From Acidimicrobiales bacterium (lineage in GTDB: Bacteria; Actinomycetota; Acidimicrobiia; Acidimicrobiales; RAAP-2): a stretch of DNA of 55,560 nt. The DNA lies in the NCBI GenBank assembly GCA_037141235.1, contig JBAXCY010000001.1, forward strand, positions 1 through 55,560, read 5' to 3'. Numbering within the stretch: the stretch's first letter is position 1; every line of letters begins with the position of its first letter. The translations under genes and the position numbers were made by a program. Positions 1 through 55,560 of this stretch are shown here, in pieces. The notes under the pieces are model-generated. The model did no database searches, was not told the origin of the DNA, and saw only the letters and a program-made list of their open reading frames with translations.

Positions 1-109
1 CGTGGTCGAAGGACGAGGTGATCGCCGCCTTCGCCTCGGCGTTGGCGCTCGAGACCCGAGCGACACGAGCGACCTGAGCGACCAGTTCGACCGGGACGGC
101 GCTGCGCGC

Positions 110-874
110 TCAGCCGATGAAGGCCCGCAGGATGGCCAGCACTCCGCTGATCAACAGCACGATGTCCACCAGATGGATGAAGTGGTTGTTGTGGAGCTTC
201 CCCGAGACGGTGTTCCCCACCGCCCAGCCCATCAATCCGAGCGGCAGGGTGAGGACGAAGGCGGCCACCGCTGGCCGGTGCACCGCTCCTGATACCACCA
301 GGATCACCAGCCCCACCACGTTCGAGATGGTGAAGACGGCCGACAGCGTCGATCGGAAAGCATCGGTCGCCATCCCTCGCGCCCGCAGGTAGACGACCAG
401 CGGGGGCCCGTTGGTGGCCAACGCCGTGTTGAGCACGCCGCTGAGCGCCCCGACGGCATAGGTGGCCGACGGGCGGACCACCAGATCAGCCCGCCGCTTG
501 GTGGCGGGGTGGAGCATCCACAGCGCGGCCGTACAAGTGGCCACCCCAAGTGCGATGCGGAGCACGCCGGCCGATGCCGTAATCAAGATGAGCGCACCTA
601 GCGGCATGGCCACCACCGCTCCTGCACTCAGGCGCCACGTCTCGGGTCGGTCAATGTGGTCGTGGTGGCGGGCTGCGATCAGCAGGCTCGACACGGTGCC
701 GTGCAAGAAGACAATCACCACGGCTGCTTGGGGCGGGATCACCAGTGCCATCAGCGGCACAGCCAGCAGGGCGAATCCAAATCCGGCCGTGGCCTGGACG
801 AACCCGGCCACCAGCGTGATAGCCCCCAGCACCAAGAGGATCCACACCTCGATGCCCCACACGGTCACCGTCAC
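110..874 (-). CDS. TauE/SafE (DUF81) family anion exporter-type membrane protein
   Basis: 254-aa ORF made almost entirely of hydrophobic helices. Gly-rich TM segments 'GFVQATAGFGFALLAVPLM' and 'GALSGVLNTALATNGPPLVVYL' match the two-halves pattern of TauE/SafE permeases. Lies 30 bp downstream of ureC on the same strand. Confidence 0.7.
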   Translation of the reverse strand: MTVTVWGIEVWILLVLGAITLVAGFVQATAGFGFALLAVPLMALVIPPQAAVVIVFLHGTVSSLLIAARHHDHIDRPETWRLSAGAVVAMPLGALILITASAGVLRIALGVATCTAALWMLHPATKRRADLVVRPSATYAVGALSGVLNTALATNGPPLVVYLRARGMATDAFRSTLSAVFTISNVVGLVILVVSGAVHRPAVAAFVLTLPLGLMGWAVGNTVSGKLHNNHFIHLVDIVLLISGVLAILRAFIG

Positions 875-904
875 GATGGGTCCATCTAAGAAGCCACCAG
901 AGAC

Positions 905-2596
905 CTAGAGGAAGTAGAGCCGCTGCAGCGGCACATCATCGGTTGCCTCGAAGTGCATCCGCTCCCCGTCCAAGGTCACCTGGGCCGACACCGGGTCTAC
1001 TTCGACACTGCCCAGGCGCCCATTGCGCACCATGGCCGAAAGACGGATGTCGCGGCAGCCCTGGACGGCCACCCGGCGCCTGTGAGTGGGCCATGGATCG
1101 GACTCGGCTTCGGTGGCCGCCATATTGGTGAAGAGCACCGACAACTCGGCCGGGGCGGCCCCCATGCCGCCGAACTGCGGGCCATAGCGCATGGGCTGGG
1201 CCGATTCGGTGGTGGCGTTGGGATCGCCGATGCGTCCCCAGGCGGGCAGGCCGCCCTTGATGACGAGGGCAGGTTTGGCGCCGAACGATGCCGGAGGCCA
1301 CAGCACGACATCAGCCAGACGACCCGGCGACAGGCTTCCGATCTCGTGACTGAGGCCGTGGGCCAGTGCTGGGTTGATGGTGATCTTGGCCAGGAAGCGC
1401 AGCACCCGGTCATTGTCGTGGCCGGTCGGATCGACCAACTCGGCCCCGGGTGCGCCCTTGGTGACCGAAGCCACGGCAAAGGTGCGCCGCCAGTTCTCTC
1501 CGGCGCGGCCCATCCCGAGCGCGTCCGAACTGGTGATGGGGATTACCCCTAGATCGTGGAGGAGGTTTTCGGCGCCCATGGTTTCGGCGCGGACCCGGTC
1601 GTGCACCAGGGCCAGGTCCCCGGGGATGTCTGGGTTGAGTCCGTGGACGCTGACGATCATGGCCACGTGCTCGTCCAAGGCATTGATGCCGTAGGGCAGG
1701 GTGGGGTTGGTGGAGGAGCCGATCACATGGTCGACTCCGGCCAGGCGCAGTACGTCAGGGGCGTGGCCTCCTCCGCACCCCTCCACGTGGAAGGCGTGCA
1801 CCACCCGGCCATCGGTCACGGCCAGCGTGTCATCGACGGTCAGTCCCTCGTTGAGTCCGTCGGTGTGCAGGCAGACCTGCACGTCGAACTCCTCAGCCGC
1901 ATCCAATGCGGTGTCCAGCGTGCGCAGGTGGGCCCCGGTGTCCTCGTGCACCTTGAAGCCGCACACTCCGGCTTCGAGCTGCTCTAACAGGGGGTCCCGG
2001 TGGGCCGACGAACCTCGACCCAGCACGCCCACGTTGACCGGCCAGGCGTCCAAGGAGGCATATCCCTGGCGGAGCACGGTGGGTGATCCCACCCCGACGC
2101 CCCACATGGGGCCGAGCTCTTGGGTCAGGATGGTGGTGATGCCGCTGGCCAGGGCCGCCTCGAACACCCGGGGAGTCATCCCGTGGACATGGGTGTCGAT
2201 ACCTCCGGCGGTGGCGATGAGCCCCTCACCGGGAATGACCTGGGTACCGCTACCCACCACCACGTCGATGCCGTCGGTGATGTCCGGGTTTCCCGCTCGG
2301 CCCACCCCTGCGATCCGGCCGTTGCGGATGCCGATCGAGGTGGCCCGCACCCCAAGCAGCGGGTCGAGCACCAGCACGTTGGAGATGACGACGTCGCACG
2401 ACTCCGAGGTGCGCACAGAACGCAGTCCCATACCGTCCCGACCGGTCCGACCGAAGCCGAACAGCAGCTCATCGCCTATGGCACGGTCGTCGGCCTCGAC
2501 CTCGACTTCGAGCCCGGTATCGCCCAACCGGACCCGGTCACCCAGGCGAGCACCGTTGACGGCCCGGTCCTCGCTGCCTACGTAGCGGCGAGTCAT
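905..2596 (-). CDS. ureC: Urease alpha subunit (divergent)
   Basis: 563 aa with the urease alpha hallmarks: 'DTHVHG' (HxH), 'GFKVHEDTG' (carbamylated Lys plus His), 'LHTDGLNE', 'HVEGCGGGHAPD', 'VSVHGL' (catalytic His) and 'SSDALGMGR' (Asp). Start overlaps the ureAB stop as ATGA at 2593-2596. Confidence 0.85.
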   Translation of the reverse strand: MTRRYVGSEDRAVNGARLGDRVRLGDTGLEVEVEADDRAIGDELLFGFGRTGRDGMGLRSVRTSESCDVVISNVLVLDPLLGVRATSIGIRNGRIAGVGRAGNPDITDGIDVVVGSGTQVIPGEGLIATAGGIDTHVHGMTPRVFEAALASGITTILTQELGPMWGVGVGSPTVLRQGYASLDAWPVNVGVLGRGSSAHRDPLLEQLEAGVCGFKVHEDTGAHLRTLDTALDAAEEFDVQVCLHTDGLNEGLTVDDTLAVTDGRVVHAFHVEGCGGGHAPDVLRLAGVDHVIGSSTNPTLPYGINALDEHVAMIVSVHGLNPDIPGDLALVHDRVRAETMGAENLLHDLGVIPITSSDALGMGRAGENWRRTFAVASVTKGAPGAELVDPTGHDNDRVLRFLAKITINPALAHGLSHEIGSLSPGRLADVVLWPPASFGAKPALVIKGGLPAWGRIGDPNATTESAQPMRYGPQFGGMGAAPAELSVLFTNMAATEAESDPWPTHRRRVAVQGCRDIRLSAMVRNGRLGSVEVDPVSAQVTLDGERMHFEATDDVPLQRLYFL

Positions 2597-3471
2597 CGGC
2601 CGTCCCTGTCGGTGACGCCTGTGCCGCTCGGGTTCGCGTCGCCATCTGACGAGACACCCGACGTCACACCCGACGTCACACCCGACCCACGCATCGACCG
2701 TGCGTGGATCGACTCGATCGATCGAGCCGCCGCGCCCGAGGCGCTGTCGGAGCCGTGACGGTCAGGGGCTCCGGTGTCAGCGAACCCGCACGCCCAGGCT
2801 CGCTCGAGTGCCTGCTCCAACGCCCCTGGTGCATCCAAGGGGCCGTCGACCAGGCCTGCGAATCCGATGATGACGCGATGACCCCCGAACGGGACGAGCT
2901 CCACCGTCTTGGTCGCACCGGGGTCGAAGCGCACAACGGCCCCCGCTGGTACCGCCAGGCGTCGCCCGAACGAGGCCCGTCGGTCGAACCGGAGCCGGGG
3001 GTTGGACTCGAAGAAGTGGAAGTGAGAGGTGACCGAGATCGCTACCGAGGCCTCGTTGGTGACCTCGACGAGTACCACGTCCGTATCCGCCACTCCCGCG
3101 TCGCCAGCAGTGTCGGGGTCTGAGGCAGCCACGATGACCGCGCCGGGCGCCTGGTCTCCCAGGTGGCCACCACCTACCGGATCGGGCACGGTGACCAGGC
3201 GGGACCCGTCGGAAAAGACAGCCTCCACCTGGACCTGGGTCACGATGTCGGCCACACCGGGCAGAACGTCATCGGGTCCGACCACCCGGCGTCCGACCTC
3301 GAGCGCCTCAGTGACCCGGAGTCCGTCGCGGGCCGCCTCGGCCACGGCATCGGCCACCACGGCGATGGTCTCGGGCACGTTGAGCCGCAGACCCCGGTCG
3401 CGACGAGAGCGAGCCAGCATTGCCGCCAGGTGCAGCAGCAGCCGGTCTGTCTCGGTCGGGGTGAGGTCCAC
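2593..3471 (-). CDS. ureAB: Fused urease gamma/beta subunit with a repeat-containing C-terminal tail
   Basis: N-terminal about 100 aa 'MDLTPTETDRLLLHLAAMLARSRRDRGLRLNVPETIAVV...VEAVFSDGSRLVTV' is UreA-like. The following 'SHFHFFESNPRLRFDRRASFGRRLAVPAGAVVRFDPG...VELVPFGG' is UreB-like. GTG start lies 2 nt after the aguA stop. About 80 extra C-terminal residues include 'GVTSGVTSGV'. Confidence 0.8.
   Translation of the reverse strand: MDLTPTETDRLLLHLAAMLARSRRDRGLRLNVPETIAVVADAVAEAARDGLRVTEALEVGRRVVGPDDVLPGVADIVTQVQVEAVFSDGSRLVTVPDPVGGGHLGDQAPGAVIVAASDPDTAGDAGVADTDVVLVEVTNEASVAISVTSHFHFFESNPRLRFDRRASFGRRLAVPAGAVVRFDPGATKTVELVPFGGHRVIIGFAGLVDGPLDAPGALEQALERAWACGFADTGAPDRHGSDSASGAAARSIESIHARSMRGSGVTSGVTSGVSSDGDANPSGTGVTDRDGR
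2654..2686. repeat. 12-bp in-frame tandem repeat (about 2.7 copies of acacccgacgtc) inside the ureAB tail
   Basis: Direct reading gives acacccgacgtc acacccgacgtc acacccgac. Encodes (GVTS)n on the minus strand. Confidence 0.8.
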
Positions 3472-3473
3472 GC

Positions 3474-4493
3474 TCAGCCGTCCGTGATGACCGAGGCTGG
3501 CTGCTGCTGAGTGATGCAGTGGATGCCACCCCCGCGGTCGAAGATCGGCCGGGCGTCGACCAGGACGATCTCCCGGTCCGGATAGCAGTGTCGGAGGATG
3601 TCGGCCGCCACCTCGTCGGACGGATCGTCGAACGACCCCAAGATCACCCCGCCGTTGACCACGTAGTGGTTGATGTAGCTGTAGTCGACCCAGCCCCGGC
3701 CGTCGCGGAGCACAGTCGGAGCGGGCACGGCCACCAGTTCGACCCCGGGGATGCCGCGCAGTATCTCGGCCACCTCGCCACTCACCTCGAAGTCAGGATG
3801 GGACGGATCCCGTTGGTCGTGGAAGAGAAGGGTGTCGGGGCCGGCAAAGCAGGCCACGATGTCGACGTGGCCCTGAGTGCCGAAATCGTCGTAGTCCCGC
3901 GTGAGTCCACGGGGCAGCCAGTAGGCGGTGCTCGTGCCAAGCGTGCGGGCCATCTCGGCCTCGACCTGAGCGCGGGACCAATCGGGGTTGCGTCCTTCAC
4001 CGCGCTGCACGGTCTCGGTCAACAGAATGGTGCCCCGGCCGTCGACGTGGATCCCACCGCCCTCGTTCACCATCGATGAGCTGATCACCGCCGTGTTGGC
4101 TACCTGGGCCACGGTATCGGCGATGAGGGCGTCCTGGTCCCAGGTGGACCAACCCTGGGCCCCCCATCCATTGAAGCGCCAACTCACGGCGGCCACTGCA
4201 CCATCGTCGAGCACGAAGGTCGGACCCATGTCGCGGATCCAGGAGTCGTCGAGCGGGGCTGACACCAGGTCGATGGCTGGGTCGAGCAGACGGCGAGCGC
4301 CATCGATGTCGCCTGGATCGACCACCATGCGCAGCGGCTCGAATCTGACAACCGCACCGGCCACGGCAGCCCAGGCTCGGCGCATCGCCTCCACCCCGTC
4401 CGCATCGAGGTCGAAGGTGCTCGGACCCTCAGTGGGCCACGCCATCCAGGAGGCCTCATGGGCTTCCCATTCCGCCGGCATTCTCCTGGTCAC
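3474..4493 (-). CDS. aguA: Agmatine deiminase
   Basis: 339 aa with 'MPAEWEAHEASWMAWP', 'WIRDMGPTFV', 'EGGGIHVDGRGTILLTE', 'GHVDIVACF' and C-terminal 'GGGIHCITQQQP'. These are the signature blocks of agmatine deiminase (PAD_porph family). Confidence 0.85.
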   Translation of the reverse strand: MTRRMPAEWEAHEASWMAWPTEGPSTFDLDADGVEAMRRAWAAVAGAVVRFEPLRMVVDPGDIDGARRLLDPAIDLVSAPLDDSWIRDMGPTFVLDDGAVAAVSWRFNGWGAQGWSTWDQDALIADTVAQVANTAVISSSMVNEGGGIHVDGRGTILLTETVQRGEGRNPDWSRAQVEAEMARTLGTSTAYWLPRGLTRDYDDFGTQGHVDIVACFAGPDTLLFHDQRDPSHPDFEVSGEVAEILRGIPGVELVAVPAPTVLRDGRGWVDYSYINHYVVNGGVILGSFDDPSDEVAADILRHCYPDREIVLVDARPIFDRGGGIHCITQQQPASVITDG

Positions 4494-4546
4494 GTCGTCC
4501 TCCCCGTCACAGGATCGCCCTCGGATCCGAATCCATCACGACACCA

Positions 4547-5197
4547 TCACCGTATGTCTCCCAAGGGAATGTTGGGGTCGTGATGCGGCAGGGGCACGCG
4601 GAGCCAAGCAGCAATGTGCGGGATGGTCCAGGCCAGCACCGGACCCGTCAGGGCCACGAAGATCACCGTGACGACGTTGATCGGTCCTCGCAGGACGAGG
4701 GCGATCACCAAGAGCACCGCCTCGATCCCCCATCGAGCACGGTGGATCCTTGCCCCCTTCGCCACCATGGCCAGCATGAGCTCCTCGAGGCATCCCGCCC
4801 CTAGGTCCGACAAGACGTACCCGGTCACCCCTAGGTAGAGGATGGCCAGCGCCAACGCGGCCAGCACACCCCTCCCCAAAATGCCCTGCGGTGACGGCAG
4901 TACTACCAGGCCGACATTGATGACGAGCCCGATGAAGAAGGCGACCAGCACCGTGCCCACCTTGGGTCGCCGCCCCAAGATCCAGGCCAGCACCAGCACC
5001 AGTCCAGCGTTGATCCACGAGCACGCCCCCACCGACAGGCCGGTCTTGGCCGCTACCCCGGCGTTGATGGCATCCAGCGGGTCCGTTCCCAGCCGGGCCT
5101 GCAGGAGCCCAGCGATCCCCATTCCGGTGAAGACGGTCCCGAGCAGGTAGATGGCGAGCCTGGTGACGAACACCCGATCTACATCAGCACGCTTCAT
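4547..5197 (-). CDS. YczE/YitT-like integral membrane protein
   Basis: The track ORF (4547..5533) runs through a tRNA gene. The internal ATG at 5197 gives a 216-aa protein 'MKRADVDRVFVTRLAIYLLGTVFTGMGIAGLLQARLGTDPLDA...' with about 5-6 TM helices, which resembles the YczE family. Confidence 0.5.
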   Translation of the reverse strand: MKRADVDRVFVTRLAIYLLGTVFTGMGIAGLLQARLGTDPLDAINAGVAAKTGLSVGACSWINAGLVLVLAWILGRRPKVGTVLVAFFIGLVINVGLVVLPSPQGILGRGVLAALALAILYLGVTGYVLSDLGAGCLEELMLAMVAKGARIHRARWGIEAVLLVIALVLRGPINVVTVIFVALTGPVLAWTIPHIAAWLRVPLPHHDPNIPLGDIR

Positions 5198-5335
5198 CGA
5201 GGCGATCTCACGTCGGCTGGATCGCGGGGTACAAACTGGCAACCACGGGCGACGCCACTGGACGCCAGAAGTGCGACGGTTGCAGTGGGGCAATCGGACG
5301 GCACCCTGGTGATGGTAGGTCGCCACGACCGGTAG

Positions 5336-5409
5336 TGGGGACGGAGGGGGTCGAACCCTCACTGGGGGCGGTTTAAGCGCCCTGCCTCTGCCAATTGGGC
5401 TACGTCCCC
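5336..5409 (-). tRNA. 74-nt class I tRNA with anticodon UAA (nominally Leu, but with a short variable loop)
   Basis: The reverse complement folds as a cloverleaf. Acceptor GGGGACG/CGTCCCC. D arm GCCC-AATTGGCAG-AGGC. Anticodon stem GGGCG/CGCCC with loop CTTAAAC. 5-nt variable loop CCAGT. T arm GAGGG-TTCGACC-CCCTC. Discriminator A. No encoded CCA. Confidence 0.75.
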
Positions 5410-5492
5410 TGGTGCATGCGACTGTAGGCCCATACCGCCGGCCGAGCGGTCCTTCGGGGCGCGTATCGACGTCTGGGCGTCCCACGGAGTCC

Positions 5493-7103
5493 TCAGTTGG
5501 AGCGGTGCCCGGGGTACTCTCCCACCACTGCATCGACGGCCACCAGTTCGACTACTCGAGGAGCATCCACCGGATGGACGAGTCCATCAGACCCGGGCCA
5601 CGGACCGAGCACTGTGGTCGGACGACGGTCGATCTCCCACTGCTGCCACGGCTGCGATCCGGCACCCGCCATGTCACAGACGGGCACGCCGGTACGAGCA
5701 AACGACGTCCAGGCCTGGCGCATCGACACCGACAGCGCCAGGGCCTCGTCTCCCCCACCCGAGAACCCCTGGACCATCGGGTTCTTCACCGTCCCGAACA
5801 CGAACGGGATCTCGAGTGCGTGACACGAACCCAACACCCCGCCGAAGGCCGGTGACTCCCAGGTGAACAGGTAGCAGAACGTGCCCACCCCTGTACCAGC
5901 GGCAGCGCGGTGGGCATCGGCCAACCGGACCGTGCCCACTCGAAAGACGACCTCGGTGGCAATGGCCGACCACAGGTCGCGTGGCTCCACCGACTCGCCT
6001 CGCTCGGCCCGGGCCGTCTGTACGGCGGCGATCACGCTGTCGGTTGCCTCGGGGTCGGGGTCGACCCGCCGCATCCAGTGGCGCAGACCCTCCATGTCCA
6101 ACGACATCAGCTTCGGGCTCCCGAGGACGAAGAAGGCCGACTCGTCTCGCGTGGTACCGATGAGGAGCGGCACTTGGGCCGATGATCCGCTGGCTACGGC
6201 AACTATCGGAGGAACAGGCAGGAACCGCCCATCGACTACCGGAGTGACCAGGAGACCCGATTCGCTCTCGCCGGCCACATCGGAAAGCGCTCCGGCCGCG
6301 GCCACGAGCACGTCGGCCGGCAGTTTGGTCAATGCCTCCCGTGTGCACTCCACGCCAAGGTGGGCGGCCAACCGCTCCGCCCGATCAGAGGCCAGGTCTG
6401 GCGAACACGTGTAGGGGGGCCCGCTCTCCACGATGGCTCGGTGGAACAGCCCACCAGCCGCAGGGACGGCCAGCAACGTGGCCACACTCATCCCTCCTGC
6501 TGACTCGCCGAACAGGGTCACATTGTCAGGATCGCCACCGAAGTCGGCGATGTGGTCGCGCACCCAGGCCAAGGCGGCCACCTGGTCGGCCAGTCCCCAG
6601 TTGCCCACACCCGACCACTCGGCCCCATCCAGCCAGGTCTGACCAGGATCGTCGAGGGCCGGATGAGCCAGGAACCCGAGGAATCCGAGGCGGTAGTTGA
6701 TAGTGACCACCACGACGTCGCCCTCGCTGGCCAGTACACCGCCCCGATAGAGGCCACCCGAGCCCGAGCCGGTCATGAACGAGCCACCGTGGACCCACAC
6801 CATCACCGGCCGGCGTCCACCGTCGAGCCCCGGGGTCCACAGGTTGAGGTTGAGACAGTCCTCGGAGTACTCCTCGAGGGTGCCCCCGAGCGCCTGCTCC
6901 ATCGTCCCCGGGGACTGCGGTGCCGCCGGGCCGAACCGGTCACACTCCCGGATCCCGACCCATGGCTCGGGTGGGGCAGGTGGACGCCAGCGTCGCTCGC
7001 CACCGGTGGGCGCACCGTAGGGGATGCCGGAGAACGCCCAGACGCCACCACGCTCTGTGCCCTGCACTCGGCCGCCTCGTACCTCGACTACACCGTCCAC
7101 CAC
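5493..7103 (-). CDS. Carboxylesterase type B (para-nitrobenzyl esterase-like)
   Basis: 536 aa. N-terminal 'GIPYGAPTGGERRWRPP', oxyanion 'VWVHGGSFMTGSG', nucleophile elbow 'FGESAGGMSV'. GTG start. Confidence 0.8.
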   Translation of the reverse strand: MVDGVVEVRGGRVQGTERGGVWAFSGIPYGAPTGGERRWRPPAPPEPWVGIRECDRFGPAAPQSPGTMEQALGGTLEEYSEDCLNLNLWTPGLDGGRRPVMVWVHGGSFMTGSGSGGLYRGGVLASEGDVVVVTINYRLGFLGFLAHPALDDPGQTWLDGAEWSGVGNWGLADQVAALAWVRDHIADFGGDPDNVTLFGESAGGMSVATLLAVPAAGGLFHRAIVESGPPYTCSPDLASDRAERLAAHLGVECTREALTKLPADVLVAAAGALSDVAGESESGLLVTPVVDGRFLPVPPIVAVASGSSAQVPLLIGTTRDESAFFVLGSPKLMSLDMEGLRHWMRRVDPDPEATDSVIAAVQTARAERGESVEPRDLWSAIATEVVFRVGTVRLADAHRAAAGTGVGTFCYLFTWESPAFGGVLGSCHALEIPFVFGTVKNPMVQGFSGGGDEALALSVSMRQAWTSFARTGVPVCDMAGAGSQPWQQWEIDRRPTTVLGPWPGSDGLVHPVDAPRVVELVAVDAVVGEYPGHRSN

Positions 7104-7419
7104 TCCGACCTCCAGTTCGACAGGAATTGTGTCGATGACACAACCAACTTACCCACCCATAGACTCTGCAGGCACCCAGGCGGAGACCGACCCAGGGCAG
7201 ACGTCACATGACACCTCTCCAAGACACCCACGACACCCAAAGCCCCACGAGGCGGACATACGCACTGAACTGCGCCTATGTAGCCACGCGTCCTTGTTTC
7301 GTTGGGGTCGAGGGCGGTACTGTGCGCCGGTGGGCACGATGAGGGCAGCGCCAGGCACGCGCTCCTCCCTGCGGGCAGGACTCGTTGGCCGAGGCCCAGC
7401 CCCGCACCGCTCGGTGCGC

Positions 7420-8784
7420 ATGCGCCGTCGGCCCACTGCCGTGATCGCTTTGGCCATCGCCACGGGATGCGCCGCCGCCACGGGCATGATCCCTCTGACG
7501 GCAAGTGAGCCAGCGGGGGCCGTTGGGGTTGCCACCACGACTACGACTACGACTACGACTACCGTCCCGGCTCCAGGGACGATCGCCGCCGGTGAGGCGC
7601 AAGTGATCGCCATCGGGGCGCAGATCGCCGAGCAGCAGGCCGCCCTTGGTGCCGCCACAGAAGCCTACAACCGGGCCAGCAGTCAGTTGGATGCCACCAA
7701 GGCGGCTCTGGCTGCCACCAACGCCTCGCTCGATGCCCAGCGGGCCAAGCTCGATGCGGCGCGCGCCGTGCTCCGCAAGGACGTCGTGCAGTCCTACATC
7801 GAGGGGACGTCCTCGTTGGCCATCGCCCGCATGTTTGCTGCACCATCAGGTAGTGCACAGACCCGCGCCCTCTACCAGCACCTCGGGATCGGCGACCTAG
7901 CCCAAGAGGTGGCAAAGGTGCAGTCCGGCCAACGCTCCCTGGCTGCTACCCAGTCCAAACTGCAGGCCGAAGAGCAGAGCCAAGCCACCCAAGCGGCCGC
8001 CGCCAACCAGGCCGCTCAACAAGCCAACGCCGCCGCGCTCCAATCGCAAGCCACACTGGACCAGGTGAAGGGAACCTTGGCCCAGGAGATCGCCCAGCAG
8101 GCGGCCGCTACGGCCGCCGCCGCTGCCGCCGCCGCCGCCCAAGCCACCACCCCGTCAGATCGACAGGCTGCAGCCGCCCAGGCGTCCCAAGCCGCCCAGG
8201 TGGCCAGCACGGTCAGTGGAGGAAGTGCTGCGGCTGCCAGTGCCAACGATGCCGCTAACAAAGCGGCGGCCTCGGCCGGGGCCGGGTCCACGAGCAGTGC
8301 CGCCTCGGCGGCCACCACCGCCACCACTGCACCTACCACCTCGCCCACCACCTCGCCCGTGAACACCGGCCCGGTGTCAGCCTCCGGGGGAACCAACGCG
8401 GCCGGTCTAGCCGCCGTGCATGGCGCCATGCGCTACCTGGGGGTTCCGTATGCATGGGGAGGCACCAGCTCAGCCGGTATCGACTGCTCGGGGCTGACCA
8501 TGCGGGCCTGGGCCAGCGCCGGTGTGTCGTTGCCCCACTCGGCTGCCCTGCAATATGCGAACTTCCCCCACGTCAGCCTCACGGCTTTGCAGCCGGGCGA
8601 CCTGCTCTTCTTCAACATGGACGGCACCGGCATCGACCACGTGGTCATGTACGTCGGGGCCACACTCGATGGCAAGGCCACCGCCTATGGCGCCCAGACG
8701 ATGATCCAAGCCGCACACACCGGGACGGTGGTGACGTTCAATCCCCTCTGGTACTTCGGGTTGGTCGGTGCCTCCCGACCCTGA
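7420..8784 (+). CDS. Secreted NlpC/P60 peptidoglycan endopeptidase with coiled-coil N-domain (RipA-like)
   Basis: Start chosen at 'MRRRPTAVIALAIATGCAAATG' (signal peptide). Long Ala/Gln-rich coiled-coil region. C-terminal 'YLGVPYAWGGTSSAGIDCSGLTMRAW...GDLLFF...IDHVVMYVG' is the NlpC/P60 Cys-His core. Confidence 0.8.
   Translation: MRRRPTAVIALAIATGCAAATGMIPLTASEPAGAVGVATTTTTTTTTTVPAPGTIAAGEAQVIAIGAQIAEQQAALGAATEAYNRASSQLDATKAALAATNASLDAQRAKLDAARAVLRKDVVQSYIEGTSSLAIARMFAAPSGSAQTRALYQHLGIGDLAQEVAKVQSGQRSLAATQSKLQAEEQSQATQAAAANQAAQQANAAALQSQATLDQVKGTLAQEIAQQAAATAAAAAAAAAQATTPSDRQAAAAQASQAAQVASTVSGGSAAAASANDAANKAAASAGAGSTSSAASAATTATTAPTTSPTTSPVNTGPVSASGGTNAAGLAAVHGAMRYLGVPYAWGGTSSAGIDCSGLTMRAWASAGVSLPHSAALQYANFPHVSLTALQPGDLLFFNMDGTGIDHVVMYVGATLDGKATAYGAQTMIQAAHTGTVVTFNPLWYFGLVGASRP
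7537..7560. repeat. (acgact)x4 in-frame microsatellite encoding a poly-Thr linker
   Basis: Direct reading. Encodes TTTTTTTTT just after the signal peptide of the NlpC/P60 protein. Confidence 0.85.
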
Positions 8785-8800
8785 GCCGAACGGACCGCCG

Positions 8801-9829
8801 ATGCTCCAGCTCACCATCGTGGTCCCGGCCTTCAATGAGGCGCACCGCCTCGAAGCTGGCATGCAGCGGTTCGAGGCGGCCGTATCGGCAGGTGCCATCG
8901 ACCTCGAGCAGACCGAGCTGGTGGTCATCGACGATGGCAGCACCGACCAGACGGCGGCCGAGGCCACCAAACTGCTGGCTGGCATCCCTCACCACCGGGT
9001 GATCCGTCTGCCGTTCAACCAGGGCAAGGGGGCCGCAGTCCGGACTGGGGTGGCCAGCGCACGCTCGCTGTACACGGCCTACATGGACGCCGACATGGCC
9101 ATCGATCCGATGGCCATTCCGCTTCTCCTCGATGGACTCGAAGACCACGACCTGGCTATCGGGTGCCGCGCCCTGCCCGATTCGATGGTCGAGACCACCT
9201 ATGTGGTGCGCTCGTTGATGGGACGCCTGTTCAACGAGTTGGTGACTTCGGGCACCGGACTCGGCCTGAAGGACACCCAGTGCGGGTTCAAGGCGCTGCG
9301 CACGCCGGTGGCCCGCCTCCTCTTCCACCTGGTTCGCATCGACCGCTTCGCCTTCGACGTGGAGATCCTGGCCCGGGCCCGCCGACTCGGCCTCACCATT
9401 ACTGAAGTCCCGGTCCACTGGAAGCATGTCGAGGGCAGCACCGTCCACCCCCTCCATGACTCGGTCACCATGCTTCGAGACGTCTACCGCTCGAGGCGAG
9501 GGATGCTGACCGGCCCCCCGGTGCCGACCCTCACCGTTCGTCCGGCTGATGGTGGTGCTTCTGTTGCGGTTCTGGCTGGGCAGGTATCGGCGATCCTGGC
9601 CGAGGTGCTCGACGGCGCCCCGGTTCCAGTGATCCCGGACGGAACGGGCGTGACCGCTCTGCTGGCCATGGTCGACCCGGCCGACGTTTCCGTGGCCCAT
9701 GAGGCACTACGCCTCCAGACGGTACCCGCAGAGGTAGCGCGACGGGCCCTGACACTCGACGGTCTGGCCCACTTCGGACCGCTGGCCGGGCTCCTCGATG
9801 CAGCCGGTGCGAAGCCATCTGGCCGATAG
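8801..9829 (+). CDS. Family 2 glycosyltransferase (polyprenyl-phosphate sugar synthase-like) with an uncharacterised C-terminal domain
   Basis: 'LTIVVPAFNEAHRL...LVVIDDGSTDQT...AYMDADMA...QCGFKALR' is the GT2 (DxD) core. ATG at 8801 is preferred over the GTG at 8768, which overlaps the upstream gene. The last about 110 aa show no recognisable motif. Confidence 0.75.
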   Translation: MLQLTIVVPAFNEAHRLEAGMQRFEAAVSAGAIDLEQTELVVIDDGSTDQTAAEATKLLAGIPHHRVIRLPFNQGKGAAVRTGVASARSLYTAYMDADMAIDPMAIPLLLDGLEDHDLAIGCRALPDSMVETTYVVRSLMGRLFNELVTSGTGLGLKDTQCGFKALRTPVARLLFHLVRIDRFAFDVEILARARRLGLTITEVPVHWKHVEGSTVHPLHDSVTMLRDVYRSRRGMLTGPPVPTLTVRPADGGASVAVLAGQVSAILAEVLDGAPVPVIPDGTGVTALLAMVDPADVSVAHEALRLQTVPAEVARRALTLDGLAHFGPLAGLLDAAGAKPSGR

Positions 9830-9867
9830 CAGCCAAAGCCGGATACCTTGCGAGTACCATCGACCAG

Positions 9868-10914
9868 GTGAGTGATGATCCAAGCGATATGAGGGGAGCG
9901 GCGCCCTCAGCCACCGGTTCGGCCGCTCAGTCATCTGGAGGGCCGGACGACCGCGACCTCATCGACGCCATCGTCGACCGTGTCTCCCCAACTCCATCGA
10001 CCGCATCGACCGACTGGGCGGCTGCGGTCGAAGACCTACCCGAGACCACTGGAGCTAGCCTTTCCTACTTGCCCGTGGCTGCCCCCCGGCGCCCGATGGT
10101 GGACGAAGACGTCGAAGGGTTCGAGGACCCTCGACGATCCGACGTCGACGAGTGGGGCCGCAGCGAGCACATGCGCTCGATCATCCGCCGCCTCTACGAC
10201 CCGATCTACCGGCACTGGTTCCGTGTGGAGTGGGAGGGCCTGGAGAAGATCCCGACCGATGGTGGCGCGCTGCTCATCGCCAACCATGCCGGAGCCGTCC
10301 CTTCGGATGCTCCCGCCATCATGCATGGCATCGAGACCGAGCTTGGACGGCCCGTCTACGGCTTGGCTGACTACTTCTTCCGGACCGTCCCCGTGCTCGG
10401 CACCATGTGGTCACGATCGGGTGGCGTCCCCGCCCATCCCGACAACGCCTATCGCATCCTCCACGACCAGCAGCAGTTGGCGCTGGTATTTCCGGAAGGT
10501 ACCAAGGCCACCTCGAAGACGTACGCCGACCGCTACCGGCTGCGGAGGTTCGGACGAGGCGGATTCGTGGAGCTAGCCATGCGAGCCGGTGTGCCGATCA
10601 TCCCCATCGCTGTGGTCGGCGCCGAGGAGTCGATGCCCATCGTGTTCCGCCTCACCAAGGTGGCCAAGGCGCTCAACCTTCCGTACTTCCCGGTCACGGC
10701 CAACTCGCTCCTGCTCGGCCCGTTGGGCTACGTGACGTACTTTCCGGCCAAGTTCAAACTGCGGGTCCTCGACCCGATCACCTTCGATGTGGAACCTGGC
10801 CTCGATCGCTACTCACGCAGCAGGGTGATGGATGAGGCCGAGCGCATCAGAGCATCGATGCAGGACACCCTCCACGACATGCTGCGCGAACGCCGCAGCA
10901 TCTGGTTCGGTTGA
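9868..10914 (+). CDS. Lysophospholipid/glycerol-3-phosphate acyltransferase family protein (PlsC-like)
   Basis: 'GALLIANHAGAVPSD' (H-box variant) and 'LVFPEGTKATSK' blocks. About 100-aa acidic, disordered N-terminus. Start uncertain. Confidence 0.7.
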   Translation: MSDDPSDMRGAAPSATGSAAQSSGGPDDRDLIDAIVDRVSPTPSTASTDWAAAVEDLPETTGASLSYLPVAAPRRPMVDEDVEGFEDPRRSDVDEWGRSEHMRSIIRRLYDPIYRHWFRVEWEGLEKIPTDGGALLIANHAGAVPSDAPAIMHGIETELGRPVYGLADYFFRTVPVLGTMWSRSGGVPAHPDNAYRILHDQQQLALVFPEGTKATSKTYADRYRLRRFGRGGFVELAMRAGVPIIPIAVVGAEESMPIVFRLTKVAKALNLPYFPVTANSLLLGPLGYVTYFPAKFKLRVLDPITFDVEPGLDRYSRSRVMDEAERIRASMQDTLHDMLRERRSIWFG

Positions 10915-10918
10915 TCTG

Positions 10919-11965
10919 ATGGGTCGACGCGTACTGATCACCGGACTCGACACGTTTTGGGGCGGGCGCATGGCTCAGGCGCTCGAAGCCAAGCCGGACG
11001 TCGAGATGATCCTCGGACTCGGAACCAAAGAGCCCCGGGTGCCGCTCGATCGCACCGAGTTCGTCCGGTCGGACCAGAAGTATTCGATCCTGAGCCGCAT
11101 CGTGCGGGCTACCCAGGTCGACACCATCGTCCACACCTTCCTCGAGACCAACTCAGTGACCGTGCCAGCACGGACGCTGCATGAGATCAACGTCATCGGC
11201 ACCCTCAACCTGCTGGCTGCCGCCGGCGCCAGCGGGACCTCGGTGCGCAAGGTCATCATCAAGTCCTCCACCCACGTCTACGGCTCGGCCGAGCAGGATC
11301 CGGCCTGGTTCAGCGAAGCGGACACCCGCACGGGGCCGGTGCGGACCAAACTCGAGCGGTCGCTCATCGAGGTGGAATCGCTCGTGCGCGACTTCACCGA
11401 CGACAACCCCCACCTGGCGGTCACCGTCCTGCGGTTCGCCAACGTGCTCGGGACTGACATCATCACCCCGATCAGCTACGACCTTCGTCGTCGGCTCCTC
11501 CCATGCATCGCCGGATTCGACCCCCTCGTGCAGTTCGTCGAGGAAGACGACGTTGTCCGCTCCCTCGAGTTCGTGACGGAGAATCGGATCCCCGGGGTGT
11601 TCAACGTGGCCGGCGAGGGAAAGATCCCCTGGAGCGAGGTGGCTGCGATCAGCGGTGCCCACCTACTGCCGCTCCCACCGTTCGGACCCCGCCTATTTGC
11701 CGCTCCGCTCGAGCGCCTGAGCCGGGTCCAGTTCCCACCGGAGATGGAGGGCCTAATGCGCTATGGACGCGGCGTGGACACCTCGAAGTTCCGTGAAGCC
11801 GGGTTCGACTACCGCTACTCGACGGCTGGGGCGGTTCGCAGCTTCGCTCGGGCCAACAACCTCCGGCGCGCCACTGGGTCGGTCCCCCCGGGGTATCGAT
11901 ACGAGCAAGATGTCGAGCAGTTCTTCCGACACTCGCCGGCCGTGGTCCGCGGCGTCGACGCCTGA
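10919..11965 (+). CDS. NAD-dependent epimerase/dehydratase family protein
   Basis: ATG 5 nt after the upstream stop. 'MGRRVLITGLDTFWGGRMAQAL' Rossmann start and 'SSTHVYG' (SDR-extended Tyr region). The track ORF start at 10832 overlaps the previous gene. Confidence 0.75.
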   Translation: MGRRVLITGLDTFWGGRMAQALEAKPDVEMILGLGTKEPRVPLDRTEFVRSDQKYSILSRIVRATQVDTIVHTFLETNSVTVPARTLHEINVIGTLNLLAAAGASGTSVRKVIIKSSTHVYGSAEQDPAWFSEADTRTGPVRTKLERSLIEVESLVRDFTDDNPHLAVTVLRFANVLGTDIITPISYDLRRRLLPCIAGFDPLVQFVEEDDVVRSLEFVTENRIPGVFNVAGEGKIPWSEVAAISGAHLLPLPPFGPRLFAAPLERLSRVQFPPEMEGLMRYGRGVDTSKFREAGFDYRYSTAGAVRSFARANNLRRATGSVPPGYRYEQDVEQFFRHSPAVVRGVDA

Positions 11966-12019
11966 ACCAGTTCGGACCGACTGGCCGCTACGGCCGATCC
12001 CCAGTAGCCCCGATCAGAG

Positions 12020-12646
12020 CTAGTACTGGCCCAGCCATTCCGCCCGCAGGGCGGGGGCCCGCACGGCCCACTCGTCGGAGATCATGGCGTAGCGCACATG
12101 GTCTTCCCACTCGCCGTTGATCTCCAGGAAGCCGATTGCTGTGCCCTCGTCGCGCAGCTCGAGCTTCTCGGCCACCCTCCGGCTCGAGGTGTTGCGGGGG
12201 ATGACGGCCACTTCCACCCGGTGCAGTCGCAGTGTCTCGAAGGCGAACTGGAGCACGACCACGACGGCTTCGGGTATCAGCCCCAAGCCGGCCAGGTCCT
12301 TGTCGATCCAGTAGCCGATGGCACCGTTCTGAAAGGGTCCACGTTGGATGGAGGACAGCGTGACCTCGCCGGCGAACCGTCCGTCGTAGAAGATCCCGAG
12401 ACCGAAACCGGATCCGAGCTGCCGCTCGCGCTCGCGCATGGAGCACCGGGCCTGAAAGCTCGACTTGTCCTCGGCTGGCAGTGGGGCTCCCTTGGATCGG
12501 GGCTCCCAGGGCACGAGCCAGTCGCGGCAGCGGTTCCGGACCTCCATCCATGCCTGGTAGTCGGACTCCACCAGGCTGCAGAGGCGAATGCGGCGGCCAG
12601 GGAGATCGAGCGAGCGGATCTGCGGGGACCGCAGGCTGGGGCTCAT
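12020..12646 (-). CDS. GNAT N-acetyltransferase, RimJ/RimL-like
   Basis: 208 aa. 'IGYWIDKDLAGLGLIPEAVVVVLQFAFETLRLHRVEVAVIPRNTSSRRVAEKLELRDEG' is the typical RimJ-type acetyl-CoA binding core. Confidence 0.8.
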   Translation of the reverse strand: MSPSLRSPQIRSLDLPGRRIRLCSLVESDYQAWMEVRNRCRDWLVPWEPRSKGAPLPAEDKSSFQARCSMRERERQLGSGFGLGIFYDGRFAGEVTLSSIQRGPFQNGAIGYWIDKDLAGLGLIPEAVVVVLQFAFETLRLHRVEVAVIPRNTSSRRVAEKLELRDEGTAIGFLEINGEWEDHVRYAMISDEWAVRAPALRAEWLGQY

Positions 12647-12923
12647 TGCACAGCCTCGCGGTCCATAGCCGTGCCAGGAGTCTCCATCACGGGCGTTCTC
12701 GCACTACACGGTCGCCCTGGGATCGCTGGCCATGGCCCGTTTCTGACCTGCGTCGATAACCCTGCCTGACCCCCGAGAACGTTCACCGAAACATCGTAGG
12801 TCACCTGCTATCGGCCAGGGCCAATTGTCAGGCTGGATCACCACCTTGGGTGGCGTCGTTGCCGCCTGCGACCCCACGTGACAATGAGTCGGCGAAATTC
12901 AGCGATGAGGTACAGTCGCCCCA

Positions 12924-14309
12924 ATGTCCACGGGTGCACGCCACGACGGACGCCCGTCCGCATCGCCTCGCGGCGGGTCCGGCCGCATCAGTTCGCTGAC
13001 GCGCCAAGCGGTGGCCGTTCTGCCGGAGGGAACCATTCCGGTATCCGTGGGCCTGATCATCACCGGAGCCACGGCCTATGCGTATCTGATCCTGACGGCC
13101 CGGGTGCTTGGTCCGGCAAAGTATGCGCCCTTGTCGGTGCTGTGGGCCATGGTGTTCCTCGTCGGTCCTGGCGTCTTCTTGCCGCTACAGCAAGAGGTGG
13201 GCCGACTCTTCGCCCAACGCAGGGTGGAAGGCGTAGGTGCAGGCCCGGTGGCTCGGCGTGCGGCGATCATCGGCGGGGCCCTCCTCGCATTCCTGCTCAC
13301 CGTGACAGCGGTAGCTGCGGTGCCGCTCGGACGGGCGCTCTTCGATAGCCAGTATCTCTTGGTGGCTGGCTTTGCGTGTGCACTGGTCGGCTATCTGCTT
13401 CTCAGCCTGACCTGGGGGGTCCTTGCCGGGAGCGGCCGATTCACTCCCTATGCCGTCGCCCTTAGCGCTGACGGAATCCTGCGAATCGCGGTCTGCGTCG
13501 TGCTGGCCATAGTGGGGGTGCAGACTGCCGGCCCCTACGGCCTGGTCATGGGGATCACCCCTGCCATCGCTGCACTGATCGCTATGCGAGGCAATACCGA
13601 CTTGCTCCAACCGGGTCCACCGGCGCCATGGGGAGACCTCTCTAGCGCGCTGGGCTGGCTCCTCGTGGGTTCGCTCGGTGCCCAGGCCCTGGCCAATGCC
13701 AGCATCGTCGCCGTGGAACTTCTAGCCAACAAGTCCCAACGCGCTGAAGCCGGAAACTTCCTGGCCGGAGTGGTCATCGCCAGGTTCCCGCTATTTCTGT
13801 TCGGGGCCGTCCAGGCCGCCCTCCTGCCTCGACTGGCGAGACTGAGCAGCGAAGGTCAGTACCGTCAGTTCCGGTCCGGGATGACGCGGCTGCTGTCCCT
13901 GGTGGCTGCCATCGCTGTCGTCTCCACCGTGGCGGCATTCCTGGTGGGCCCTTGGGCGCTCCAACTGCTCTTCGGCACAAAGTTCATCCTGAGCCGGGCC
14001 GATCTCACCATGCTGGCTGCGGGCAGCGGGTCCTACATGGTGGCCCTAGCAATCGTGCAGGCGTTGATCGCCTTGGGCCACCACGCTCGGTCCGCCATCG
14101 GCTGGATCGTTGGACTGGCCGTGTTCGTCGTAGTCACCGCTATGGGTACCACCTTGCTGGCCCGGATCGAACTCGGATTTGTGTCAGGGGCGATCGCCGC
14201 CCTCGTGGTGGCCGGGATCCTCCTGCTGGTGAGCATGCCGTCGAGCGATCAAGAGTTCGACCCCAAGTTGATGATGCTCCCCACCGCAGAGCTCGGCATT
14301 GAGCCCTGA
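12924..14309 (+). CDS. MOP-superfamily polysaccharide/oligosaccharide flippase (Wzx-like)
   Basis: 461 aa with about 12 TM helices and a two-lobe organisation. Sits in a glycan gene context. No sharp signature motif. Start uncertain. Confidence 0.6.
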   Translation: MSTGARHDGRPSASPRGGSGRISSLTRQAVAVLPEGTIPVSVGLIITGATAYAYLILTARVLGPAKYAPLSVLWAMVFLVGPGVFLPLQQEVGRLFAQRRVEGVGAGPVARRAAIIGGALLAFLLTVTAVAAVPLGRALFDSQYLLVAGFACALVGYLLLSLTWGVLAGSGRFTPYAVALSADGILRIAVCVVLAIVGVQTAGPYGLVMGITPAIAALIAMRGNTDLLQPGPPAPWGDLSSALGWLLVGSLGAQALANASIVAVELLANKSQRAEAGNFLAGVVIARFPLFLFGAVQAALLPRLARLSSEGQYRQFRSGMTRLLSLVAAIAVVSTVAAFLVGPWALQLLFGTKFILSRADLTMLAAGSGSYMVALAIVQALIALGHHARSAIGWIVGLAVFVVVTAMGTTLLARIELGFVSGAIAALVVAGILLLVSMPSSDQEFDPKLMMLPTAELGIEP

Positions 14310-14386
14310 TCCCGGGTTCGCGTCGAGCGTCTGGACCCAGGGCTGTGTCATGCTGACCAGCAAATCTGGAGCCAAAATCTGGAGCC

Positions 14387-15022
14387 ATGAGGGCAGGATC
14401 GAAGAGAGCTGGGAGTGCAGTGAGAGACGAACCGTTGATTGCCTCCACGGTGACCGTCGAGGACGGGGTCATCGTCGGCAGTGGGAGCGCCGTTTGGGAT
14501 CTGTCCACTCTGCGCTCCGGAGCCCGGATCGGTCAACGATGTGTCATCGGGCGAAATGTCTTCGTTGACACTGGGGTTGTCGTAGGCGACAACTGCAAGA
14601 TCCAGAACAACGCGCTGCTGTTCGCTCCAGCGGTACTCGGCAACGGGGTCTTCGTCGGCCCGGCTGCAATCCTCACTAATGATCGGAACCCAAGAGCGGT
14701 CAACCCCGACGGCTCGCTCAAGTCGGCCGACGATTGGGAATCGACCGGCATCACGATCGAGGATGGCGCATCGATCGGGGCGGGAGTCATCGTTGTCGCC
14801 GGCACCCGGATCGGATCCTGGGCGCTGGTAGCCGCCGGTGCGGTGGTCGCCTCCGATGTGCCGCCCTTTGCACTGGTCGCTGGAGTGCCGGCCCGTCGGA
14901 TCGGTTGGGTGGGGCGCACCGGACAGCGGCTCATCAAGAGTGGGCCCAGCAACTGGACCTGCGTTGACACGGGCGACCAGTTTGTCGAGAGGGAGCAACT
15001 ACTCCACAAGGTCGACGCATAA
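14387..15022 (+). CDS. Left-handed beta-helix (hexapeptide) sugar N-acetyltransferase, WbpD/WlbB-like
   Basis: Hexapeptide repeats 'VGSGSAVWDLSTLRSGARIGQRCVIGRNVFVDTGVVVGDNCKIQNN...IGAGVIVVAGTRIGSWALVAAGAVV...GVPARRIG'. Alternative in-frame GTG start at 14420, preceded by GGGAG. Confidence 0.75.
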   Translation: MRAGSKRAGSAVRDEPLIASTVTVEDGVIVGSGSAVWDLSTLRSGARIGQRCVIGRNVFVDTGVVVGDNCKIQNNALLFAPAVLGNGVFVGPAAILTNDRNPRAVNPDGSLKSADDWESTGITIEDGASIGAGVIVVAGTRIGSWALVAAGAVVASDVPPFALVAGVPARRIGWVGRTGQRLIKSGPSNWTCVDTGDQFVEREQLLHKVDA

Positions 15023-15030
15023 GGAGTTTG

Positions 15031-15050
15031 GTGTTGCCCCAGGGCAGCAC
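15031..15050. terminator. Possible bidirectional hairpin between convergent genes
   Basis: gtgttgcc-ccag-ggcagcac forms an 8-bp stem (one G-U pair) 8 nt after the acetyltransferase stop. No U-tract on either strand. Confidence 0.25.
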
Positions 15051-15120
15051 GACCTAGCCGCAACGCCCCGTGTGGGCATCGGGGTGGGTCCAGGCTGAGC
15101 GATCGGTGGCTCGGCCGGCG

Positions 15121-16068
15121 TCAGCCCCGACCCTCGTTGTTCATATCCATGAGGATCGAAGTCACCAGGAGCTGGAACCCGACGATCAGGGGTAGCACGA
15201 CCAGCATCACCGTGCCCGAACTCGGGCTCATGCCGTTCGCCACGCGGTTGTAGACGAGGAGCAAGCCGAATACCAGTCCGATGAACGATAAGAAGAGTCC
15301 ACTCAGCAGAAAGAGTGCCACCGGGTGGAAGCTCTGGAGGATGTACTTCCGATAGAGACGCCTCCAGAAGCCCACCCATACGGCACGCAGGGCGCGCACC
15401 GACGTGGGTAGGACCTTGATGGTCGAAGTCTCGTCGCCGTAGATCGCAGGGACCGGCACGTCGGCGATCTTTCCGCCGGCGATCGACAGCGCGATGAGCA
15501 TCGTGTTCTCATAGTCGTACCGCTCACCGATGTAGTAGAAATCCATCTTCTCCATGATGCGCCTCGTGAAGAATCCGTAGCCATTTTGGGTGTCTGATAT
15601 TGAGTAATAACCGGTAGAAAATTTAGTAAGCAGCGAAATAAAAATGTTCCCAATTTGCCGATATCGCGGCATCGCTTTCAGGGCATCTCGGTGAAAGAAG
15701 CGGTTGGCTTTGACGTAGTCCAACTTCTCGTCATCCAAGACCTCAAGCATCGATTCGATGTAGGTCGGATCACATTGAGCATCTCCAGCCAGTACGCCGA
15801 TGATGTCGGCGTCCGTAGTGGCCAACGCGTGTTTGAAGCCGTTGACGAGAGAGTATCCGATGCCGTGATTCCGATCGTTATCCAGGACGATCACCCGTGA
15901 GTCGTCTTTCGCCAACTGGTGCAGGACGTTCAACGTATCATCGGTACTACCATCATTTACCATAATGATTGTGTCCACAATAGTTGGCATTGTGGTCACC
16001 GTTTTTCCCGCTAACTTCTCCTCGTTATAGCAGGGTACGACAACGGCAACCTTGAGATTACGGAACAT
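15121..16068 (-). CDS. GT2 polyprenyl-phosphate glycosyltransferase, GtrB/ArnC-like, with two C-terminal TM helices
   Basis: Start at 'MFRNLKVAVVVPCYNEE', then 'MVNDGSTDDT' and 'LAGDAQCDP'. C-terminal TM pair 'FHPVALFLLSGLFLSFIGLVFGLLLV' and 'GTVMLVVLPLIVGFQLLVTSILMD'. The catalytic half is visibly AT-richer than its surroundings. Confidence 0.75.
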   Translation of the reverse strand: MFRNLKVAVVVPCYNEEKLAGKTVTTMPTIVDTIIMVNDGSTDDTLNVLHQLAKDDSRVIVLDNDRNHGIGYSLVNGFKHALATTDADIIGVLAGDAQCDPTYIESMLEVLDDEKLDYVKANRFFHRDALKAMPRYRQIGNIFISLLTKFSTGYYSISDTQNGYGFFTRRIMEKMDFYYIGERYDYENTMLIALSIAGGKIADVPVPAIYGDETSTIKVLPTSVRALRAVWVGFWRRLYRKYILQSFHPVALFLLSGLFLSFIGLVFGLLLVYNRVANGMSPSSGTVMLVVLPLIVGFQLLVTSILMDMNNEGRG

Positions 16069-16132
16069 ACTGGGAAGCCTATCTGCTTGGCATGGCCAAG
16101 CGGTTGACCTCACAGGGCGTGCTCCGCCGCCC

Positions 16133-16309
16133 CTACGGCTGGCGGCCGGTAGCGGCAAACAGGCTGCCCACGAACACAAGAATGCCGATCAAGGGAAGGA
16201 GGGCCACCAACCGCTCGGTTCTCGGTGCCTTCGCATGTCGATATCGCGAGTCACACGACCTGGTGCCGCCGGATGGGGACTCCAGAATCGCCAGATCTGC
16301 GGCCGTCAC
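16133..16309 (-). CDS. Candidate small single-pass membrane protein (58 aa), below the track length cut-off
   Basis: In the 257-bp gap between the aminotransferase stop and the GT2 start. A GTG-started frame reads (M)TAADLAILESPSGGTRSCDSRYRHAKAPRTERLVALLPLIGILVFVGSLFAATGRQP*. One clear TM helix. Third-position G/C is high by eye. No homology recognisable. Confidence 0.25.
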   Translation of the reverse strand: MTAADLAILESPSGGTRSCDSRYRHAKAPRTERLVALLPLIGILVFVGSLFAATGRQP

Positions 16310-16324
16310 TGGCTTTCCACAGAC

Positions 16325-17425
16325 CTAGTCCCCAAGTAGATCGGCCAACGTGGAGGCAACCAGGTCGACGTCGGCTTGACCGAGCCACTGATGCACCGGC
16401 AAGGAAAGTACTTCCTGGGCGGCCGAGCTGGCTCGGGTCACCGAGGAGACGGACACCTGGGGGTGGTCCCGGTAGCAGTCGTAGTCGTGAGTCATCTTCG
16501 GGTAGTAGATGCCCGACTCGATGCCCGCCTCCAGTAGTTGGGCGGCAATGCTGTCGCGATCTACCCGGGCATCGGCAGTAACCCGGACGGTGAACTGGTG
16601 GTTCACGTGACGTCGTCCTGGGGGTTCGACCGGCACCTCCAATCCGCGTACACCGGCAAGCGCCTCACGCAACATGGCGGCATTGCGTCGGCGTAGTTCA
16701 GTCCACTCCTCGAGGTGAGGAAGCTGCGACAGTCCCACCGCTGCCTGCAGCTCGGTCATGCGGTAGTTGTGTCCGGGTATCACGTACTCGTACCGAGCCC
16801 GCATGCCCTGATTGCGGAGAATCCTCAATCGGTCGGCAATATCGGCGTCGTTCGTCGTGATGATGCCTCCCTCCCCGGCAGTGACATTCTTTGTGGCGTA
16901 GAAAGAGAAGCAGCCGAGGCCCCATGAGCCGACCGCCCGTCCGTCGATCTGTGCTCCGTGCGCTTGGGCTGCGTCCTCGATGATCCCCAGTCCGGCACCG
17001 TCAGCGAGCTCCTGCAGCCGACCCATGTCCGCGGGGCAACCGTAGAGGTGCACCGGCATGATCGCCCGCGTCCTCGGACCGATCGCTTCGGCCACTGCGT
17101 CCGGATCGATCGTGAAGTCGTGCGGATCGATGTCAACGAGGCGCGCCACTGCACCTGCCTCGAGGATCGCGTTGAGCGTGGCCACGAAAGTGAACGGCGT
17201 GGTGATGATCTCATCACCCGGCCCGACCCCAAGGGCCTGGATGGCCGCCACCAGTGCCGTAGTCCCGTTGTTGACTGCGACGGCGTGTGAAGTCTGGGCG
17301 ATCGCCGCGAACGTCTCCTCGAACTGGGCGACCATTGGCCCCTGGGCCAGCCTGCCAGAACGCACGACTTCGAGCACCAGCCGCTCTGCCTCCTCATCGA
17401 GCCGGACTTCGGTGAGGCGGATCAT
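16325..17425 (-). CDS. DegT/DnrJ/EryC1/StrS family sugar aminotransferase (PLP-dependent)
   Basis: 'AVAVNNGTTALVAAIQAL', 'ITTPFTFVAT', 'IIEDAAQAHG', 'SFYATKNVTAGEGG' (PLP Lys). ATG at 17425 overlaps the upstream stop as ATGA. Confidence 0.85.
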   Translation of the reverse strand: MIRLTEVRLDEEAERLVLEVVRSGRLAQGPMVAQFEETFAAIAQTSHAVAVNNGTTALVAAIQALGVGPGDEIITTPFTFVATLNAILEAGAVARLVDIDPHDFTIDPDAVAEAIGPRTRAIMPVHLYGCPADMGRLQELADGAGLGIIEDAAQAHGAQIDGRAVGSWGLGCFSFYATKNVTAGEGGIITTNDADIADRLRILRNQGMRARYEYVIPGHNYRMTELQAAVGLSQLPHLEEWTELRRRNAAMLREALAGVRGLEVPVEPPGRRHVNHQFTVRVTADARVDRDSIAAQLLEAGIESGIYYPKMTHDYDCYRDHPQVSVSSVTRASSAAQEVLSLPVHQWLGQADVDLVASTLADLLGD

Positions 17426-18417
17426 GTCAACTCCATCTTTTGATCGCCGGAGGGTGCCCCGGGACTGCACTGTGCAGACACCGTGGCGGCCAGCGAATGC
17501 GACGCAATGATCCGATCGATCTCCACCGATCTATCTTCTCGGCCTTCACAGAGGTCAAGAAAATGTTCGAGCTCGAGCGCAAGGGGTTCGCCAGCGTGGC
17601 GCACGAACGGGATGTCAACGATCGTCTCCGCTCGGTAGGTAGGTGCCACCGACACTTCTGGTTGCTCCTGGCGAACATTTCGGTAGACCGTCACATCAGC
17701 TCGTAGGAGGTCCAGGTCCAACAGGAGTGACGGCGTCAGAACCTGGATCGAACGCAACTTTCGCTGTCCCACGCGGCTGGCCGAGAGTGTCACTAGTCCC
17801 CCCGACGCGAACCGAATCGTGCAGTCTGCAATTTCCGGTCCCTCGCTCCCAGGAGCGGACCACGAACCTCCGGACACGTGATCGATGGGATCATCCCCGA
17901 CCAGGAGGAGCGCTAGGTCCAGATCGTGGATCAAGAGGTCCTGGACCACACTGCCGACATTCCTAGGGTCCGTCGGCGAATGTCGCATACCCAGGATGTG
18001 GATGGGCGGCTCATCCAACAGCTTCGAAGCCAGGGTGATCACCGGGTTGAACCGCTCCACGAACCCGCAGGCAAGCGCGACGTCGCCCTCGATGGCGGCC
18101 GCGCAGATCTGCTCGACATCAGCCAGTTCGAGAGCGATGGGCTTCTCGACCAGGATCGGCACGCCAGCTTCGATGACAGCCAGCGCTGAGGGAACGTGCA
18201 CCTGGGTCGGCGTGCAGAGGATCACCGCGTCGCACTCCAGGGCGGCCTGGAGTTCAACAGCCGAGCGGGTCCCATAGCGCGACGCCATCTTTGCCGCCCG
18301 ATCGCCATCGACATCCACGATCACCTCGAGCGAGGCCCGGGAGGACTCGGAGACGACGCGAGCGTGATTCCCCCCCATCGCCCCCGCTCCTACTAGCGCA
18401 ACTCGGACTTTCTTCAT
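17422..18417 (-). CDS. Gfo/Idh/MocA family NAD-dependent sugar oxidoreductase (WbpB-like)
   Basis: 'MKKVRVALVGAGAMGGNHARV' Rossmann start and 'EKP' motif ('ILVEKPIAL'). AGGAGA Shine-Dalgarno upstream. Confidence 0.8.
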   Translation of the reverse strand: MKKVRVALVGAGAMGGNHARVVSESSRASLEVIVDVDGDRAAKMASRYGTRSAVELQAALECDAVILCTPTQVHVPSALAVIEAGVPILVEKPIALELADVEQICAAAIEGDVALACGFVERFNPVITLASKLLDEPPIHILGMRHSPTDPRNVGSVVQDLLIHDLDLALLLVGDDPIDHVSGGSWSAPGSEGPEIADCTIRFASGGLVTLSASRVGQRKLRSIQVLTPSLLLDLDLLRADVTVYRNVRQEQPEVSVAPTYRAETIVDIPFVRHAGEPLALELEHFLDLCEGREDRSVEIDRIIASHSLAATVSAQCSPGAPSGDQKMELT

Positions 18418-18687
18418 CGCCGTTCACTTCTCCTGAGGCTGGGTTCGGGGCCAAAATACCCCTGTCGATCAGATCTCTCCGCGTCGGTGATGGTGCGATA
18501 GAGCCGGCTCGTCGTGAGTCTCCGACACGGTAGGCCGGTTCGTCCAGTCAGCCCGTCAATTTTCCGACACATCTAGTCAATAGTTGGCATCGGATCGGGC
18601 CCTTGCGCCTCTGTCCTCATGCCGATAACAGCAGAGCGGTTCGGCCTAGCTACCAGCGCCCTCTCCACGACGATCTGCTTGTCAGTG

Positions 18688-20835
18688 TCAGCTGCGCGAA
18701 TAGACGAAGAGGGCCTGCGGACCGATCGTAGGCTGGGCCTCCAGGTGGAGACACGACGCCGCTAGCGGCGTCGGCGACAAAACGAACCCAATATGGAGCT
18801 TGGATGCCGCAGTTCCACACGGATCGAAGGCGACCTGCACGAAATCGGGGGCCAGCAGGGTCAGCGAAGTGGCAGACCCAGCCGCACCAGGGGTGAACCC
18901 CAGATTGGCATATCGGTTCCACGTCTCCTTGGACCGCCCCCGTGGGTCGAGGATCTTCCACATCGAGGCATTAGGAAACGCTGCGACGCCGTTCACGGTG
19001 GCCAGGCCTGAGGCCAGGAGGACATCATTGTACGGGGGCCCCGCGTAGCTCAGCCAGACGTTGTTGGCTGAATCACGTGGCTGCTTGGCTGCGGAGTGCA
19101 GTACCGGAAGCAGCGGCGACGACGTGAGCGGTCCGAGGCCGCGATAGAGCGGATTCGCCCCCAGCGACATCATCGCCCCAAAGACGATCAGAGCCAAACC
19201 ACCGAGCAGGACCTTGCGGGCACTCGTCAGCCACACCACGACGGCTGCAGCACCGCTGAACAGCCCCACCTGCCACAGATTCAATCTGAGCGCAGGGACC
19301 GGCACAATGAACTCTCTGCCTGCCCAGAAGTAGAGCCCGAAGGCTAGGGCCCCACAGATCGCAGCCCCTACGGCGAGCCGACGCTGGAACTCGCGGTGCT
19401 GCCTCGCTGCGCGGCCCGCCACCTCGCCTGAGCCGTCTGCAGGCTCCACCTTTGCAGCGCAAAGCAGGGCCATCAGGAGGAACCCGCCCACACCTACGCC
19501 CACGATGGCCCGCTCTGGTGGGGTCCGGTCGAGGAGCAGGAAATGGGCAACGATAGGAGGCAGGCTGATGAGGAACCAGGCGCTCACCACGAGGAAGCCA
19601 GCACTGGCTCCCACCAGGAGGATCCGCCATCGCCGACCCCAGTCGCGCAGGCGGACGCGGAACAGTTGCAGAAGGGCAAAGGGACCGAGAAGGAGAAAAG
19701 AGGAGATTTCGGACTGGTTGGTCCCGCTGACTCCATCTCTTTGGTTCGCCAATCCGACACCGAACGGAGCAGAGAACAGATGGAGAAGCGACGTATTTCC
19801 GCCAGTGGCGCGCCGCTGCCCCGGATAGACGGTGCCGGTCACCGCGGCGATCGTCGATTCGCTGTGCAGAAAGAAGGCCGCGCAGCCGGCGGCGGCAGCT
19901 ACGGCCACCGCGCTGAGGTCGACCAGGGCCCGTCGCCAGTGCAGTCCGCCGCCATTGATCCGGCGAGCAATCTCACACCCGCCGATAGCACCCAGCACGA
20001 TGGCAATGGGGATCTGGAACGGCGGGTAGAAGACCAGGACGAAGCTGACGAAGCTGTAGGCACTCAACAAGAGCCAGGCGATCCGTCCGGGCGAGGATCG
20101 GCTCCGGAGTGCGACGAGAAGGAAGAACAATCCCAGCATCGGCATCCCGACCGATTCCAGGGAGATTGACAAGTACCACCAGTGGAAGAACGGGGACAGC
20201 CATAAGCCCAGGCTGAATACGATCGCTACGTCGATCCGATCCGTCAGTTCCAGGAGCAACAAGTACATGCCGAGGATCATGAGGAGCGACATGGCCCACC
20301 ATCGGGCGGCAAAGCCGTGTACGACGTCGAGTAGCAGCATCGGCACATCCCACGGCCGGAACGCCGTAGACCAGTCTGAGTTGGGGATGTCGAGCACAAC
20401 GGTGAGGTCGTGAGGACCCAGCCCACTTGCCGCATAGCGGCTGAAACCGTGGTGGCTCTGCGCAACGATCAGGGGGGTGGCGACGTTCCACTCGTCGGAG
20501 CGGATTGGCCTTGGGGTACCCGCCACCAGGTTGGAGTCGTGAGCAACCCCCGAGTTGCTGGACGCAATGACACCGATCGAAGTTCCTGAAATGCCGAGGC
20601 AGGTGAGGACCACCCACGAAATGAGCAGCAGCAGTGGGAAGATCAGTCGAGCCAACAGGGAGTTGCGACTCCACGCCCCGAGTTGCTCGGAGGCACCGCC
20701 TGGCGAAACTGGCGGATCGTTGAGGGAAGCCACGGGATCGCCGGCCTGGGCGAACTCATCGGTGCCGCTCGCCGTCAGATGGTTTGATTCCGCCATATTG
20801 GGGATCATCCTATGGGAATCCGGAGGTAGTCCCAT
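18688..20835 (-). CDS. Large polytopic membrane protein, putative GT-C-type glycosyltransferase or polymerase, with a C-terminal extracytoplasmic domain
   Basis: 715 aa and more than 12 TM helices. Acidic motif 'PIRSDEWNV' sits in the first predicted external loop. Soluble tail of about 170 aa. No firm family recognised. Confidence 0.5.
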   Translation of the reverse strand: MGLPPDSHRMIPNMAESNHLTASGTDEFAQAGDPVASLNDPPVSPGGASEQLGAWSRNSLLARLIFPLLLLISWVVLTCLGISGTSIGVIASSNSGVAHDSNLVAGTPRPIRSDEWNVATPLIVAQSHHGFSRYAASGLGPHDLTVVLDIPNSDWSTAFRPWDVPMLLLDVVHGFAARWWAMSLLMILGMYLLLLELTDRIDVAIVFSLGLWLSPFFHWWYLSISLESVGMPMLGLFFLLVALRSRSSPGRIAWLLLSAYSFVSFVLVFYPPFQIPIAIVLGAIGGCEIARRINGGGLHWRRALVDLSAVAVAAAAGCAAFFLHSESTIAAVTGTVYPGQRRATGGNTSLLHLFSAPFGVGLANQRDGVSGTNQSEISSFLLLGPFALLQLFRVRLRDWGRRWRILLVGASAGFLVVSAWFLISLPPIVAHFLLLDRTPPERAIVGVGVGGFLLMALLCAAKVEPADGSGEVAGRAARQHREFQRRLAVGAAICGALAFGLYFWAGREFIVPVPALRLNLWQVGLFSGAAAVVVWLTSARKVLLGGLALIVFGAMMSLGANPLYRGLGPLTSSPLLPVLHSAAKQPRDSANNVWLSYAGPPYNDVLLASGLATVNGVAAFPNASMWKILDPRGRSKETWNRYANLGFTPGAAGSATSLTLLAPDFVQVAFDPCGTAASKLHIGFVLSPTPLAASCLHLEAQPTIGPQALFVYSRS

Positions 20836-20889
20836 GCCAGGGAGAACCTCGTTCTTCGGTCAGCGGTTCCCCTGACTCGCGGTCAGGAG

Positions 20890-22743
20890 TCAGCGAAATA
20901 TCCGTCTGGCCATGGCCGCCAGGCGGGCCAAGGGCCTCGACTCCAAGTGGGCGACTCTGCGTTCTAGTTCGTCTTTCACCTGATTGGCCTGAGCGAGCTC
21001 CTGGTTCAGCGAGGAGATGGCCAAATCGGCGTGAAAGCCCTGGGCGTTCGCCTCCAGCCGTTCGGCCCGACAGGCAGCCTCCGCGCTACGGAGCGCACTC
21101 GAAATCTCCTCGATCTCGGCGGTCGACGACTCCAGCGCACCGGTCAACCCGTTGCTCCGATCTGATTCGACTCGAAGCATCTCTACCTGATGATCCCGAT
21201 CCACACGTACGTCATCGAGATGCTGGCGTGCAGACCGCCCGGAATACCACAATGCCCGTTCGTAACCGATGACCAGAGCTTGGGAATCTAGCGAGCCACG
21301 TCGGAAAAGAATCGCATCCTGGGTCAAGTAGGTGGCGTCATAGCTGAAGTCCCGGATGAACCCGTTGGCGGCGAAGAGGGCCGCCCAGTGATCGGCCGTG
21401 TGCACGTTGATATGTGTCGGCTCTTCAAATCCGTCCGAAGTCGAGGAGAACAGGACTGCCTCTGCATGCCGGGTGAGGTTGGCGATCACCAGCCCCGCTG
21501 CGGAATCGGGCATGTGCTCGATGACCTCGACAATAGTGATGAGATCGAAGTGCCCTTCGATCTCATCGGTCAAGGAGGCCACCGAACAGAACGGTCGAAC
21601 ATCGGGTGGCACTTGCGAGATCGCCCACTCGGACACATCGATCCCACGTGCGTCTACCCCCTGGTTCCGGAGGGCTTCGACCAGGAAACCAATCGCGCAG
21701 CCGGCGTCGAGCGCGGTGGTCGGGTGCAGGTCGTTGGTGATTCTGTCGGCCACCATTGAGAAGAACGTGGTCCACTGAGGAGCACCCGGACGATACGGGT
21801 CGGAATCGTTGTCGCCGTAGTGCTCGTAGTACTCCTGGTCGTAATAGCCGGTGAACTCCCTTGCCATCGCCTCGCTGTCCACCGATGCGACCATGTCGGC
21901 TTGGCTTAGCGCCCGGTCGAGAACCAGGAACTGATTGGCCACAACCACGTCTGACTGGTCCGAGCGAGGTCGACCGAACCCGCTGAACGAATCTCTGGCC
22001 TGGGCCAGCTGCACCGGCGTCGGGTTGACCCCCAGTCCATGAACGAACTCATTGAGCCCATCCAGTCCTCCAGCAACATCGTCGCTGAATGCCTCGATCC
22101 CGACGATCAGGCCGGTCTGGACTTCCCACAGACTGAGTGCCGCCCGATTGAACTGATCCCACAGGTTGAGATTCCTGTCTATCGATTGACCGTTCGTCGA
22201 TGTCAGCGATTGAGCAGCCTCTCCTGGCGCACGGTGCACCAGGACGATCCGGGCTGACAGCCCTGCGGCCTCGATCCAGAACGGTGCCAACACGGTATTG
22301 CGCGGATCTCCCCACACCCAGACCGAGTGGCCCCCGTGCCCCGGTGTCCCGCCATCCACCGGCTGATCACCGGCATCGTCGGCATCGTCGGCATCGTCGG
22401 CAGGTGCACCGAGTACTGCCCCCAACAGGCTCCGGGCCTCCTCTTGGCGGTGCTTCAGTCGATTGAGCAGGTCGAGCCGCGGCAGCAGCACCGGCATGTC
22501 AGCCGTCGCTCCTAGGTCGTCGAAGAGTTGGTCGATGAAGCGGTCCAGGGCTGACCCCGCATCGTCAGGCTCACCGGTGGCAATGCCCGCGGGAACTGAC
22601 CGGAGTCCGAGGTGTCCGAGTTGTTCGGCAATGGCCTCGACGCCACTCTCCTCCACCCCGACGACAAACACCATCGTCCCATGGTCTTCGTCTTGGGCTG
22701 ACTCTCGAACAACGGGGTTTGCTCGGGCTGCGTTCTTCTTCAT
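20890..22743 (-). CDS. Three-module protein: sulfotransferase-like N-domain, class I SAM methyltransferase, C-terminal coiled coil
   Basis: N-domain 'MVFVVGVEESGVEAIAEQL...VWVWGDPRNTVLAPFW...VLVHRAPGEAAQSL...LWDQFN'. MTase 'ALDAGCAIGFLVEALRNQGVDARGIDVS...FDLITIVEVIEHM'. The last about 110 aa are heptad-like and Ala/Glu/Arg/Leu-rich. Confidence 0.65.
   Translation of the reverse strand: MKKNAARANPVVRESAQDEDHGTMVFVVGVEESGVEAIAEQLGHLGLRSVPAGIATGEPDDAGSALDRFIDQLFDDLGATADMPVLLPRLDLLNRLKHRQEEARSLLGAVLGAPADDADDADDAGDQPVDGGTPGHGGHSVWVWGDPRNTVLAPFWIEAAGLSARIVLVHRAPGEAAQSLTSTNGQSIDRNLNLWDQFNRAALSLWEVQTGLIVGIEAFSDDVAGGLDGLNEFVHGLGVNPTPVQLAQARDSFSGFGRPRSDQSDVVVANQFLVLDRALSQADMVASVDSEAMAREFTGYYDQEYYEHYGDNDSDPYRPGAPQWTTFFSMVADRITNDLHPTTALDAGCAIGFLVEALRNQGVDARGIDVSEWAISQVPPDVRPFCSVASLTDEIEGHFDLITIVEVIEHMPDSAAGLVIANLTRHAEAVLFSSTSDGFEEPTHINVHTADHWAALFAANGFIRDFSYDATYLTQDAILFRRGSLDSQALVIGYERALWYSGRSARQHLDDVRVDRDHQVEMLRVESDRSNGLTGALESSTAEIEEISSALRSAEAACRAERLEANAQGFHADLAISSLNQELAQANQVKDELERRVAHLESRPLARLAAMARRIFR
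22372..22398. repeat. (ggcatcgtc)x3 in-frame tandem repeat encoding DDADDADDA
   Basis: Direct reading. Lies in the linker of the sulfotransferase-like domain. Confidence 0.85.
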
Positions 22744-22848
22744 GTTGGTCCGCCTGCGCTCAGGAGCGACCGCGGCATCTCCTCGGCCACATCAACACAT
22801 CGATCTTTCGTTCCAACGCACTGCCTGCCGAGGGTCATCATGTCAGGA

Positions 22849-24960
22849 TCAGATGGACGTCTGCCGAGCCGCTGCCGTCACACCTGGACCATCTGCCGAC
22901 GCAGACGCAGCGCGGGCGAGAGGGCTCGCACCTTCGACTTCGCCGCCGTCCTCGGCATCTTCTTCGTCATCAACCTCGACCGGCGGTTGAACCAATCCTC
23001 CAACCAATGCCAGCCACCGTTCATCCTCGTCGACGGGCCGTAGTGGGCACCAGGGTTCGAGGCGACCGAGATTCGGGTTGTAGTAGGGATCACCCACCTT
23101 CAACAGATCGGTCCAACGGCTGAGAAATAGTTGGTAGTCGGAGTAGTAACCCGAGAGACCTCGGCTGACCGACTCGTAGTGGGTCAACTCGGCATGCGGG
23201 GTGCACAGCAGGCGGTATCCGGCTTGGCCCAACCGGATGCAGAAATCCACGTCGTTGAAACCAACGGCAAATCCTTCGTCGTAGCCATCGAGCTCTTCGA
23301 ACACTTCACGACGAACCAACAGACACGCCGCCGTGACGGCGCTATAGCTCCGCACCACTCGGTCCCAGGCGAAATACCCTCCGACGCCCTTGGGCATACC
23401 GATAAAGATATGGCTGGCAATACCGCCCATCCCCAGCACTACTCCCGCATGCTGCAACTTTCCGTCGGGATAGATGAGGCGGGCTCCCACGGCCCCTATT
23501 TCGGGTCGTTGCCCAAGTTCTACCAATGCGTGCAGCCATCCGTCGGTGGTCGCCTCGATGTCGTTGTTCAAGAAGAGGAGCATGTCTGTCGTGCACGTCG
23601 CTGCCGCAAAGTTGTTGATGGCCGCCCAGTTGAAGGCCCCCGGATAGTCCAGTACTCGGGTGTTCGGCCGGTCCTCCATCCGCCGGCGGAACTCCCTGGT
23701 TTCAGGTTCGGTGCTGCCGTTGTCGATGAGCACGACCTCGGTGATCTCATAACCCGGAGCCCGTTCCAACGACTCCAGGCAGGCCACAGTCAGTGAAGCC
23801 TGATCACGGAACGGGATGATCACGCTGACCGTCGGATCCCCGTGCACCCGACGCCGCACGTGATACGCCCCTTGGAACGGCCCAGTCTCGACAAATCCGT
23901 CGATCCCCTGGCGCTCCACGGCATCTTCGAGCACACGCCTGCTGGCCTGATGTGCCCACGGCTTGGCGTCGGTGTCGCCCGCCGCGGAGCCCGCCACCAC
24001 TCTCCAGTGATAGAGGACCTTGGGGATGTGGACGACCCGACGGGCCATCTCGGTGGCCCGGAGCATGACGTCGTAGTCCTGGCTGCCGTCGAACTCGGGC
24101 CGGAATCCCCCGACATGGCGGAGCACGTCATGTCGGACAGCGGTGATGTGCCCCAGGTAGGGGTAGGCCAGCAGTAGATCGGGATCCCAATCGGGCTTGA
24201 AGTGAGGCTGAATCGGCCGATCTAGTTCATCGAGTTTGTCCTCGTCGGAGTAGATGACGTCAACGTCGACATGCTCAGCCATGACGGCGGCGATCTCGCC
24301 CAATGCATGTAGCTCCAGAAGATCATCATGATCGAGGAGCACGATGAACTCGCCTGTGGCGACACCCAGTGCCCGGTTGGTGGCTCGAGAGATGCCCCCG
24401 TTCTTCTCCATATGCAGAACCTTGATCCGAGGGTCCGAGGCCGCGTACGCCTCCATGGCTGCGCTCAGCTCTGGATCTTCTGATCCGTCGTCGCACAGAC
24501 ATAGCTCCCACGACTGGTACGTCTGGTCGATCACGGACTGCACGCATTCACGGAAGTACCACAGCGCCGGCCGGTAGACCGGCACGACGATGCTCAGCAG
24601 CGGACCACTGGTCGGCAGCCCATCAGCCTCTTCGACGCCGCGCTGCAGCCGATCCTGGTTTCGCTCGTGAATCCAATGCCAGTATTCGGGAGGGAATGCA
24701 GAAGCCTCCTTGCCCCATCCAGGAACTTCCTCTTCATCGGGTGGCGTATCGGCTTCAGCGATAGCCAGCCGTTCAGACATCCAGGCAAGGGTCGCCGCTA
24801 GCGCCTCGGTCTCTTCGCTGGCCGATACTTCTTCCACACGCGCACCGTCTCCATACCCTGCAGGCACTGATGCCGCGAGTCCGCTGTCATTGGGAAGGTT
24901 CGGCTGCACGGTTGGGCGCAGATTATCATGCCTCCTTGCGCATCGGTCGATCCCACTCAC
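22849..24960 (-). CDS. Dual-domain family 2 glycosyltransferase
   Basis: Two GT2 cores: 'LLSIVVPVYRPALWYFRECVQSVIDQTY...LCDDGSEDPE...LLDHDDLL' and 'VSVIIPFRDQASLTVACLESL...LIDNGSTEPE...FLNNDIE'. Start codon uncertain (GTG at 24960 as in the track). Confidence 0.75.
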   Translation of the reverse strand: MSGIDRCARRHDNLRPTVQPNLPNDSGLAASVPAGYGDGARVEEVSASEETEALAATLAWMSERLAIAEADTPPDEEEVPGWGKEASAFPPEYWHWIHERNQDRLQRGVEEADGLPTSGPLLSIVVPVYRPALWYFRECVQSVIDQTYQSWELCLCDDGSEDPELSAAMEAYAASDPRIKVLHMEKNGGISRATNRALGVATGEFIVLLDHDDLLELHALGEIAAVMAEHVDVDVIYSDEDKLDELDRPIQPHFKPDWDPDLLLAYPYLGHITAVRHDVLRHVGGFRPEFDGSQDYDVMLRATEMARRVVHIPKVLYHWRVVAGSAAGDTDAKPWAHQASRRVLEDAVERQGIDGFVETGPFQGAYHVRRRVHGDPTVSVIIPFRDQASLTVACLESLERAPGYEITEVVLIDNGSTEPETREFRRRMEDRPNTRVLDYPGAFNWAAINNFAAATCTTDMLLFLNNDIEATTDGWLHALVELGQRPEIGAVGARLIYPDGKLQHAGVVLGMGGIASHIFIGMPKGVGGYFAWDRVVRSYSAVTAACLLVRREVFEELDGYDEGFAVGFNDVDFCIRLGQAGYRLLCTPHAELTHYESVSRGLSGYYSDYQLFLSRWTDLLKVGDPYYNPNLGRLEPWCPLRPVDEDERWLALVGGLVQPPVEVDDEEDAEDGGEVEGASPLARAASASADGPGVTAAARQTSI

Positions 24961-24987
24961 GTGCCTGATCGGTGCCTGATCGGTGCC
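24961..24987. repeat. 11-bp direct tandem repeat (gtgcctgatcg x2.4) in a divergent intergenic region
   Basis: Direct reading. Abuts the putative start of the dual-GT2 gene. A second duplicated motif, ctagaatcc x2, lies near 25086-25103. Confidence 0.7.
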
Positions 24988-25277
24988 AGTGGAACCTACG
25001 GAACGTCAACTGGCTGCATCGTGTGCCACCTCTCCACGAGGCCGGGCGGCAACTCCGGTGTTCGCTGTACCTCGGGTCCAACTAGCTAGAATCCCTAGAA
25101 TCCACAGGCCAGCCGGTAGGGTGGCGAGGAACATCCGGGCGGGCGCGGATCCTGAGTTTGATGATGCACCACGATGGGGCCTGTCCGGACGATCTCATAC
25201 AACCTGCCCGACCTGTGATGTGGAGGGCTCCACCGAAACCGTCGGGGCACGCTGCTCCAGATGAGGAGAAACACCGA

Positions 25278-25862
25278 ATGGGACATCCAGGGATCGACCC
25301 GGAAGAACTACTGGAGCAGTTGAAAGCCGAGCATCAGGTACTCCAGTGGGAGCCCCTGCAGCCGAGCCTGATGGTGCATCCACCTGCGGGGGAAGCCATC
25401 AGGAATCGCACCTCGCTCGAATACCTGCACCGGAACTGGGCGCTGCCGGACGCCTTCGATCCAGCCGAAGGAGGGGCGGGTCCCCGCGGAAGGCTCCTCG
25501 CTCTGTGGGGAAGGATGACGTACGCCGTCCTGCGAAGGTACCTTCATGATGAGCGGGACCTCATCGCCCACATGGTCCGGGTGAATGAAGGCCTGGAACA
25601 ACGATGCGACGAGTTGTCGGCACGCGTGCAGCAGCTCAGGCAGGACATGATCGACCATCAGGTGGCTGATGCCAAGAACATGACCCGGCTCGCCCTGTGG
25701 CTCCACTTGGACCCACCACCACCTGCCACATCGGCCGACTCGCATGGGGAGGGCTCAACGGGCACTCCGTCGACTACGGCCAAGCGTAAGTCCGAGGCGA
25801 ACTCGAAGAGCGGGGCGGCTGCGGTTGCGAAGGCAGCCAAAGGATCCGCTGCCCAGCGATGA
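25278..25862 (+). CDS. Hypothetical coiled-coil protein with a basic C-terminal tail
   Basis: ATG preceded by GAGGAGA at 8-nt spacing. 194 aa: 'MGHPGIDPEELLEQLKAEHQVL...LEYLHRNWALPD...RCDELSARVQQLRQDMIDHQ'. Lys/Ala-rich tail. No family recognised. Confidence 0.45.
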   Translation: MGHPGIDPEELLEQLKAEHQVLQWEPLQPSLMVHPPAGEAIRNRTSLEYLHRNWALPDAFDPAEGGAGPRGRLLALWGRMTYAVLRRYLHDERDLIAHMVRVNEGLEQRCDELSARVQQLRQDMIDHQVADAKNMTRLALWLHLDPPPPATSADSHGEGSTGTPSTTAKRKSEANSKSGAAAVAKAAKGSAAQR

Positions 25863-25902
25863 CGGCGACTACCTCGATTGTCCAAGAACCCGTCGTCCTG
25901 GC

Positions 25903-27144
25903 ATGGTGACCGACGTGCCGACGGTCGAACCGGGGCGCTCGCGTCCTCGCGTAGCCGTCCTCTGCCCATCTTGGGAGTCTCGGTCTGAAGAAGGTTGGGT
26001 GACCCGTCAGGTGGCGGGGTCCCTGGCGTGCGTCGCTGAAGTACACATCATCACCCCACAAGGAAGTAGCGAAGGCGAGTCCACAGACAGCATCTTCGCC
26101 ATCCATCGCCTAGGAACTCCGATCGACCGGATCGCCGAGGCCCGCCGAGATCTGCTGATCGAAGGACTATGGGCGGCATCTGCAATGGGGAGAGTTGACG
26201 TTCCCCTGACGCTGGCGGGTCAGCTCGAGCAAGGGCTGACCGAATCGTGGCAAGGGGCCGTCGCCGTACTCGACAACATCCGCCCTGACCTCGTAGTCAT
26301 AGCGGGGCATCGCTCGATGGGCGCTCTGGCCGCACTCGACCGGCACGATCCCCTGGTTCCCCTCACGCTCCTGGCCATAGGAGTTCGCGAGGACAGCATC
26401 GCTTCCTCTCATTTCGAACCGATCTTCGCTCGAGCCAGCCAGATCCTGGCCATCACCGAATCCGAGCGGAATCTCATCGTCGATCACCACGGACGCCCGG
26501 ATACGGTGCACCGGATCGGTGCCCCACTAGCGGCCAATCCAAGTGCCCTCAGCGAGCCCAACACCTGGGTCGGGGACACCGACTACATCCTGGTGCTCAC
26601 CGGTGTTGATTCAGACAACCTGGGCGAGCTCGAAAGTGAGCTCAGTCGAATCATCAGGTACCGATTTCCCGACCGGCCCGTGGGGATCTCCTATAGCGAT
26701 GCCTTCTGCGCCTGGCACGAGGGGCGTGTCAACAGCGGCTGGCCGATCGAGCGCTCCAGTGACATGGCTCGCCTGTTGGCCTTTGCCAGAGTGACGGTCG
26801 ATCTGCGTCCCGGTCGATTGTTCGCCCGGCGGTGCGTGGACTCGCTTCTCTATGGGACCCCTATCGTCGTGCCCCATGACAGTCGGGCCCGAGAGCATGC
26901 ACAGCGAGGTCGTGGCGGTCTGTGGTTCGAGAGCCCAGCAGAGTTGACTTGGTGCATCGAGTCGCTCCTGGAGTCGCCTACTCACGACAGCTTCAGTGCA
27001 CAAGGGCGCGCCTACGCTGAAGAGGAGTACGGATCGACCGATGCGTTCATCGATCGAGTCAACCGGGCCTGCGGCCTCGCCCCTGTCGATGCAGCGCTAC
27101 CGGACATGTCGGGACGCTCAGGCATTGTGGGAGCATCGGCCTGA
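25903..27144 (+). CDS. GT-B fold glycosyltransferase (GT4/GT1-like, divergent)
   Basis: Start at 'MVTDVPTVEPGRSRPRVAVLCPSW'. C-terminal 'LLYGTPIVVPHDSRAREHAQRGRGGLWFESPAELTWCIESLL' resembles the GT1 nucleotide-sugar-binding half, but the usual EX7E glutamates are not obvious. Confidence 0.6.
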   Translation: MVTDVPTVEPGRSRPRVAVLCPSWESRSEEGWVTRQVAGSLACVAEVHIITPQGSSEGESTDSIFAIHRLGTPIDRIAEARRDLLIEGLWAASAMGRVDVPLTLAGQLEQGLTESWQGAVAVLDNIRPDLVVIAGHRSMGALAALDRHDPLVPLTLLAIGVREDSIASSHFEPIFARASQILAITESERNLIVDHHGRPDTVHRIGAPLAANPSALSEPNTWVGDTDYILVLTGVDSDNLGELESELSRIIRYRFPDRPVGISYSDAFCAWHEGRVNSGWPIERSSDMARLLAFARVTVDLRPGRLFARRCVDSLLYGTPIVVPHDSRAREHAQRGRGGLWFESPAELTWCIESLLESPTHDSFSAQGRAYAEEEYGSTDAFIDRVNRACGLAPVDAALPDMSGRSGIVGASA

Positions 27145-27162
27145 TCTTCTGGCCCGTGGCGT

Positions 27163-28152
27163 TCAGTACTCCCGTGCGGCCACCTGACTCGCCACCAACC
27201 CATCCAGGATGTCAGCCTCGGACACTAGGCACTCGGCGAAACCGAACCGCCGCATGACAGCATCCAGGATCATGGCTCCCCCGACGATCACGTCCTCGCG
27301 TCCAGCCGTCATGCCGGGTCGGGCCAGGCGGTCTGCCGCTGACTCTGACGCCAGACGCTGGAACCACTGCTCGACGTCGCCAGAGTGCATCACGGAGTGG
27401 TGGATCTGGTCCCTGTCGTACTCGACCATGCCTAAGTGAAGTGATGCCAGGGTCGAGACCGTCCCGGCTAGACCCACGAGCCGATGCGTGGCGGGGTACC
27501 TCGGGTGAGCATTGATGGCCACCTCGATCTGGGCACTGACCTCGGCCGCCGCCTGATCTAGTTCGTCTCGGGTCGGCGGGTCACTGCGCAAGAACCGTTC
27601 GGACACCCGCACGCAGCCCAGTTGCAGCGACACCGCTGCCAACTTCGGATCGTCCGGACCATCTCCGGCCACCAGTTCGGTAGAACCCCCACCGATGTCG
27701 AGCACCAGGAACGGACCGTCAGCCAGGTCGAGATCGGCGACTGCGCCGGCCAATGAGAGGCGCCCCTCGTCGATCCCAGTCAGGAGTTCCGGCGTCAATC
27801 CGGTGATCTCCCCCGCTGCCTGAAGGAACGCCGAGCCGTTGGCCGCATCCCGGGCCGCCGAAGTGGCGGCCAGCCTGCCTCGCTCCACCCCAAGCCCATC
27901 CATCACTGTACGGAACTCGGCCAGTACCCCCAGGCACCGCTCAATGGCATCGGGCGCCAGTCGTCCGGTCGAGTCGACCCCCTGTCCGAGTCGGGTGATT
28001 CGCATCAGGCGCTCCATCGGGTGCCCGTCGGCGTCGGCCACGAGCAGCCGGGTGGAGTTGGTGCCGCAGTCGATGGCGGCGATGGCGGCTCCTGTGACCT
28101 TGTCGGCTCCTGTGACCTTGTCGGCTCCTGTGTCCATGGACCTTGCTACCAC
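27163..28152 (-). CDS. ppx: Ppx/GppA family exopolyphosphatase
   Basis: 'AAIDCGTNSTRLLVAD', 'LVLDIGGGSTELV' and 'GLAGTVSTLA' are ASKHA phosphatase motifs. Synteny with DUF501, ftsB and eno. The start could be the ATG at 28137. Confidence 0.85.
   Translation of the reverse strand: MVARSMDTGADKVTGADKVTGAAIAAIDCGTNSTRLLVADADGHPMERLMRITRLGQGVDSTGRLAPDAIERCLGVLAEFRTVMDGLGVERGRLAATSAARDAANGSAFLQAAGEITGLTPELLTGIDEGRLSLAGAVADLDLADGPFLVLDIGGGSTELVAGDGPDDPKLAAVSLQLGCVRVSERFLRSDPPTRDELDQAAAEVSAQIEVAINAHPRYPATHRLVGLAGTVSTLASLHLGMVEYDRDQIHHSVMHSGDVEQWFQRLASESAADRLARPGMTAGREDVIVGGAMILDAVMRRFGFAECLVSEADILDGLVASQVAAREY
28087..28132. repeat. 18-bp in-frame tandem repeat (about 2.5 copies) at the ppx N-terminus
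   Basis: ggctcctgtgaccttgtc repeated. Encodes GADKVT GADKVT GA. Confidence 0.85.
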
Positions 28153-28180
28153 GCGCCACGCAGTGCGTCATGTCCGAGCT

Positions 28181-28659
28181 TCAGGCCGGGTGCAGCCCGA
28201 TCTGGCGGGCCGTCCACTCCCCTACCGGGTCGTCGGCACCGGTCAGCCACCAGGCCAGGTGGGCATGCAGGCACTTCACCCCTTGCCGGGTACCCCCCAC
28301 TCCACCCGAGGGTCGGGGCCCCACGTGGTCATGGTCGATTAGCGCATCGCGCTCGGCGGCATAGAGGGCGTGGGATGCAGCTATTCGTTCGGCCGAAATG
28401 GCGGCCTCGGCGGCCCGCACTCCACCGGTCGACTCCAAACGGCTCACCACGTCGTGGAGGTGCGGGTCGCACAGCCAGTACCGGGTAGGCATGGGGGTCC
28501 CATCATCCAAGAATGGCGCGTTGGCGATGACCGCCGGTGTCCCATCCTCAGAACGAACCACGACTTCGAAGGCTCCAGCCGGGGTGCGCCCGAGCAACTT
28601 CGCCACCACGGCTCTGTCGTCCATCAGCTCCACGGCCGGTGTGTCCGCCTCGGCGGGGG

Positions 28660-28663
<4 letters not shown>
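28181..28663 (-). CDS. DUF501 domain protein
   Basis: 160 aa. Cys/His-containing 'RYWLCDPHL' and 'GGVGGTRQGVKCLHAHLAWWL'. Sits in the conserved actinobacterial position between ftsB-like and ppx. 4-bp overlap with the upstream gene. Confidence 0.7.
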
Positions 28664-30947
<2,284 letters not shown>

Positions 30948-31047
30948 TCACTCCTGCTCTTGGTGTCGCAAACGCTACCACCCAGATAGCGGCGGACCAG
31001 GGAATTCGTTGGCAATTCGTCGCCCGTGGCCACCAGTGGTCGGCGAC

Positions 31048-32490
31048 TCAGCCCTGTGCTTCGACCTCACTGCGGAACGCACGGGCCCGAGCCAGCAGCG
31101 CCATCTCCGGATCCACCCCAAGCGCCCGGGCCACTCCAGTGGCGGCAAAGAGCAGGTCTCCCACGGCCTCAGCACGGTCCCGGGCCCCACCCTCGCCGTC
31201 GGCCAGCCGGTCAGATTCCGGGTCGGTGCGGCTCAGGGCAGCCACGGACTCGGCCACCCGGACGGCGTCCTCGGCCAGTCCGGGAAGGACCATCCCGATA
31301 GCCACCGCCTTGCGCTGGAGCTTGGCTGCCAGGGCGAGTGACGGCAGAGCGGCAGGGATGCCCTCGGTGACACTGGTGCGGCCCTTTTCGACCTTTTTGA
31401 TGGCCTCCCAGTTGACGGCCACATCATCGGCCGTCTCGGCTGTCACGTCGCCGAACACGTGGGGATGCCTGCTCACCAACTTGTCGTGGACCCCTCGGGC
31501 CACATCGGCCAACGTGAACCGTCCCTGCTCGGCGGCGAGGGCGGCATGGAAGTAGACCTGGAAGAGCAGGTCCCCCAACTCCTCTTCGAGGTCGGCCACG
31601 GCCTTCGTCTCCTGGTCCGCCACCTCAGGGCCCTCGGCCCCGGAGTCGATATCGGCATCCACGCCAGACAGGGCATCGATCGACTCGAGGACCTCGTAGG
31701 ACTCTTCCAACAGATGTCGGCTGAGGGATGCGTGCGTCTGGCGCTGATCCCAGGGGCACTGCTGGCGAAGCGTGCGGACCAGTTCGTCGAGAGCCACCAG
31801 CTCAGATGCGACCGGAGACTCCAACTGCGGGATCCACAGCGACGTCAGGTGATCGGGCTCGAACGACCGGTCGATGTCGGCCCACGCCTCGTTCCATACC
31901 CGCTCATCAGGAAGGCCCAGGTGGTGGAGGATGGTCACCGGTCGCTCAGGGGGTGACTCCACCGACAGCTTGACGTCGGAGAGGACCTGACGGCTCCAGC
32001 ACTGGGCGACAAGGAGAGGACCGCGCTGACCAGCGGCGTCGATGGCGAACCGCTCGGCATCGACGATGCGCACGCCCGTAGCCACCGGGTCCACGCCGAG
32101 CCGGGCAAAGGCCAGGTCGAGGAAGGACACCGACGGGTGGACCTCGACGGTCACCTGCCCGGACACCACTCGCGGATCAGCAGCCAGCAGCACGACGGTG
32201 CGCTCCGCCACGGTGGGCGATCCGGGAACGGCATAGACGACGGGTCCCCCGACCACAGCCGCATCGACCAGATCGGCCACGATGAGGCGGTAGACGTCAT
32301 CGAACGTGTCGAGACGCTCATAGTGGTGATCGAACGACCGGGCATCAGGGAAGGCTGTTGCGGCCGGGTGACGGGTCGTGCGCAGATAGACCTGTGCGGC
32401 GGTGCGCAGCAGTTCGGTGGTGCCCGCGGTGATCAGGTCGCGGCCAGCCGGACCGAGGCCGACCACATCGATGCGGGGGCCGCCGTCCAT
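31048..32490 (-). CDS. mazG: MazG nucleoside triphosphate pyrophosphohydrolase fused to an N-terminal tetrapyrrole-methylase-like domain (YabN-type)
   Basis: N-terminus 'IDVVGLGPAGRDLITAGTTELL'. MazG repeats 'EESYEVLESID...LEEELGDLLFQV' and 'AVGDLLFAA'. Downstream of mfd, as in actinobacteria. Confidence 0.8.
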   Translation of the reverse strand: MDGGPRIDVVGLGPAGRDLITAGTTELLRTAAQVYLRTTRHPAATAFPDARSFDHHYERLDTFDDVYRLIVADLVDAAVVGGPVVYAVPGSPTVAERTVVLLAADPRVVSGQVTVEVHPSVSFLDLAFARLGVDPVATGVRIVDAERFAIDAAGQRGPLLVAQCWSRQVLSDVKLSVESPPERPVTILHHLGLPDERVWNEAWADIDRSFEPDHLTSLWIPQLESPVASELVALDELVRTLRQQCPWDQRQTHASLSRHLLEESYEVLESIDALSGVDADIDSGAEGPEVADQETKAVADLEEELGDLLFQVYFHAALAAEQGRFTLADVARGVHDKLVSRHPHVFGDVTAETADDVAVNWEAIKKVEKGRTSVTEGIPAALPSLALAAKLQRKAVAIGMVLPGLAEDAVRVAESVAALSRTDPESDRLADGEGGARDRAEAVGDLLFAATGVARALGVDPEMALLARARAFRSEVEAQG

Positions 32491-32498
32491 GTCGTCGG

Positions 32499-33707
32499 TC
32501 AGCCTGCCGCGGTACCAGCGGTCGCGGCACCACCTGCACCGGCACCAGCACCACCGGCACCGGCACCGGCACCGGCACTACCAGGCACTGCGCCCGATGT
32601 CTTGGCTGGTGCCGTCAGCGGCGACGGCTGCAGATAGCGCGGGTCGGGTGTGGGCGGGGCCGTGATCTTGACGCCGGTCCACGTTCCATACTGGGCATTG
32701 ACCGCTATCGACGAGTGGCGGGCGAATGCCAAGAGTTCCGTCGTCACCCGCTTGATATTGGCCGCCGTGTGCAAGAGCTGCTGGCGGACCAGCGATGCCG
32801 CCGAACTCAGCGGCTCCACCTTCTGGCTGGTGACCTCGTAGATCACCCAACTCCCGTTGGCAGTCTGGATGGGGGTGACCGGCTGGCCCACGGTCACCGA
32901 GCTCAGCTGCAACGCCTGCAGCACGCGCGCCTCGGTGAAGTTGCAGCCCAGTTGGCCCCCGGTCGACGCTGTCTGGGTATCGATGGACACCTTGGTGGCC
33001 AGGGCATCGAAGGCAGCCCCACCGTTGAGGTCGATGACCACCTGGTCGGCTTCGGCCTGGGTGGCCGTGGCGATGTCGCTCACGCAGTCGATGGTGAACA
33101 GGTCCCGATGGGCGTCGTAGTACTGCTTGACGGCCGCATCCGACTGATCCGACCCCAAGGCCAGCAGTCGGTTATCGACGGCCTGGTTGGCCAGCTCTAT
33201 CGAGCGCAGGCTCTCGGGTAATGCGGCCAACAGGGTCTGGCCGGTATAGGGGCGGCCATCGGACCGCTGGCACCGGGACAGCACCCCGGCGGCGGATGCC
33301 TGCTGCACCATGGCGGTGATCTCGCCGCTCAGACTCGACGTGTAGCTGCTCTGGGAGGTCGCCAGATCTGAACCCGAGAGGCGGATGTGGCGGGTAGCGG
33401 CAAACTGCGCGGCCACCAGGTTGCCCACCGAGTTACTGAGGACGGCCCCGGCAAAGTTGGTCTGATAGGTGCCGCTGCCCCCGCTCCCCTCGCCGGAGAC
33501 GGTGAGCGCCTGGGGGTTCTGCAACTCGAGCAGGCACTGGCCGGCTTCGGTGCCGCTGAACGACTGGAGTTCGGTGTTGAGCGATGCCACCGTGACGGTG
33601 TCACCGTTCACCGTGGCCGCGATCGGTGTGGTGCCGCAGGCAGATGCCAGGGCTCCCACCATGAGAATGGCTGTGGCTGCGATCAGACCTGAAGAGATGC
33701 GGTTCAC
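32499..33707 (-). CDS. SurA/PrsA-like (parvulin-type PPIase-like) lipoprotein with a Gly/Ala-rich tail
   Basis: GTG start gives 'VNRISSGLIAATAILMVGALASACG' (lipobox LASAC). A parvulin-like segment lies near 'GQLGCNFTEARVLQALQ...ANGSWVIYEV'. C-terminal GAGAGAGGAGAGAGG. Confidence 0.6.
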   Translation of the reverse strand: MNRISSGLIAATAILMVGALASACGTTPIAATVNGDTVTVASLNTELQSFSGTEAGQCLLELQNPQALTVSGEGSGGSGTYQTNFAGAVLSNSVGNLVAAQFAATRHIRLSGSDLATSQSSYTSSLSGEITAMVQQASAAGVLSRCQRSDGRPYTGQTLLAALPESLRSIELANQAVDNRLLALGSDQSDAAVKQYYDAHRDLFTIDCVSDIATATQAEADQVVIDLNGGAAFDALATKVSIDTQTASTGGQLGCNFTEARVLQALQLSSVTVGQPVTPIQTANGSWVIYEVTSQKVEPLSSAASLVRQQLLHTAANIKRVTTELLAFARHSSIAVNAQYGTWTGVKITAPPTPDPRYLQPSPLTAPAKTSGAVPGSAGAGAGAGGAGAGAGGAATAGTAAG

Positions 33708-33777
33708 GGCGAAGATGCTAATAGCACTGCGCCAGCTCCTCTGATCGGCCACGTGGCGGCCGCCGAACGGGCATCCG

Positions 33778-36700
33778 TCAGTCGGCAGGCACCAGCTCGC
33801 GTAACAAGGCGACGAGTCCTGGGGCATAGCCCCCGCTCGACCGGTCCGGTGCCACCGGGAAGGTCAGCCGCTGGGCTTCGGGCTGGTAGGTGCCCCCGGG
33901 GGCAATCCGGCGCAGGCGCACCTCGGCCGATGCCGGCAAGGTAACTGGCGTCATCTTGACCACCGCACGTCCGCCCGGGCCACCACGAGGACCGAGGCCT
34001 TCGCCGGCGAACCGGGGTACCGACACCGACAGGTCGTTGATCCCCAGCCGGAGGCACTCGACCCGCAGCAGCGCTACCTCGAGCAGGGCCGTGGCCGGGG
34101 CGGGCAGCACACCGAACCGGTCCTGCCACTCGGAGCGAACATCTTCCACCTCGGCAATGGTGCGGACCGCCGACAGCCGGCGGTAGGCCTCGAGACGGAC
34201 ATCTTCGGCTTCGACGTAGTCCGGAGGCAGATGGGCGGCATCGGGCAGGTCGACCGACAGCTCGATTGGCTTGGGGCGGACTTCCCCCTTCAACTCCGAC
34301 ACCGCCTCGGACACCATCTGCACATACAGGTCGTACCCGATGGCGGCGATGTGGCCGGACTGGTCGCGCCCGAGCAGGTTCCCCGCACCCCGGATCTGCA
34401 GATCGCGCAGGGCGATCTTGAACCCCGAGCCGAGTTCGGTGTGATCACCGATGGTCCGCAGTCGCTCATAGGCCGTCTCCGACAGGACCTTGTCGGCCGG
34501 ATGGAACAGGTAGGCGTAGGCCCGCATGCCCGCCCTTCCGACACGGCCCCGCAGCTGATGGAGCTGACCCAGGCCGAGCAGGTCGGCCCGATCTACGACC
34601 AGCGTGTTGACCGAAGGCATGTCGATGCCGGACTCGACGATCGTCGTGCACACCAGCACGTCGTAGGAGCCCTGCCAGAAGTCGAGCACCACCTTTTCCA
34701 GGGTGCCTTCATCCATCTGCCCGTGGGCCACCGCCACCCGGGCCTCGGGGGCCATCTTCTGCACCCGCTTGGCCGTGGCATCGATGTCCTGGACCCGGTT
34801 GTGGACGTAGAAGACCTGCCCCTCGCGCAAGAGCTCTCGGCGGATGGCCTCAGAGGCCGCCGCTTCTTCGAACTCACCGACGTGAGTGAGGATGGGACGG
34901 CGGGCGGCCGGTGGGGTGTTGACCATCGACAGGTCGCGGATGCCGGTCAGGGCCATCTCGAGTGTGCGCGGAATGGGGCTGGCCGTCAAGGTGAGCACGT
35001 CGACCCCCTCGGCCATGGCCTTGATCGTCTCTTTGTGGGTAACCCCGAACCGCTGCTCTTCGTCGACCACTAGCAGCCCCAGCTTGGCGAAGGTGATGTC
35101 CTTGCCCAGCAGCCGGTGGGTCCCCACCACCACGTCGATCGAGCCGTCGGCCAGCCCGGCCATGACTTCGGCCGCCTGGGAGTTGGTCAGGAACCGGCTG
35201 AGGAGGGCGACCTTCACCGGGAAGGGCGCATACCGGTCGGCGAACGTCTGGGCGTGCTGGCTGGCCAACAGGGTGGTCGGGACCAGGATGGCCGCCTGGT
35301 AGCCGTCCTGAACGGCCTTGAACACGGCCCGGATGGCCACTTCGGTCTTACCGAAGCCCACATCGGCGCAGACCAGCCGGTCCATGGGGATCGGCCGCTC
35401 CATGTCGGCCTTGACGTCCTCGATGGCTCGCAGTTGATCGGACGTCTCCGTGAACGGGAACGACAGCTCCAACTCCGCCTGCCACGGGGTGTCAGGCCCA
35501 AAGGCATGCCCGGGGATCTCAAGACGTTTGCGATAGAGCTCGACGAGCTCCTCGGCGATCTCGTGGACCGCCGACCGGGCCTTGGACCGGGCCTTCTGCC
35601 ACTCGGATCCACCCAATCGACTCACCGACGGTGAGTCGCCCCCGGTATAGGGCGTGAGCAACTCGATCTGGTCGGTCGGCAAGTAGAGCCGATCGCCACC
35701 CCGGTACTCCAGCAAGAGGTAGTCGCGTGTGGCCCCGCCCATTGTCCGGGTCACCATGCCGCCGTAGCGGGCCACCCCGTGCTGGCGGTGGACGACGTAG
35801 CTGCCCGGGGCCAGATCGTCGAAGAACCCGTCGACGGGACGGGCCCTGGTGCGAGCCTGGCGATGGGGCCGCATCCGCCCGGTCACGTCGGACTCGGTCA
35901 GGACGGCCACTTTGCATCCCGGCAGGACGAACCCTCGGTCGACGGTGGCCACCACGATCTTCGCCCCGGCCACAGCGAGGTCGTCGCCCGGACTAGCCAC
36001 CGGGACCAGCAGTCGCTCCTCGGCCAGGAGGGCCGAGAGCCGGTCGGCCCCACCGGCCGTGGTCGAGCACAGCACGACGGCATAGCCAGCCTCGGACAGG
36101 GTCCGTACCTGGCTGGCTAGTCGGGTGCCGTCGCCCAAGATGGGCTCCCACCCGCGGCTTTCGATGTGCGGGGCATCCACGCCCTCGGGCGAGGGGACGA
36201 GGGAGACGACCGAGGCCGATGTGCCAGTCAGCAGCCGGTCGAAGGGTGTGTGCAGCCGAGGGGCATCGCCTCCGGCCAAGAGTCCCCATGTATCGGCCAG
36301 GGCATCGGCTAGGGCCGACTCCTCGTCGAGCAGTTCGCCCGCACGGTCACGCACTCGTCGGGGCTCGACCAGCACGACCTGTGCGTCGTCACCCAGGAGG
36401 TCGCACAGCAGTTCCTCGCCGTCGACCAGCCACGGGAGCCAGGACTCCATCCCGTCGAACAGTTCGCCGTGGGCGATCCGGTCCCACTGGTGGCGTCCCC
36501 ACGGAGCCGAGCCGACCAGTTCGCCAGCCCGCGCCCGCATGGCTTCGTCGGCCACCAGCTCGCGGCAGCCGAACAGTTCGACGGACTCCAGACTGTCGGT
36601 GGAGCGCTGGTCGGCCACGTCGAACCGGGTGAGACGGTCGACCTCGTCGCCCCACAGATCGATTCGTACCGGCTCGTCCGCCGTCGATGGAAAGACGTCC

Positions 36701-37287
36701 ACGATGCCACCGCGTACGGCCAGCTCCCCGCGGTGCTCGACGAGCGACTCGCGTCGATAGCCCATGGCGACCAGATCGGCCACCAGTTGATCGACCGCCA
36801 CGTGGTCTCCCCGCGACACCACCACCGGCCGGGCGGCAGTGCGCCACGGCCCCAATCGCTGCAGTAGGGCCTTGATCGGCGCCACCACGATGTCCGGCAC
36901 GGGAGCACCACTGCCTCCACCGAGGGCCCACAGGAGCTGCAGGCGCATCCCCATGGTGTGGACTTCGGGGCTGACCCGCTCGAACGGGAGGGTCTCCCAT
37001 GCCGGAAAGAGCTCGACCACCGGGGGCCGGTGCGATCCATCGGCGTCGTTCTCCCCTGCCCGGCCTTCGGCGAACACGGCGAGGTCGTGGGCCAGCTGCG
37101 ACGCCGCAGCAGCAGTCGGAGTGACCACCAGAACCGGACGTCTGGACCCGAGTCGGATCAGGCCGGCCAATACGAATGCCTGGGCCGGCGTGGAGACAGC
37201 CAGCGTGGCGCCCCTCGCACCGACCACCTGAGTCATAGCAGATTCGTTGCGCAGCAAAGCGGGAAGAGAGTGCAGACTCACCCGCAA
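33778..37287 (-). CDS. mfd: Transcription-repair coupling factor
   Basis: 1169 aa. Helicase motifs 'DVGFGKTEVAIRA' and 'VVDEEQRFGV'. Carries CarD/TRCF-type domains. Position between pth and mazG. Confidence 0.95.
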   Translation of the reverse strand: MRVSLHSLPALLRNESAMTQVVGARGATLAVSTPAQAFVLAGLIRLGSRRPVLVVTPTAAAASQLAHDLAVFAEGRAGENDADGSHRPPVVELFPAWETLPFERVSPEVHTMGMRLQLLWALGGGSGAPVPDIVVAPIKALLQRLGPWRTAARPVVVSRGDHVAVDQLVADLVAMGYRRESLVEHRGELAVRGGIVDVFPSTADEPVRIDLWGDEVDRLTRFDVADQRSTDSLESVELFGCRELVADEAMRARAGELVGSAPWGRHQWDRIAHGELFDGMESWLPWLVDGEELLCDLLGDDAQVVLVEPRRVRDRAGELLDEESALADALADTWGLLAGGDAPRLHTPFDRLLTGTSASVVSLVPSPEGVDAPHIESRGWEPILGDGTRLASQVRTLSEAGYAVVLCSTTAGGADRLSALLAEERLLVPVASPGDDLAVAGAKIVVATVDRGFVLPGCKVAVLTESDVTGRMRPHRQARTRARPVDGFFDDLAPGSYVVHRQHGVARYGGMVTRTMGGATRDYLLLEYRGGDRLYLPTDQIELLTPYTGGDSPSVSRLGGSEWQKARSKARSAVHEIAEELVELYRKRLEIPGHAFGPDTPWQAELELSFPFTETSDQLRAIEDVKADMERPIPMDRLVCADVGFGKTEVAIRAVFKAVQDGYQAAILVPTTLLASQHAQTFADRYAPFPVKVALLSRFLTNSQAAEVMAGLADGSIDVVVGTHRLLGKDITFAKLGLLVVDEEQRFGVTHKETIKAMAEGVDVLTLTASPIPRTLEMALTGIRDLSMVNTPPAARRPILTHVGEFEEAAASEAIRRELLREGQVFYVHNRVQDIDATAKRVQKMAPEARVAVAHGQMDEGTLEKVVLDFWQGSYDVLVCTTIVESGIDMPSVNTLVVDRADLLGLGQLHQLRGRVGRAGMRAYAYLFHPADKVLSETAYERLRTIGDHTELGSGFKIALRDLQIRGAGNLLGRDQSGHIAAIGYDLYVQMVSEAVSELKGEVRPKPIELSVDLPDAAHLPPDYVEAEDVRLEAYRRLSAVRTIAEVEDVRSEWQDRFGVLPAPATALLEVALLRVECLRLGINDLSVSVPRFAGEGLGPRGGPGGRAVVKMTPVTLPASAEVRLRRIAPGGTYQPEAQRLTFPVAPDRSSGGYAPGLVALLRELVPAD

Positions 37288-37346
37288 AGGGTACCGGGGA
37301 GTTGGTGGGGTCCCGATCGCCAGCCGCTCCTCCGACGTGGTCGGAC

Positions 37347-37973
37347 CTACTCGGCGGTGTTGATCCTGTTCATGGTGACCTCGACCCCGTGGGTGACGAT
37401 CAGTTCGATGGCATCGGCTGCCACCTCTGCAGCCACGGCGAGGTGCCCGCGCTCGTCGGCACCGGGCCGCTTGAGCACGTAGTCCGCACCGCTCTGGCGG
37501 CCAGGTGGCTTACCGATCCCGATCCGCACTCGCAGGTAGTCGGCGGTGTGGAGGTGGGCGTGGATGGACTTGAGTCCGTTGTTGCCAGCCGTGCCGCCCC
37601 CGGCCTTGACCTTGACTCGGCCCGAGGGCAGGTCGAGCTCATCGTGGATGATGACGAGACGTGCCGGCCAAGCCGGTCCCGAACCTGAAGTGGTGTCCTC
37701 GGCGTCGGCGTCGGCGTCGGCGTCGATCCCGGCCCGTCGTACAAGGGGAGCCACGGCCCGTCCCGACTCGTTCATGTAGGTGAGCGGGACGGCGCACAGC
37801 ACGGGATGCTCCGCTATGCGGATCTGCCCGACCCGGGCGTGGAGACCCTTCTCCAATTTGAGCGAGCCGTGGTGGCGGGCCACCAGGCGTTCGACGGCAT
37901 CGGCCCCGATGTTGTGGCGGGTGCCCTCGTATTCGGTACCCGGATTGCCGAGACCGACCACCAGCAGGTCCAT
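37347..37973 (-). CDS. pth: Peptidyl-tRNA hydrolase, with an acidic insertion
   Basis: 'LLVVGLGNPGTEYEGTRHNIG', 'LVIIHDELDLPSGRVKVKAGGG' and 'NGLKSI'. Insertion 'DADADADAEDTTSGSGP' is encoded by (ggcgtc)x4 at 37701-37724. Confidence 0.9.
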   Translation of the reverse strand: MDLLVVGLGNPGTEYEGTRHNIGADAVERLVARHHGSLKLEKGLHARVGQIRIAEHPVLCAVPLTYMNESGRAVAPLVRRAGIDADADADAEDTTSGSGPAWPARLVIIHDELDLPSGRVKVKAGGGTAGNNGLKSIHAHLHTADYLRVRIGIGKPPGRQSGADYVLKRPGADERGHLAVAAEVAADAIELIVTHGVEVTMNRINTAE

Positions 37974-38024
37974 GGTCGCACCCCGGCGGGGGCCGGCCGC
38001 CCCCTCGCGGCGGCGGAGCAGGGC

Positions 38025-38657
38025 TTATCCCTCTTCGGATTCGGCGTCGGCAGCTGGTGCGACGACTTCGCCAACTTCGCCAACTTCGGCAGCGACCTGG
38101 ACCCGGGGCGGGTTACCGGCCACAACGGTTGCACCAAGATCGGTCTCGAGCTCGACTCCGGCCGGAATCACGATGTCCGAAACGTGCAGCGCTCCACCGA
38201 TGGTGAGCGACGAAATGTCGATGTCCACCGAGTTCGGGATCTCCGTCGGCTTGGCCTTGATGTGGAGGGTGAACAGCTGCTGGTCGACAATGCCGTCGCC
38301 GTGTCCGACCTCTACGGCCTCGCCCACCAGGTTGATGGTGACTTCGGCGCTGATCAGTTCGTCGCGGCGCACGATCAGGAAGTCGATGTGGCTGACCGTG
38401 TTGCGCACCGGGTGGTGCTGAATGTCACGGGCCAGGGTGAGGTGGTCCGTGCCGTCGACGTTGAGCGACAGCAGCGTGTTGAGGCCGGACTCACCCGACA
38501 TGGCGATCTGGAACTCGCGTCCGACGACCGCTACCGAGATCGGGTCCGTGCCGTGGCCGTAGAGGACGCCAGGGATCTTGCCCTCCGCCCGCAGGCGGCG
38601 GGTAGAACTAGATCCGAGCTCGCGGCCGGTATGTGCAGTAAGAGTGGTTTCGGGCAT
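38025..38657 (-). CDS. rplY: 50S ribosomal protein L25/general stress protein Ctc
   Basis: 210 aa. 'RRLRAEGKIPGVLYGHG' and 'HPVRNTVSHIDFL'. Acidic C-terminal tail. Confidence 0.85.
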   Translation of the reverse strand: MPETTLTAHTGRELGSSSTRRLRAEGKIPGVLYGHGTDPISVAVVGREFQIAMSGESGLNTLLSLNVDGTDHLTLARDIQHHPVRNTVSHIDFLIVRRDELISAEVTINLVGEAVEVGHGDGIVDQQLFTLHIKAKPTEIPNSVDIDISSLTIGGALHVSDIVIPAGVELETDLGATVVAGNPPRVQVAAEVGEVGEVVAPAADAESEEG

Positions 38658-38885
38658 GCGGGGACTCCTCGGGAGGTACAGAGACGAGCACAGGGACTGC
38701 CCCCATGATCATGCGCTAGGCACGGATCGAAGGCGATCGCTGCTGACGGCAACCATGATAGACCCAAGGCCGAAGCCCCGGCCACACGACCTCGCCATAC
38801 CTGCTCGGAGCGACTCAGATGTCGGGCGAAACGGACGTCACTTCACGAGTGCTGACTACGGGCCAGGGACCACTTCGAAGTACTG

Positions 38886-39287
38886 TCAACCCCGCAGTCG
38901 GTAGACGTGGAAGTCGGGGTCAAGGGTGAATATCCTGCGGTGGCCTTGTTCCTCCGCCAGAGCCACCAGCGTGGCATCAGCCAAGTCCATGGGGGTGTCT
39001 GAATACGTATCCATCAGATAGGCGGCCCGATCGACGGCGGACTGGGACAGGTCGGCAATCACCAAGCGGCCCGTCTGCACCAGACGCCACAGACTTCGCC
39101 ACCCAGTGGCGCCAACGGATACAGTCCCCGCTACATCGGCGAAGCGCTCACTCGGGCTGCCTGTCAACGTGTGGTCGGCTCGAGTCTCGGCGGACCTCCG
39201 GATGAACTCGGACACCGATTCGCCCAGGGCGGCCGCGGCGCGCTGGACCTTCTCGTCAAGTTCCGGGTCGAGTCTCAGGCTTCGCAC
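38886..39287 (-). CDS. RHH antitoxin fused in-frame to the C-terminal half of a PIN (VapC-like) domain; probable degenerate vapBC module
   Basis: N-terminus 'LRLDPELDEKVQRAAAALGESVSEFIRRSAE' is ribbon-helix-helix (CopG-like). C-terminus 'VIADLSQSAVDRAAYLMDTYSDTPMDLADATLVALAEEQGHRRIFTLDPDFHVYR' is the distal half of a PIN domain. The N-terminal PIN acidic residues are absent. Confidence 0.55.
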   Translation of the reverse strand: MRSLRLDPELDEKVQRAAAALGESVSEFIRRSAETRADHTLTGSPSERFADVAGTVSVGATGWRSLWRLVQTGRLVIADLSQSAVDRAAYLMDTYSDTPMDLADATLVALAEEQGHRRIFTLDPDFHVYRLRG

Positions 39288-39348
39288 ACCCAGATTTCAT
39301 CACGGACGACTCCACCTGTATTACACAAGAACAGAGCGGGTCCCGCCC

Positions 39349-40320
<972 letters not shown>

Positions 40321-40329
40321 GAGGTGAAC

Positions 40330-41511
40330 CTACCGCGGCCCGGCGCTGGTATCTGAAGCAGCCGGGCCGGCAGTTCCCCCAGGGGGGACTTCGCTGCCCT
40401 CGGCCAGCACGGCAAAGGGCCCGACGCGGGCATCGGCGCCGATGACCGAGCGGCGGCAGACACTCGAGGTGATGACTGCTCCGTCGCCGACCGTGGTGTC
40501 GACCAGGCGGGTGTCCGGGCCCAACTCGGCATGCTCGCCAATCACACAGGCACCCTGGAGGATCACCCCGGGCAGGAGGACGACGTCGGTACCGAGCGTG
40601 ACATCGGTGTCGATGTACGTCGTCTGCGGGTCCCACATGGTGACCCCCTGGCGCATCCATCGCTCGTTGATCCGGTCGCGCAGTTCGGCCTCGGCCACGG
40701 CCAGTTGCGCCCGGTCATTGACGCCGGCCACCTCCATGGGGTCCTCGACGACGACCGAACCGACCCGGTGGCCAGCCTCGTAGAGCACCTCGACCACATC
40801 GGTCAGGTAGTACTCCCCCTGCGCGTTCGACGGGCTGAGTCGGCGCAACGACGGTGCCAGCACACTGCGCTTGAAGCAGTACATCGAGGTGTTGACCTCT
40901 TGGACGGCCAGCTGCTCCTCGGTGGCATCCCCGTGCTCGACCACCCGAGCCACGGCGTCGTCACGACCGCGCACGACTCGGCCATAGCCAGTGGGGTCGT
41001 CCAGGACAGCGGTCAGCAACGTGGCGGCGTCATCGTTGTCACGGTGGGTCTGGACCAGCCTGGCCAGCGTGCCCGAACGGAGCAGCGGCGTGTCCCCGGG
41101 CAGCACGACGACGTCGCCGTCGTCGCCATCTTCGTCATCGGGTAGCCCGGTGAGGGCGACCGACATGGCGTCCCCGGTCCCCCGCTGCTCCACCTGCTCT
41201 ACGAACTCGATGACCATGCCCGGCGGGGCGTGGTCCACCAAGGTCTTGGTCACCCACTCGGCCCGGTGCCCGACCACTACCACCACGCGGGTGACCGGCA
41301 ACTCAGCCAGAGCGTCGAGCACGTGGAGGATCATCGGCCGGCCGCACAACCGGTGCAGGGGCTTGGGACGGGCCGAGCGCATGCGGGTCCCATGTCCGGC
41401 CGCCAACACCACCGCCGACAGCGGGCGGGCCGCGGTGCCAGACCGGGACGTCCCGACCGACGGTGACTCCCAGTCGTCGGCACGGCCCTGGGGATAGGTC
41501 CGGATCACCAT
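40330..41511 (-). CDS. glmU: GlmU-like UDP-N-acetylglucosamine pyrophosphorylase with a truncated LbH (acetyltransferase) domain
   Basis: 'AVVLAAGHGTRMRSARPKPLHRLCGRPMILHVLDAL' and 'NAQGEYYLTDVV' are uridylyltransferase blocks. Only about 5 LbH turns follow. The ORF ends about 25 aa after 'GPFAVLAEG', and prs starts 10 bp later. Confidence 0.75.
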   Translation of the reverse strand: MVIRTYPQGRADDWESPSVGTSRSGTAARPLSAVVLAAGHGTRMRSARPKPLHRLCGRPMILHVLDALAELPVTRVVVVVGHRAEWVTKTLVDHAPPGMVIEFVEQVEQRGTGDAMSVALTGLPDDEDGDDGDVVVLPGDTPLLRSGTLARLVQTHRDNDDAATLLTAVLDDPTGYGRVVRGRDDAVARVVEHGDATEEQLAVQEVNTSMYCFKRSVLAPSLRRLSPSNAQGEYYLTDVVEVLYEAGHRVGSVVVEDPMEVAGVNDRAQLAVAEAELRDRINERWMRQGVTMWDPQTTYIDTDVTLGTDVVLLPGVILQGACVIGEHAELGPDTRLVDTTVGDGAVITSSVCRRSVIGADARVGPFAVLAEGSEVPPGGTAGPAASDTSAGPR

Positions 41512-41654
41512 GACGCCACCACCGTGGAGGCGCCAGTGGGGGCACAGTAGAGGTCGGCACGCGGCGCAAAGGTCATGGGCCTATTCTTCCCACGTCAGCC
41601 GGTGTCGTGCGACCCCGGCCGCAAATTCACCCCGACCAGGGGAAGAGACCACCT

Positions 41655-43253
41655 ATGCCCGTGCTCCCCACAACCATCGACTCCAACTCTGACTCCTTCA
41701 AGGAGAACGAGCGCGCCCTGCTCGAAGGGCTCGAACTGGTCAACGCTGAGCTAGCCATCGCTCGGGCTGGCGGAGGCGAGCGCTACGTGGCCCGCCACCG
41801 GGAGCGGGGCAAGATGACGGCCCGTGCGCGCATCGAACTGCTGCTCGACCGGGATGCACCTTTCCTGGAGCTCTGCCCGTTCGCGGCGTGGGGCACCGAG
41901 TACACCGTCGGTGCGTCGTCCATCATTGGGATTGGGGTGGTCGAGGGCGTCGAATGCCTCATAAACGCCACCGACCCCACCGTCCGGGGTGGGGCCATGA
42001 ACCCGTGGTCGTTCCGCAAGGGCGCCCGCGGCTCGGACATCGCGCTGGCCAACCGGCTCCCGTCGATCAGCCTGACCGAGTCGGGTGGTGCCGACCTCCC
42101 CGCCCAAGCCGAGCTGTTCATCCCGGGAGGGCGTGCCTTCCGTGACATCACCCGTCATTCGGCCGCCGCCATCCCGACCATTGCCGTCGTCTTCGGCAAC
42201 GCCACCGCTGGCGGGGCTTACGTGCCCGGCATGAGCGACTACGTGGTGATGATCGACCAGCGGTCCAAGGTCTTCCTCGGCGGTCCCCCCCTGGTGAAGA
42301 TGGCGACCGGCGAGGAGTCGACCGACGAGGAGCTCGGGGGGGCATCCATGCACGCCCGGGTGAGCGGCCTGGCCGACTACCTGGCCGCTGACGAAGTGGA
42401 CGCCATCCGGCTCGGGCGCCAGATCGTGAGCCGGCTCAACTGGCGCAAGACCGGGCCGGGTCCGTCCCAGCCAGCCGACGAACCGGTCCACGATCCCGAC
42501 GAGCTGCTCGGGATCGCCTCGGCCGACCCCAAGATGCCCTTCGACCCCCGTGAGGTCCTGGCCCGGGTGGTCGACGGCTCCCGGTTCGACGAGTTCAAGC
42601 CCCTCTACGGGTCCAGCCTGGTCACCGGATGGGCCTCGATCCACGGCTACCCGGTCGGCATCCTGGCCAACCACCGCGGTGTGCTCTTCTCCGAGGAGGC
42701 CCACAAGGCCACTCAGTTCATCCAACTGGCCAACCAGATCGACGTGCCGCTCCTCTTCCTCCAGAACACCACCGGATTCATGGTGGGCAAGGAGTACGAG
42801 CAGGGTGGAATCATCAAGCACGGGGCCATGATGATCAACGCCGTCGCCAACTCGTCGGTCCCCCACCTGACCGTCAACATCGGCGCCTCCTACGGGGCCG
42901 GCAACTACGGCATGTGCGGGCGGGCCTACGACCCCCGGTTCCTGTTCGCCTGGCCCAACGCCCGCTCGGCCGTCATGGGTCCGGCCCAGCTGGCCGGAGT
43001 GCTCTCCATCGTTGGGCGCCAGTCCGCCGCATCCAAGGGTGTGCCCTTCGACGAAGCGGCAGACGAGGCCATGCGGGCGCTGGTCGAGGCTCAGATCGAA
43101 TCCGAGTCGCTCCCCCTGCATCTGTCGTCGCGGCTCTACGACGACGGGATCATCGACCCCCGCGACACGCGGACCGTGCTCGGTCTGTGTCTGTCGGCCA
43201 TCGACAACCAGTCGACTGCGGGTACCCGCGGCTACGGCGTCTTCCGGATGTGA
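41655..43253 (+). CDS. Acyl-CoA carboxylase carboxyltransferase (beta) subunit, methylcrotonyl/geranyl-CoA carboxylase type
   Basis: ATG with GGAAGAG upstream. 'IDSNSDSFKENERALLEGL' N-terminus is typical of MCC-beta. 'GGARI-like' and 'ITRKAYGGAY-like' blocks read as 'VFGNATAGGAYVP' and 'NIGASYGAGNYGMCG'. 532 aa. Confidence 0.85.
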   Translation: MPVLPTTIDSNSDSFKENERALLEGLELVNAELAIARAGGGERYVARHRERGKMTARARIELLLDRDAPFLELCPFAAWGTEYTVGASSIIGIGVVEGVECLINATDPTVRGGAMNPWSFRKGARGSDIALANRLPSISLTESGGADLPAQAELFIPGGRAFRDITRHSAAAIPTIAVVFGNATAGGAYVPGMSDYVVMIDQRSKVFLGGPPLVKMATGEESTDEELGGASMHARVSGLADYLAADEVDAIRLGRQIVSRLNWRKTGPGPSQPADEPVHDPDELLGIASADPKMPFDPREVLARVVDGSRFDEFKPLYGSSLVTGWASIHGYPVGILANHRGVLFSEEAHKATQFIQLANQIDVPLLFLQNTTGFMVGKEYEQGGIIKHGAMMINAVANSSVPHLTVNIGASYGAGNYGMCGRAYDPRFLFAWPNARSAVMGPAQLAGVLSIVGRQSAASKGVPFDEAADEAMRALVEAQIESESLPLHLSSRLYDDGIIDPRDTRTVLGLCLSAIDNQSTAGTRGYGVFRM

Positions 43254-45436
43254 TGGCCATGACTCCCACTGACTCGAACGCACAGCCTGTCTCGAACGCA
43301 CAGCCTGACTCGAACGCACAGCCCAGCCCGGCTGCGCGGCTCGGCCCGACTGCACGGCTCGGCCCAGCGCGTCCCGTCACCTCGCTCTTGGTGGCCAACC
43401 GGGGAGAGATCGCGCTCCGCATCATGCGCACGGCACGAGCCATGGGTATCACCACCGTGGCCGTCCACTCTGATGCCGATGCCGATAGCCCGCACGTAGC
43501 CGCGGCTGACCTGGCCGTGCGCCTACCCGGCACGGCCCCAGCCGAGACCTACCTCCGACCCGACCTACTGCTGGCTGCGGCTGCGGCTTGCGGCGCAGAC
43601 GCCGTCCACCCCGGCTATGGCTTCTTGTCCGAGTCCGGTGACTTCGCCCGGGCCGTGGTCGATGCTGGCCTCATCTGGGTCGGCCCGCCGGCAGCGGCCA
43701 TCGATTCCATGGGTTCCAAGATCGGATCAAAGGAGATGATGCGGGCCGCCGGTGTACCCACCCTTCCCTCCATCACCATCGATGGCGACACCCCGCCCGA
43801 CGCAGAGCAGGTGGACGGCCTTGGGTGGCCGCTGCTGGTCAAAGCATCGGCTGGCGGTGGCGGCCGGGGCATGCGCATCGTGGATGGACCCGACGACCTT
43901 GCCGATGCACTCACGGGTGCCCGGCGCGAGGCGTTGTCGGCCTTCGGCGACGGCACGGTCTTCCTCGAGCGCTACGTCACCGCCCCACGGCACATCGAGG
44001 TACAGGTGCTGGCCGACGCGCATGGCGAGGTCGTCGCCCTGTTCGAGCGCGAGTGCAGCATCCAGCGCCGCCATCAGAAGATCATCGAAGAGGCCCCGTC
44101 GCCGGTGGTCGGACCTGCGCTCCGCGCTCGTCTGTCCGAAGCGGCCGTGGCCGCGGCCCGGGCCGTGGGCTACGTCAATGCCGGCACGGTCGAATTCGTC
44201 CTCGATGGCGAAGGTGATCCCTACTTCTTGGAGATGAACACCCGGCTCCAGGTGGAGCACCCGGTGACCGAGGAAGTGACCGGGCTCGACCTGGTCCGCC
44301 TGCAGCTCCTCATCGCCGGGGGATCTCCGCTTCCTGACGAAGTGCACCAGGCCGTGGCCCGGGGTCCGGTGGGCCACGCCATCGAGGTCCGCCTGTACGC
44401 CGAAGACGCAACCGCCGGTTGGCTGCCGTCGACCGGCACACTCGACGAGTTCACCGTCCCCACGGACCGGGCCGGGGTCCGGGTCGACTCCGGTGTGGTG
44501 TCGGGGGGAGTGGTCAGCCCCCACTACGACCCCATGCTGGCCAAGGTCATTGCCCACGCCCCCACTCGAGCCGAAGCAACGGCCACCTTGGCCGCTACGT
44601 TGGCTGAGTCCCGTATCCACGGAGTCACCACCAACCGCGATCTGCTGGTGCGCACCCTGCGCCACGTTGGGTTCGTGTCCGGTGCCACTGACACCGGCTT
44701 CCTTGACCGCCACGGGCTGAGCACCTTGGCCGCATCGCTGGCTGACCACGCCGCCGTGGCACGCCACGCCGTGGCTGCCGCCTTGGCCGGCCAAGCCGAA
44801 CGTCACGCTTCGGCTCGCACCCTCGGTGCCCTGCCGTCAGGTTGGCGCAACAACACAGTGGATGGCCAGGAGGTCACGTTCGACACTGGAACCCGGACGA
44901 TCCATGTCGGGTACCGGATGGGACGACGGGGTCGGGCCTTGGCCGAAGCCGCCGTCGACGGCCAGGTGCTCGATGTGGTTGCCGGTACCGTCAGCCCGAC
45001 CGAGGTAGTACTCACCACCAGCGGCCTCTCCCGTCGCTACCTGGTCCAGCGGGTCGGTGCCGTCACCTATGTCGATGGGCCCGACGGCGCATCCCGGTTG
45101 GTCGAAGAGGACCGTCATCCGATAGCGACCGAGCAGGTCGTCGAGGGATCGTCGCTCGCCCCCATGCCGGGCAGCGTGGTCCGAGTGGCGGTGGTAGCCG
45201 GCGACCATGTCGAGGCTGGGCAGGTACTGGTCGTGCTGGAAGCCATGAAGATGGAGCATGCCGTGCTGGCCGGCACGACGGGCACGGTGGTCGAAGTCGA
45301 TGTGGTCGAGGGCGACCAGGTGGAGACCGGCCGGGTCCTGGCCGTGGTGGAGGCCGACCCCGGTGACGACCCGGCAGGTAGCACGGTCGACGACCCGACA
45401 GACAGCACGGTCGACAGGGACCCTGCGGGATCGTGA
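43253..45436 (+). CDS. Acyl-CoA carboxylase alpha subunit (biotin carboxylase plus BCCP)
   Basis: Start overlaps the upstream stop. 'LLVANRGEIALRIMRTARAMGI', 'HPGYGFLSE', 'EMNTRLQVEHPVTE' and biotinylation motif 'LEAMKMEH'. Repeat-containing N- and C-terminal extensions. Confidence 0.85.
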   Translation: MAMTPTDSNAQPVSNAQPDSNAQPSPAARLGPTARLGPARPVTSLLVANRGEIALRIMRTARAMGITTVAVHSDADADSPHVAAADLAVRLPGTAPAETYLRPDLLLAAAAACGADAVHPGYGFLSESGDFARAVVDAGLIWVGPPAAAIDSMGSKIGSKEMMRAAGVPTLPSITIDGDTPPDAEQVDGLGWPLLVKASAGGGGRGMRIVDGPDDLADALTGARREALSAFGDGTVFLERYVTAPRHIEVQVLADAHGEVVALFERECSIQRRHQKIIEEAPSPVVGPALRARLSEAAVAAARAVGYVNAGTVEFVLDGEGDPYFLEMNTRLQVEHPVTEEVTGLDLVRLQLLIAGGSPLPDEVHQAVARGPVGHAIEVRLYAEDATAGWLPSTGTLDEFTVPTDRAGVRVDSGVVSGGVVSPHYDPMLAKVIAHAPTRAEATATLAATLAESRIHGVTTNRDLLVRTLRHVGFVSGATDTGFLDRHGLSTLAASLADHAAVARHAVAAALAGQAERHASARTLGALPSGWRNNTVDGQEVTFDTGTRTIHVGYRMGRRGRALAEAAVDGQVLDVVAGTVSPTEVVLTTSGLSRRYLVQRVGAVTYVDGPDGASRLVEEDRHPIATEQVVEGSSLAPMPGSVVRVAVVAGDHVEAGQVLVVLEAMKMEHAVLAGTTGTVVEVDVVEGDQVETGRVLAVVEADPGDDPAGSTVDDPTDSTVDRDPAGS
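43271..43324. repeat. 18-bp in-frame tandem repeat x3 (SNAQP-type) at the carboxylase alpha N-terminus
   Basis: (g/a)(a/t)ctcgaacgcacagcc(t/c) x3. Followed by a 15-bp duplication (ARLGP x2) near 43334-43366. Confidence 0.85.
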
Positions 45437-47277
45437 CCGAGCCGCTCCGCATCGCCAACTGCTCGGGTTTCTACGGTGACCGGATGGCCGCGGCCAAGGA
45501 GATGGTGGAGGGCGGTCCCATCGACGTACTCACCGGGGACTGGTTGGCCGAGCTGACCATGCTCATCTTGTGGAAGGGCATGCAGCGCGATCCGTCAAGG
45601 GGTTGGGCCCATACCTTTCTCACCCAGATGGAGGAGGTGCTCGGCACCTGTGTAGACAAGGGCATCAAGGTGGTCACCAACGCCGGTGGCCTCAATCCGG
45701 TGGGCCTGGCCGACCAGATGCGACTGCTGGCTGAACGGCTCGGCCTATCGGTCGCGGTGGCCCACGTCGAGGGTGACGACATCCTTTCCCGGCTCGGTGA
45801 CCTGCAGCGGCACGGCCACCCCATGGCCAACATGGACACCGGCGCCCACTTGGACACCTCGACGGGCACCGTGGTGTCGGCCAATGCCTACTTGGGTGCC
45901 TGGCCCATCGTCGAAGCGCTGCACGGCGGTGCCGACGTAGTGATCTGCCCCCGGGTGACCGATGCGTCGCTGGTGGTCGGCCCGGCCGCGTGGCACCACG
46001 GCTGGACCGAGTCCGATTGGGACCCGCTGGCTGGTGCAGTGGTAGCCGGGCACGTCATCGAGTGCGGGCCCCAGGCCACGGGGGGCAACTATGCGTTCTT
46101 CACCGAAGTCCCCGGACTCGAGCATCCCGGGTTCCCCATCGCCGAAGTGGCATCCGACGGTTCGTCGGTGATCACCAAGCATCCCGGATCAGGTGGGCAG
46201 GTATCGGTCGGGACCGTGACCGCGCAGCTCCTCTATGAGATCGGTGGCCACCACTATCCCAACACCGATGTGGTGGCCCGGTTCGAGACCATCGAGGTCC
46301 ACGACGAAGGCAATGACCGGGTTCGGCTGTCCGGCATCAAGGGGCTGCCCGCCCCCCACGACGTCAAGGTCTGCCTCAATCTGCTCGGCGGCTGGCGCAA
46401 CTCCATGACCTTCGTGCTCACCGGCCTCGACATCGAGGCCAAGGCCGACCTGACGGTGCGGTCGCTGTCGGCAGCCCTGGGCGGCACTGGTCAGTTCGAA
46501 GAGTTCCACACCTCCCTCGTCCGCTCCGACAAGTCCGATGCCCCGACCAACGCCGAGGCCACTGCCCTCCTGCGAGTGACGGTGAAGGACGAGGACGAGG
46601 AGCGGGTAGGGCGAAAGTTCTCGGGTGCGGCCACCGAGCTGGCCCTGGCCGGCTACCCCGGGCTCCATCTGACCGCCCCCCCTGGGGCGGGCAGCGCCTA
46701 CGGGGTCTACTGGCCAGCACTCATCCCAGCCGAGTTGGTCGTGCCGACCGTGGTTCACGCCGACAGGACCCGAGTAGAGGTGCCGCACCACACCAATCGA
46801 GCCGCTGAGGGAATGACCGTGGCCGGCCCCGGCCGCGATGCCTCGCTCTCTCCCGGGGTGCCCGAAGCCACCGACCTATCTGTCGGTTCCGACAACCTTC
46901 CGACCCCCACTGGTGTGCTCACAGCCAACGAGCCCACCAGCTTGGTGCCGCTCGGGACCATCATCGGCGCCCGCTCCGGCGACAAGGGCGGCAACGCCAA
47001 CGTCGGCCTGTGGGCCCGTTCCGACGATGCCTACGCATGGCTCGATGCCGAGCTCACTCTCGATCGCTTCCGCACCCTGCTGCCCGAGGCGGACGGCCTG
47101 GCCCTACAACGGCACGCGTTCGCGAAGTTGCGCTCCCTCAACTTCGTCGTCGTCGGACTGTTGGGTGAAGGAGTGGCCTCTTCTACCCGGCCCGATCCTC
47201 AGGCCAAGGGCCTCGGCGAGTATCTCCGAAGCCGCATGGTCGAGATTCCGGACCGACTCATCACTCCATCGCTCTAA
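45433..47277 (+). CDS. AtuA (acyclic terpene utilisation, DUF1446) family protein
   Basis: 'LRIANCSGFYGDRMAAAKEMVEGGPIDVLTGDWLAELTM' is the characteristic AtuA N-terminus. 614 aa. 4-bp overlap with the upstream gene. Confidence 0.75.
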   Translation: MTEPLRIANCSGFYGDRMAAAKEMVEGGPIDVLTGDWLAELTMLILWKGMQRDPSRGWAHTFLTQMEEVLGTCVDKGIKVVTNAGGLNPVGLADQMRLLAERLGLSVAVAHVEGDDILSRLGDLQRHGHPMANMDTGAHLDTSTGTVVSANAYLGAWPIVEALHGGADVVICPRVTDASLVVGPAAWHHGWTESDWDPLAGAVVAGHVIECGPQATGGNYAFFTEVPGLEHPGFPIAEVASDGSSVITKHPGSGGQVSVGTVTAQLLYEIGGHHYPNTDVVARFETIEVHDEGNDRVRLSGIKGLPAPHDVKVCLNLLGGWRNSMTFVLTGLDIEAKADLTVRSLSAALGGTGQFEEFHTSLVRSDKSDAPTNAEATALLRVTVKDEDEERVGRKFSGAATELALAGYPGLHLTAPPGAGSAYGVYWPALIPAELVVPTVVHADRTRVEVPHHTNRAAEGMTVAGPGRDASLSPGVPEATDLSVGSDNLPTPTGVLTANEPTSLVPLGTIIGARSGDKGGNANVGLWARSDDAYAWLDAELTLDRFRTLLPEADGLALQRHAFAKLRSLNFVVVGLLGEGVASSTRPDPQAKGLGEYLRSRMVEIPDRLITPSL

Positions 47278-47334
47278 TCTGACTGCAGCACCACTGTCAT
47301 CGGCCACGAGCCGGCAACGCGCCAGGAGGCATCC

Positions 47335-48498
47335 ATGGACTTCACCGAATCCGACGAGTTACAGATGCTGCGCGAGGCGGTCAGCTCGATCGCCCGCAAG
47401 TTCGGCCACGACTACTACGTCGAGAAGGCCAGGGCCGATGAGCGCACCGACGAGCTGTGGAACGCAATCGCCGAACAAGGCTTCCTCGGAGTCAACGTGC
47501 CCGAGGAGTACGGCGGCGGTGGTGGGGGGATCACCGAGTTGGCTGCGGTGGCCGAAGAGTTGGCCGCGGCTGGCTGTCCGCTGCTGGTCATCGTGGTGTC
47601 GCCGGCCATCTGCGCCACCATCATCGCCAAGTTCGGCACCGACACCCAGAAGCAGCGGTGGCTGCCCCGATTCGCCACCGGCGAGCTCAAGATGGCCTTC
47701 GCCATCACCGAGCCCGATGCCGGATCCAACTCGCACAACCTCGGCCTGACCGCCACCAAGGACGGCGACATCTACCGGTTGAACGGACAGAAGTACTACA
47801 TCTCCGGTGTCGATGAGTGCGAGGCCATCATGGTGGTGACCAAGACCGGAGTCGATCCGGACACCGGCCGGGGACGGCTGTCGCTCTTCGTGGTCGACAC
47901 CGATACACCCGGACTCGACAAGCAGGTGCTGCCGGTGGAGATCACCGCACCCGAGAAGCAGTTCACCCTGTTCTTCGACAACGTCCAGGTCGAGGCCGAC
48001 CGGCTCATCGGCGATGAGGGTGAGGGACTCCGCCAGGTCTTCTACGGCCTCAACCCCGAGCGCATCCTGTCGGCGGCCACGGCCAACGGCATCGGTCGCT
48101 ACGCCCTCGACAAGGCGGCTGAGTACGCGCGGACCCGCGAGGTGTGGGGCACGCCCATCGCCCGTCACCAGGGAATCTCCCATCCGCTGGCCAAGTGCAA
48201 GATCGAAGTGGAGCTGGCCCGGGTGATGACGGACAAGGCCTCCTGGTACTGCGACCACGACGGAGACTCGCCGTTGGCTGGAGAGACGGCCAACATGGCC
48301 AAGTACGCCGCCGCCGAAGCCACCTTGGCCGCCCTCGATCAGTCCATTCAGACTCATGGTGGGAATGGCATGTCGTCCGAGTACGGGATTGCCGACCTGT
48401 GGGGCATGGCCCGGCTGCTCCGGATCGCGCCAGTGAGTCGCGAGATGATCCTGAACTACGTGGCCCAGCACTCACTATCGCTGCCTCGCTCGTACTGA
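47335..48498 (+). CDS. Acyl-CoA dehydrogenase
   Basis: 387 aa. 'FAITEPDAGSN', 'YISGVDE' and 'QTHGGNGMSSEYGIADLW' are ACAD blocks. Confidence 0.85.
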   Translation: MDFTESDELQMLREAVSSIARKFGHDYYVEKARADERTDELWNAIAEQGFLGVNVPEEYGGGGGGITELAAVAEELAAAGCPLLVIVVSPAICATIIAKFGTDTQKQRWLPRFATGELKMAFAITEPDAGSNSHNLGLTATKDGDIYRLNGQKYYISGVDECEAIMVVTKTGVDPDTGRGRLSLFVVDTDTPGLDKQVLPVEITAPEKQFTLFFDNVQVEADRLIGDEGEGLRQVFYGLNPERILSAATANGIGRYALDKAAEYARTREVWGTPIARHQGISHPLAKCKIEVELARVMTDKASWYCDHDGDSPLAGETANMAKYAAAEATLAALDQSIQTHGGNGMSSEYGIADLWGMARLLRIAPVSREMILNYVAQHSLSLPRSY

Positions 48499-48865
48499 TC
48501 GAAGGGCGCTGATCAGGGCTGATCGATTGGCGATATCCGGCACCGTACCGACAGCTACTGAGCCGACAAACCCTCAACCTCTGGTCGAGGTCGATATAGA
48601 ACAGCTAGGTCGGGTGCGCTCCAGCTCCTGGCGGTGGCCGACCGATCCGACCCGTTCCGTCCCAGGACCTCTCTATCGGGGGACATCGGCTGCGGGCTAG
48701 ATCGTCCCCTTTCGTTCCTTTTGGTGGTTGATCAGCCACGCTCAGTGGGCAGGGGAGTTGCAGTTCGGTTCCTCAAGTCTGGGTTGCAGGCAGACGATAG
48801 GACTTTCAGGTGGAATCACGCCTAGAAGCGACCGTTCCCGCCCCGTATTCTGGCGAAAGAGTTCA

Positions 48866-51646
48866 ATGTTCCGACTTCCCGATGCACCTCGCAGTTCGGC
48901 TTCGAGCCGGCAGAGCAGGCTCCATGGAGCCTGGGGGCTCGTGCGCGCCACCGGGGCCGATCGATCGTGCCGCTACCGGGGCGAAGACGGAGTGACCATC
49001 GTCGAGGTGCTGGTGGCCTTCGTCCTCCTCATGATGATGATGCTGCCGGTGGGTGTGCTCTTCACCAGCGTGACGAGCCAAGCGGCCCTGGCCCGTCAGC
49101 ATCAGGCCGCGCTGCAGCTTGCGGACACCTGGGTCGAGGTCCTTTCCGATCCCACATCGAGCCCTCCTGTCTCTGGGGGCGCAGTGATCACCAATGTGCC
49201 TGCACCACCGAAGGCGCCCCCTGGCGTTGCGCCCCCGGTTTCGACGCTGGCCGGCACCGACTTCACCGTCACCGCCAACTACACACTGGCGCTGGTGAAC
49301 AACGTTGGCCAGTCCGACCTCTGCGCCAACGGCGACCCGCCCAGCCCGAGCCATCCCAGTGTGATTCAGCTGCTGGTCACCGTGAGTTGGAACAAGGGTA
49401 AGTACTCACTGTCTGATTCCTCCAACATCAACTACCCCCGTCCCGGCCTGCAGACCGAAGGCTTCTTGGCCATCAATCTGAGCAACGATGGTCAGTTCGA
49501 CAAGTTCGGCAACTCGGCGGTCAGCCGAATCGAAGCCTCACCGGTGACGGTCAGGCAGCTCACTTCCACCACCACGCCTCCCGTCTGGATCTCACCCAAT
49601 CCACTCACGTTCTACCCCGACGCCAACGGGTGCATCTTCGCCCAGGTCCCAGTGGGCACATACGATGTATCGCTGAACCAACCCGCGGCCGGCACGCCGA
49701 GCACCTTCTTGTCGTGGCCCGGGAGCCCTGCCTTCGTGACGCCCTCTGGTGCAACCTCCGATAACCCAGGAGTCCAAACTGTCACCGTGACGGCTTTGAC
49801 CGTCGTCCAGATGCAGCCATTCGACGAGGGCATCACCTCTTCTATTTCGTATGGAGGTGCATCGTCGGTGGACGGTGCCCTGACGTGTCCTGCAGCAGCC
49901 GGTCTGACTTGTCTGGTCACTGGTAACGGTAACTTGTCGGCTCAGGCCGCTTGGGGCAACGGTACGGGTTCGTGGACCTCGGCCAACGTGCCTTCCACCA
50001 CCAATATCAACCAGGTCGCCTGCACTACTGGTTCCTCGGCCACCTGTGTCGCCGTCGGCGACAACGCATCAGGAGCCGTCGCTCGAACTACGTCTACCAA
50101 CCTCTCGTCCACGGTGGCCGACACGCTGCCGAGTGGGGTGACTGACCTCACCCAGGTCACCTGCCCGTCGGCCAACGGCTGCTACGCCATCGGCTCGTCG
50201 ACGAATGGGCCGGTGCTCGTGGCCGCTGCCGTCGGACAGGGATCCCCGGCCGCAGATCGTTGGGTCGTTCTCTCTCTCCCGTCTCCGGCATTCACATCGA
50301 TGAACTCCATCGCCTGCCCTTCCTCCTCTACTTGCGTGATGACTGGACGTACCGGTAGTTCCACCCCTGCCATCATCCGCCTCGATGGCGACCCAGCCGG
50401 GCTGGCCGGAAACGCATCATGGGCACCTACCTACTCTGCCGACGTGCTGCCCACGGGCGCGGCAGGGTCTACCTCAGTCGGCACCGTGTCCTGCCCGACC
50501 AGTACCACTTGCTTGGCCCTGGCCACCGGAGATACCGCCGGTGCTTCCGATCCCACCGTGGTCACGTCCACCCTGAGCGGTTCAGGGGCTGATACCTGGA
50601 CCAACGAATCGACCTTCCCCACTGGGGCCAGTGCCATCACCAAGCTCGACTGCACCGCCAGTACCTGTGTGGCCATCGGAAGCCTGCCCGGTACCCCCAG
50701 CCAACCGGCCGTGTGGACCGGCGATCTCACTACTTCACCACACACCTGGCTCCAGGCTCAGAACGTTCCGACCGGTATTCTCGCCATCACGTCGGCTTCG
50801 TGTGGTGTCCCCGACGCCAGCGATACGGCTGACTGCATCTTCGGGGTCATCACTACCAATGCGTCGACTCCGGGCCAACTGCTCAGCGGAACTCTGTTCG
50901 GCGGAAGCTGGGTGTGGAACCTGGTGACTCCTCAGGTGACGTCATCCGTTCAGTACTACCTCGGTGTCTCGTGTGTGCACGCCTCCGGATCCGCCAATGC
51001 CACCTGCATGGCCGTAGCCGCCACCGGCAACGGTCCCAGCATCGTCACCACCTCCGCAGGCCCCAATGGCGCCTGGACAGCCCAGAGCGCTCCCGGAGGT
51101 AACGGTGTAGCCGTGTCCGGTATCCCCCTGCAGACAGCTCCATCGAGTAACTCCGATTGGACCACGCAAGTGACAGCGGCAGCGGCTAGCAATGGCAACC
51201 TCACCTCGCTCCCGCGCGTGCTCTATCCGGACTCCGGGGGCTACTCACTGTCGGCAGGCGACTGCTCGACCACGGCATCGGCACCGGCAATCGCCTCACT
51301 GGTTGCGATTCCCGGTGACACCGCCACTGCCGTAGTGCCGCTGGGTCTCCTCACCATCCAAGCCGTCGGCTCGAACGGAGTTCCGCTGGATGGAGCCAGC
51401 GTCACACTTGCCTCCACTCAGTGCGCTGGGACCAATACGTTCGCCCTCCCCACTACCGACCCGGCTGGATTCACCAGTGCGTCGGTCCCTTACGGCTCCT
51501 ACACCTACCTGATCAAGGTGGGGGGCACCACCTACCCGGCGAACGGGATCAACCTGACACTCGGCGGCCAGGCCATCACCACGCAGGGGCTGTCGGGCAG
51601 CGCAGTCGCCAACTACCTCCCCGTCGTCACCCAGGTGCACCCATGA
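48866..51646 (+). CDS. Giant modular type IV pilin-like protein: prepilin signal, PilV-like stalk, about 8 Cys-pair propeller-like repeats and prealbumin-like domains
   Basis: Class III signal 'RGEDG/VTIVEVLVAFVLLMMMML' with Glu at +5. Repeats of type 'VxCPsxxxCxAxG' every 45-55 aa. Start uncertain: ATG at 48866 with an AAAGAG-like SD, or GTG at 48941. Confidence 0.6.
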   Translation: MFRLPDAPRSSASSRQSRLHGAWGLVRATGADRSCRYRGEDGVTIVEVLVAFVLLMMMMLPVGVLFTSVTSQAALARQHQAALQLADTWVEVLSDPTSSPPVSGGAVITNVPAPPKAPPGVAPPVSTLAGTDFTVTANYTLALVNNVGQSDLCANGDPPSPSHPSVIQLLVTVSWNKGKYSLSDSSNINYPRPGLQTEGFLAINLSNDGQFDKFGNSAVSRIEASPVTVRQLTSTTTPPVWISPNPLTFYPDANGCIFAQVPVGTYDVSLNQPAAGTPSTFLSWPGSPAFVTPSGATSDNPGVQTVTVTALTVVQMQPFDEGITSSISYGGASSVDGALTCPAAAGLTCLVTGNGNLSAQAAWGNGTGSWTSANVPSTTNINQVACTTGSSATCVAVGDNASGAVARTTSTNLSSTVADTLPSGVTDLTQVTCPSANGCYAIGSSTNGPVLVAAAVGQGSPAADRWVVLSLPSPAFTSMNSIACPSSSTCVMTGRTGSSTPAIIRLDGDPAGLAGNASWAPTYSADVLPTGAAGSTSVGTVSCPTSTTCLALATGDTAGASDPTVVTSTLSGSGADTWTNESTFPTGASAITKLDCTASTCVAIGSLPGTPSQPAVWTGDLTTSPHTWLQAQNVPTGILAITSASCGVPDASDTADCIFGVITTNASTPGQLLSGTLFGGSWVWNLVTPQVTSSVQYYLGVSCVHASGSANATCMAVAATGNGPSIVTTSAGPNGAWTAQSAPGGNGVAVSGIPLQTAPSSNSDWTTQVTAAAASNGNLTSLPRVLYPDSGGYSLSAGDCSTTASAPAIASLVAIPGDTATAVVPLGLLTIQAVGSNGVPLDGASVTLASTQCAGTNTFALPTTDPAGFTSASVPYGSYTYLIKVGGTTYPANGINLTLGGQAITTQGLSGSAVANYLPVVTQVHP

Positions 51647-52563
51647 GGCGCTTCACCAACTCCGAGCGGGTCATGGACGACACCGGGATGACTCTCGTCG
51701 AACTGATCGTCGCTTCTACGTTGCTGGTCATCTTGACCACCGTGGTCGCCGTCACCATGGGCGTCTTCAATCAGGTCAGCATCAACGTCAGCGCCTCCTA
51801 CCAGGAGTACAACCAGATCTTGCCAGCGCTCCAACCGCTCGCTTCGCTACTGCGAGCCGAAGTAGAGCCCGCCCCATCAACCACCTATGGGGTGCCTCCA
51901 ACCTCCGCACCGTCTCCCGGATTCGTTTCCGTCGGGAACTTCAGCCTTACCTTCTACGCCAACGTCGGCACTGCATACGGAAACGTTGTGGCAGCTTGCG
52001 TCCGCACCTCTACCACCTGCCCGGCTACCTCGGCGGGCCCGGCCAAGATCGTGGCTCAGGAAATCGACCACACCGGTAGCGCGGTGACATCGACTTCGAA
52101 GTGCACCACGAAGACGGGGGAAACCTGCAGCTTCGTAGTGCGACGGTATCTCCCTAGCACGGTGGACGGTGTGTCCACTTGTCCTGGAGTCGGCAGTGGA
52201 CCACAGTGCACGTACCCCGCCACCTACACCGAGATCGTGAACGTCAGCGGCGTGGTCAACAACCCCATCCCCCCGCTGTCGGTGTCCGACACGCCACTCT
52301 CACCCATCTTCACCTACAACACGTGCGATCCTGTGACCTATGCCGTTACCAGCCTGACCGTGGCAAGCGGACAGTTGACCCCGACCTCGGCAGCCTCGGC
52401 CATCCAACTTGACTCCATCTTGAGCGTGGACGTCAATCTGCGAGTAGCGCTGAAGAGTTCCAGCTCTCAGAACGTCGCAGAAAACCACTTGCTCGCCTAC
52501 CGCTACCCCGCCCCGGTAGTCGGGGCGCCCTATCCGTTCCAATACACGACGTCAGTGGGATGA
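51643..52563 (+). CDS. Type IV minor pilin-like protein (PilW-like)
   Basis: ATGA overlap with the upstream stop. 'MRRFTNSERVMDDTG/MTLVELIVASTLLVILTTVVAV' is a prepilin cleavage/methylation motif with Glu at +5. 306 aa, several Cys pairs. Confidence 0.65.
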   Translation: MRRFTNSERVMDDTGMTLVELIVASTLLVILTTVVAVTMGVFNQVSINVSASYQEYNQILPALQPLASLLRAEVEPAPSTTYGVPPTSAPSPGFVSVGNFSLTFYANVGTAYGNVVAACVRTSTTCPATSAGPAKIVAQEIDHTGSAVTSTSKCTTKTGETCSFVVRRYLPSTVDGVSTCPGVGSGPQCTYPATYTEIVNVSGVVNNPIPPLSVSDTPLSPIFTYNTCDPVTYAVTSLTVASGQLTPTSAASAIQLDSILSVDVNLRVALKSSSSQNVAENHLLAYRYPAPVVGAPYPFQYTTSVG

Positions 52564-52568
52564 GCGCA

Positions 52569-55560
52569 ATGCACCAATCCGTTGGCCCGCAAGCCCAGCA
52601 GCCGGCTCGTTCTCACAAGTTGGACTCAATGACGACGAATGGTCCCCGCGTCCGCGGGTTCAACGATGTGGGTCAGACGGCCATCATCCTGGTGGTCATG
52701 CTGGGCCTGGTGACCTCCTTGATCGGCGCCGTGCTGGTCAACACCATGTTCCAGGCCATGCCCCTGCAGCGAGCTGTGGCGGTATCGGTCTACGCCCATC
52801 GGGCCATCCAGGCTGGTGAGAACGCATACGTCGCAGCCCTGAACGCCAACCCATCTCTGGCGCAATGCAATACATCCACCAACGGAGCCGGTACCTGTGC
52901 CGGGATCAGTTATGGGCAGTGGAACGAGGTGGCCGCTTCCGCCACCGCTGGATCCGACCCCGAGTACTACGCCTTCGGCAATCCTCAACCCACCTTCGAC
53001 CCGACTACTCACGAGTTGAAAGACCTCGCTGTTCAAGTGGTCGGTGCCGTTCATGAAACCTCGGCGAGGAACCACTACATGTTTACTTCCGCCACCATGC
53101 ACCTGGCGGCCACCAACGGCTTCCTCACCGGCATCTGGTGGTCGAACTATGAGTCTTACTCGGCTACTGGAAACTACAGCTCGTGCAAGTACAACTGGCC
53201 GGCCTACAACGGTGCCGGATCAGGCTGCACCCCGGTCTACTTCGGCCCGAACGACTACGTCTTCGGGCCCACGTTCACCAACGACTCGATCTACGAGTCC
53301 GGTTCGCCCTCCTTCGGTACGGCAACGGCACAGGCCCCCGTGCAGACGGCCGACCCCAACTGCCTCTTCGTCACCAGCAGTTTCAGCGCGACCGGCTGTC
53401 AGAACATCAACAGCACGATCATTGCCGCCCCTTACGTCTCGGGTTCCAATGGAAAGTGGCCAGCTTGTGACACCACCCACAGTTGCTACAACCACCCCGT
53501 AGAGCTTCCGCCAGCCAATAATGCCAGCCTTGGAGTCATTGCCGCGCAAAACGGATGCCTCTACACCGGGCCGACCCGGATCACGTTCTCTACCCTGGCC
53601 AATGGCACCGGACAGATGACCGTAGTGAGCCCCGAGACCAAAGAGAGCACAAAGACGGTCAAGGGCAAGACCTTCACGTGGGACACAGCCAACATTGCCA
53701 GCAATACCAACGACTGCCCGAATAACGGATCCGCCCCGCTGCCGGCAAACGGTGTGGTCTACGTCCAAAACGCCAGTCCGGCTGACTCCATCGCAGGTGC
53801 CAATCCCTTTGGTGCCTCGGTATACAACACGGTCACCAATGTCACGGCATCACCAACCACGCCAGTCGTCGGTTCACCAGTCACCCTGACAGCCACGATC
53901 ACGTCGGCCAGCGGCCAGCTCAGCACCGGTGCCACCGTCTCGTTCAGCCAAGGCACCACTGCACTCTCACAGTGCGCCAACGTTGCCCTCTCTTCCCCCA
54001 CGCCGGTAACCCCCACAACCAACCCACCGACCTACTGGGCCAGGGCCGTCTGCACCCTCACTAGTGCCACAGCTGCCACGTACTCAGCCACCTTCAACGC
54101 CAACACCACCTACACAACCACTAGTCAGGGCCAGCTCGGTAAGACGAACGTGCTTACCTCCACGGTTACCCGCGGTCCGAATGCTCAGACCAGCCCGGGC
54201 TGCAACGCCTGCTACTACGGCGCCACCAGTGCGCCCGACCTCGAAGGCGACGCCTTCGTCAACGGGAATCTGTCGGGTCAGGTGACGGTCGGCACGGCCA
54301 ACGACATCATCATCACTGGAAACATCACTTACGCCAACTGCGACTGGACAGTCGGCCAAAGCGGACTCAGCACGCCGTCCCTCGGGTTCTGCCCCCCCAA
54401 CATTGCCAAGCCCAATGACTCCCTCGGGCTGATCGCCAATGCCTTCGTTGAGGTCAACCACCCGATCGTGCCGGGTACCTCGACACTGCTGCCAACCTGC
54501 ACCACCCCCGGCGCCGTCATCTGCAATCCGTCCAACGGAACGACCGGCCTCACCATCGATGCGGCCATCCTTGCCCTCACCAAGTCCTTCGTCGTCAACA
54601 ACTATGCAGCGGGAGGGCCGCAAGGCAACCTGTACAACTACGGGTCGATCCAGCAGTACGCCCGAGGACCCGTGGGCACCTTCAGTGGGAACAGCTCGAC
54701 CTCCGGCTACCTCAAGCACTACAACTGGTCTCCGCTCCTCGATTACGTTTCACCACCCTCGTATCTCACTCCTTCCACCTCTTCGTGGAACTTGACCTCG
54801 ATCGACACCAACGCGGGATCGACTCCCACCAACCAGTGCCCACCCCTGAAGCCGGTTTATGGATCGACACTGCCCATTACTCAGTACTGCACGGCATCGA
54901 TCGGTGGACTGCCCACCTATCCCTCATCCACCGCTCCGTCGGCGCCGACTGACGTCGTCGTCCAGGCCAACGCCGATGGAACGGCCTCCGTTTCCTGGAC
55001 CACCCCGGGCTCCACCGGGAACTCACCCATCCTCAACTACAACGTAGGAATCTCCCCAATTTGCCCGGCCTGCACGGGAACCAGTTCGACCACGACGTCA
55101 ACCATCATCACCGGCCTCACCCCTGGGACCTACTACGTGTTCTCGTTGACAGCCACCAATGCGTTGGGCACCAGTGACCCTTCTCTTTCGTCGAGCTCCG
55201 TCGTCATCCCCACGGTGCCAGATGCCCCCACCCTGGTTTCCGCTGTGGCCAGCCTCGATGGCTCCGTCTCGGTCAACTGGACACCACCTTCCGCTCGAGG
55301 CTCAGCTATCACCGGTTACAAGATCACCCCCACACCGGGCTGCTTCGCCTGCACTGGACTGACGTCACTGTTGCCGACCACCGTGATCACCGGTCTGACC
55401 ACTGGATCCACGTACACGTTCACCGTGACAGCCACCAACCTCCTCGGCTCCGGCGCTGCATCTGCTGCCTCCAACAGCATCATCATCCCCACTGTCCCGG
55501 GCGTTCCCACCGCGGTCACCGCCTCCTCGGCAGCCAACCGCCAGTCGGTCGTGGCATGGA
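52569..55560 (+). CDS. Large surface protein (partial, more than 997 aa) with a PilX_N/Tad-like N-terminal anchor, an Ig-like module and at least 3 FN3 repeats; absent from the ORF track
   Basis: I translated frame 0 by hand from the ATG at 52569 to the window end and found no stop. N-terminus 'GQTAIILVVMLGLVTSLIGAVLVNTMF...AHRAIQAGENAYVAALNAN'. Ig-like 'VTASPTTPVVGSPVTLTATITSASG'. FN3 units start near 54935, 55215 and 55497 ('SWTTPG...ILNYNV...GLTPGTYYVFSLTATNALG'). Confidence 0.6.
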   Translation, partial: MHQSVGPQAQQPARSHKLDSMTTNGPRVRGFNDVGQTAIILVVMLGLVTSLIGAVLVNTMFQAMPLQRAVAVSVYAHRAIQAGENAYVAALNANPSLAQCNTSTNGAGTCAGISYGQWNEVAASATAGSDPEYYAFGNPQPTFDPTTHELKDLAVQVVGAVHETSARNHYMFTSATMHLAATNGFLTGIWWSNYESYSATGNYSSCKYNWPAYNGAGSGCTPVYFGPNDYVFGPTFTNDSIYESGSPSFGTATAQAPVQTADPNCLFVTSSFSATGCQNINSTIIAAPYVSGSNGKWPACDTTHSCYNHPVELPPANNASLGVIAAQNGCLYTGPTRITFSTLANGTGQMTVVSPETKESTKTVKGKTFTWDTANIASNTNDCPNNGSAPLPANGVVYVQNASPADSIAGANPFGASVYNTVTNVTASPTTPVVGSPVTLTATITSASGQLSTGATVSFSQGTTALSQCANVALSSPTPVTPTTNPPTYWARAVCTLTSATAATYSATFNANTTYTTTSQGQLGKTNVLTSTVTRGPNAQTSPGCNACYYGATSAPDLEGDAFVNGNLSGQVTVGTANDIIITGNITYANCDWTVGQSGLSTPSLGFCPPNIAKPNDSLGLIANAFVEVNHPIVPGTSTLLPTCTTPGAVICNPSNGTTGLTIDAAILALTKSFVVNNYAAGGPQGNLYNYGSIQQYARGPVGTFSGNSSTSGYLKHYNWSPLLDYVSPPSYLTPSTSSWNLTSIDTNAGSTPTNQCPPLKPVYGSTLPITQYCTASIGGLPTYPSSTAPSAPTDVVVQANADGTASVSWTTPGSTGNSPILNYNVGISPICPACTGTSSTTTSTIITGLTPGTYYVFSLTATNALGTSDPSLSSSSVVIPTVPDAPTLVSAVASLDGSVSVNWTPPSARGSAITGYKITPTPGCFACTGLTSLLPTTVITGLTTGSTYTFTVTATNLLGSGAASAASNSIIIPTVPGVPTAVTASSAANRQSVVAW

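Follow-up and report, generated by a model that had tools for sequence, protein, structure and literature searches.

A predicted modular type IV pilin carrying an eight-bladed Cys-pair propeller in a three-gene operon of Acidimicrobiales

The window, which is the whole stretch of DNA analysed, covers positions 1-55,560 of contig JBAXCY010000001.1 from assembly GCA_037141235.1 (Acidimicrobiales bacterium). It contains three overlapping genes on the forward strand, the first of which encodes the repeats under study. The features are as follows, with the amino acids of gene 1 numbered from the ATG at 48866.

48941/48866..51646, + strand: gene 1, predicted modular type IV pilin with propeller (ORF, homologues, AF2)
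48941..49147, + strand: class III (prepilin) signal and alpha1 helix of gene 1 (Pfam N_methyl, conserved motif, AF2)
49148..49495, + strand: globular pilin beta-sheet, aa 95-210, with the nearly invariant Cys153 (AF2, conservation)
49496..49861, + strand: first beta-sandwich, aa 211-332, with 'GCIFAQVPVGTYDVSL' and the invariant Cys256 (AF2)
49862..51175, + strand: predicted eight-bladed beta-propeller, aa 333-770 (AF2, Foldseek, blade homology, Cys conservation)
49862, 49997, 50138, 50291, 50468, 50627, 50777 and 50948, + strand: starts of blades 1 to 8, with the end of blade 8 near 51142
51176..51643, + strand: C-terminal beta-sandwich, CarboxypepD_reg/prealbumin-like, aa 771-926 (sub-threshold PF13620, AF2)
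51643..52563, + strand: gene 2, 306-aa pilin-like protein with the leader MRRFTNSERVMDDTG followed by MTLVELIV (N_methyl, TIGR02532)
52560..55560, + strand: gene 3, giant fn3 protein that extends past the end of the window (ORF, orthologues)

The product of gene 1 has 901 aa if translation starts at GTG 48941 and 926 aa if it starts at ATG 48866, both within an enclosing ORF at 48728..51646 (+). The cluster at 100% identity contains members of both lengths. The homologue search returned 103 homologues, and the AF2 model of the whole protein has a pLDDT of 87 and a pTM of 0.75. All ten peptides quoted in the first-pass annotation were found in this plus-strand ORF.

The ATG of gene 2 overlaps the stop codon of gene 1, and the ATG of gene 3 overlaps the stop codon of gene 2 (ATGA in both cases); the three genes are translationally coupled. 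Gene 2 matches N_methyl (E=0.0025) and scores 16.4 bits against TIGR02532, for which the cutoff is 16.3 bits. Gene 3 has a pilin-like hydrophobic N-terminus with a conserved D-x-G|QTAI.. motif that lacks Glu+5, followed by a domain of about 330 aa that is also conserved and by fn3 repeats; the shortest of its orthologues has 634 aa and the longest more than 4126 aa. Neither gene 2 nor the N-domain of gene 3 has a match among the PDB sequences. Searches at the start of the operon revealed no promoter, terminator or Rfam element. The order of propeller pilin, 306-aa pilin and giant Glu5-less fn3 protein is conserved, and the operon keeps the same place in the chromosome, with the atuA/acyl-CoA dehydrogenase genes on one side and bipA on the other. 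It was found only in metagenome-assembled genomes (MAGs) of Acidimicrobiales, and all of the carriers are uncultured. A homologue search with the N-domain of gene 3 gave 34 mostly fragmentary proteins, and the few with a named source are from Acidimicrobiales.

The central part of the gene 1 protein contains 16 Cys residues arranged as eight pairs (aa 341/349, 386/394, 433/439, 484/490, 543/549, 596/601, 646/657 and 703/714), with codons that span 49886 to 51005 of the window. The residues within a pair are separated by 4-10 positions, and the first Cys of one pair lies 45-59 aa from the first Cys of the next. The first-pass annotation had described eight such units at 49883-51128 with spacings of 4-11 residues and unit lengths of 45-55 aa, which is essentially right, and its coordinates fit the propeller as now placed. 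When aa 333-760 were shuffled with the composition kept, none of 200,000 shuffles arranged all 16 Cys as eight consecutive C-x4-10-C pairs. Profile-profile comparison links all eight blades to one another with E-values down to 1e-8, so that the repeats proposed from reading the protein are mutually homologous; blade 7 is the most divergent, with an E-value of 9e-6 to blade 8. All 88 homologues compared have the same fifteen of the 16 Cys, and 85 of the 88 also have the sixteenth, at identities down to 26%. The shuffles, the homology between blades and the conservation together exclude a chance origin of the repeat.

AF2 predicts eight blades of four strands for the propeller region alone (pLDDT 89.7, pTM 0.87). 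The earlier proposal of a 7- or 8-bladed propeller is thus borne out by a confident fold prediction in place of a disordered region. The best 50 PDB matches listed by Foldseek are almost all beta-propeller proteins, with a probability of 1.00, and the best of those listed include Photorhabdus PLL/PHL lectins, GH74 xyloglucanases, the 8-bladed DPP-IV/FAP and sortilin. With known propellers the TM-scores reach modest values (0.44-0.62), so that a ligand cannot be assigned by homology. The Photorhabdus lectins (PDB 5C9O, 5MXE and others) score best among the matches listed for the propeller modelled alone (probability 1.00, TM-score up to 0.62 on the target). They share the propeller fold and bind sugars, but they have 7 blades, are soluble and carry no pilin, and at 8-14% identity the match is at the level of the fold only.

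In the model, the first Cys of each pair closes strand A and the second opens strand B, so that the pair brackets the A-B hairpin. Such a placement is what a hairpin closed by a disulfide would show in an exported protein. Since the protein is predicted to be exported from an actinobacterial cell, the blade Cys pairs should be disulfides, one per blade. The mature protein has 20 Cys in all, which would give ten disulfides, eight of which would lie in the propeller. The strand-like stretch ending in Trp that had been noted after each hairpin corresponds to an Asp-box (S-x-D-x-G-x-T-W) in the C-D loop. These boxes are only degenerate in gene 1 (for example SGSGADTW, GTGSW and PNGAW), and the Trp is kept in 7 of the 8 blades.

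The gene 1 protein itself has no BNR-type Pfam match at E<=1. Its sequence relatives are secreted proteins that combine the same VSCPS...C.AVG hairpin with canonical T.DGG.tW Asp-boxes, and the BLASTP/phmmer similarity to these Cys-pair Asp-box propellers has E-values of 1e-14 to 1e-35. Homologues P0100-P0103 and P0136 match PF14870, PF13088 or PF15902 (PSII_BNR, BNR_2 and Sortilin-Vps10). By sequence comparison, then, the propeller appears to descend from secreted Cys-pair BNR/Asp-box (Ycf48-like) propellers, which form a large family, with the link to the Pfam models running via the homologues. Gene 1 shares with Ycf48, BNR_2, Sortilin-Vps10 and the secreted Cys-pair propellers a blade plan of hairpin, strand, Asp-box Trp and 'lP.G', and the Cys pair itself is common to gene 1 and the secreted Cys-pair propellers of Acidimicrobiales and related bacteria. 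Gene 1 differs from these relatives in having 8 blades where they have 7 or 2x7, in its degenerate Asp-boxes, and in the fusion of the propeller to a pilin in place of a Sec or lipoprotein signal. The secreted Cys-pair Asp-box propellers are uncharacterised and comprise 1,180 clusters at 50% identity, a large family that the present analysis brings to notice.

The first-pass annotation had also suggested that the protein could be functionally analogous to the PilY1 propeller. This holds as an analogy and fails as homology. A true PilY1/PilC C-terminal propeller fused to a minor pilin would belong to the same broad class of folds and occur in the same pilus setting as seen here, and the operon order resembles pilV-pilW-pilX(-pilY1). 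However, there is no PF05567 match at E<=1, the top 50 PDB matches listed by Foldseek for each of the two AF2 models include neither PilY1 nor PilC, and the clear sequence homology leads instead to the Cys-pair Asp-box propellers. Homology to PilY1 (PF05567/IPR008707) was rejected on the Pfam and fold results and is highly improbable.

The conservation pattern also bears on whether the propeller is an enzyme carried on a pilin, such as a GH74- or sialidase-like glycoside hydrolase. GH74 xyloglucanases and sialidases are among the listed Foldseek matches, and the relatives of the propeller belong to the BNR/Asp-box group. However, the identity to the GH74 and sialidase matches is 8-13%, and the invariant columns of the propeller are Cys, Gly, Trp and Ala only. 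There is no conserved acidic pair, Arg triad or His, and D419 is the sole near-invariant acidic residue. Charged residues are very scarce in the protein as a whole (E 0.8%, K 0.6%). An enzymatic propeller was therefore rejected as very unlikely for lack of conserved residues of a catalytic type.

The propeller lies between two beta-sandwiches, which the first-pass annotation had described as flanking prealbumin/carboxypeptidase-regulatory-like segments. For the C-terminal domain, which carries Cys800, Cys853 and 'GFTSASVPYGSYTYLIKV', this description would fit the consistent but sub-threshold PF13620/SpaA (PF17802) matches in five homologues; the E-values for PF13620 are 4e-7 to 2e-5, all below the 32.3-bit gathering cutoff. 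The gene 1 protein itself has no Pfam match to PF13620 or PF17802. A weak profile match (E 0.31) relates the C-terminal domain to a collagen-adhesin B repeat, and this is also the best result of the whole-family sequence profile against the PDB sequences, where nothing was significant and no solved pilin was matched. On the N-terminal side, the first sandwich is all-beta in the AF2 model (pLDDT about 90) and has no Pfam match; its Cys256 is kept in 88 of 88 homologues.

The N-terminus of gene 1 reads ...RYRGEDG|VTIVEVLVAF, with both Gly-1 and Glu+5 present, and the predicted prepilin cleavage site is G42|V43 at 48989-48994. The match of gene 1 to Pfam N_methyl (PF07963) has an E-value of 0.0038 and 17.2 bits, below the cutoff of 21.2 bits, and homologues P0003 and P0041 pass this cutoff with 22.1 and 23.1 bits. 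The NCBIfam matches are at the level of the N-terminal helix only (for example ComGE, E 0.006, and Verru_Chthon cassette protein C, E 0.026), and JGI annotates homologues of gene 1 as PilV or PulG. AF2 predicts an alpha1 helix of 49 residues (aa 46-94) followed by a sheet of four strands (131-142, 165-175, 180-190 and 198-204), in agreement with the long helix and antiparallel sheet of type IV pilins. Cys153, in the globular pilin region, is kept in 87 of 88 homologues. The class III signal, the long helix and the four-stranded sheet suggest that the gene 1 protein is a modular type IV pilin, in agreement with the earlier reading of a propeller fused to a pilin, and these features are kept in the homologues.

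A different reading of this N-terminus is that the helix stays uncleaved and anchors a cell-surface protein that never polymerises. The sub-threshold N_methyl score of gene 1 would fit an anchor, and so would a head of about 85 kDa, which is very large for a subunit that has to cross a monoderm cell wall. The searches for a filament system also speak for an anchor and against a pilus subunit: no pilus assembly genes were found in the window by Pfam, no PilB/PilT-type Walker A or A24 peptidase motifs were found within 10 kb of the operon by motif scans of 45 related loci and the window, and no major pilin was found. Minor-pilin operons, however, commonly lie apart from the machinery, as does fimU-pilVWXY1E in P. 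aeruginosa. The G-x-x-x-x-E motif (Gly-1/Glu+5) is kept in genes 1 and 2 at most of the 45 loci, although a simple anchor would not need it, and bulky modular pilins do get assembled (PMC8179133). A simple membrane anchor is therefore unlikely.

The interpretation favoured here is that gene 1 probably encodes a modular minor type IV pilin, docked in the filament most plausibly at the tip, with the propeller head as a putative binding module. The prepilin peptidase would cut after Gly42, and the hydrophobic alpha1 helix, which has Glu+5, would together with the small pilin sheet insert the protein into a type IV filament. The remaining ~700 residues may form a rigid stalk and head made of the beta-sandwich, the propeller and the CarboxypepD_reg-like sandwich. 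Eight disulfide staples would ring the face that also bears the degenerate Asp-boxes and may make the propeller more resistant to mechanical and chemical stress in the extracellular space. The other face would consist of the D-A loops and of the B-C loops, and variability within the propeller is greatest in the B-C loops, with an entropy of 2.17 bits compared with 1.0-1.2 for strands A-C; a ligand therefore probably binds on this face, and a glycan or another surface polymer would be the most likely one. In one homologue subfamily (P0096/P0097), a LamG lectin-type domain (PF13385) is inserted into blade 1. Replacement of the propeller by LamG was considered for this subfamily and rejected since pairwise alignment places the insertion in blade 1 with the propeller retained.

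In the favoured interpretation, genes 1-3 would form a tip or priming complex in the order pilV-pilW-pilX; GspK and PilX lack Glu+5, as gene 3 does. A rival view is that this complex serves mainly filament initiation and passage through the wall, with the propeller as a structural cap or a docking platform for the products of genes 2 and 3 and not as a ligand binder. This role would fit the strict synteny and translational coupling of the three genes, the missing Glu+5 of gene 3 and the high conservation of the propeller core and the A-B loops, and adhesion itself could then fall to gene 3, which is variable and rich in fn3 repeats. The variable B-C loops argue against it, however, as does the LamG insertion, which fits ligand binding by the propeller, and the nearest folds among those listed are lectins and glycan-binding enzymes. 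A purely structural cap is rather unlikely, although the two roles are compatible with each other. The most likely role of gene 1 would be that of a pilus-tip binding module.

A modular pilin is defined as an N-terminal pilin module joined to at least one domain that is not specific to type IV pilus biology (PMC8179133). As modelled, the gene 1 protein has this make-up, with the beta-sandwich, the propeller and the CarboxypepD_reg-like domain as the non-pilus-specific parts. PilB (vWA module) and PilC (ConA/LamG-like lectin module) of S. sanguinis are modular pilins that act as adhesins (PMC8179133, PMC9934059). Gene 1 resembles them in joining a bulky non-pilus module to an N-terminal pilin module that bears a class III signal, in its monoderm host, and in the adhesive role at the tip proposed for it. 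It differs in carrying an eight-bladed Cys-stapled propeller between two beta-sandwiches, in its size of 900 aa compared with about 450, and in an operon that is unlinked from the machinery. PF13620 and PF13385, which belong to the modules most often found on modular pilins (PMC8179133), both occur in the gene 1 family or its subfamily, PF13620 with sub-threshold matches. The main text of the modular-pilin paper does not name a propeller where it discusses modules, and in the supplementary text searched the only match for propeller, BNR or WD40 architectures is the legend of the PilY1 dataset (PMC8179133). The propeller would be a new module for this known class of pilins.

The operon also resembles the complex of PilY1/PilC with PilV-PilW-PilX (GspI-J-K) at the pilus tip (PMC7541494), in which a beta-propeller occurs together with a set of minor pilins. 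Both have the order pilin, pilin and Glu5-less pilin-like protein, with a presumed function in priming and tip adhesion. Unlike PilY1, which is encoded by a separate gene and is not a pilin, the propeller here belongs covalently to the first pilin. The host also differs, being a monoderm actinobacterium, and no sequence or close structural similarity to PilY1 was found by Pfam or among the listed fold matches. The propeller that is separate as PilY1 in diderms would here be built into the pilin itself, which would broaden the view that pilins serve as carriers of effector modules.

The pili studied so far in Actinobacteria are of the Tad (Flp) type (PMC6916266). How type IV pili adhere is still poorly understood, especially in monoderms, and the operon is a candidate surface-attachment apparatus for Acidimicrobiales of soil and peat. 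More tentatively, the Acidimicrobiales may possess a PilY1-independent pilus tip with the propeller on a PilV-like pilin, the Glu5-less fn3 giant capping the filament and the eight-disulfide ring as a load-bearing adaptation. If this possibility is true, the capping protein (634 to >4,100 aa) would be a fibrillar adhesin on a type IV filament, and the ring would suit adhesion under load in the acidic habitats of peat and soil.

The gene 1 family offers a compact, confidently predicted eight-bladed propeller with putative disulfide staples and without a close solved relative. One conserved disulfide per blade is also found in the extracellular WD40-like propeller of CRINKLY4 (ACR4/PpCR4; bioRxiv 10.1101/2020.08.10.245050). 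The likeness is that of an extracellular propeller with one Cys pair per blade, where the disulfides of gene 1 are putative. CRINKLY4, unlike gene 1, is a receptor kinase of plants whose propeller is 7-bladed with a fold like that of RCC1/UVR8. Since it is not among the listed fold matches, the resemblance is probably convergent.

The whole Cys-pair repeat is contained in a single ORF (gene 1), which is followed by two further genes of the same operon. The features of this region are:

41607-48498, + strand: atu/liu-type cluster (carboxyltransferase, biotin carboxylase, AtuA, acyl-CoA dehydrogenase), directly upstream of gene 1
48728..51646, + strand: gene 1, ORF with the Cys-pair repeat
51643-52563: gene 2, coding for a pilin of 306 aa that has Gly-1 and Glu+5; its ATG overlaps the stop of gene 1
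52560-55560, running off the window: gene 3; its ATG overlaps the gene 2 stop

Public gene calls are divided on the start of gene 1, between ATG 48866 (926 aa, the numbering used here) and GTG 48941 (901 aa); the GTG start leaves a 17-residue leader, more like those of the homologues, which are short. The repeat holds 16 Cys in eight pairs (aa 341/349, 386/394, 433/439, 484/490, 543/549, 596/601, 646/657 and 703/714) with a within-pair gap of 4-10 residues and a period of 45-59 aa. This pairing was reproduced in 0 of 200,000 shuffles of the repeat stretch. Profile-profile comparison, with each unit taken from 80 homologues, interlinks all eight repeat units (blades); the best E values are 1e-8 for blades 3-5 and 3-8 and 6e-8 for 2-8, and the most divergent, blade 7, reaches 9e-6 with blade 8. 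The eight repeats described in the first-pass annotation are therefore real, and every peptide quoted there is found in the ORF.

The AlphaFold2 model of the whole protein, built on its alignment, has a pLDDT of 87.0 and a pTM of 0.75. Its predicted features are:

N-terminus: disordered leader
aa 46-94: 49-residue helix
aa 131-204: four-stranded sheet
to about aa 330: first (N-side) beta-sandwich
aa 339-740: eight consecutive four-stranded sheets
aa 790-926: C-terminal beta-sandwich

In each blade, Cys1 ends strand A and Cys2 starts strand B. From this topology, the members of each pair would lie within disulfide distance and the ring would close. The propeller alone (aa 325-780) gives a pLDDT of 89.7 and a pTM of 0.87, and Foldseek against the PDB lists 50 matches for it, almost all to beta-propeller proteins and at a probability of 1.00. 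Photorhabdus PLL/PHL lectins head the list (TM on target 0.55-0.62); the eight-bladed DPP-IV and FAP follow (TM on query up to 0.49 for DPP-IV and about 0.35 for FAP), ahead of GH74, sortilin and tricorn; a whole-protein search agrees. Sequence identity to these matches is 7-16%, so the likeness is at the fold level only. The proposed propeller reading is supported, except that PilY1 is an analogy, not a relative; no PilY1 or PilC chain is among the 50 matches listed. CRINKLY4, a solved extracellular propeller with one disulfide per blade, is a precedent for the pairs, and this likeness is convergent.

The claimed fusion to a pilin is supported as well. Gly-1 and Glu+5 are both present at the N-terminus (...RYRGEDG/VTIVEVLVAFVLL), and most related loci keep this prepilin motif. 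The Pfam N_methyl match is weak (E 0.0038, below cutoff); two homologues pass the cutoff, and many are named PilV or PulG by JGI. The motif and the predicted helix and sheet together mark the protein as a modular pilin as Raynaud et al. 2021 use the term (PMC8179133). Prealbumin or CarboxypepD_reg-like segments had been proposed on both sides of the propeller. At the C-terminal one, five homologues give consistent but sub-threshold CarboxypepD_reg matches and one sub-threshold SpaA match; the N-side sandwich has no family match. In the subfamily of homologues P0096 and P0097, a LamG/ConA-like lectin domain (PF13385; aa 408-567 of P0096) sits inside blade 1, with the rest of the propeller kept.

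Among the 5.8 billion proteins searched, gene 1 has 103 relatives, about 90 of them full length at 42-76% identity, with a distant tail down to 26%. Of the 16 paired Cys, 15 are kept in 88/88 aligned sequences; the other one, C549, is kept in 85/88. In most homologues the total is exactly 20 Cys, the additional four being C153, C256, C800 and C853. By elimination, C153 may pair with C256, linking the first sandwich with the pilin module, and C800 with C853, stapling the last domain. Apart from Cys, the propeller's invariant positions are Gly, Ala and Trp, residues of a structural rather than catalytic kind. In a scan of one genome per species, gene 1 is present in 43 loci, all from MAGs (42 titled Acidimicrobiales or Acidimicrobiaceae, one Actinomycetes) sampled from bog, palsa and soil; the protein is confined to uncultured bacteria.

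The weakest matches of the first homologue search (P0100-P0103) are multi-propeller secreted proteins that match Pfam PSII_BNR (Ycf48), BNR_2, BNR and Sortilin-Vps10. In pairwise alignments they share the blade plan and Cys pair with gene 1, and the relatives carry canonical Asp-boxes, e.g. 'VTCPSTLHCYAVG ... TTDGGNSWTDQAVPSG'. In gene 1 these boxes have shrunk to little beyond the Trp, and the Pfam BNR models do not match the protein. When phmmer was run exhaustively against 1.84 billion cluster representatives, 1,180 proteins (clusters at 50% identity) matched at E<=1e-3. Among the best 150 listed, about twenty are further pilin-propeller fusions; most of those outside the pilin family are about 700 aa long and combine a signal-peptide-like N-terminus with 12-14 Cys-pair motifs and 28 Cys. 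The gene 1 propeller is therefore an eight-bladed, divergent branch of a large and uncharacterised family of Cys-pair Asp-box propellers. The Cys-pair blades of these apparently secreted proteins (P0116-P0246) are of the type 'VSCPS...C.AVG'; only some of the proteins match PSII_BNR and a few match DUF6087.

Gene 3 has a pilin-like N-terminus with a conserved 'D-x-G/QTAIVAV' ('DLGQTAIVAV') without Glu+5; a conserved domain some 330 aa long and fn3 arrays come after it. Proteins of the GspK and PilX class, the tip-most ones, typically lack Glu5. The orthologues of gene 3 (e.g. L001 13698-17216 and L002 13569-22598, two related loci) range from 634 aa to >4,126 aa, and a pilin-anchored protein of such size would be exceptional. 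The operon occupies the same chromosomal site in long MAG contigs, and in several loci it is followed by a gene of 612-616 aa; where precomputed Pfam matches exist for the locus, they identify this gene as bipA. To the known class of modular pilins, gene 1 and its operon add a new type of module and a new type of operon. In two genomes (L023 16390-20147 and L026 16426-20015), a second large pilin (893-949 aa) and a small pilin-like ORF lie directly downstream of the first operon. The second pilin has 20 Cys and is therefore probably another propeller pilin; it looks as if the cassette had been duplicated in tandem.

The gene 1 protein is proposed to be a minor pilin at the filament tip, assembled with the gene 2 and gene 3 products in a PilV-W-X-like complex, and its head would be a rigid, disulfide-stapled propeller serving in binding. 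The putative binding role has indirect support, since the nearest fold matches listed are lectins and glycan enzymes, LamG sits within blade 1 in one subfamily, the C-terminus carries a carbohydrate-binding-like fold, and the B-C loops are the most variable part of the propeller. Standard propeller topology would place these loops on one face and the Cys hairpins and Asp-boxes on the other.

The genes upstream of gene 1 on the + strand are housekeeping genes (atu/liu-type carboxylase, atuA, acyl-CoA dehydrogenase), and synteny between this cluster and the pilin operon extends to distant MAGs. A motif scan found no pilB/pilT-type Walker A or A24 peptidase motif within 10 kb of any locus, and the rest of the window has no pilus genes outside the operon. 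Type IVa genes are reported in another Acidimicrobiia order (PMC12008989). The region at about 14000-25000 of the window has a GC of 0.60-0.62 vs 0.66-0.69 elsewhere. It codes for GT2 glycosyltransferases, a DegT aminotransferase, a methyltransferase and a DUF7657/DUF7654 protein; therefore, it is probably a surface-polysaccharide cluster.
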